A stretch of DNA of 63,725 nucleotides, counting the filler, from Collodictyon triciliatum (taxonomy: Eukaryota), in NCBI GenBank assembly GCA_043381765.1. It is 8 parts of 8 records of this genome, joined end to end, with 100 filler letters (N's around TTAATTAATTAA, not from the genome) between each part and the next. Parts side by side here need not be neighbours in the genome. Positions count along the whole stretch, not along the records: positions 26,321 to 34,987 come from JBHJMP010003332.1; 7 more parts are not named here. The stretch is one strand, 5' to 3'. The notes under the pieces are model-generated. The model saw only the letters and a program-made list of their open reading frames with translations. It was not told the origin of the DNA and searched no databases. Shown piece by piece: positions 1 through 63,725 of the stretch; position 1 is the first letter of the stretch; every line of letters starts with the position of its first letter. The position numbers and the translations under genes are program-made.

Positions 1-5
1 CACTT

Positions 6-96
<91 letters not shown>

Positions 97-157
97 CACT
101 ATTACTATCACTATTACTATCACTATTACTATCACTATTACTATCACTATCACTATC
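1..157. repeat. Microsatellite (CACTTT)n grading into (CACTATTACTAT)n
   Basis: Directly visible at the contig start, inside an intron. Confidence 0.95.
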
Positions 158-336
158 GTTACTTTATCTCTTTGTTGTTTTGATAATACTATCAAATGCT
201 TTATATTTTCTCGTCTAAATATTAATATTTACTTGAATGATAAAGGAAAAAAAATATTTACTTGAATGATAATTCACTCCATGAACATCACATCCAACCA
301 TCAATCAATTTTTTTTTATGCCATTCAATTGATAAG

Positions 337-3300
337 GCACCATGGATAAGTGATGAAGTTCGACTCTATATCAACGGAAATCTTGTCGATAAGGGACCTT
401 GCAAATACGTTACATTTAATGAGGTTTTATGGTGTTTGCAATTCTGACTTCTTTTTTTTTTTTCTTAATCCATTCGAACATGTTGCATAATTTCGTCCAT
501 ATTTTCCATCGACTAGATCATAAGAATTGAACTAGAAGAAACACTACCTTCATTTCAACTCGTTCTTTATTTTATTTTATTTTTGTACTTTCAAACATGA
601 TACCACGAAACGAACTGCAGCCCTTGAACAACTGCTCTATCGGAAACCGCTCCTTTTCTCATCCCGAACCAAAGGGCACAAACGCTGAGTCCACAAATTA
701 TTCATTGAACGGGAAGATGGGTTCCATATATATCTTCAAAGAAATTATCCCAGTGTCTCTGATTAAAGTGATATTCGACCTTGGCCCCCAGTATATGGGG
801 TCATTTCTTCCTGGAGAGTAAGTTTCGATCTTTTGGTCATTAATGGCCTTTTTTTGAAATGTATTTTCATTTTGCGGTATTCTATCACTTGTTAATATAT
901 TCGAATGCCCGGCAGATTCGAGTTATCTCCCAAATTGTCAAAAACGCTCACAGAAACACCACTCTCAAACAAGCTTTTCTTGCATTACGTCAGCAAAGTA
1001 ATTCATTAAGATATATCTTAATTAATGAGAACCGTCAATAAAAGCATACGTAATATCATCAATTATTTTTTTTTCCTCGTAGGAATTTCTAGTGTACTTT
1101 TTCAGCTCTTACTTCCTCATCACTTATATCAGTAACTTTCTTAATATTTCGTTCATGAAAGGCTACGGACGGGCGAATGTATTACGATTTGGCAACACCT
1201 GTAGCCTCGGACCCGCTCTGTGGCTCTCGTCATGCCGTTTGTCATGGTATGAACTCAGCGATGGACCGTCCGTTTTCGGATATGATAAGCTGTCTTGGAG
1301 GAGTGCAGGTTATTGCATATATAATAAGCCTTTTTCCCCCACATATCTATCTCCTATCAAACTAATTACACTAAAGCAATATTAAGGTAGTATAAACGAT
1401 ACTAGACTAATTTCCTTGTGTGTAGGTATTTCTGCCTCTTTTATGGAATATAAACAAACCTCTTGCGCCTTACGAGACCCTCGATTATGATGTCTACGAA
1501 AAGATGGACCATGTGATTGAGGTTTGGGCTGATTAATCGCTTTCTTATTTATCCATTATTGCTATATATATTACTACAGTATGCTTAATTAGAAATAAAA
1601 ATGCATTTTGCTTTTGCCGCCTTCAAGGCTTACTTGTATAGCTGTCAGACGCCTACTCAGTCCCATGCATCATTTAAAAGTTTGCAAACTATTACAGGTT
1701 ATGAGACTGATCTTATTCATGTTGATCGAGAGCAAGATTCATCAGGACGACATGTGTACATCTGGTGGTTTCGCAGCCATCGGGTTCATTCTTCGTTGCC
1801 TTCCTCCGAATCTCATTACCCATCAAACACTTATGTGCCTTAGAGACTTATGGACTAAACTACCCGAAATTGGTATGCGAAGTTACAAATTAAATCACTT
1901 TTCGATTGAGTTGAAAATAGTAACATTCAAATAGACATCGTTTTACATGTGTATTGGTTAATCATAATCTGATTGATTATTCTCTTTTCAAGATTACTCC
2001 AAGGAGCTTTTGAGCAACATAATTTTTAATATGAGATTGTGGGTCTACTGTGATGCCAAAGTACAGCAGGAGTTGATAAGCATGTGGATTGACACATTGT
2101 CAGACTATCCTGTGGTAATTATCACCAATACTTTTATATTATCATAATTTTTATCACTGAGCACCACGATTGCTGTGTGATTTCCAGGAAACAAAATTCG
2201 ATGATGCTAAGTTGTTTATTTTTATGTGTTTCTTTGATTCTGCTCCTTGCTCAGCAATTTCGAAAGTTGATTAATGTTCAGTACCTGCTTGATATTGTCC
2301 GTGTATTTTACTGGTATAACCCCGACCGGTATTCATTCGGACTTGACCCCAGGACAGATCGAGTTACAAAAGTATTAAATATATATTTACAATTCGCTGC
2401 AGTTTTGCCTGAGGCGTCGATTTTGTGTATTTCAAATATAGATGAAATTGTTGCAATTTTTTTTTATTTTCTTCGGTCTACGATATAATGTAACATCACG
2501 AACAGGAGGTAATCGGGAGGCGTCCAAATGATACACACATAGCACAGTTACGTGCGATGATTATTCGAAGAATTGTAACCCTATGTAATGATTCCTTCAA
2601 CCAACTGGACGGACAATCACTTCTGTAAGGCTATTTAAGTACATTCTTTGTGTACGTTAGTAAAATTGCGCCAATAATCCTCGTATATCAAAACTAAATC
2701 TTACACATTTTTCTGGAGATGCTCTATGACAGTGAATGACCCATTCCACCGCTCAGAGATATTAGACGTCTTTTGTCAGATCATGGAAGGACGCCAATCA
2801 GAAGGTCAATTCTCACCATCAAAGGACATACACACATATTTATTATTCATTTCTGCTTTTTTTCTCATAAATTTTTGTTTCTTTAAGATTGGGTCATTAA
2901 ATATTAACGGAAAAATAACATGCAAAAAAATTGAATAATTGGAACCAAAAAAAAATTAGCCATTCCATCAATTTTAAGCAACATTAATGTCCACTTGGTG
3001 CTGTTGTACATCTCTTTCATCTCGGAAATGGAGGTGAGAGAGAATCTCAAAGAAAATCAGAAGTGACTATATATATGCCTAATTCCAAGCGCCTGGAATT
3101 ATAGAAAAATGTTTCTATTTTCTATTGGACCTCAATTATTTCTTATAGAACTGCAATTTATCATATTCCTTATGGACAAGTATTGACACCTAATCCACAC
3201 ATCCTGTTCTCATGAACAACAGATACGACTAAAGACCTTGTCTACGTATGTTTCCATCATGTCCAGGCACCCTGCACCAGCGCCTATCATACAGTCCCAA

Positions 3301-5967
3301 AGTGCTCTTATATTGAAATGTATTGAGTACATCGATTTTGACGATGCTGTATATACGATTCTATTGAGGCTTATTACTTTGAAGAAGAAGAAAAAGTTAG
3401 ATGGAGTAGGCACGAAAATCACAGAGGTGCTATTCCACCTCATTTCATATCATTCATGGGGACTATATCCCCTTTTTTTAAAATAAATAAATAAATAAAT
3501 AGAATTTAATAGGTTTCACATGTAAAGTTACCAATTACGCATTTTTAAACACATTTTTCTTATTGAAGACTTTAGTTGATGATGAATCGCTGATTCAAAG
3601 CTCGCATATGTTCTATGGCTTGATGTGCATGCTCCCCAGAATGAATGTGGTGATGCGTGGCAAAGTGTTGCAGGACTTTTCGCTCATGCTGCGATTGAGG
3701 TATATATCAATTATACTTTGTGGAGCGATAAAAAAAAATCTTATTAAGTCTTTTCCATATAGCCCCACAAACAGGCTAGTGTGCATCCGCGACCATTACT
3801 GGCTCAAGCCTTTTTTCAATGAAATGCTTAGAATATTTAATATGGAGGACTCTGCAGGCACAGGTCTTTTGATAAAATCTAGCCAAGATTATGTTATTTT
3901 TTTGCCATCATGATAAATGCATATTTCAATAAATGTAATTGAATTACATATTATGATAATAAGAAATGTTTTATTAATTCATCAAATGCTTATCTCGTGT
4001 ACAAATGATTCAGAGGAAGATCAGGTTGCAAAGAAACTCACAATTCAAATATTGACCCGACTTATCTACGAATCCATGGTGGTTGAAAAAGATGGCTACC
4101 AGTTTCTTGAAGTTATTCTTGTCTATATCGCCATCTCAAACCAAGAAACAAAGGTTCGATAGGAAACTGAAATGAGACAGAATATGAATTGATTTAAATA
4201 TTTCATTTTGTTTCCTTTCTATTGTTAATTTTTTAAAATATAATCTAATTTGCTGGATAAATTAATGCTTTTCTTGCCCTCTTTGAAAGTTTTTTCCCCT
4301 TGTTTTCTCATTTGTCTATCTATACGTCTGTCTGTCAACAAATCAACACAGTCCGAAGGAATAGCCCGCGAGATAATGGGATTGATTCTCTTTGAAGTGA
4401 TTACCATGTTAAAATCGACTGCAACAGAGTCATCGACAATCAAATTGGTATTCTCTTACTTTTCTTTTTATTTCCTTTCTCTCATGCTCAGAAATCCATT
4501 TCAATAACTTATCCTTTTTACTAATTTTTTTGTAACATTACAGACACAGAAAAATTCTGAATTTCAGGTATCAATTTTCGACCATTGCCATGACTCAATA
4601 TTATTAGATTAATTTTTATCAGATATTTGTGTCATGATAAACACACTCCATACACTTTCAGCTGAACATGGGCCATTTCGCCATGATTGTCGAGAATTTC
4701 ATTTACTCTGGGTCTTTTCTTTGTCCTTCAGATGAATTGATAGAGATGCAACATTTGTGTATGCATATTTTAGGCATTAACGCAACCCATTATTTATTCA
4801 TTACCAATTCTAGCAAAAACTTTTCAAAATTTATTCTTAATAATGCCACCCTTTCAACAATTTTCTTTTTCCTTTTGTTTTCCGCTGTTTTTTTTTCCGT
4901 CCAATTTCTCTCTGTTTATATTTTTCAACATCTAGATATGGATTATTCGTCTGCCTCTTTATGGAGTCATCAGATGTCATGCACATTCTGGCAAAGACCA
5001 GAGCATAGTTTGAACAGAGACAAGGACAATAGGTGGACTGAGCGATGGATTGCATCTCATCTCGTCGGTCTTTTGGATGTTTGCTTCTTCGACTGCAAGG
5101 AACCATTTGTAGATTTATTCTAATTTCTCGAAAACGATAAACAACGAAAATAATACCATATTTTAATATTAACTAATTTTTCTTATTCCTTTATCACTTT
5201 TATCATATTTTTTTTATCCATAGTCACAATAGCATTCTAAGCCTTTATGGGTTTGATTTTGTAGATTTTATCTGAAGAGGCCGCCAGGTTCATTCACTTT
5301 TCTGGGCTGCGCTGTTCTCTGCTGATTCTCCAAGAAATCTGCATTCCAACTCCGATTGCATATCCTGATTTAGCACATTACATTGATTGCATTCGCCGTG
5401 TTTCAGAGTTTTTGAAGAAAAAGTCAGACCGTGTGGAAGAAAATGTTTATGCATATATTGTGACATCGCTATTCGTTTCTATTGGGTATGAATGATTATT
5501 TTGTTGTTATAGTAATACCATATATATCAAGAAAAGAAACATCCTTTATATGACGACGGTAAACGGTGTTCCATAAAGAAGTCAGAGTGCACTCAGAGTA
5601 ATACTATCGGTGTCCTCTGAAAGCTTTTTGATGTATCGTGGTGCCTTGTTTGAAATTATTTGACTAATTTAATCAACGGAACGTCTATGCCCCTGTAGCC
5701 GAGCAAAAGAGCAAAACGAATCAAACATTCCACAGTTCGTTGCTCCTTTATTGCAGTTGATGTTCAGGGAGTCTCCTCAGCTCTCAAAATACTTGCACGA
5801 TGAGAATGAATCACCACTTCAAAAAGGTACTTGTCTATTGTCGAGTTGATGTAATCAAAAACACAAATTGTCTATGTGCAGATGAAGATATGTGAGTACA
5901 ATTTCCCCTGTATTTTGAACTTTTGTATTTCAACACCAAACGATATTGATTTCTTTGTAGATAACGA
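337..5967 (+). CDS. Neurobeachin/NBEAL/LRBA-like (BEACH family) protein, N-terminal ConA-like and alpha-solenoid region; multi-exon, partial at both ends
   Basis: GT-AG exons join in frame: APWISDEVRLYINGNLVDKG (from 337), ...SLNGKMGSIYIFKE...IFDLGPQYMGSF, LSNKLFLHYVSK|ATDGRMYYDL, DMISCLGGVQ|VFLPLL, MCTSGGFAAIGFIL, LLDIVRVFYW. These match neurobeachin-family motifs. The gene runs into the N-gap at 5968. Confidence 0.8.
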
Positions 5968-6623
5968 NNNNNNNNNNNNNNNNNNNNNNNNNNNNNNNNN
6001 NNNNNNNNNNNNNNNNNNNNNNNNNNNNNNNNNNNNNNNNNNNNNNNNNNNNNNNNNNNNNNNNNNNNNNNNNNNNNNNNNNNNNNNNNNNNNNNNNNNN
6101 NNNNNNNNNNNNNNNNNNNNNNNNNNNNNNNNNNNNNNNNNNNNNNNNNNNNNNNNNNNNNNNNNNNNNNNNNNNNNNNNNNNNNNNNNNNNNNNNNNNN
6201 NNNNNNNNNNNNNNNNNNNNNNNNNNNNNNNNNNNNNNNNNNNNNNNNNNNNNNNNNNNNNNNNNNNNNNNNNNNNNNNNNNNNNNNNNNNNNNNNNNNN
6301 NNNNNNNNNNNNNNNNNNNNNNNNNNNNNNNNNNNNNNNNNNNNNNNNNNNNNNNNNNNNNNNNNNNNNNNNNNNNNNNNNNNNNNNNNNNNNNNNNNNN
6401 NNNNNNNNNNNNNNNNNNNNNNNNNNNNNNNATGTCACAGCGCGCACTGCGTATCTAATGCATATTAGAGAGTACGTAATTGAAAAAGAAAGAAATAGAA
6501 ATAGAAATAGAAAAAAACGCCGTAGCATATTTGGTAGATGTTGGTGCTATTTTTTTATTTCATTTTTTCCATAGACGTGTTCTCTTGTCCCATCGAATAT
6601 GAGCCATTTGTCAATGGCTATGC

Positions 6624-8540
6624 TTATTGGTTGATTCTCGCATTCAAAAAATCAACGAATGCACCCTCAAAGGCAGCCGGTACTGTTTCGAGTTGGTTGT
6701 GCACGAGTAAATAAATGCATGATATGAGTGAATTAAACGGATTAATATTTCTAAGTTTTCACCAAAGCGATGGGCTTAAATGTAAAAACAAGGTTAGCGG
6801 CTGTATGGGCATTGCGTAAGAAAATGAATGAGATAAAATGCTAACAAGAATGAGCCACTGTGGATTCAGTAGTCAGTTTGATCTCGACACCAGCATTCTC
6901 TTTAAGGAACTTATAGTCCTCTTGGGCAGTCGATTGGAGAATCTAATATTCGTTGAGTTTGTTGGAAAAATCCATCTGTATTTTATGCTATATATTTTGC
7001 TAGCTACAAATATCATCATATCGGTTGTTTGTTTGTTTGTTTTTTTTTTAAAAATAAATAAATTGAAAGGTATCTCTTCAAGGGAGTTATCGCATACCAC
7101 TTCGTCTTTACCGCCATGGAATGAGATAATCGGAGTATTTTTATTGTATGGGGTCTATGGAAGCAGAAATGAATGATTATTACAATCATTATTATCATAT
7201 TTTTGTAGAAAATCATTCATCTTTATAATCATTTCAAATTAGCCTAGGCATTGAATTAACATTCTTTAATAGAGAATACATGGATGACTTGTCCATTCCT
7301 GAGGTCGTGGATTTTAATTACTAACTTATTATTTCTTTTCTATGGTTGTGGGGTTCACACGACAAACCTGCTCACGCTTTGGAAGCACCTGAAGTAGTTT
7401 TTCCTTCTGAGGCACATAGCCACTGACAGCGATGATACCCCCAATCTCATCCTTGTATGTCAGTCTACATAAATGTGGCATGATGTAAATTGGCTGAATA
7501 ATTCAAAAATAACATGAACATCATAAAATTATGTTCAAGCTAAAAAGCTAGCGTAATTTCATGAATATGATGGCGACCTCAATCATAACTATCACAATAA
7601 TCACAACAATCATGATCGTACCCCGCTCGAATAGACATAACAGCTCCTTGTGAGAAGCCTCCGATGAACACCTTCGCAGGGGTGACCAGAGCGGCTTCGC
7701 TTTGAGATCGACTCATGTTGAATAAAGTATAGCTAGCTTATTGTGATGTAAGGCTATGTGATAAAAAACAGACCGGTCAACAATATTGTGTAGCAAGCGT
7801 GTGCTTTCGTCGATACCAAGATCTCTTTCCTCTCCCTGGTTGATTTGGCGCCCCATTCCTTCCATATCATACCTTTAATGTTAAATTTTATATGTAAAAC
7901 TAGCGTTTTTGTCCATATGTTCGATTTCATTGGGTGGATATATTTTAAGCAAGTACCATCCTCGCATGACATATCCATCATTCAAAGTGATTGGGCGAAA
8001 TGGCGCATTTGGAAATATAGCTTTCACGCCCTACAACACAACAGATAAATCAGCTCATGTTCGTGATGGGTAAAGTGTAGCATTTTCTTTAGAAATAATA
8101 TTGAACACCCAGACGGCCAAAGTAGCGAATGGAGCATGTATTGAGAAAAAAAAAAGGCCATGGCAACAGAGTGTTGGATTGGTGAATACTTTAGGAACGA
8201 TATGCGGGATGTAGTATCGGAAGCCGTCAGCAGAGTCTCCCAATCCATGACACCTGTCAAAATATAAAGTAAATAAACTCAAAAGGGGGAGTCATATGAC
8301 GTTGAACTTATCATAATGTTTGAGTATTCGGCACAAAAAGTATTCAGATTGAAAAAAAATATGAAAAACTGTGTAATAGGCGGTGGCGTGTTTACCAGAT
8401 CAGGGTGGCTTTGTGCTGCCCTACAGCTGGAACGACAACTTCTTGTAGAGGTTCAGATTCCATCTCTTTGTGTTTGTGGAACGGCCGCCTGTGTTTTATT
8501 GAAGCGGTGTGGGCGATCCCTGAAAGTGTGACAAGTATAC
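6624..8540 (-). CDS. Acyl-protein thioesterase / phospholipase-carboxylesterase (APT1/LYPLA-like alpha/beta hydrolase), multi-exon
   Basis: Spliced translation: HKATLIW|CHGLGDSADG, KAIFPNAPFRPITLNDGYVMRGW|YD, VFIGGFSQGA (catalytic Ser), GIIAVSGY, PIISFHGGKDEV (Asp), VAHS (His), DFLNARINQ*, with the stop at 6624-6626. Possible ATG at 8463. Confidence 0.9.
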
Positions 8541-8566
8541 CTGGTTGTGAGCAAGAAAAGAATATC

Positions 8567-8678
8567 AAACAAACAAACAAACAAACAAACAAACAAACAA
8601 ACAAACAAACAAACAAACAAACAAACAAACAAACAAACAAACAAACAAACAAACAAACAAACAAACAAACAAACAAAC
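8567..8678. repeat. Microsatellite (AAAC)n
   Basis: Directly visible at a contig end. Confidence 0.95.
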
Positions 8679-8778
8679 NNNNNNNNNNNNNNNNNNNNNN
8701 NNNNNNNNNNNNNNNNNNNNNNTTAATTAATTAANNNNNNNNNNNNNNNNNNNNNNNNNNNNNNNNNNNNNNNNNNNN
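8679..8778. other. Artificial contig linker N44-TTAATTAATTAA-N44; identical copies at 17452-17551, 26221-26320, 34988-35087, 43751-43850, 52505-52604 and 59641-59740
   Basis: Seven identical 100-nt spacers with a palindromic core that gives stop codons in all six frames. Confidence 0.97.
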
Positions 8779-9049
8779 AAAATATAAAAAAAAAAAAAAC
8801 TTATTGTATGGATAGTCAAATATTTTAAAATTATTTATGAAGTTTTTTTTTTTTTTTTTTTGGACACGATACTTTCATGCCGTTACATAACACAGTGAAA
8901 GTATCATAAATTCACTTTTTTTTCTATTTAAAGCCCCATACCAGTGCAAGTTGTTCGTACCCTACCCCTTGAATTATAACGCAAGATCAATAAAAGAAAA
9001 ATCCATTACGTGTGCATATACACCGTGAGTATAACTCCCGTCCTTGCAG

Positions 9050-9481
9050 GGGATGAGATTTATGCCCTATGGAAGGAATATGAGGAAGGCGAAACCAAAG
9101 AGGCAAAACTCGTTAAAGACTTTGATAAATTTGAGATGATACTTCAGGCTGATGAATACGAGCAAAGTATAATAATCAATCACATATCTTATCGAAAATA
9201 CTAATTGCCCAAGAAAGTGGTTCTCTTCATGCATTTTACTCTATCGATATATATATATATCAAACATACTCCCAGCGTTTCCTGCTGCAATGGTTGTTTT
9301 ATTTTTTTTTTTAAAAAAAGTCCAATAATTTAACATATAATCAATAGGTCAGTCGTTGGACTTGGGTGATTTCTTCAAATCTACGAATGGGGTCTTCAAA
9401 CACGAAATGGTGCAAAGTTGGGACTGTGAGCTCAGGGGGCAGCGGCAGGCAACTACCGATACGAAGTCGCTGAAAGAATAA
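9050..9481 (+). CDS. HDDC2: HD-domain 5'-deoxynucleotidase HDDC2-like, last two exons (5' part off contig)
   Basis: [62 protein letters not shown]...KE* matches the HDDC2/YGK1 C-terminus. Confidence 0.85.
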
Positions 9482-9947
9482 ACTGCAAACCCAAATGCAA
9501 GCGAAGAGAAGAGATGTGGGAATGTGTCGTGCGATATCTCCCACAGCATATCCAACCCCTGCTACCCATGCAACCAATCAACCAGTTGGGTTGCCCACCT
9601 GACCAACTCGCTATCACTGATTTCTTTCTAGTGCTATCTTTTTCGCAGTAGTATCTTCTACTCGCGTTTGCTCCCTCCCATGCGCTTCCATCCCGCCTTT
9701 GTATGGCATAACCTCACTGCACTTTGAATCGAATAAAGGAAAAAAAAACTTTCTAGATTTAACTCCACGTTAATAGTTCTCGGTGGCATTGCTTTTACAT
9801 AAGCTCCTTGGAAGCAAGCCACGCCATATCCAATTTATTTTATTTTTTTTTCAAAAAAAGAAGGCGCGTTTTTTTCTTCTTCAATTCCTTTAGTAAATGC
9901 AACAAGATGGAGAGGTTTATATGGATTTTCACTTTTCATTGACTGCT

Positions 9948-13886
<3,939 letters not shown>

Positions 13887-14626
13887 CTGGTGGGATGAAT
13901 ACTTTGATTTTACTTTGGTTGAGTTGGTTAAGTTAGGATAGATTAGGTTAGGATTGGGGTTGATTTTGTTTTGTTTTGTTTTTTTTTTTGTTTTTTTTTT
14001 GTTTTGGCGTCAATTGCTCAATTTCATTTTATTTTATGACTTGTAGAGAAATGCATTACTCGCGCTGCATTAAACAGATTGACAAGACTTGCGAATGATT
14101 GGCACTTTGATTCCGTGATGATAAAGCTGTGCATGAGAGTTCCAGCACTTTTGGCTTAAAAGAACAGTTGGCTGTGTTCATAATATGTGTTTACATGTGA
14201 TTATCTGCAGTCATGCATATGAAACTGGGTATCTTTGTCTTTGTCTGTCTGTTTGACATCAAAACAGCGTCTTGGCAGTTGGGACTGTGAAATCGGTGAT
14301 TGGACTAATTTGAGGTACGGCGGATAATTGGATTTATATCAAGGTAATACTTTGGCGGATGCAAAGAATTATCATGAAATGGAATTGATTTCTTCGAGAG
14401 TCAATAAAATGGTTGTCGTGAATGAGTTGTGTATTGGGAATTGTAGAAAACTGAGCAATTGCAATGAGGCAAATAAGGCGTTTAATATTGTCCATTAGGC
14501 ATCAAAAGATTGAAGAAGGGGCATAAAAGGAAAAGGAGAGCATAGATTCAGATAATGTGTGTAAATGAGAGATGAGCGTTTTTTTCTCTTTTTTTTTTCC
14601 TCTCTTATTTTTCTTGAAGTGATAGA

Positions 14627-17319
14627 CTAGCGAGTGTGCAGTATAATTCCGTCAAATGTATCCTCAATATCTCGGCTCATACTTTTTTCCACAAAGTCTA
14701 GGGAGCGCTGCTTGATGAAATCATATAAATCAGGATTCTCTGCCATTATCATTTCGAAGTCAGAGCCGACGATTTCATGTGACTGCAGACGCAGCATCTA
14801 CGTACCAAAGTTCATCCGATATAAAAAAATTGTGATATGATAGGGAAGTAAAAAAGTCAAAGTCAAAGTCAAAGTCAAAGTCAAAGTCAAAGTCAAAGTC
14901 AAAGTCAAAGTCAAAGTCAGAGGCAAAGTTCAAGTTAAAGAAATCATACAGAAAATACGCTTTGACAAATGCTCCTGATAACCCAAAGACGTAGAGGCAT
15001 GATAACAGGAAAGTATCCTTGCAAGTCGACAGAGACGTATAGGGTCAAGTGTGTTTGTGTATTCGATATTGGTGACAACAGGACACTATGATATATAAGC
15101 GATTTATGGTTATATCATGCTTTATAATATGATTAAACTAATGCTGGCAAATAATTTATCAAATAAGACCACCCACGAAGCGTTCAGTTTTATTCTATGA
15201 TAATCCGGCCGCGTGGGAGGAAGTTCGATTCCCTCGAATGAGTCGATAGACTGCAGTAAAATAAGTATATGTCCTTGCTCTAGAATATCCATGCTTTTGA
15301 CAATACCTATTCAAAAGAATGATGCTAACTTAATAGGAAAATATAATCGTAATATAAGTTCTCAAGTCTTGTGGCCATAGAGTCAATTATTCGTTTCATC
15401 AACTTTAAAATAGAACTGACATCATACTAATTATTTAATTGTAGGTGTCTGACCAACCTATTATTTCTCTGTTCTGCATCGGAAAAGGAAGATTGGCTGT
15501 CGCATGCACCAATTTACTCATTCGAGTTAAATTGGCGATAACTTTGATATTCTGTTTAAGAAAAACACAATAATTAATGTGGTTGTTTTGATTTAGAGTA
15601 TCATAATTTTTTTCCCTTTGTTCGATTTAGAATCATCATCGGATTTAAAAAAGTGAGTCTTCGCGAAAGATTGCTTGTTTTCAATTAAAAATGTTCACAG
15701 AAAAATAATAAAAGAGGTTTTACATGCTGAATTTGTGAACTCATTCTTGGCAACCATGAATGCATCTGCTCAACCTCGCTGTTTTGGGAAGTAGTGAAAG
15801 GAAATGATTTAAAAATGGGTTCAATAAAACTCAATCAAAAAAAAAAAACTGAACAAATCATGTGCCAAACAGAATAGATTATTACTTTAGAATTGAGAAA
15901 CAATCTGCTAGTGGAGAATCTAGACACCCTGTAAGAATTTAAGCATTACACAGTTATTGTTAGAATTATTGAATAAATTTCAATTATGGGCACAATGTTA
16001 ACTACAGAGTTATATACCTTCACACAGAAATGTTGCAAAGCGAGCATTCTGATCATTTCGAGTCCATATTTGCATTTGATTGGATAAAGATAACGGACGC
16101 CAATCTAGGTGATACAAGTCATTCAGTTGATAGAAAATTATTTGCATCACCATTATCATCAAGAAACTCACCACTTCGGGTTTGTAGTTCTTTAATCCAC
16201 CCCTCTGCTTCGAAGTTATCTCTCTGTATGATTTGAACAAATGGGTTGTCCTCCAACTGTTGAGATATTTTGGCCAATTCATTGTCTCTTTTCCAGTACT
16301 CGTCTATAGTTGATTTGTTAGTACTTGATTGCTTGAACTTTTCTTAAAAGGTGATTATCAAAGGTCGAAATAAATTGTATGCTTTCTTTGAACAAGAAAG
16401 AGAATTGAAAATACCTTCAGTAATGTGTTCTTGTATAAATAAACGATGTTGTTCCAAAGACCTGAGAATAGCCTGAATCACACCAGATGCCTGTGGATAA
16501 ATATATCTGAATTTAAAATTTATACAGAAAAGAAAAAAAGGCCTAGGGCCGAAAAAAAAAAACTGCTCATAATCGGACAAAAACACCCACCTCACTGACT
16601 CTATCCTCCAAGTGTAAGTCTACAGCCATGATAAGCAAATCTTTCCAGCTTGTCATAAATTCACGAAGTTCCCTGAAAATTAATATTAATACCTAGTCAT
16701 TGACTCTTTTTCTTCTATTTTCCCCTCTATCACATATTGCAAGTATGCTTCGACACAGAGAGCCTTTTATTTTTGTGTTTCAATTTCTTAGCCAAAAAAA
16801 AAAGCTTTACAAAATGAGATTGTCTGAAGGAAGCCCTTGTGATTTTACTCTTGGAAGCAAATTTTTTTCCCGAGTAGATGACTCTTCCGATGTTAGGTTT
16901 TTACGCGATAGTGTGCGAACGATAACTTCTCCATCTGTGGCATTCTCAAACTCAATATCATTCCTCATTACCCTTCGAGAATCACTTCTTGGTTTACTTC
17001 CTATTATAGGCGATGTCCTAGGAGCATATTGGTTCATTAAAAAAAAAAAAGCTGCGACATTACATAATCATTCTCTCATGATTGTAAAACTGGGTTTGTG
17101 CTGTGCTTAAATGAGAAAGAAAAAAAAGCTTTATATTAACAAAATTAGAGGACAATTTACCCCAGTGATGTGGATATTTGAAGTGCCGATAGCGATGCGG
17201 AGTCCCTTTGGCCTATTGTGTTTGCGGCCTCTCGAATAAGGAATACTTGTTTTAGATTCACAAGTATCTTGGCCTGATATTCTGCAATCAGATCGACGAT
17301 TCTGTTGGGAACCCACCCT
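14627..17319 (-). CDS. START (StAR-related lipid transfer) domain protein, apparently tandem START; multi-exon, 5' partial
   Basis: The first visible exon GWVPNRIVDLIAEYQAKILVNLKQVF resembles a START C-terminal helix. Later exons WRPL...FLCEGCLDSPLADCFSILNEVEQMHSWLP, NLPFPMQNREI and HLTLYVSVDLQG form a second START-like domain. Stop TAG at 14627-14629. Confidence 0.65.
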
Positions 17320-17551
17320 CTAGAGACAAAGTAAAAATATTTCGATTGATTCCTTTTCTTTTCTTTTCTTTTCTTTTCTTTTCTTTTCTTTTCTTTTCTT
17401 TTCTTTTCTTTTCTTTTCTTTTCTTTTCTTTCTTTCTTTCTTTTTTTTTTTNNNNNNNNNNNNNNNNNNNNNNNNNNNNNNNNNNNNNNNNNNNNTTAAT
17501 TAATTAANNNNNNNNNNNNNNNNNNNNNNNNNNNNNNNNNNNNNNNNNNNN

Positions 17552-17628
<77 letters not shown>

Positions 17629-17642
17629 ACACAGCGCTTCCT

Positions 17643-20600
17643 ATGATTCGGCTCCAATGGTCGGCTTTTTCGCAAGGCTTTAGGTTTCGTGCACACCCTC
17701 GTAAGTTATCCTTTTGCCAACCTGATCCTTTTTCCTCTATTCTTTTTTCTTTTCTTTTTTCTTTTTTCTTTTTTCTTTTTTCTTTTTCTTTTTCTTTTCT
17801 TTTTCTTTTTTCTTTTTTCTTTTTTCTTTTTCCTCTATTATTTCAATATGGATTCACAGTAAGTGAAAACCACGAATACAAGGAAGCGCCTCAATCACCC
17901 CCCAGACAGCCATCCGGAGCCAGATTGCCGGAACGCAACGCAGCTTTTCGAGTCATATCACTAATATACATACGTCACGGCTTTTGAGTGCTAGACACAC
18001 TCCCGACTATGCGCAGCATACTCACTCCACATCATTTTCTAATCGAACATATCGGACACTGACAATATCGGGCGTGCGATGCATTCACACAGAACCAGAG
18101 CAAAATCCCACGATTCCTGGAGGTAGAGAGATTATACCATTTTCTTTGATATTTTCTCATCATCATTCTTACTTTACTATTCTCATACACTATGTGATAT
18201 AGGCTTTTCCACCTCAAGCCATAATGTTTTCTTCTTTCTTTTTTTTATTCTAATATCATGTTGTCTCATTGTTTTTATTTCCACTTCTTTTGAATCCAAA
18301 ATAATTACTTAGTGTATGACTTGGAGCTCACGTCCGAGTTTGTTAAGGATTTGACCAAAGGTGATTACTTAACCTGTTACAAAGTCCTGATACGGCTTCC
18401 AGGCACTAAAGTAATGGCCATTCGCTCTCATCATCTCCAGGTTACATATTCTTCTGGGATTCTAACTTTCTAAATGATTTTGATTCGATTTATGTCATTT
18501 ATAAAGGAAATGGGAAATTTAATAACTCGCATTAGCACGCATATGGAATTCAATTCAACTTGATGACATAAATAACTGTTTTTTTTGTTGTTGTTGTTTT
18601 TTTACAAAAATCATGAAAATATTCAGAATCAAGTGTTAATCTTGCAATTATTTCAACGCTAAACAGAGGCTGTGTCAAGGACTATTGGCCATCGGTGAGA
18701 CACACAAGGCCCGCTCCGTTCTTGATACCATCAAAAGGTATTTCGTCCGGAATACACGTTGCTTTGCAACTATTCATCACCATATAAAAGTCGCAATATG
18801 GTCTTAGAGTTGTAAGCCTTTTTTCCTCAAAATAATATACCCTTTAAGTGCCGTTGTATCGACATAGAATCTACTCTGAGGAATATCAGTCCGAGCCTTC
18901 TATGGTTGATTCTATGATATACTCCCTGGCTCGCGTCTATCGATGGGATGCAGTGTTTGACCTATATAGCGACCGAATGAATATGGCCCAGAAACCACCC
19001 ATAGATACCCATTTGACTGCCTTAAAAGCGTGTATAAAACTGAGGCGCTGCAAGGAAGCGGTGACAATCCTTGATTCAGTCAGAGCAGAGGACCCACAGC
19101 AGGTCCCAACAGATGACGTTCTCCGGTTATTTGCCTCTGATGCCCGTTGGGATTTGTGTGTCTACTTCCTTCAAGACGCGCTAGAACAGAAAGTTCCAAT
19201 ATCTTTAAAAACAATTACCGATGTTACAAATAAATACGTGGAGGCAAAGACATTTGGGCTCGTCGATAACTTACCTCGAACACTGCTGGAGTCTACATCA
19301 TCAAGTAGTCAAAGTGTTTTGCTGTCTCAAATGCTTCGCAAAAGTATTGTGATAGGCACACAGAAGAATGCAATATCTTTTGTTGAGCAAGCTTTGCAGC
19401 TAGACATGAAAATCACAGAGGACTTGTTGGTGTCTCTGGTAAACGCATACAAATCCGTCCACGGCATAGATAAGGCGGTCGAATACATGGAGATATTGAT
19501 TCGCCAAAAGAACTGGACACCCGGAAAAAGCTACCTTACAACTGTATGTGAAGGCTTCATATCCTCGAATGATTCTGTCAAGGCCATGGAAACTGTCAAA
19601 AAAATATGGCAAGGCCTTCACACCCCGCCCTCTGTCCTTTTGGAAGGTATTGCTCGTGTCTGTGGCAAAAAATGCCGCTTAGACTTGGGTATAGAACTCG
19701 TGGACTTGATGAAGCAGGCTAAAATGGAACCATCTGTCGTATTCTTCACAGCTTTACTTCACGGAGGTGCAAAATCTGAAAACTTGCCATTTTGTTTGGA
19801 TGTACTTCGACTAATGCAAAAGCACTCTGTAAACCCTGATTCAGTCGCTCTCTCTGTCCTCATCGATGCTTGTGGTAAATCCGGAGACTACAAAAAAGCC
19901 TCAGAGATATTGGGCATGATGAAGGAACTAGGTCTGCCTATGGGGATTGTAACATACAACTCACTTTTGAATGCATATTGCAAGGTAAATGACAAGCTGT
20001 TTTGCTAAATACACATAATAAAGCTCATATTTCAAGGGGCTGTTTTCTTTGCATACATCTCTGCATCCGGTACGTAATATTTTTATAAAGATATAAACTC
20101 CCTCTACTAGGCTGGCCTCGCTGACAGTTGCATTCGTTTGTTCCAAGAAATAGAAGAGAAAGGCCTGGAACCAACAGAAACCACCTTCGGAATCATGATT
20201 TCAGCGCTTTCAAAACAAACTTCAATCAAACTGTGCCGCATTTATCTTGACAACATGAAACATCGCAACCTCTCGCCGAATCTGTATGTGTACAACTCTT
20301 ATCTGGACGCATGTGCAAGAATGGGCGAATCTGATGAAGCAAGTTTATTAAAGTTCATCAGAATATATCAAACTGTTTCATTATGAATTTTTTTTTTTAC
20401 ATGCTACATTAATACCCCATCTTTTTTTTTTTTTTATGCAGAGCATTCGCATCATGGAGGAAATGAAAACCAACAATGTCCGGGCTGATATAATTACATA
20501 TACAAATCTTATTCGCACTTTTGCCTCCTCAAATAAACCTGATATGGTACGTATTCTAATCATATTCTAATTGTATGTGCGTAGCTTGAATACCACTTAT

Positions 20601-21106
20601 CTCGAATCTTAAATGGACATGTTATTATAAAATTGCGAGCAATTTTGAAAATGAAAAAAAAATGTTTTCGCTCCGTGCAGGGAATAGCCATCTTCAATAA
20701 TATCCGAGCTAAAGGCCTCCAGCCGAACACGAAGCTTTACTCTGGAGTTTTGAAGTTGTTTGAGCAGGGTGGTGATTATGCGAGGGCACATGCCGTTTTG
20801 CAAGACATGAAAAGCAACAACTGCGCCATCGACCATGGGATATTTTCTTCCTTGTTGTATACTCTCGGTCGTTCCAGCGAACGTGATAAAGTCTGGGACT
20901 TACTTGCAGAATCCAAGGAAAGCAATATTTTGTTGACTAATTATGAAATCTCGAATTTCTTCCGGGGGCTGGTTTCGTCGTCGCAGTACACGCACGCACT
21001 CAATGTCTTGAGAGAGATGCACAGCAATAAGCTATACGTATGAATGAATTGGCTTTGTAAATTATCCATCATGATTTGCTTTATTCAAGTTTGCATGTAA
21101 TCTTTT
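17643..21106 (+). CDS. Pentatricopeptide repeat (P-class PPR) protein, probably mitochondrial; 3' end interrupted by N-gap 21107-21631
   Basis: Tandem 35-aa motifs, e.g. SVALSVLIDACGKSGDYKKASEILGMMKELGLPMG, IVTYNSLLNAYCK, LYVYNSYLDACARMG, IITYTNLIRTF. The first exon MIRLQWSAFSQGFRFRAHP is Arg/Ser-rich and acid-free, like a mitochondrial presequence. Confidence 0.85.
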
Positions 21107-22589
21107 NNNNNNNNNNNNNNNNNNNNNNNNNNNNNNNNNNNNNNNNNNNNNNNNNNNNNNNNNNNNNNNNNNNNNNNNNNNNNNNNNNNNNNNNNNNNNN
21201 NNNNNNNNNNNNNNNNNNNNNNNNNNNNNNNNNNNNNNNNNNNNNNNNNNNNNNNNNNNNNNNNNNNNNNNNNNNNNNNNNNNNNNNNNNNNNNNNNNNN
21301 NNNNNNNNNNNNNNNNNNNNNNNNNNNNNNNNNNNNNNNNNNNNNNNNNNNNNNNNNNNNNNNNNNNNNNNNNNNNNNNNNNNNNNNNNNNNNNNNNNNN
21401 NNNNNNNNNNNNNNNNNNNNNNNNNNNNNNNNNNNNNNNNNNNNNNNNNNNNNNNNNNNNNNNNNNNNNNNNNNNNNNNNNNNNNNNNNNNNNNNNNNNN
21501 NNNNNNNNNNNNNNNNNNNNNNNNNNNNNNNNNNNNNNNNNNNNNNNNNNNNNNNNNNNNNNNNNNNNNNNNNNNNNNNNNNNNNNNNNNNNNNNNNNNN
21601 NNNNNNNNNNNNNNNNNNNNNNNNNNNNNNNGGAAATGTTTTTGTTTGGATAACCCATGGAAGCACATATCCAAAGAGCGAACAAACGAAGCAGCAACTA
21701 AGATATGTGCGGCAGTTCTGTCAAAAACAAATAGTTGAAGCACGCCTGTATTTTCCTGAATTGCTTTCATCGTCGGTATTCGTTTCGTGAAATGAGTAGG
21801 CAGAAGGCTTCCAGTTATTTTTTGTAATCAATTCTTTGTTCGCCAATCACAAAAAAGGCAGGCGCATATAATCATGAAATAACATCGACAGTCTCAAAGC
21901 CTGCGCACACCCAAGCCATCAAAACACCAAAGAATGTAGATTTGGTGGAATGCAAGAATGAAAGGCAAAGTGCTGTTGAGTTCAATCATTCACCATGTGA
22001 CTGTCAAGCGAATGGTCGGATTCTTTTTTTTCATCGGCGAACACTGCTACTTATTTATCTGAATAGCTCGCGTTTGAAAGTGCCGTAGCATCAGAATATT
22101 ATTTCTTCGTTAAACAGGTTCGTGGATTTGTTCATACTCTCATGAGCATTTTTATCTTAGGTATGCATTTCTTTTTTTTTTTCGAAAATGGAGAACGTTG
22201 GTTGTTTGAATGAAATGATGCTATGAAGTAACCAAATGCCGATTGGTTCGTGGAGCCGGGAAAAACTCTGACAGAATCGCAAATGCATGAGCGCCGAATA
22301 ACGAAGAAGGAAGTCTTCATTGCTGTTGCACTTGCGGAAACACTGATTCTTGGACATAGTCAAAATTAAAGAAAGCGGTCTAGTAAGAAACGATAGCGAA
22401 TGCGAGATTGGGAATAATGAACAACTATCGTTGGTCTTCAGTGCAATTAATTATTTATTTATTTTTTGGTGGTTTAGTGTATGAATCGAGAAACTCTCAT
22501 CAACAGAAAGTAAAATAGAAAAAGGCGAGTGAATAGGTGTTGGGAAAAAGTAAAGGAGAGACCAGACTAACAAGTCAAGAAAAAGCGGG

Positions 22590-26132
<3,543 letters not shown>

Positions 26133-26468
26133 TCGGCTGTTTGAAGATGCTTTTCTTCCTTTTTTTTTTTTTTTTTTTTTTTTTTGGAAGAGAAAAAAAA
26201 TTGGTTTTTTTTTATTTTTTNNNNNNNNNNNNNNNNNNNNNNNNNNNNNNNNNNNNNNNNNNNNTTAATTAATTAANNNNNNNNNNNNNNNNNNNNNNNN
26301 NNNNNNNNNNNNNNNNNNNNAATAAAAAAAAGAGAATAAAAAAAAGAGAATAAAAAAAAGAGAATAAAAAAAAGAGAATAAAAAAAGAGAATAAAAAAAG
26401 AGAATAAAAAAGAATAAAAAATAAAGATTTTTTTTTTTACTCATAAAAATTGGAGAGAAGAAGCGTAC

Positions 26469-26534
26469 CTCAGTCGGTGCGTCGTCATCCTCTTCGTCAG
26501 GTCGAAGTTGTTTGGAGCTCACACGTTTCGACAT
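26469..26534 (-). CDS. First exon of a possible Nup50/Nup2-like nucleoporin (rest off contig)
   Basis: ATG-led exon MSKRVSSKQLRPDEEDDDAPTE followed by a GTACGC donor. It resembles the Nup50 N-terminus (MxKR..KQL..acidic). Only 22 aa are visible. Confidence 0.4.
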
Positions 26535-27021
26535 GTGGTCGTTATTTGCTGCACCGAATTTGAAGTTACGAAGCGCAGAACAGGAGCAGAGTGCAAAGTG
26601 GCACACTATTCAATCAAACTCGCACAGGACGAAGAGTGCAAGGAAAATTGCTTTGGACACAGAAACACAGGCCCATTCTTCTCAGAGCGGCACTCAAACA
26701 TCTGTGCTTTTCGGCCGAGCCGCGCTTGCAACTCAACCAGGCACCTGCTCGAAGCTCAAAGCCAGACAAATAAACACGATTCTGATTATGCGCTTCTGGG
26801 CAAACCAACAACGGCACAAACGCGTTTGACAAGATTGAACTTTATCTATTTCTGGACGGTATCTAATGCAGGGAGGAGGTGGGCGATAGATTGTCTTCTT
26901 TTTTTGTTGCGGATGGCGCCAGGGGTTGCCTGTCAGCAGTAATGGAGAAGGAGAAAAAGAAGAAGAAGAAGGAAAAAAAAAAGAAGATTAAATGGAAGCG
27001 ACCCTAGGTGTTCTTGGATTA

Positions 27022-29585
27022 TCAGAATCCTGATTGGTTGGTCTCTGCCATGGTCTGGTCGAACTCTGGGTAGGCATGCCCGCCGTGCTCCGTGCGGTCG
27101 AGCCCCTCCATTTCGATTTCGCGGGACACTCGAAGTCCGACAAACTTTTGAAGAGAAAAGAAAAGTGTTGCTGACAGCACGATGGTCCACACGGATATCA
27201 CTAAAATCCCAAGGATTTGCACTCCCAGCTGCTCGAATCCTCCCTGTGGACCACAACCAAAAGGTTGAGTGACTGCAACAGAAACTGGTACCTTCCAGAG
27301 TTTTTAACGACATTGACGGATGTCATGTAGAGAAAAAATGGGGCAGATAAAGGAAACAAATGTGAAGCAACGCAATATTAGTGACTAAACATGTAGACAT
27401 ACACCCATGAATAGTCCATAGGATGCGGGGCTTTTGCTGGTGCCGTGGAATTTTCGAATACAGTCCTGTGTGGCGAACAGACCGACACTCAAAACTCCCC
27501 AAATCCCACAAGAGCCATGGACAGCAGACGCACCAAGAGGGTCGTCCACCTGAAACTTCTCAAGCAGGTTCATCGAGACGTTGAACGTTGCAGCTCCAAC
27601 CACTGTATTTTTGATAAATAAATATGAAAATACATCTTCCCCCTCTTCATTCCATTCAAATTGCAGGAGGGTAAAGCCATATATGAAGACACATAAGGAA
27701 TATACTCAGGACCAATCATATATTGTAAAGACAAACTCATCAAAATTTCCCTTCTCACCCCCAATAATCACAGCCGCCCATGAATCAACAAATGCGCCGG
27801 CTGCTGTGATCGACACGAGTCCCGACAAAAGTCCATTCAAGACAGAGGTGAGGTCGTAAGTATTACTCTGGAACTTCTTCCACGCCAGTGTCGATAAAGC
27901 AGAAGCAGCAGCAGAGAGTGTTGTGTTCATAGCCACCTGTGCAAAAATGCTATATTTTCATATTTCCATACATATCTGATCTTGATTATCTTTTCATATG
28001 TTTAATTATACACAAAATCCAGCAATAGGTATTTAGACAGACTCTTCCGGCTATCTGCCACCGGTTTTGTGTCAACGCTAAAGTCGAACCAGGGCTGATT
28101 CCGTACCAACCAAACCAGAGAATCACTAAATATAATTCCACACATGATGAGGAGAGGATATGATACATAAAATCGACCTTACGGTTGAGATAATCATTAC
28201 ATGTCCCTAGTGATGACATCGTGATGGAGTGTCCTTCGATTTTATAGCTGCGATGGTCATCAAAGCGACCTAGACGAGGACCAACCATGATTGCACCGAG
28301 CAGACCAACCAACCCACCAACCTATCAAATCTGAAATGAGCTAATGACGCATCAAGTTATCAGAAGAAAAATAGACGTGATTCAGATTAAATGTGATGTC
28401 TGTAGACAAGAAGCCGTCTGGCGTTGATTAGAGGGTTTACCAAATGAACGACACCGCTTCCAGCGAAATCCAAGTATCCATTTGTGCCTTTGAATCTGTT
28501 TTCAGCATATGGGCTAAGCCATCCGGATTCAGACCAGCACCCTATGTTTGCAATGAAGCAGTTTTGACACCCTGGCTTTGGGGAGTACCAAAATATATCG
28601 CACGGTTCAGACACTCAATACCAAGCAGGATGAAAGACTCACACCGAACAATCATAGGATAAATAAACCCTGAAATAAAGAAAGTCGACAGCAGGTACGA
28701 TTTGAATTTGAAGCGCTCTGCAATACAGCCACTAAAAATGGTTGGTATCATGGACGCAAAAGCCCAGGAGAAAACCCAATGACCATACTGGTTTGTGGAC
28801 CGCATGAAAAAATTGTCCTCTCCAACAGCTGGATTTGACTTTCCTGTGTCTTTCTCGCCATAGGCAATACCATATCCAATAGCCCAGAATGTCATCGCCA
28901 CAACAGCCGTGTCCAAGATATTCTGCGAGAAACATGCAAAGTTGGTCATGTTAGCATATATCGACTATCAGAATTCGTCTCTATTCTGTACCAACGTCGT
29001 TTCCCCTCCTTAGGAAATTTAGATATATTTTATCTTATTTATCTTTGGAAGAGCGAGATAGAGCCTCACTTTCAGGAGAATGTTTTTCGTATTTTTCGCG
29101 CGAACTGAACCAGCCTCCAGCATTCCAAAGCCAGCCTGGGTGACTGAATAGAATGGAGTTCAATAATGATATGCAGTAACCAATGCATTCTTTAGAAAAA
29201 ATACACCGAATTACTTGGCTTTGGTCAAAACGAAATTTAAAAAAAAAAATATATGTCCGCAGAACAAGTGATGGTGAAGCTTACAAAAGACAAGGAAGGC
29301 AGAGAGCAAAACCCATGCGCTATTGACAGACATTTCTAAATCATTTGCGACACGCTGCAGTCCAGCAAGTGAGGCATCCTGGGCTGTGCAGGTAGGGCCG
29401 GAATATCCCTCTGGACAGAAACAAACATACGCGGCGTCGTTTTGAGAGGGGAGGCAGAAACCCACACCACACTCGGAGTTTTGTGTGCAGCCAAAGACTC
29501 CAAAGTTTGCGGTTTGGAGCAGTGATATAAGCAAAGCCGCAGAGAGCGTGATGCGCGCTCGTCCGTGCATTCTTTGTCGATCCAT
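27022..29585 (-). CDS. Ammonium transporter (Amt/Mep family, AMT1-like) with N-terminal signal peptide and EGF-like domain; multi-exon
   Basis: Motifs [98 protein letters not shown] and [19 protein letters not shown]. Stop at 27022-27024. Confidence 0.95.
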
Positions 29586-30047
29586 TATCCAACGCGTTTG
29601 TTGTCTGTGTGTGTCTTTGATTGGCCGTCTTGTGTATGCCGAGTGCGTTGGGCATAAGAACAGGTGGAATGACGAGTGTGTGGAGGGATGACAAACAATC
29701 TCCTTTTCCTTGGTAATTGATGAAAAATACAAAGAACGTAGCATGCTTTTGTGTAAAAATCTGCACATCAAACAAAACGCAGCCATTTAAGGATCCATTC
29801 CAGATTTGAAGATTTTCATTTGTGTCCTACTTTACCGCATTTGAAATTCAGAAGAATTGGTCAAATATGGATAATTACAGCAATCCAATCCAACTTGGAT
29901 TTACGATACTATCTATACGGTATTGATTACAGCTGAGGGCGCAGGCGCGGTGCTGTTATTGCCAGTATCTTTTGGATTAGAAAGCGAGAAACACAGCCGC
30001 CGAGGCTTTTATGTGCGTATGTTCATAATATTTATGACAGTAGATTG

Positions 30048-31676
30048 TTATTCCTCAACATAGTACGTGTTCTCTTGATAGGCCATGACCTGATTTTGGG
30101 CTGCCTGTTGTGAAAGAATCGACGTGGAGTCTGGTTTCTTGCCTGGCATTTTGCTGATGACATAAATCAAACATACGGGCGGCAGGATTTCGCAGAAACG
30201 GTAAAGATACCTGGATAGCAGAAACTTTATATGTGCACTTGTTTCTTCTTTATGATAAAATTTGCATGTGATATGGAGTAACATACAAAATTATGATATT
30301 GCGCGGATAATCGGCTGTGTCCTGTTGGAGGTCCTCTTCAACAAAGAATGAGGCCGAATCGATGGTTAAGAGTGTTGCATAGATGGTCATAAAAGTACCG
30401 GTAATAACGGCCAAAATGTTGAACTATAGAAGATCCTGTTAATAGAATTCCACGAGGAAAAAGGGAAGGGTAAGAGCATAATGCGGAAGATGACAATAAT
30501 TCAAAAACGAAATATTTGATTTATCTATAAATTGTTCATAATACATCAAATGGATATATTTGTTCAGTTACACGTACTCTTCTCAGGGTTGAGAGATATA
30601 TCTGTAAGGAGGGTATGTGCCGGTGGCCAAGCCTTTCAATTTGAGAGGATATTTTGTAAAATGCACCAAAATGCCCGCAGAAGATTAGGACCAGAAGGGT
30701 GTTGAAAGCGGATATGAATATGTTTGTGGCGGCCCGAATCTGTAACGAAATTCATAATCAATTCGCGGGTTGCCAGGGTGAAGTCAAAATACAGAAAACT
30801 ACTCACCACAAATATTTCCATCTGATTAAAGCACATCAGTATAATTGTCAATATACATCCAGAAACATAAACAAAAATAAAACTCTTTCGAAATTTTTCG
30901 TATAGAAACGGGATAGTAGCCAATGAAATCTGGTCGGAGATACCGTCCGCGACTCGTGACCTACAGGATTCTTCCTTTGATAACCACATTGAATAACATG
31001 TTTAATCCTATTTCTAGCTTCGAAATATTTACCAAGGGTGGATGATGAACTTACCAAAAGTAAAGCAATGATGAGTACGAGAGGTACATAAAAACCAAAG
31101 GGCAAACGAAGAAAAAGTGCTTGATTGCAGTTTGATAATGAGGCTCATTTCTATTCTCAAAGTTGTTGTCATACATCAGCTCGCTCAACCGACAAACAAA
31201 CTCTATTATTCGAACTGCGTAAAAGTATAGATGGTTTAAAATTTTATATCAAACTAATGTCAATAGAGTTAAAAAAATACAATGGCATCATATTTGTTTT
31301 TATTGTTGCATTGAAAGGAAATCACGGAGTAAAAAAGGAATAAAAAGAAAGTGATAAATTTATATAATCGTATTCAGAGAACCTGTAGCATTCAAAAAAA
31401 TCATCTGATAAGAAAACTCTCGTCTAGAAACTGATATTCTGGCACATATGAACAGGGCGTGGCAGGTGAATGTGCGTAATTGCCCTTTGTCGAGCCGTAT
31501 TTTGGCAAACAGGTGTAAAGCTACAACCCACAAAGCAATCATCACGGAGAGCCAAATGACGCAGTAAATCCGTATTGTTACTTCATCTTCATCGTCCGCG
31601 GCATCTCCTTTGTGTGTGCGGTTGAAGCTAGTAACATAGTCCGGATACATCCACGGAGACACAAAGTTCGTGTAAC
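30048..31676 (-). CDS. Multi-pass (about 7TM) membrane protein, TOM1/THH1 (DUF1084)/GPR137-like; start uncertain
   Basis: In-frame exons give about seven hydrophobic segments, including PLVFMYLSYSSLLYFWSRV and a last helix YLYRFCEILPPVCLIYVI. The family call rests on pattern only. Confidence 0.55.
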
Positions 31677-32157
31677 CTGCTTAGCTGTCTTTAAACAAGA
31701 ACCGCAAACATAGTCAGAAGGAGAAGCAAAAACGATGCAAGCTTTCTTCAGAGCTTTTGCAAGAATGGTGAGTATCGAAGATTCACGTTTTTACAGTTTT
31801 TTTCTGTTTCTTTTTCTTCCTTCTCTGGCTCTGCTGGTCTGCGGAAAAGGGTTGCCCGATCACAGTTTGCACTTTGATCACAGAACCCTGGTGTTTGGCG
31901 TGTGGTAGGGATTTATGCAAAGCTGGTTGACTCAGTTTGCTCCTCTTTGACAGCGACTTAAACAGCCGCATTAAATGAAAGAATGACGAGCACAGCCCAT
32001 GTCATTGTTTTCACGCTTTGCCGAATACACAGCTGCGGCGAGGCCCAACCACAGAGAATCGGCACTTGTGATCAGAAACGTCAAAACAGGGAAATGAGTT
32101 TTGTTGGGAATGCAAGCTGCGCAACGGTTCTGGTAATGGAATGTGTGGAATTTTATC

Positions 32158-32188
<31 letters not shown>

Positions 32189-32286
32189 GAAAAAGAAAAA
32201 GAAAAGGAGTCAGGTGGGCGTGAAGGAGTGCTGGGGCGTTTTGCAAAGAAAGTGGGTGCGAGAGGGATTATGAGATTCCATGCCGT

Positions 32287-34806
32287 TCATGAGCTTTGGT
32301 CTGATTCTGGGGCGGCGGCAACCTCAAACTTGAAGCCTTTTCCCTCGCGAAGAGAACGAATCATTTGGTTTCCAAAGAGAACAACAGGGGATAATACACC
32401 CCCACGAGGGCGTACTTGGTGCTATTGATTGCCGCGCAACAACAGAGACATAAAAGGCAGAAATGAATCCCAATCGCAAATTTATGATGGCAAAGACACA
32501 TAGAATTGTTTTAACAGGGCGCTTTTCGTCTTTCAATCACGCTTCACAGAGAACATATTTAGAATGGTTTTACCTCCGAATAGAAATATTGTCTTACCTT
32601 GTGCTTATGGAGCAGTAACGCGGTTTCTACGGCGATAATAACAGAGCCATCATATAGATTTGGAGAGTATGCAGTTATCGAGATGGTGGAATCACGAAAT
32701 GATGATGTTGGCGTTGGGTTTGGGTTTGTGTCTTCTGCCTGGAGAAGGGTGTGCTCTTGAACTCGCCCGCTCATTACAACTGTGCAACGCACAAAACCTA
32801 CACCGCGCTCCACACTGGTAGGCCTAGAATCATTCATTTTTCTTACTGAATCAAATGCATTACAAATAATTAACTGAGTAGACACTTTAATTTTTTTTTA
32901 AAAAAAGATCATAAGTGATAAAAAGTAAAAGAGTTAGTAAACATCTAGTGATACGATAAAACATATCAATTTACCCAGCTTCCGAGTCCGAGTTCCGAAA
33001 TGGTGAATAATGGTATGAAAAGTAATCTACGTGATTATAAAATTGGTTTGTAAGTTTAGTCGAATCAATGGGAGGATTGTTAGAGAAAGTGATAAAGTAA
33101 TTAAGTGTGGCCTTTACAATTTGCATTAACCTTAAGGAAACATTAAGGACAGCCCAATTTATACTCTGTATATCCGCAGATAATCCACAGATTATTTTTT
33201 TTTTTAAAAAAAAATACTCACAAAACCCTGACATGAGGTAAGATATCATGAGCTTGGCAAGTGATTCATATTCTTGGTAAGATTCGTAGACAAATGATGG
33301 GTCAGTATTCTGCAGCTCGTTTGTCCTTCATTTTTTTAAAAAGGTTTATCAGGTGAAAGGAATACATACAATGACTCTAGGTATCTGAAGGGAAAAAAAG
33401 GGAGAAAAAGGGAGAAAAAGGGAGAAAAAGGGAGAAAAAGGGAGAAAAAGGGAGAAAAAGGGAGAAAAAGGGAGAAAAAGGGAGAAAAAGGGAGAAAAAT
33501 ATTTGAAGACACTCAATTATAGCTATTAAACCTTGTTACAACCAGGTCATGAACTCCAAAGTTCCTTTTCACCCACTTTTTGATATCTTCATCAAACATA
33601 AATTTTCTTGAACTACCAGATTGCACAGTTTCGTTCTTGCATGATGCATTACAAAGAATTATAAATGACTCGTTTGTGACACCGGAAAAGAAATTATCCA
33701 CATAACGTTTCGACACAATCATACCCTTTGTTGTGAAGAGCTGGTTGACGCCTCCGACATTATACTATCTAATGAAGCTTGGCTTCTTCTGATTGGAGTT
33801 GCATAGATGTAGCCCTGCAAAGTATTTGGGTCACTTCTTTGTAATTAAATAAGTCATATTTTATATATCTGCTGATACATACACGAATCACATCTATCTA
33901 TATATCTATGTGAAAAGTTTGAGAGAGCAGAAGCAGCAAGGGATGTTGAGATTCGGACCCTGGCTGATAAACAATGTCCGGTTGTGAAGTGTTCTTTTCC
34001 GTGGTGGACAGCCATGTCAGGAAGAATCTTTGCAAAGTATGATGAGAGTGAAGTATGCATATTTATAGTATGGATTATGAATGCATGTTATTGCAAAGTA
34101 TACTCCAAGGTTTAATTATGAGAAGATTCCTAAATCCGGTTATAATATACGTACAGATGTTACGCCGCACGATGGCAGCAGGTATACACCCTTTGATTCT
34201 GCTTCTGAATGGTACTTTGAGGCGATGTCTCCAATAAACGGTATTTCTTCGCAGAAATCTATGTAGTTTGTGCGCGTCTCGATGCATATTTTAACGAGCG
34301 ACTCTCCGTGGTTGTGGTATGGGCTAGTTTTGGTGAATACGAGCCGATTTTATCATTACTATCAATAACAGAATGGGTGCTAGAAAGTGGATTGAACTAC
34401 AGCGAATATAAAAGTGCAACAAAACTACTTCAATCATGATATCTTAAGAAAGTGTTGAAGATACTAGATAGAGGGCAATAACAAACTACAAACCCAACGC
34501 AATTGATAATACAGGATGTTTGCAAACACATTTGTTTTAATGATTCTTCACTTCTGATATCCGCTTCAATGATTTTGAATAAGTCTGGCCATGGTAGGTT
34601 TCTTTTCTAATAGCAAAAGTGGCTTAAGATGAGCTAATAATAGAGAGACAGAACGCCTATATGATAACCAAGATAAAAATAAAGATGCCTGTAGTTGCTG
34701 CGAAAGTTGCTGCAATTTGGTGAGATTGCGTCCGGCAATTGTCCACATGATCTGAAATTGTACAGGGAGCGCCGCAAGGTACTCTGCGACGAGTTTCCCC
34801 ATGCAT
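32287..34806 (-). CDS. Saccharopine dehydrogenase-like oxidoreductase (SCCPDH-like), multi-exon, 5' partial
   Basis: MGKLVAEYLA...WTIAGRNLTKL, CIINCVG|PYHNHGESLVKICIETRTNYIDFCEE, GVYLLPSCG and C-terminal GGVLSPVVLFGNQMIRSL...FKFEV. Confidence 0.8.
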
Positions 34807-49986: not shown

Positions 49987-52900
49987 AAAAGAACGTGCCT
50001 TGAACGATTTTCATCTAAAAGGAGAGGTATTAAGGAAACAGTATATGAAATTTTGTGGGTATGAGGAATTGGATGTTTTTTTTTGGTTTTGTTTTGATAT
50101 TTTGATTGGGAGTGTGCTTTGTTCTTAAGAATTGTCTTGACGTTTTTTTTTTTACAGACACCAAAGCATATCAATCGAAGTGGTTATGATTTCTTGCTCA
50201 ATTCTTTTCTATAAACTACAATCATAATAATATTCGATAGATATTCCAGTTTTTAATTTATGTATCCTAGAATAATTTCATGAACATCGACTGCTCTTCT
50301 TCGTTTAATTTTTAATACTGCCACTCGATTTAACTGTAATTTTATTTTTATCAGGATTTTTTATTTTCGATATCTTTATCGTTTATAAATGACTATGACA
50401 AGGTGTATTATGTTTTCATGAAATTCAGATATATATTTGAATCAGTATCAAGTCCAGTTTTCTTTTCCAAATGAGTATGAGGTACTCTGAACCAGGTAAC
50501 TAAGATAAACATATCACTAAAGAAATAAAAAAAAAATTAGTAACTATGAATAAGTTTCTAGAATAATAATGGGCCTGTTAGCTTATAAAAATCTATATGA
50601 TTGAAATAAAAATCTTTAAGGTTTATATCTACATATATTTAGGTAAGAGAAATCCTAACATCAATATATGCATATTGCCATCTCACACATGGATATACTT
50701 TTTTACATTTGTTCAATTTTCCAAAAAAAAAAAAAAACCCTCAATTTGTAGCGGCTCAGTCCTATTTATGCTTCATTTACGAAAAAATGATGGGCAGTCA
50801 TTCTGAAGTATGTCAGTCATGTTGAAATATACTAGAAATCTTACTAGCAGCAATTTACACACAATGTGTCTCATCGATTGCATAAAATATCAAAAATGGA
50901 GAAGAATGCGTACCTGCGTTTCTGATTCAGATATGTCAGTACCATTTTTCTCTGATATTTTTATATTATGAATATTTTATTCAAAGAATTTTCATTCTCA
51001 AAGTAAGGGAATTGTTTTTTAAAATTAAATTAAAGTTTACTACTACTTTGAGTCGGGTCAGATTAACTTAAAATACTAAGCCTGTTTCTCATTTAAGGTT
51101 TATATTTAAATAACAAATTTTCAGTGCTATTTGGCTAATGTGTGGCTATTCACCTAATTTTGGTTTATAATTACGGTCGATTCTTCTTTTCTAAGTGAAG
51201 TGACAAGAAAGGAATTTCAATGACATGAGCTTTCTGTTGAACTTCAACATCCATCAATAATAGTCTTTGTTATGGGGCTCAGTCACACAGAAAGATGTGG
51301 AATGAATCCAAGAAAGAGATTAAGCCTCGCCTTATCTCTCATGCAAGCACTAGACCCAGGCTACAAGCCAAACTGCAGGACGCAGTTCCTGATTACCGAA
51401 TACTTCTCCGCCACCTGGCCAGCAAGCAGTGTCATGCAAACGATGGCCAACGAACCAAAGCCAACCTTTTCACCATCTTGCACACAATTGAAAGGAAGAA
51501 TAATAAACGGTTTTTTTTGTTTTTTTGTTTTTTTGTTTTTTGTTTTTTGTTTTTTGTTTTTTATTTTTTATTTTTTATTTTTTATTTTTTATTTTTTATT
51601 TTTTATTTTTTATTTTTTATTTTTTATTTTTTATTTTTTGTTGTTTAAGCCGTTTTTACAACATCTTGTTAACAGCCTTAAAAATGATAATAAAATAATG
51701 ATATGAATTATTATAAAGATGAGAACAATTGAAAGGAAGAATAAAAATAAAAATAAGAGAACTAACATAATACGATTGTATTAAATGTGGCAGTGATTAT
51801 AATAGGAATACGAATAGGAAGACGAAGACGAAGACAAAGACGAAGACAAAGACGAAGACGAAGACGAAGACAAAGACGAAAGAGAAGAATGGATGACACC
51901 AAGAAAACATGTAGAACCTAGATATGTTTTTGGAGTTAAGGCTCCATCAGTCAGTTACCTTGGAGTAGATAGTAGGTACTTTCTCATACAAACGACTATC
52001 AATCACAAATTCATTTTGTAAAGTAGATAGTATTCGCCCAAATGCGACCATTTTCTTGTGTCCTACAAGAGGCTGGTATCAAGAGCAGCCAAAGGAATAA
52101 AAGAAAGGAGCGATTAATTTGAAAATCATCAATTTAAAGTGAATAATGTTTCAATTATTAGGAATTGATAAGGTGCGTATCATAACAGAAAATATTAAGG
52201 GTTCTTTGGTATTAGTGACTCGGCGGTTTGTTTTTTGTGTGATTATTTTACATTCACTATGACTAATAAGAAAAGTACAACTACGTTCATATGCGTTTTG
52301 GTCATATTTGGCAACCTTGTTACTGTTCGTCCAGCATATTTCTTAATTTTCACAAGAAAGTGGTTTAACTCTTTTTTACTCTTTTTTTACTCTTTTTTTA
52401 CTCTTTTTTTACTCTTTTTTTACTCTTTTTTTACTCTTTTTTTACTCTTTTTTTACTCTTTTTTTACTCTTTTTTTACTCTTTTTTTACTCTTTTTTTAC
52501 TCTTNNNNNNNNNNNNNNNNNNNNNNNNNNNNNNNNNNNNNNNNNNNNTTAATTAATTAANNNNNNNNNNNNNNNNNNNNNNNNNNNNNNNNNNNNNNNN
52601 NNNNTTTTTTTTTTTTTTCCCCCCCCCATGCCCAATTTTTTATTTTTTTTATTCCCCCCCCCCCCCCCCCCCCCAAGACTAATTTGATTATTTTTTTTTC
52701 CTTTATTCGATTCAAAGTAGACTAATTTGATTATGAAATAGCGGCAGAGAGTAGCGACTCGAGGATGTTTTGGTACTCTGTCTTTGAAGTGTGTGTGCTG
52801 GGCGTCATGAGTGCATGGCAAGTTTGGACATTGAAGCGCCTGTTTGAGTCTAAATCTTGGTTGTGAGAGTTTGTGTGTGGGCTACACAGCTCCCAACCCC

Positions 52901-53352
52901 ACCGAAGGGATCGAACACCACCACTCTAAACATAAAAATCTGGCACGAAAATCAAAATGAATAAAAAAAAAAATAAAAAAAAAACTGGAAGAATGCGTGC
53001 ATGAGTGAGCATACTCACATATGTTCAGTGATGCCAGAGTCAAATAAAAAAAAATTGTTCTTCCATTCTTTTTTATTTTCGAGGAGGTCACAGGGACTCG
53101 TCTTTTCCTACTCTGCTGTTCCTTTTTTCTGATATTGTTGCTGCTGGTGGGGCAATAGGGAGTAGGGGTGGAGAAAAAAAAAGAAAAGAGAAAAAGAAAG
53201 AGATCAGGGTTGAAAGAAGACGCACTTGCAGCAGAAGGATGGGATTAAAGGCAGAGAAGATGAGGATGAAAGGTAGAGAATCCCTTTAGCAACAAACAGT
53301 AAGAGACCAGTGGAAAGATAAGGAAGAAGCGAAAGGAAGGTGATAGAGCCTC

Positions 53353-56300
53353 TTAGTCATCACCAGCAAAGACGGACTGGGGTTGGGACGGGGCAGGGGT
53401 GGGGATAGGGGCACCAGGGTTTCCAAGGAGGCCGGAGGCAGCGCCAAAGAGATTGATGGGATTGTTTCCGTTTGTGAGGACGTAACCCTTGAGGCCGAGA
53501 CCCGAGAGGAGCTTGGCCTGGAGTTCAGGGCCAGCGTTTGCCATGGCACGGATGGTTTCTGGGCCAATGGAGCCGACGATGTTTCCAAACTTCTTGGCCT
53601 CGATGGTGGCCAAGTCGCGGGCCTTTTTAATCTCTAGCTCGATAAGGCTGCGCTCGTGGGCGATGTCTTCCTCTTGTCTAGCCTTGAGCTGGTTGAGGGC
53701 TGCATCAGCTTCGATTTCGGATGCCTCTGCCTTGAGCTTTGCGATTTCGACGCTCATTTGACCCTCGATGTCACGGGCAGCGGCACGGGCCTGAGCAGAG
53801 CTGGCGGCACGACCTGAATGAGGAGATTGGCAGAGCGAGTGAGTGAGTGAGTGAGTGAGTGAGTGAGTGATAGGAAATTGTGAAAGTTTTATGCATCTCT
53901 TGCTTTCCTTTTCTTTTCGTTATATATAAATTTTAGAAAAAAAGAAGAAAAAAAAGAAAGAAAGAAAAAAGACCTTTGCTCTCGATCTCTGCCGAGTAGC
54001 ACTGAAGCTGGAGCAGCCTTTCGCGCTCCTGCTCGGCTAGGGCCTGATCCTTGATGCGCTGGCGCTCGAGTTTTCCTTTTGCCTCTTGCTCATTGCGCTC
54101 GGCCTCGTGGCGTGCGGAGGCCTCTTGGGACTTTGTGGTAATTTCGATGGCGAGCTGGACAGACTTTTGGAGGGAGTCGCGCGTGCGCTGGTCGACAGGC
54201 TCGACGCTCTGGATATCGATGTTTGTGACCTTGAGGTTGTTTGCAGTGAATGTGTAGCTGTCGCGGATGCGGCCGGCCTCGTCCTCGCCAAAGACGGCAG
54301 CGCGGATGACGCGGGCGGAGGAGCGGTGGAAGGTGTCGAAGGGGGTGGAGGCGACGGCGCCGCGGATCTTGGAGGCAATGGCCTTGCAGGCGTCGCCGAC
54401 AAAGTCCGGGACCTGGAAGAGCTGTGCAGCCTGGGGCGGGGAGGCGCGGTCGATGTCAAACTCCCAGTTGTAGGAGAGCTGGAGCTGGAGGCGGGCGTGG
54501 TCGGAGGTCTCGACCTTGACGATGTCTGTCATAAAGTCGGGGCCGAGCAGCAGGCAGAGGGAGCGGATGGTGTTTGGCTTCTTGGGCTTGCCGCCGGAGA
54601 GGGAGAGGACGGTGAAGTGCTCGTCGGGGCCGAGCATGACGAGGTCGGGGCCGAAGACGACGCGGGCCTGCTTGTCCTTGTAGTCGTAGATCTGGGCGGC
54701 GGCGTTGTGGGGGACGCGGTAGGTGACGACGGCGGAGCGGGTGCGCTGGACAGCAGGGGGGGCGGCGGCGGGGGCGTTGCGGGCGGCGGCGGTGCGGTCG
54801 GCCAGGGCGTTGACGCCGAGCAGGTCCTCGACGTCCTTGGGCAGGTCCTTGTCCCACAGCTCCTCGTTGGCCAGCAGCATGTAGCTCTCGCCCTTGACCA
54901 TGCGCACCTTGCCCGTGCGGATGTCGCGCACGTAGATGCCCTCGTTCTCGTCGAGGGGGATGGCCTTGCGGCGCTCCACAACCTCGACCTGGACGGGCGG
55001 CACGTAGTCGGTGGCGCCGTAGACCATCCAGCGGTCGCCGGGGCGGCGTTGGACGGCAGCGGCAGCCTCTTGATCGTGCTCTTGATCGTGCTCTTGATCG
55101 GGCTGCAGGGGCCGCTCCGGGGTGGCGTCGTCAAAGGCCTCGCGGGCGCGCAGCAGCAGGGCCTCGTCCTCGCCCAGCACGTAGACGTCCTGGATGCGGT
55201 TCTCGAGGCGCTCGCCCGGGCGCAGGAAGAAGGCGCGCTCGCCCTTGCGCAGCTCGCGCTGGCCCAGCTGGGGCTTGCCGCGGGCATCGACGGGGTCGAG
55301 GACGACGCAGTACTGGCGATTGGTCAGGACGGTGATGGGGACGTCGCCCAGGACCTCCTCGTAGACGTCGGGCACGTGCGTCTCGGCGTCGGCCAGGGTG
55401 ACGAGCCACTCCTCGCCGGCCTTGCGCTCCTTGCCAAAGACGTCCGTGAACGTGCGCCCCGCGCGCAGATGCAGGGCGGCCTTGTCGGTCAGCACGGCCG
55501 CAGCCACGGTCGCCACAACCTCCTCGTCCACGTCCGGCAGATACGCGCCCGCCTCGCGCACCAGCCACTCCTCGCCCGCCTTGCGCTCCTTGCCCTGCGC
55601 GTCCGTCAGCGCCTTGCGCGCCCGCAGCCGCAGCGCCGTGTGCGGCTTCACCACGTGCGCCTTGACCGTCTCCACCACCCGCACCGCCACATCCGGCAGG
55701 TACGTCCCGGGCCCCCGCGCCAGCCACTCGTCCCCGGCCCGCCGCTCCCCGACATCCCGCAGCGCACGCAGCCGCAGCGCCGTGTTGCGCGCAATCTGCG
55801 TCAGCTCCGTCACCGCCTGCTCCACGCGCTCCCCCGGGTACAGCGCAAACGGCGCCTGCGTCAGCCGCACCTCCTGGTCCCCGTGCCGCAGCCGGTACTG
55901 CCCGCTCCGGTCCTTCACCGCCTCCTGCCCCTCCGCCTCCCGCACCACCGGGTTGCTGATCACGCAGTAGTGCTGCGGCGGGATCGTGATCTGCACCCCG
56001 CGCCATCATCCCGCCGCGTGACCGTCGGAGCGGTGCAGAGGAGAGGAGAGGAGAGGAGAGGAGAGACAAGACAAGACAAGACAAGACAAGACAAGACAAG
56101 ACAAGACAAGACAAGACAAGACAAGACAAGACAAGACAAGACAAGACAAGACAAGACAAGACAAGACAATAGAAAGAAAGAGAAAGAAAGACAGGCCAGT
56201 TAGCTTTCTTACTTTCTCACAACACTATGTTTCTTTTTCTTTTTCTTTTTCTTTTTCTTTTTCTTTTTCTTTTTCTTTTTCTTTTTCTTTTTCTTTTTCT

Positions 56301-56666
56301 TCTTCAAAAGTAACGAAAAGGAATCAGGCTTCGCTCACCATGGGCTCAGGCCCAAGCACGAGCTGCTCATGCTCCATGCGTGTGTATGTCCGCGGTCCGC
56401 ATAGCACTTCCGTCACGTTGCTGTTGTTGTCCTGTGGTGTTTTGTTTGTTTTTTAAAAAGTTTTCGTGTGAATATTTGGTTGTAGAGTCCGAGGGAGGAA
56501 AGAGAGAGGGGGAGGAAGGATGGAAGGATGGAAGGATGGAAGGATGGAAGGATAGAAGAAGAAAAAAAGGAAAATAAAGTACCAGTAAGTGGATGTAGTG
56601 GTACGGCTTGATGCGGATCACTCCGGGGGTGCTGTTTGCGGCTGCTGCTGCGGCGTTGCGTGACAT
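53353..56666 (-). CDS. MVP: Major vault protein, 4 exons (56666-56583, 56431-56339, 55990-53974, 53813-53353), about 884 aa
   Basis: [33 protein letters not shown], repeated RxAGEEWLV vault repeats, [56 protein letters not shown] and [17 protein letters not shown]. Confidence 0.97.
56038..56169. repeat. Compound microsatellite (GAGGA)n/(ACAAG)n in MVP intron 2
   Basis: Directly visible. Confidence 0.95.
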
Positions 56667-58535
56667 CCTCCTTGCTTGAGTCTTTGTGTCTGTCTTTGTG
56701 GTGATGGCGATGGGTGAGTGAGTGAGTGGGTGGGTGAGTGTTTATGTTTGTCTTTGTCTTTGCGTTTGTGTCAGGGTGGGGAGGTGGCAGGGCTATGTGA
56801 GGGATCGGGTGAAGGGCCACGATGGAGTCAAATGACTCTGCGAGGGTCTTGTTTGTGTCTCAGCCTTTGCCACCCAAAAACAGGAAGCTTGGTTGTTTGA
56901 GGAAAAAGAGTGGTGTTTGGCGCCAAGTGGATGGTGGCGTGGACAACAAGAGAGGGAAGGAGAGGAGGTGAAGAGAACAGAGTGTCCTTGTATTCATCGC
57001 AAGTTCAGTCGTACTCGGGTTCTGGCATACGTTACAGTGTATGTGTGTGCGTGTGTGTGTCTGTGACAAGGAGGGAATGGAGAAGATGAAGGGAAAGTGA
57101 ATACGATGCTCAAGAGTCTTTTATACACAGTAACAGACATCTCGTCTTGAATTCGTTTACTTTTTCTTTTTTTTCTTCGTTTGTTCTTTGCCATCCTTTT
57201 CTGTCTTTTTCTCTCTTTCTCTTTCTTTCCCTTCCTTTCTTTTCTTTTCTTTCTACTTCTTTGGACGTAGTTGCCCTCCTGAAATGAAATTAATCGTGGG
57301 TCATTCGCCAGCTCACCCATGATCGGCCTATGAAACACCGCACAACAACAGACCAGGTGCCTGCGACGTGTTTGTGTGTGGGTGGGTGTTTTTTTATGTT
57401 GTGTGGATGTGTGCTGTTTGAATTCAAGATCTTCAGAAGTGGATCAGAATGGCTGAGATTCACCCGATCACAGGCATAATTGTGTCGCGGGGGGACACTC
57501 CCGCATCTGTTTCTTTCGGGATTCTTGCTCAGTTCCATCTTCCTCCTTTGTACTTTATTCTTATTTTTCTTTCCTCCTTTCTCTTCATCTCTCTCTTAAC
57601 AAATTCATTTTTATTGAATGGGAAAAACTCTTCGCGCAGTCGCGTTCACTCATATATAACCCAGGCGCACACCCAAAAGCGAACAGAAAATTCGGTTCAG
57701 CCTGCAAACGAACCAACAACCTCGCTTCTCAATTGCGCAATTACTATAGAAAAAAACAACTATATGTAAATTTTCGAATCCAAAAGCCCATCACACATTG
57801 CAGGCGTTCGGGAAATTGGTATATATATAGGTTGTCACTATCTGGAGTGTTTGGTTTTCCACATTAGCGTAATTTCAGCAAACTCCGAATGAGAATCGTA
57901 CAATATCATGTCCTCAAATATTCTATCATGGGTTCTCACTATGAGGGATTAATGACCTTATTCCATGGAAGTTGTACTAAAATGCTGAAATGCTTAGAAA
58001 ATAATTGTGTTATTTTCAACATATTGACGAAATGTCTTGCGTCCCCACAAGTAAAAGTTAAAGCACAATCTTCTATTGTATTTTATCTGTTATTGTACTA
58101 TATTTAGATATTAATATTATATAAATTCAATTTAATTACTTCTTTAATTTATCTCAGGTTAAGTATGTAGATAATTATTATAATATCCAGATATGACATG
58201 AATAACGTGCGCTACTCCCTTTGCCCACAAGAAAAAACCCAGCCGTTGCCGTAAACAACCCGCTGGCCGTACAAACACAAACAACACGAAGAAGCATCGT
58301 AAGAGTCTCTGCTGATATATATATTTTTTTGTAAAATCGACTAAAAAATGGGAGCAAACCTAGTGGAAAGGGGCGCCATAAGGACTAAAAGATTTTTTTT
58401 CCCCCTTTATTCGATCCAAAGTACAGGGACTAAAAGATATAAATGTATAATATCAGTCAGTCTAGTGTTCTACTTTGTATATTTATTTTTAAGGAGTCTA
58501 GTAAACCACAATATTTTGTTCTTTCTGCACAGAAC

Positions 58536-59562
58536 ATGAAGGTATTCAGTGACGAAGAAAGGCACACTCTGCAAATATTGGTATATTGCTCCAGTTCTCT
58601 CTCTATATTGGCCTGTTTACTGGTGATATTCTCTTACATGCGGTTTCGAGAGATAAGATCTATTTCCCTCCGCATCGTCTTCATCATGGCAATGTCTACT
58701 TTGCTCATGGCCATCGGGTTTCTGATGACTGCATCGTATCCGAAAACTGGCATTGACATATCAAAGTCATCCATGGGTACAACTTGTCTCATTCAAGGTA
58801 GTCTATTGAAATTTATCCACCATCCCCTCTCCTCACTCCTTTTTTTTTTACCACCTCACCTCATTATTCCCATCATCTATTCCTCTGAAGTATTATCTCC
58901 TCCCCCACTTGATTCTCCTTATCCTATGGACTTAAGTAGATGGCTATTTCTGTCATTTTACTATAATTAAAAACAGTACATTCTCTTCGTAGTTTGAATC
59001 AGATGAAAACAAATTAAATTAGTATCTATATTTAAACATCCATCTCATGAATCGATTTTCTTCAATCGTAATTGTAATTGTTATCTTACATCTAGCCCCG
59101 ATTAAATGATTTCATATCACACCTCCTACAATCACTTTTATTTTGGAATACATATTGTTTTTAAAAAATATATAAAACTGACCAATATCGTATTCCAGCG
59201 GCTCTTATTCAATTCTTTAGTTTGGCATCAACCATGTGGATGATGGCGACCGCCGCAATTCTATATCTATGCATATCAAGTTCTGAAACTCATGTATGTA
59301 ATTTTGTGAAGTTTCTTCCTAATGGTTGATAAAATATCTCAAAATAAGTCAGTTGAAAATGAAAAAAAAATCTCGGTAAAATTTCGATACCAACAAAAAG
59401 TAAAAGCAATGATTTCTTTGATTCATAATAAAAAAAATCCATCTATCTGATACCACAGGTGGGAAAGTTAGAACCCATATTCCACATAATTGGATGGGGA
59501 TACCCTGCCATAGGGTTGATTGTCACTAAATTAGACGATGGGTTAGGTCCTGCTGGGGTTTG
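58536..59562 (+). CDS. G-protein-coupled receptor, cAMP-receptor (CAR)/GCR1-like; TM1-4, 3' part off contig
   Basis: SSLSILACLLVIFSY, RIVFIMAMS, CLIQ|AALIQFFSLASTMW, FHIIGWGYP and GPAGVW match CAR/GCR1 family motifs. Confidence 0.85.
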
Positions 59563-59899
59563 GTATTGAGACACTTTATAATTCAATCCCTTCTCTTGTC
59601 CCTTTCACCCCCCACCCACCCCACCCCCCCCCCCCCCCCCNNNNNNNNNNNNNNNNNNNNNNNNNNNNNNNNNNNNNNNNNNNNTTAATTAATTAANNNN
59701 NNNNNNNNNNNNNNNNNNNNNNNNNNNNNNNNNNNNNNNNGCCTCATCCGTTTCTTTAAATGTATTAGCCATGACCCTACTGGTTTGCCTCTATGGGGTT
59801 AGCAAGGTTGCATTCACGAGAAAAAAAATATCACGAAAATGTGGCGGTGGAGTTAATGGATCTTCAAGCAACAGGAACACCCGGCTTTTCTTCTTTTCT

Positions 59900-61930
59900 T
59901 TTTTGTGTGTCTATGTGTGCTTTTTGTGCTTTGTGGTGTGTTTTATGGTGTGTTTTATGTTTTGTGTTTTATGTTTTGTGTTTTATGTTTTGTGTTTTAT
60001 GTTTTGTGTTTTATGTTTTGTGTTTTATGTTTTGTGTTTTATGTTTTATGTTTTGTGTTTTGTGTTTTATGTTTTGTGTTTTATGTTTTATGTTTTGTGT
60101 TTTATGTTTTGTGTTTTATGTTTTGTGTTTTATGTTTTGTGTTTTATGTTTTGTGTTTTATGTTTTGTGTTTTTTGTGTTGTTTGTTGTTTTATGTTTTT
60201 GTGTTTTATGTTTTGTGTTTTATGTTTTGTGTTTTATGTTTTGTGTTTTATGTTTTGTGTTTATGTTTTGGTGTTTTATGTTTTGTGTTTTATGTTTTGT
60301 GTTTTTATGTTTGTGTTTATGTTTTGTGTTTTATGTTTTTGTGTTTTATGTTTGTGTTTTATGTTTTGTGTTTTATGTTTGTGTTTTATGTTTTGTGTTT
60401 TATGTTTGTGTTTTATGTTTTGTGTTTTATGTTTTGTGTTTTATGTTTTGTGTTTTATGTTTTGGTTTTTATGTTTTGTGTTTATGTTTTGTGTTTTATG
60501 TTTTGTGTTTTATGTTTTGTGTTTTATGTTTTGTGTTTTATGTTTTGTGTTTAAGTTTTGTGTTTTATGTTTGTGTTTTATGTTTTGTGTTTTATGTTTT
60601 GTGTTTATGTTTTGTGTTTTATGTTTTTGTGTTTATGTTTTGTGGTTTGTGTTTTATGTTTGTGTTTTTATGTTTTGTGGTTTTATGTTTTGTGTTTTAT
60701 GTTTTGTGTTTTATGTTTTGTGTTTTATGTTTTGTGTTTTATGTTTTGTGTTTTATGTTTTGTGTTTTATGTTTTGTGTTTTATGTTTTGTGTTTTATGT
60801 TTTGTGTTTTATGTTTTGTGTTTTATGTTTTGTGTTTTATGTTTTGTGTTTTATGTTTTGTGTTTTATGTTTTGTGTTTTATGTTTTGTGTTTTGTGTTT
60901 TGTGTTTTGTGTTTTGTGTTTTATGTTTTGTGTTTTGTGTTTTGTGTTTTGTGTTTTATGTTTTATGTTTTGTGTTTTATGTTTTGTGTTTTATGTTTTG
61001 TGTTTTATGTTTTGTGTTTTATGTTTTGTTTTATGTTTTGTGTTTTATGTTTTGTGTTTTATGTTTTGTGTTTTATGTTTTGTGTTTTATGTTTTGTGTT
61101 TTATGTTTTGTGTTTTATGTTTTGTGTTTTATGTTTTGTGTTTTATGTTTTGTGTTTTATGTTTTGTGTTTTATGTTTTGTGTTTTATGTTTTGTGTTTT
61201 ATGTTTTGTGTTTTATGTTTTGTGTTTTATGTTTTGTGTTTTATGTTTTTGTGTTTTTATGTTTTGTGTTTTGTGTTTGTGTGTTTAATGTTTTGTGTTT
61301 TTATGTTTGTTGTTTTATGTTTTTGGTGGTTTTGATGTTTATATGTTTTGTGTTATGTTTTGTTTTTATGTTGTTTGTGTTTTATGTTTTTTGTGTTTAT
61401 GTTTTGTGTTTTATGTTTTTGTTTTGTGTTTTATGTTTTTGTGTTTTATGTTTTGTGTTTTATGTTTTTGTGTTTTATGTTTTGTGTTTTATGTTTGTGT
61501 TTTATGTTTTGTGTTTTATGTTGTTGTGTTTGGATGTTTGTGTGTTTTTATGTTTTGTGTTTTATTGTTTTGTGTTTTATGTTTTGTTGTTTTATGTTTT
61601 GTTTTATGTTTTGTGTTTTATGTTTTGTGTTTTATGTTTTGTTTAATGTTTGTGGTTTATTGTTTTGTGTTTTATGTTGTTTGTGTTTTATGTTTTGTGT
61701 TTTATTTGTTTTGTGTTTTGTGTTTTATGTTTTATGTTTTATGTTTTATGTTTTAGTGTTTATGTTTTATGTTTTATGTTTTAGTTTATGTTTATGTTTT
61801 ATGTTTTTATGTTTTATGTTTTTATGTTTTATGTTTTATGTTTATGTTTATGTTTTATGTTTTTGATGTTTATGTTGTTTATGTTTTAGTTCATTATGTT
61901 TAGTGTTCTGATGTTTTATGTTTTATGTTG
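59900..61930. repeat. About 2-kb degenerate satellite of TTTTGTG/TTTTATG heptamers (14-bp higher-order unit)
   Basis: Directly visible tandem array (TGTTTTATGTTTTG)n that decays toward its ends. Confidence 0.95.
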
Positions 61931-63725
61931 TAATATTGTAAGCCTAAGGCCATCGTTTAATGGTCTTGACGAATCTCAGCACCTTTTTCCCAGCTGGTGC
62001 CTTCCTGGCGATTGTGGGTATGTGGTCAAAAAAGCTGACCGCTTTCATGTGTTACGGCTGGAATGATATTGATCGGTATGTGGTGAGGTACACTGATTTT
62101 GGAGTGTGAATTTGTGTAGCTTATATCGCGTATTTAGGAGCTCGTTTATAAATGTTTTATGCTTGTTTGTGTGTATGTCAGCTCGGGTGTATTTATGTTG
62201 CTTACTGGTGTTTACGTGTTTCCTTAGGTGATCTTCTAATGTTCTTAGTGTCTTATACTTACTCATAGTTTCTGCTACGCAGTAGCTTTGTGCTTATCAG
62301 AGCATCGTAAACGTCTATAGACTTCGTGTGAAGCGAGTCACTATGTTTCGAATTCGTAGTGTCGATTTTACCTGTTTTATGTTTTACTGATCTTCATACC
62401 ACTTCTGTTTTTATTTTAACCGCTCGCTGGCTCTTATGGCTCGGTGTGTTAGGCTTATGTTTTATGTTTTAATGGTTATGCTAATTATGGCTGGTATCGT
62501 ACTGTCTTCCATTGTTTTCACCTCGCGTGTACTGCTAATGGGTTCGTTATGTCCCTTTACGTTTATGCCTTTAATGTCTTACAAAATGTATTTTCATGCT
62601 ACTCTCTGTCGTGTTATGTCCTTTGAATGGTTGGTTGTAGTAGAATGTGCCCTTATCCGTTTACGATACCTTTTCTGTAGCTATCGCTTTGAGTGTGTTT
62701 AGGTGGTTTTATGTACTTATGTAGTTTATGTCCGTTTTAGTGTCTTTGAGCTGTTAATGTTGTCTATGTGTAGATGATGTTCTTCAGTGTTATTAATGTT
62801 TTATTAATGTTTTTCACCCTGTTTAATTGTTCTTAGAATGTTTATGTTTATGTTTGTATGTTTAATGTTTTATTTTTATGTTTTGTGTTTTACGGATGTA
62901 GGTTCTATGGTGTGGTACTGTTTTATGTGTTTTTTATGGTGTGTATTATGATGGTGCGAACTTCGTTTCGTGGCCAAGAGGCCGAAAGTTTTCCGAGGGG
63001 TTCGGTCCACCTTAATTGGTGAGTAGGGCAGAGGGTGGATGGTCGCGTGGCATGTAGCCATCTGGAGAGTGGTGTGTTTGCGCGGTCCGCACCAGATGAA
63101 AGCCTACGGGCCAAGGGGCATTGGTGAAGCGGATTGGTGTGTTTTTGAATGTTTTGTGGCGTGCCAGTGCCTGCGCGAACCTGTGCCTTCAATCGGGCCA
63201 GGGATGACCTGGAGATCTTGCCAGCTTCCTAGCTGTGTAGTTAAGCAACTGGTAGGAAGCGAGTGGAGTATGAACTTTTGACTCGGTGCAGGCGCGACCT
63301 GAAAACTGTATGATGGAGTCTCAACCACACTCTGCTCTTCTGGCCGTTTCGCTAACCCTTTGTTCGTTGGATCGCATTCGAGCTGGCCACGGAACCTGCG
63401 CCACATCACTTGTAGGACGGTTAGGCACTGGCGACTGGGTAATACACACACTGGTAGTAACCACCACCGGAGAGTACAGTATCCACCTGAAGCGTATTTA
63501 CCCTGAGTCTATGTTCCCGCGGCAAGCTATTAATCGTTGTAAAGTGTATAAGCAAAGGTCAGCAATCCTGTAGGGTGTAGCCGGCGCCTCATAATGTACA
63601 CGTCACACCATAAAATATAAGTGTAGATACGTGAATTTAGTCGTTCTGCGCTAAATGAGTTTGTCGAACGAGAAAACACACTTCCTTGTGTTAAAGAGCA
63701 CTTTATTTCAAAGAAATTGATTTAA

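Follow-up and report, generated by a model that had tools for sequence, protein, structure and literature searches.

Introduction

Few transporters are as conserved as the Amt/Mep/Rh proteins, and the elaborations of their scaffold that we found in the literature are cytoplasmic: PII binding, kinase or cyclase modules fused at the C-terminus, and control through the C-terminal tail. A gene in a 63.7-kb stretch of Collodictyon triciliatum DNA (the window) raises the question whether an ammonium transporter can instead carry a folded module at its N-terminus, on the other face of the membrane. An initial annotation read one exon of this gene as encoding a signal peptide, an EGF-like domain, a linker and the start of the first Amt transmembrane helix (TM1). 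We therefore analysed the gene model, the module, the transporter core and the relatives of the encoded protein, here termed EGF-Amt.

Results

Gene model

The EGF-Amt gene lies entirely inside a single contig piece of the window. The locus comprises:

26321..34987, no strand: contig piece containing the EGF-Amt gene, 8,667 bp, with a spacer of 44N + TTAATTAATTAA + 44N on each side
27022..29585, minus strand: whole EGF-Amt coding sequence, 9 exons, 519-aa product, stop included
29585-29285, 29143-29070, 28922-28643, minus strand: exons 1-3
28541-28441, 28321-28201, 28125-28043, minus strand: exons 4-6
27936-27759, 27602-27403, 27243-27022, minus strand: exons 7-9, exon 9 with the stop

The spliced coding sequence (1560 nt) is in frame and uninterrupted, and yields a 519-aa AMT1-like ammonium transporter. 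All eight introns (75-159 nt each) begin with GT and end with AG, and exon GC is 0.43-0.53, as compared with an intron GC of 0.27-0.45. No coding-looking ORF is present across the ~5.4 kb upstream of the gene (29800-34987).

Exon 1 encodes a signal-peptide-like start, an EGF-like module, a linker and the start of TM1

Exon 1 (29585-29285) is one open frame that runs from an ATG, without a stop, through the following parts, and the frame remains open for some distance upstream:

29744..29786, minus strand: upstream in-frame ATGs at 29786, 29768 and 29744, with no stop before the coding sequence; possible alternative starts
29490..29585, minus strand: signal-peptide-like start, residues 1-32; the n-region is rich in Arg, the hydrophobic core is ~12 residues long, and V-F-G directly precedes C33
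29388..29489, minus strand: EGF-like module, residues 33-66, with six cysteines and a CxCxxGYxGxxC ending
29322..29387, minus strand: linker, residues 67-88, predicted helical and continuous with TM1, holding an alternative Met85 (ATG 29333-29331)
29285..29321, minus strand: Amt TM1 start, residues 89-100 plus 1 nt, ending at the exon 1 donor GT 29284-29283 in phase 1

Minus-strand translation of 29286-29585 gives exactly the 100 residues that the initial annotation had quoted, from the start through the Cys module and linker to the MSVNSAW of TM1, and translation together with regex placement at 29489-29388 bears out the six-cysteine spacing and the EGF signature that it had described. Its argument that the fusion lies within a single exon also holds: a single unbroken frame joins the ATG, the EGF-like module and TM1, and a transcript ORF from Diphylleia rotans has the same order. 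The coordinates that it had assigned to the feature, 29283-29585, mark a real part of the gene and need only the trivial correction that 29283 is 2 nt inside intron 1.

The hydrophobic segment of the start comprises residues 12-24, and the Kyte-Doolittle mean over 11 residues is above 1.6 when centred on residues 15, 17-19 or 21. The ATG at 29585 has A at −3 and G at +4. The parts encoding the signal peptide and the EGF-like module have a GC of 0.52-0.55, and the annotated frame is the best-scoring of the three. The region 29586-29786, by comparison, has a GC of 0.43 and a codon score of −16.9, vs. −3.5 for codons 1-84, and does not look coding. From these sequence features we infer a start codon at 29585; it is possible that the upstream ATGs serve as starts if the mRNA begins further upstream. 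A single-sequence AlphaFold model of the 100 aa of exon 1, with a mean pLDDT of only 64, places a helix at residues 68-99 (pLDDT 60-79), a segment that contains Met85, three residues ahead of the conserved NSAW start of TM1.

The module has the sequence pattern, and possibly the fold, of an EGF domain

The six cysteines of the module, C33, C39, C44, C55, C57 and C66, are spaced C-x5-C-x4-C-x10-C-x-C-x8-C, with an aromatic residue and glycines between the fifth and the sixth (..GY.G..). A six-frame regex scan of the 63.7-kb window finds the six-Cys motif once, plus two translated microsatellite artefacts near 60.4-60.6 kb. Donation of the EGF exon by a neighbouring multi-EGF gene was considered and dropped, since the window contains no other EGF motif and no upstream coding-looking ORFs.

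Profile searches of the kind proposed in the initial annotation, with EGF and Amt profiles, return both domains. Pfam EGF (PF00008) matches the module at 22.6 bits (E 1.3e-4), with residues 33-65 covering profile positions 1-32 of 32; the curated gathering cut-off is 21.5 bits, so that the margin is small, as it also is for the related D. rotans protein described below. A phmmer search with exon 1 against 1.84 billion representatives returns 13 proteins at E<=0.001, ten of which contain six-Cys EGF-type repeats; none of the 13 has an Amt core, and the D. rotans protein is not among them. In a PDB sequence search, 22 of the 24 matches at E<=1 are EGF-module proteins (best E 0.0075), including modules of Agrin, Notch, EGF and heregulin.

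An AlphaFold2 model of a 46-aa piece containing the module has a mean pLDDT of 71.8 (core 77-81) and shows two small hairpins (strands 14-18/23-27 and 32-33/38-39); the eight-row alignment from which it was built is composed of EGF repeats, and the model thus leans toward the EGF fold. All 46 Foldseek matches listed from the PDB are to entries that contain EGF domains, and all of them are weak (best E 0.076): none of 263 reaches E<=0.001, and rmsd values are ~2-3 A over 32-42 columns for a model itself built from EGF repeats.

Read by eye, the residues before C33 (V-F-G) contain no acidic consensus, and the calcium-binding (cbEGF) consensus is absent there; we take that consensus to be an acidic D/N-x-D/N-E/Q before the first cysteine, plus a hydroxylation-type motif between the third and the fourth. 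No EGF_CA match stands among the seven families listed by the Pfam search. Reading the module sequence for O-glycosylation consensus sites likewise finds none. The signal-peptide-like start, together with the N-out topology of Amts described in a part of PMC10433425, leads us to predict that the module is located on an oxidising side of the membrane, where the disulfides expected of an EGF domain (C1-C3, C2-C4 and C5-C6) could form.

The transporter core keeps the pore residues except at the inner Phe gate

Exons 3, 7, 8 and 9 each match PF00909, at 42.8-56.5 bits vs. a cut-off of 23.2, and cover profile positions 37-130, 224-281, 284-331 and 343-399, respectively. The spliced protein aligns with full-length Amts from residue 81-82 to about residue 510. 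Residues W219, D243, H251, S306, H408 and F180 are identical in 122/122 homologues, and the core has thus retained the Trp and the Ser of the ammonium site as well as the Asp, the two His of the pore and the outer Phe. We take W219, S306, D243, H251 and H408 to correspond to EcAmtB W148, S219, D160, H168 and H318, a mapping that is backed just indirectly, by sensor-Amt alignments.

The twin Phe gate is not complete: the outer F180 is present, and the inner position is occupied by Ile302:

28097..28099, minus strand: codon 302 (ATC, Ile), at the inner Phe gate; the next residue is Ser, in place of the Asn of homologues

The inner gate reads F-N in 121 of the 122 homologues, the sole exception being the Diphylleia protein P0002, which reads L-S; the window protein reads I-S, and sensor-Amt structures read ..GWFGFNGGS.. 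at this place in the alignments. Substitutions at this position have had differing effects, in that the part of PMC6856177 that we consulted reports EcAmtB F215A as inactive, EcAmtB F215L as strongly reduced, and AtAMT1;2 F271A as fully active. By analogy, Ile302 may alter or reduce transport. The substitution lowers our confidence in canonical transport and takes nothing from the assignment to the family.

The N1/N2 signature QX6EX15NX2D[F/T]X54-60TX2[S/T] matches, as a regex, window-protein residues 103-189, and is present in only three of the 122 homologues, namely the EGF-bearing isoforms P0016, P0135 and P0136. In the part of PMC11152129 at hand, this signature is proposed for ammonium receptors or bifunctional receptor/transporters, and plain plant AMT1 transporters are said to carry it likewise. 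EGF-Amt has no cytoplasmic transducer module (histidine kinase, HAMP plus GGDEF): the last exon ends ~15 residues past PF00909, with no other Pfam match, and a Pfam search of P0016 finds no C-terminal domain. Because no transducer module is fused to it, we do not class EGF-Amt as an ammonium receptor (AmR). Its C-terminus is a short tail with a ..D.T.HGG.AY.. motif, which, we presume, resembles the AMT1 regulatory tail.

A Diphylleia rotans transcript encodes the same architecture

P0016 (EP00002_P030126) is a 506-aa protein of Diphylleia rotans, a 'complete' TransDecoder ORF from a transcript, unannotated in its source, with the order signal peptide-EGF-linker-TM1 that matches the window protein. 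PF00008 matches P0016 at residues 23-52 (23.8 bits, above the cut-off) and PF00909 at residues 79-491. The two proteins align collinearly by blastp, residues 12-506 of P0016 with residues 16-519 of the window protein, at 53% identity over 505 columns, without gaps from the sixth cysteine to TM1 and with linkers of equal length. Identity is 14/34 in the module, including all six cysteines and three glycines, and 5/32 in the signal peptide; the starts align, with M1, Q4 and R11 common to both. At the place of Met85, P0016 has Ala, and no start codon stands just before TM1. A transcript ORF with the same architecture argues against an artefact of gene model or assembly.

P0135 and P0136 are isoforms of the P0016 gene. 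The closest relative of the window protein is P0002, with 71.6% identity over 345 columns, which comes from the Diphylleia gene DN4702 and is taken as the orthologue; its ORF begins inside an apparent retained intron 1, and its N-terminus is uninformative on the module. In a FastTree phylogeny of 121 rows, the window protein and P0002 form a group with support 100, to which P0016 is added with support 99. Since the window protein is nearer to P0002, P0016 represents a paralogue of the window gene's lineage. Bacterial-type homologues also have signal-peptide-like starts, and their alignment begins at window-protein residues 81-82.

The arrangement looks rare

Among the 122 homologues, only three have the architecture, all of them isoforms of one D. 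rotans gene. With P0016 as query, no six-Cys EGF motif stands ahead of the Amt in the best 80 of at least 599 metagenome loci; scanned whole, these 80 loci contain four regex matches and one signature match, all elsewhere in the loci. A metagenome scan based on the exon 1/P0016 alignment gave 123 pattern matches, none confirmed by tblastn. Homologous-protein searches for longer proteins gave 310 candidates with exon 1, none at E<=0.01, and 16 candidates with exon 3, including one match (P0002). In the ESM Atlas, exon 1 gave no usable match, and P0016 matched plain PF00909 clusters only (scores 0.81-0.82). Across these sequence searches, the EGF-Amt arrangement looks rare.

The initial annotation had regarded the architecture as undescribed. 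As regards the literature this stands, in that full-text searches found, among the papers listed, no description of an EGF module on an ammonium transporter, and a coral-genome paper names the two only apart from each other; as regards the sequence record it does not, in that a public D. rotans transcriptome protein already carries it. The accompanying statement that known Amt fusions are C-terminal only was too strong: the portion of PMC11152129 available to us speaks of existing Amts that bear 'N- or C-terminal fused modules', the kinds of N-terminal module being shown there in a figure/supplement.

Alternative explanations

An artefact, whether a false junction made in assembly or a run of cysteines that stands by chance before an ordinary Amt gene, could be suspected in a window that consists of separate short contigs joined by spacers, with modest assembly quality. 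This explanation is close to refuted: the entire gene is inside one contig piece, both modules score above the Pfam curated cut-off, and the independent D. rotans transcriptome has, in a different gene, the same junction without gaps. It is unlikely, too, that the working transporter is made without the module, from a start downstream at Met85 (MSVNSAW), with the module as a 5' leader, a minor isoform or a decaying relic. The position of Met85, three residues ahead of the conserved TM1 start, would suit such a start, an internal promoter could give an EGF-less isoform, and bacterial-type homologues align from residue 81-82 onward only. However, five ATGs precede Met85 in a full-length exon 1 (in frame at 29585 and 29570; out of frame at 29428, 29377 and 29344), codons 1-84 are exon-like in GC and codon score, an untranslated relic is not expected to keep 84 open codons, six cysteines and a Pfam-passing EGF, and P0016 has no Met at this place and has its module inside a complete transcript ORF.

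The remaining alternatives accept the module and differ on its placement or its role. An uncleaved start (residues 12-24) or use of an upstream ATG would create an additional helix (TM0) and a cytoplasmic N-terminus, as in Rh proteins, with the EGF-like module as the first extracellular loop. No stop interrupts the frame as far upstream as 29786, where the first of three in-frame ATGs lies, flanked by A at −3 and G at +4, and a part of PMC10433425 notes that a twelfth helix was first predicted for the AmtB pre-protein. Set against this, the GC and codon score of 29586-29786 are unlike those of exons, P0016 begins at the homologous Met, and a hydrophobic core of ~12 residues is short for a membrane span; we give this topology a low probability. 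EGF modules are typical protein-interaction units, and, in line with the ligand- or adhesion-coupled transceptor suggested in the initial annotation, the three modules of EGF-Amt could form a receptor or adhesion surface; binding of a ligand, a prey cell or a partner cell to this surface would then control gating or signalling of the Amt core from the extracellular side. In favour are the N1/N2 signature, carried by the window protein and P0016 and, among the 122 homologues, by just the three EGF-bearing isoforms; the unusual inner Phe-gate residue of the window protein; and the place of the sensor Amts 8qpf/8qj3 and 6eu6 as the solved structures nearest in sequence. We nevertheless regard such coupling as improbable: no partner, coupling path or cytoplasmic transducer domain is present, the C-terminus is a short tail, plain plant AMT1 transporters carry N1/N2 too (PMC11152129, in the part consulted), and P0016 combines the EGF module with a canonical Phe gate, which dissociates the presence of the module from the gate change.

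Discussion

We conclude that the architecture itself is very probably real, and that the gene probably encodes a genuine modular protein: an AMT1-like transporter with an extracytoplasmic N-terminal EGF-like module. According to the explanation that we propose, one EGF-like module would have been gained between the pre-existing signal peptide and the short pre-TM1 segment of a 'cluster 2' Amt. The hydrophobic start would target the nascent chain to the ER and would be cleaved near G32/C33; left uncleaved, it would form a twelfth helix, with the same outcome for the module. Three disulfides would stabilise the folded module, which would face the outside or the lumen, and, given the trimeric state and the N-out topology of Amts, three copies of it would surround the outer vestibules, each on a helical linker of ~22 residues. 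The transporter core would still bind, and probably conduct, ammonium in the manner of plant AMT1.

As to the role of the module, which is a guess with far less support than the architecture, we consider a passive disulfide-stabilised ectodomain most likely: the module would stabilise or cap the outer face of the trimer, as proposed for the fungal Mep2 N-terminus, or would dock a surface or luminal partner. We think a ligand-operated gate less likely. It is distinctly unlikely that EGF-Amt is an outside-in transceptor, in which the modules would bind an extracellular or phagosome-luminal partner (prey surface, mating partner, matrix protein) and partner contact would change vestibule access or the conformation of an AmR-type core with N1/N2 and a remodelled inner gate; if true, this would couple ammonium sensing or flux to cell contact, and would be a regulation of an Amt from its extracellular side without described precedent.

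An outer-face domain with a disulfide-bonded fold, predicted to be present in three copies per trimer beside the substrate vestibule, is a different elaboration of the Amt scaffold from the cytoplasmic ones, and EGF-Amt provides a concrete construct for asking whether the activity or location of an Amt can be controlled from outside the cell. The gene is also a case, outside animals and in a deep-branching lineage of protists (CRuMs, related to Diphylleia), of an EGF-type module shuffled onto a polytopic transporter. The natural change of the inner-gate Phe to Ile or Leu in the same clade offers a ready-made variant for the debate over whether electrogenic AMT1-type transport requires this residue.

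Comparison with known systems

The hEGF-type modules of Notch, EGF, heregulin and coagulation factors share with the EGF-Amt module the six-Cys spacing, the CxCxxGYxGxxC signature and, tentatively, a hairpin-rich predicted fold; the EGF-Amt module differs in being a single copy, on a polytopic transporter, in a protist, and in having, as read off the sequence, neither the calcium-binding nor the O-glycosylation consensus. P0016 is like the window protein in its signal peptide, its one six-Cys EGF-like module, its linker of equal length and its 11-TM Amt, and unlike it in its canonical F-N inner gate (I-S in the window protein), its lack of a Met before TM1 and its shorter signal peptide.

With plant-type AMT1 or 'cluster 2' proteins (AtAMT1;1-1;3, LeAMT1;1), EGF-Amt has in common the PF00909 core, N1/N2 and the N-out/C-in topology (PMC11152129, in part) and, presumably, the motif of the short C-terminal tail; these proteins differ in having a short unstructured extracellular N-terminus without a folded domain, and in keeping the inner Phe. 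The sensor Amts Ks-Amt5 (6eu6) and Sd-Amt1 (8qpf/8qj3), the best-scoring structures for P0016 and P0002 (E 2e-65 to 1e-45), are modular and of the N1/N2 class, as is EGF-Amt. Their modules, as described in parts of PMC11152129 and PMC5764959, are C-terminal and cytoplasmic (a histidine kinase; HAMP plus diguanylate cyclase), whereas the module added to EGF-Amt is N-terminal and extracytoplasmic, and no transducer domain is present.

The E. coli AmtB pre-protein has a cleaved signal peptide before an N-out TM1 (PMC10433425, in part), and differs in having nothing between the signal peptide and the pre-TM1 segment. Fungal Mep2 has an N-terminal extracellular extension that, according to a part of PMC10794816, touches an extracellular loop of the neighbouring monomer. 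The Mep2 extension differs from the EGF-Amt module in its length of 20-25 residues, in having no disulfide-bonded fold and no signal peptide, and in belonging to a different Amt cluster; by analogy, it is nonetheless the best available guide to placement, and the EGF-like module may sit where the Mep2 extension sits.

An EGF-like module and the start of an Amt in one exon

Exon 1 of the window gene (29585-29285, minus strand) has a stop-free translation of 100 residues, composed in order of the following parts.

Parts of the exon 1 translation
Residues 1-32, minus strand: Arg-rich hydrophobic start
Residues 33-66, DNA 29489-29388, minus strand: six-cysteine module
Residues 67-88, minus strand: linker
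After residue 88 to the end of exon 1, minus strand: first residues of Amt TM1

The cysteine spacing that the initial annotation had read here (x5, x4, x10, x1, x8, with a terminal CxCxxGYxGxxC) matches the translation exactly; the splice-donor GT is at 29284-29283, so that the annotated start coordinate falls 2 nt inside the intron. By six-frame regular expression, the EGF-type pattern at 29489-29388 has no counterpart in the rest of the window except two translated microsatellites at ~60.4-60.6 kb. Pfam likewise identifies the module as EGF: PF00008 is matched over its whole profile at 22.6 bits (E 1.3e-4), narrowly over the curated 21.5-bit cut-off. With exon 1, phmmer against 1.84 billion representatives gave 13 proteins having E<=0.001; six-Cys EGF-type repeats (one to twenty each) are present in ten of these. 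A PDB sequence search returned EGF modules as 22 of 24 matches at E<=1 (Agrin, Notch, EGF, heregulin), with a best E of only 0.0075. The phmmer match P0006, a Cys-free repeat protein, is spurious. We conclude that, at the level of sequence, the EGF-like assignment stands.

AlphaFold2 gave a mean pLDDT of 64 for the 100-aa exon by itself and of 71.8 for a 46-aa piece modelled from an alignment of 8 rows (core 77-81, two small hairpins). Among the Foldseek matches listed for the 46-aa model against the PDB, all 46 were EGF-containing entries. Because not one of the 263 matches had E<=0.001 and the model's alignment consisted of EGF repeats, we take the models as consistent with an EGF fold, a prediction and not independent proof.

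Gene model and contig structure

The window gene has nine exons and eight GT-AG introns of 75-159 nt, and its 1560-nt CDS, ending at 27022, encodes 519 aa. Exons 3, 7, 8 and 9 separately match Pfam PF00909, and the spliced protein is collinear with full-length Amts in alignment. GC content spans 0.43-0.53 across exons, 0.27-0.45 across introns and 0.38-0.43 for flanking sequence upstream; it is 0.51-0.55 across the signal-peptide, EGF and linker parts, for which the codon score is best, of three frames, in the annotated one. The gene lies entirely within a single 8,667-bp piece (26321-34987), in which the 5.4 kb upstream of it yielded no coding-looking ORF and no further EGF motif. The window is a chain of separate contigs, each joined to the next by a spacer of 44N + TTAATTAATTAA + 44N, a six-frame stop.

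Spacers between contigs
8679-8778
17452-17551
26221-26320
34988-35087
43751-43850
52505-52604
59641-59740

The joined contigs are ~8.65-8.67 kb, the later ones shorter, and end in poly-A/T or other low complexity; genes flanking a spacer need not be adjacent in the genome, nor need they stem from a single organism.

Other pieces hold further genes. In piece 52605-59640, a block of 69% GC (53933-56005, minus strand; rest of the piece ~30-45% GC) contains an open frame of 690 aa in which Pfam recognises the MVP shoulder domain and Major Vault Protein repeats of four kinds (E 1e-20 to 1e-59); the jump in GC could reflect a compositionally odd gene, a chimeric contig or transfer. An intron-free open frame of 1317 aa (46057-50010, minus strand) begins with a WD40 propeller, includes ~ten Cys-rich repeats of ephrin-receptor-like type (PF07699, 206 bits) and has a C-terminal half that is hydrophobic and multi-span; it is unusual for such a propeller, normally cytosolic, to be combined with repeats of extracellular type. 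Two ordinary eukaryotic genes are represented by a PPR-repeat open frame (18848-20008, plus strand; PF13041, 68 bits) and by an exon whose match to an AMP-binding enzyme is weak (37908-38100, plus strand; 18.9 bits, under cut-off).

The same architecture in Diphylleia rotans

A search with exon 3 had a lone match, the Diphylleia rotans Amt P0002, which, used as query, listed at least 120 Amts. Among these was P0016 (506 aa; EP00002, Diphylleia rotans), whose transcript ORF is labelled 'complete' and which has two more isoforms. Its parts follow in the same order: signal peptide, six-Cys module, linker (equal in length to that of the window protein) and TM1 (PF00008 at 23-52, 23.8 bits; PF00909 at 79-491). 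The two proteins are 53% identical over 505 columns, in an alignment beginning at residue 16. Their modules agree at 14/34 positions, with all six Cys kept, and their signal peptides at only 5/32. In a FastTree tree of 121 rows (the two extra P0016 isoforms left out), the window protein forms a pair with P0002 (support 100), P0016 joins next (support 99), and this clade lies inside a 23-row group that includes the other named eukaryote sequences.

P0002, the nearest relative of the window protein (71.6% identity), diverges from it exactly at window introns 1 (29284-29144) and 8 (27402-27244). It looks like an intron-retaining transcript, uninformative on its own N-terminus, and suggests that intron positions are common to Diphylleia rotans and the window species.

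The initial annotation had argued against a splicing-model artefact from the single exon. Two different genes, one from a genome and one from a transcriptome, have the junction in common; since these data sets are independent, an artefact of the splicing model or of the assembly can for practical purposes be ruled out. An EGF-less form could begin at Met85 (ATG 29333-29331) from an internal promoter; against this, full exon 1 has five ATGs ahead of Met85, and the corresponding position in P0016 is Ala, leaving that gene with no start codon just ahead of TM1. Three further in-frame ATGs lie upstream (29786, 29768, 29744), in a region that is not coding-like, and we infer the 5' end of the window gene, as we do signal-peptide cleavage and trimer geometry. 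We conclude that the EGF-Amt architecture is very probably real and conserved across two or more genes of a Diphylleia-related lineage.

Rarity of the architecture

Only P0016 and its two isoforms, 3 of the 122 Amt homologues retrieved, have the six-Cys pattern. None of the best 80 of at least 599 metagenome Amt loci has it ahead of the Amt, an EGF-specific pattern scan of metagenomes gave no confirmed match, and the ESM Atlas returned plain Amt clusters only, with no EGF-Amt. Full-text literature searching found no description of an EGF-Amt, aside from a possible listing in a figure or supplement of PMC11152129, excerpts of which mention that some Amts have modules fused at the N- or C-terminus. 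The architecture thus appears rare.

Small Cys-containing N-terminal ectodomains are present elsewhere in this Amt group: P0133 and P0121, in the eukaryote-containing group, have a signal-peptide-like start, a short two-Cys segment and then TM1, neither being EGF by Pfam. Most of the best-scoring non-Diphylleia relatives listed are metagenome proteins without a name or bacterial Amts labelled Chloroflexota/Dehalococcoidia (46-51% identity), which score equal to or above named eukaryote sequences; FastTree still places the clade with eukaryote-labelled rows.

Predicted role of the module and comparison with known Amts

Amts are N-out trimers. The hydrophobic start would direct the chain to the ER and be removed near G32/C33, the EGF module would be oxidised to three disulfides, and three modules on helical linkers would ring the outer vestibules. 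Bacterial-type homologues have a signal peptide and then a short acidic segment, aligned from window residue 81-82, so the simplest history would be insertion of one EGF unit between a pre-existing signal peptide and the segment ahead of TM1. With no transducer domain and no partner in evidence, we judge a structural or docking role more likely than ligand gating, and tentatively predict that the module is a passive ectodomain. Excerpts of published work describe a cleaved signal peptide in AmtB (PMC10433425) and a longer N-terminus in Mep2 that rests on the adjacent monomer's extracellular loop 5 (PMC10794816).

In the Amt core, 122/122 homologues share with the window protein the Trp and Ser of the recruitment site, the Asp, the two pore His and the outer Phe. 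At the inner Phe gate the window protein has Ile302 (codon 28097-28099) and then Ser; P0002 has Leu-Ser there, and 121 of the 122, including P0016, have Phe-Asn. The N1/N2 signature, proposed for ammonium receptors or bifunctional AMT1-type proteins, is matched by window residues 103-189 (exons 2-3) and by P0016; strict matches number 3/122, all of them the EGF-bearing P0016 and isoforms, and most other homologues have A, V, C or G after Asp, not F/T. The gate variant and the N1/N2 match keep a sensor-like reading alive and prove nothing. According to excerpts of two papers, EcAmtB has no activity as F215A and strongly lowered activity as F215L, and AtAMT1;2 F271A transports normally with lower isotope discrimination (PMC6856177; PMC10433425), so Ile302 may or may not affect transport here. 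Ile302 is a naturally occurring change at a residue that is reportedly essential in E. coli AmtB and dispensable in AtAMT1;2.

What the first reader, a model, noticed from the sequence alone, without database searches (positions are those of the whole stretch)
28088..28125. The same Amt has a substituted Phe gate but keeps the twin-His pair
Seen: TM6 reads [14 protein letters not shown] (codons ATC AGC at 28099-28094) where the family consensus is WFGWxGFNxGS. The residues equivalent to E. coli AmtB F215 and N216 are therefore I and S. TM3 reads [15 protein letters not shown] versus the usual FQWAFAxTAxTIxSG, and TM4 has VRWCW versus SHWxW. Equivalents of F107, W148, D160, S219, H168 (GVVHL) and H318 (AVHG) are retained. 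Known: F215 is a near-invariant gate residue needed for AmtB activity. Inference: the binding site looks intact but conduction may be altered, which fits a sensor or changed substrate selectivity and supports the EGF-receptor idea.
Basis: partly seen in the sequence, partly recalled or inferred. Interest (0 to 1): 0.75.

Follow-up and report, generated by a model that had tools for sequence, protein, structure and literature searches.

The report
Ammonium transporter with altered inner gate
A protist ammonium transporter naturally lacks the inner 'gate' phenylalanine that most of its family keeps, a change shared with a related protist and seen again in other protists and bacteria; it is probably a retuned transporter rather than a receptor, and a natural test of what the gate does.

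Summary
Confirmed. The 9-exon, 519-aa EGF-Amt gene has Ile302/Ser303 at AmtB F215/N216. Contigs of two other metagenome studies carry the same codons, and a Diphylleia rotans transcript protein (72% identical) has Leu/Ser, the same TM3 change and the same H145R. The protein is not decaying: it departs from 6 of 83 conserved columns (family median 5.5).

A sister paralogue has the EGF module with a normal Phe-Asn, so EGF and gate change are not coupled. The two structurally proven Amt receptors keep the gate. Single inner-Phe mutants still move ammonium in plant AMT1s, and AmtB F215L loses methylammonium uptake but still supports growth.

Aliphatic plus Ser/Thr at these two positions recurs in other protists and in bacteria, including a Nitrospira copy beside glnK-glnD; in all 5 bacterial genomes checked, and here, a canonical copy is also present.

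Best reading (0.55): a second-copy ammonium transporter with a retuned gate (lower rate, methylammonium excluded, possibly NH4+ slip). Low-flux sensor or regulatory subunit: 0.22. No transport assay exists. The scan earlier noted gate loss in another genome's Amt-cyclase fusion. New variant of a known kind.

The parts
27022..29585 (-). EGF-Amt gene, 9 exons (29585-29285, 29143-29070, 28922-28643, 28541-28441, 28321-28201, 28125-28043, 27936-27759, 27602-27403, 27243-27022), 519 aa; start codon assumed (M1 or M6)
   Evidence: 8 of 8 introns GT-AG, no internal stop; the same 8 intron positions and phases fit paralogue C1537
29490..29585 (-). Probable signal peptide, aa 1-32
   Evidence: inference from a hydrophobic stretch before the first Cys; no predictor was available
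29388..29489 (-). EGF-like domain, aa 33-66, six Cys
   Evidence: Pfam PF00008 22.6 bits, cut-off 21.5
28743..28772 (-). TM3: F176 (=F103), S177 (=Q104, changed, common), F180 (=F107, outer gate, kept), M183-I184-P185 (rare; shared with P0002)
   Evidence: I184 in 0 of 162 other domains, P185 only in P0002 among 165, M183 in 1 of 162
28644..28646 (-). R218, in place of AmtB H145
   Evidence: R in 4 of 164 other domains, also in P0002 and paralogue C9209, not in C1537 or C6695
28534..28536 (-). W221 (=W148), recruitment site, kept
28468..28470 (-). D243 (=D160), kept
28444..28446 (-). H251 (=H168), first twin-His, kept
28094..28099 (-). I302-S303 (ATC AGC) in place of F215-N216: the substituted inner gate
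28085..28087 (-). S306 (=S219), recruitment site, kept
27517..27546 (-). D399-D400 (=D309/D310) and H408 (=H318), kept
27022..27130 (-). Short cytosolic tail with the family's ExxGLD...HG motif; no fused signalling domain
   Evidence: consensus of alignment A1

Best explanation
An intact AMT1-type ammonium transporter, one of several EGF-bearing paralogues in a diphylleid-like flagellate, whose inner gate was retuned after duplication. Shown: the recruitment site (W148, S219, D160, F107), twin-His, exit Asp and C-terminal motif are kept; F215/N216 are I/S; TM3 and H145 changed with them in the same two species. Inferred: ammonium still binds outside and passes the single remaining Phe and an aliphatic inner gate to the twin-His; the loss of the inner ring lowers the rate, stops methylammonium passing and may let more substrate through as NH4+; the bulkier M183/I184 and P185 on TM3 may repack the space left by the ring (untested). 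The EGF module is a trait of the whole paralogue group, most simply a disulfide-bonded outer module for stability, sorting or partner binding, and is independent of the gate change.
For: Codons confirmed in two other studies. Orthologue P0002 keeps the same set of changes at 72% identity over 345 aa; window+P0002 form one branch, 100/100. Only 6 of 83 columns conserved at 80% or more depart, against a median of 5.5 in 164 relatives; path from the clade's fork is 0.47 for the window against 0.62 for the Phe-Asn paralogue. AlphaFold2 model of P0002 with 100 sequences: pLDDT 91.7, Amt fold. AtAMT1;2 F271A: wild-type uptake, reduced 15N discrimination, no K+ transport (PMC6856177); AtAMT1;1 single gate mutants keep substantial activity (PMC13745463); AmtB F215L: no methylammonium uptake, slightly slower growth on micromolar ammonium (PMC3355798). 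A Nitrospira Amt with L/S and otherwise canonical pore residues lies between nadE and glnK-glnD.
Against: No assay of this protein or of any natural I/S or L/S variant was found. AmtB F215A, H, S and W are inactive and PMC6856177 says F215L strongly reduced ammonium uptake. The plant data are for Ala, and none combines the change with N216S, H145R and a TM3 proline. AtAMT1;2 F271A still carried methylammonium, so methylammonium exclusion is extrapolated from AmtB. In 5 of 5 bacterial genomes checked, and in this genome, a canonical copy also exists, so the variant never has to do bulk uptake. Nine of 18 pattern-found variants also lost the first His, and the other non-Phe rows of the main set depart from 9-37 conserved columns, so gate loss often goes with wider remodelling.
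Confidence: 0.55

Rival explanations
1. A low-flux or non-conducting copy that senses ammonium (transceptor) or regulates canonical partners in mixed trimers: ammonium binds the intact outer site, and the change of state is passed on through the C-terminal motif or a partner protein.
For: Always found beside a canonical copy (5 of 5 bacterial genomes; here C1537 and three AmtB/Mep-type genes); tandem to a canonical amt in Frankia and Leifsonia loci. Residues equivalent to the Sd-Amt1 N1/N2 site are kept (F106, E110, N126, T186, N354) and the unique P185 sits next to T186. The closest solved structures are Sd-Amt1 and Ks-Amt5. Dictyostelium AmtA/AmtC were proposed as sensors without fused domains (PMC2653498).
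Against: The N1/N2 residues are generic (131-149 of 164 relatives; also in AtAMT1;1). Both proven receptors keep the Phe gate and have cytosolic output domains; this protein has none. The EGF module is shared with a Phe-Asn paralogue. Closeness to Sd-Amt1/Ks-Amt5 reflects the AMT1-type clade: the whole alignment hits them first.
Confidence: 0.22
2. The pore was rebuilt for another small solute (an amine, CO2 or water) rather than ammonium.
For: Changes cluster at the outer half of the pore (Q104, H145, positions 110-112, F215, N216); aliphatic plus Ser/Thr arises repeatedly (15 non-Phe rows need 11 changes).
Against: W148, S219, D160 and both His are kept; F215L in AmtB removed, not improved, methylammonium uptake; the F107A/F215A double mutant passed no methylammonium, K+, H+ or water; the Nitrospira copy sits with glnK-glnD.
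Confidence: 0.1
3. Tolerated drift in a redundant paralogue: the change has little functional effect.
For: Single gate changes are tolerated in plant AMT1s; the genome has many Amt/Rh genes (41 exon matches on 15 contigs); I versus L differs between the two species.
Against: F in 154 of 165 and N in 154 of 165 relatives; both are lost together in 8 of 11 non-Phe domains against 3 of 154 Phe domains; the same companion changes are kept in two species 28% apart. The phylogeny-aware test is only suggestive (7:1:1 of 9 pairs, p about 0.07).
Confidence: 0.12
4. Assembly or gene-model artefact.
For: No cDNA of this organism was seen; the confirming contigs are short and of depth 2-3.
Against: Two studies give identical bases; the motif lies inside one exon; a transcript protein of another species has L/S.
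Confidence: 0.01

Closest known systems
Diphylleia rotans EukProt protein EP00002_Diphylleia_rotans_P023877 (P0002), unannotated
   Same: 72% identical over 345 aa; L/S at the gate, same TM3 stretch, H145R, twin-His kept
   Different: Leu rather than Ile; its ends do not match the window protein (they look like retained intron or frameshift), so its EGF module and tail could not be checked; further departures (R195C, T273V) may be assembly errors
Plant AMT1 transporters (AtAMT1;1, AtAMT1;2) and their engineered inner-Phe mutants
   Same: AMT1-type core, N1/N2-equivalent residues, C-terminal motif; AtAMT1;1 also relies on an outer N-terminal disulfide (PMC13745463); F271A keeps uptake
   Different: Wild types keep Phe-Asn and have no EGF module; mutants are Ala and lack the N216, H145 and TM3 changes
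E. coli AmtB F215L (engineered)
   Same: Aliphatic residue at the inner gate with twin-His intact; ammonium growth kept, methylammonium uptake lost (PMC3355798)
   Different: Other subfamily (22-23% identity); N216 intact; seen only second-hand
Ammonium receptors Sd-Amt1 (8QJ3/8QJ4/8QPF) and Ks-Amt5 (6EU6)
   Same: Best PDB matches by sequence and fold; N1/N2 residues present
   Different: They keep both gate Phe and carry cytosolic cyclase or kinase domains; the window protein has the opposite pattern
Natural L/S, L/T and I/T Amts of Nitrospira, Planosporangium, Frankia (L064, L066, L055-L057, L069) and protist representatives P0024, P0152
   Same: Aliphatic plus Ser/Thr at 215/216 with twin-His kept
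   Different: Separate branches, no EGF, uncharacterised

Membership tests
Amt/Mep/Rh (PF00909) | Profile match and Amt fold | tested here: met
   P0002 294.9 bits; window exon 3 56.5 bits, cut-off 23.2; model of P0002 pLDDT 91.7, TM 0.82 to Af-Amt1. The window protein itself was not folded.
Amt/Mep/Rh (PF00909) | Twin-His pair (H168/H318) | tested here: met
   H251, H408
Amt/Mep/Rh (PF00909) | Recruitment site W148/S219/D160/F107 | tested here: met
   W221, S306, D243, F180
Amt/Mep/Rh (PF00909) | Complete Phe gate (F107 and F215) | tested here: not met
   F180 kept, I302 at F215; typical rather than required: 11 of 165 near relatives lack it
Amt/Mep/Rh (PF00909) | Ammonium transport | not testable with these tools
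   needs yeast, oocyte or liposome assay
AMT1-type clade | N1/N2-region residues (Sd-Amt1 F25, E29, N45, T104, N269) and C-terminal ExxGLD motif | tested here: met
   F106, E110, N126, T186, N354; tail
Ammonium receptors (Sd-Amt1/Ks-Amt5 type) | Fused cytosolic transducer domain | tested here: not met
   protein ends about 20 residues after the C-terminal motif
Ammonium receptors (Sd-Amt1/Ks-Amt5 type) | Intact Phe gate with the pore narrowed below the His pair | tested here: not met
   gate changed; receptors keep it; narrowing itself could not be measured
Mep2-type transceptor | Signalling separable from transport | not testable with these tools
   no sequence test known to me
EGF-like domain (PF00008) | Six-Cys profile match over the cut-off | tested here: met
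   22.6 bits against 21.5
EGF coupled to gate change | EGF-bearing copies all lack Phe-Asn | tested here: not met
   of 4 EGF-bearing genes in G000, TM6 is readable in 2: window I/S, C1537 F/N; in C9209 and C6695 it falls in a gap or off the contig

The most novel reading that the evidence does not exclude
Aliphatic plus Ser/Thr at AmtB positions 215/216, with twin-His intact, marks an undescribed functional class of Amt that evolved many times in bacteria and protists as a second copy: an ungated, NH4+-slipping or methylammonium-excluding channel that acts as an ammonium detector (a depolarising or pH signal) or as a tuning subunit; in diphylleids this class carries an outer EGF module that ties it to a surface partner.
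Probability: 0.15. Interest if true: 0.75.

Novelty: new variant of a known kind. Interest (0 to 1): 0.42.

Why it matters
The role of the inner gate phenylalanine is unsettled: one group found it essential, another dispensable, and plant work links it to deprotonation. Those data are engineered single mutants. Here evolution made the change, kept it in two protist species with companion changes, and repeated it elsewhere, each time checked beside a canonical copy. Natural pairs (window gene versus C1537, 51% identical; the Nitrospira L/S copy versus its Phe-Asn paralogue, 66% identical) make the question directly testable. It does not by itself reveal a receptor.

Tried and rejected
No RNA holder listed for the stretch: no evidence either way on expression. 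EGF-Amt fusions elsewhere: exon 1 found nothing among 310 candidates and no usable Atlas hit; none of 152 proteins then held had a C-x-C-xx-G-aromatic-x-G-xx-C motif; all are weak negatives. Pattern scans found no further diphylleid orthologue: 16 of 34 matches were not Amts; the pattern demanded both changes and missed TTR-Leu codons, so it shows recurrence, not frequency or covariation. P0101 looked non-Phe in pairwise BLAST but is Phe-Asn in the multiple alignment. The idea that the dictyostelid L/H-Q/H copies are the proposed sensor AmtC was dropped: the search returned Cavenderia, Heterostelium and Acytostelium proteins and no D. discoideum protein among the 120 listed. P0072 (V/S, similar loop after TM6) did not group with the window protein; its place is unresolved. 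Single-sequence fold of P0002 failed (pLDDT 40). Models give no coordinates, so contacts between TM3 and TM6 were not measured. Data on the N216-equivalent: CaMep2 N240 and ScMep2 N246 align to it and an N240A structure exists (6EJ6), but no text on its phenotype was found; my recollection that ScMep2 N246A loses methylamine but not ammonium transport (Van Nuland 2006) is unverified. Hall and Kustu 2011 and Rutherford 2008 were not held. Not-in-print statements rest on searches of an open-access library only; supplements were not read and may hold alignments showing such variants.

Full report
Observation. The minus strand at 28125-28088 encodes [12 protein letters not shown], with ATC AGC at 28099-28094. 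It is exon 6 of a nine-exon gene at 29585-27022; all 8 introns are GT-AG and the product is 519 aa without a stop. The N-terminus has a probable signal peptide (inferred) and an EGF-like domain above the Pfam cut-off. Of 14 listed runs, 4 were laid; contigs from X5 and X10, two different studies, span the codons with no difference at depth 2-2.9, X2 does not reach them, and X1 has only a short foreign-looking piece. The nearest protein is P0002, a Diphylleia rotans transcriptome product, 72% identical over 345 aa, with Leu-Ser at the gate, the same TM3 stretch and the same VRWCW. From this I infer that the window comes from a diphylleid-like flagellate; I tested no other gene for that. HMMER alignment of P0002 to AmtB fixes the numbering: L/S on F215/N216, R on H145, with F107, W148, D160, H168, S219, D310 and H318 kept.

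How unusual. A full-library search with P0002 listed the best 150 of 14,632 representatives. In the 165 Amt domains they hold, F215 is F in 154 and N216 is N in 154; 8 of the 11 non-Phe domains also lost Asn, against 3 of 154 Phe domains. On a tree of 186 scored rows the 15 non-Phe rows need 11 changes; a test on 9 independent pairs gave 7:1:1, p about 0.07, so covariation is suggestive only. Q104->S is common (29 of 165) and clade-wide. Rare and shared with P0002 are M183-I184-P185 in TM3, R218 and W315. The window protein departs from only 6 of 83 strongly conserved columns (median 5.5), whereas the 10 other non-Phe domains of that set depart from 9 to 37. It is a targeted change, not decay. 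An AlphaFold2 model of P0002 on a 100-sequence alignment is a confident Amt fold (pLDDT 91.7); such a model leans to the alignment's consensus and says nothing about pore function.

Own genome. PF00909 gives 41 exon matches on 15 contigs: AMT1-type, AmtB/Mep-type and Rh genes. Four genes carry the EGF-like exon. C1537 has the same 8 intron positions, the EGF module and canonical WFGWYGFNPG, with F107Y and S219A instead. TM6 of C9209 and C6695 is not in the assembly. Window+P0002 form one branch (100/100), joined by C1537 (90/95 in IQ-TREE on 28 rows; 99 for the five-row group in FastTree). So the EGF module is older than the gate change and occurs without it. An earlier scan note says a D. rotans transcript has the EGF-Amt layout; P0002 lacks a comparable N-terminus, so I could not check it.

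Recurrence. Exact-pattern scans for an aliphatic plus Ser/Thr version of the motif gave 18 matches in species genomes and 16 in metagenomes; 12 and 6 are Amts. Nine of these 18 keep both His; 9 (Leifsonia-like) lost the first His and D310. The Nitrospira copy L066 is canonical at the other tallied pore positions and lies between nadE and glnK-glnD. All 5 genomes checked, of the 12, also hold a Phe-Asn copy. Dictyostelids have an L/H or Q/H version, as does paralogue C523 here.

Literature. PMC6856177 (parts 1-2 of 4 read): AtAMT1;2 F271A keeps wild-type uptake and methylammonium transport, shows reduced 15N discrimination and no K+ transport; it states that AmtB F215L strongly reduced uptake. 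PMC3355798 (passages): F215A/H/Q/S/W inactive in methylammonium uptake, F215L without methylammonium uptake but growing only slightly slower on micromolar ammonium; second-hand for Javelle 2008 and Hall and Kustu 2011, which I did not see. PMC10433425 (passages): no direct evidence that F215 deprotonates. PMC13745463 (passages): single gate mutants of AtAMT1;1 stay active; an outer N-terminal disulfide is needed for the oligomer; the N1/N2 region is conserved without a transceptor role shown. PMC5764959 (passages) and PMC11152129 (passages and first quarter of Results): both receptors keep the gate. PMC2653498 (passages): Dictyostelium Amts export ammonia and were proposed as sensors. PMC7256485, PMC10794816, PMC4852598, PMC7048316, PMC5890159 and PMC13377633 (passages) gave nothing on N216. 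Searches listed no paper on natural variants of this kind, 47 none on EGF-Amt proteins, and 67 none on diphylleid Amts; only listings were seen for most hits and the library is open-access only.

How it most likely works. Shown: intact outer binding site, outer Phe, twin-His, exit Asp and C-terminal motif; aliphatic inner gate; no cytosolic output domain. Inferred (0.55): it still conducts ammonium, as a second copy with lower rate, probable exclusion of methylammonium and perhaps more charge movement; the TM3 changes may repack the gate (that positions 110-111 face the pore is recalled from AmtB structures, not tested). Rivals: low-flux sensor or regulatory subunit (0.22), tolerated drift (0.12), another substrate (0.10), artefact (0.01). 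The facts against the best reading are that no natural variant has been assayed, that most AmtB F215 changes kill activity, and that the variant never occurs alone where I checked.

Verdict. A member of the Amt family, AMT1-type, failing only the typical full Phe gate; not a member of the Sd-Amt1/Ks-Amt5 receptor type. The value lies in a repeatedly evolved, apparently undescribed gate variant with natural canonical partners for comparison. New variant of a known kind; interest 0.42.

Noticed in passing
L001:304-1101 (+), L002, L003 (G000:C2853, C1509, C6666): Three Rh-type genes with ankyrin repeats in frame before the transporter domain (Pfam Ank plus PF00909 in L001 and L003; L002 by eye).
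   Followed up: partly
L021 (G000:C1537:87-2611, minus): EGF-Amt paralogue with Phe-Asn intact but F107Y and S219A: the two paralogues changed different parts of the entry path.
   Followed up: partly
L023:228-488 (G000:C523): AMT1-type paralogue with L/H at positions 215/216, like the dictyostelid copies P0087, P0157, P0158 (L/H, Q/H); too short to place in the tree.
   Followed up: partly
L066:1436-2878 (minus); L064: Nitrospira/Nitrospirae Amt with L/S at the gate between nadE and glnK-glnD, 66-69% identical to a Phe-Asn paralogue in the same genome.
   Followed up: partly
L059, L060, L062, L065, L068, L070, L047: Leifsonia-like loci with a divergent Amt copy (first His and D310 lost) directly downstream of a canonical amt.
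   Followed up: no
window 28126-28200: Intron 5 is 75 bases with no in-frame stop; retention would add 25 residues just before TM6.
   Followed up: no
P0004-P0016, P0025, P0054, P0078: Large proteins (938-2804 aa) with two Amt domains, forming one branch; in several, one of the two domains has a changed gate.
   Followed up: no
window 53933-56005 (minus): The GC-rich stretch (0.66-0.72 against about 0.37) is a major vault protein gene.
   Followed up: partly
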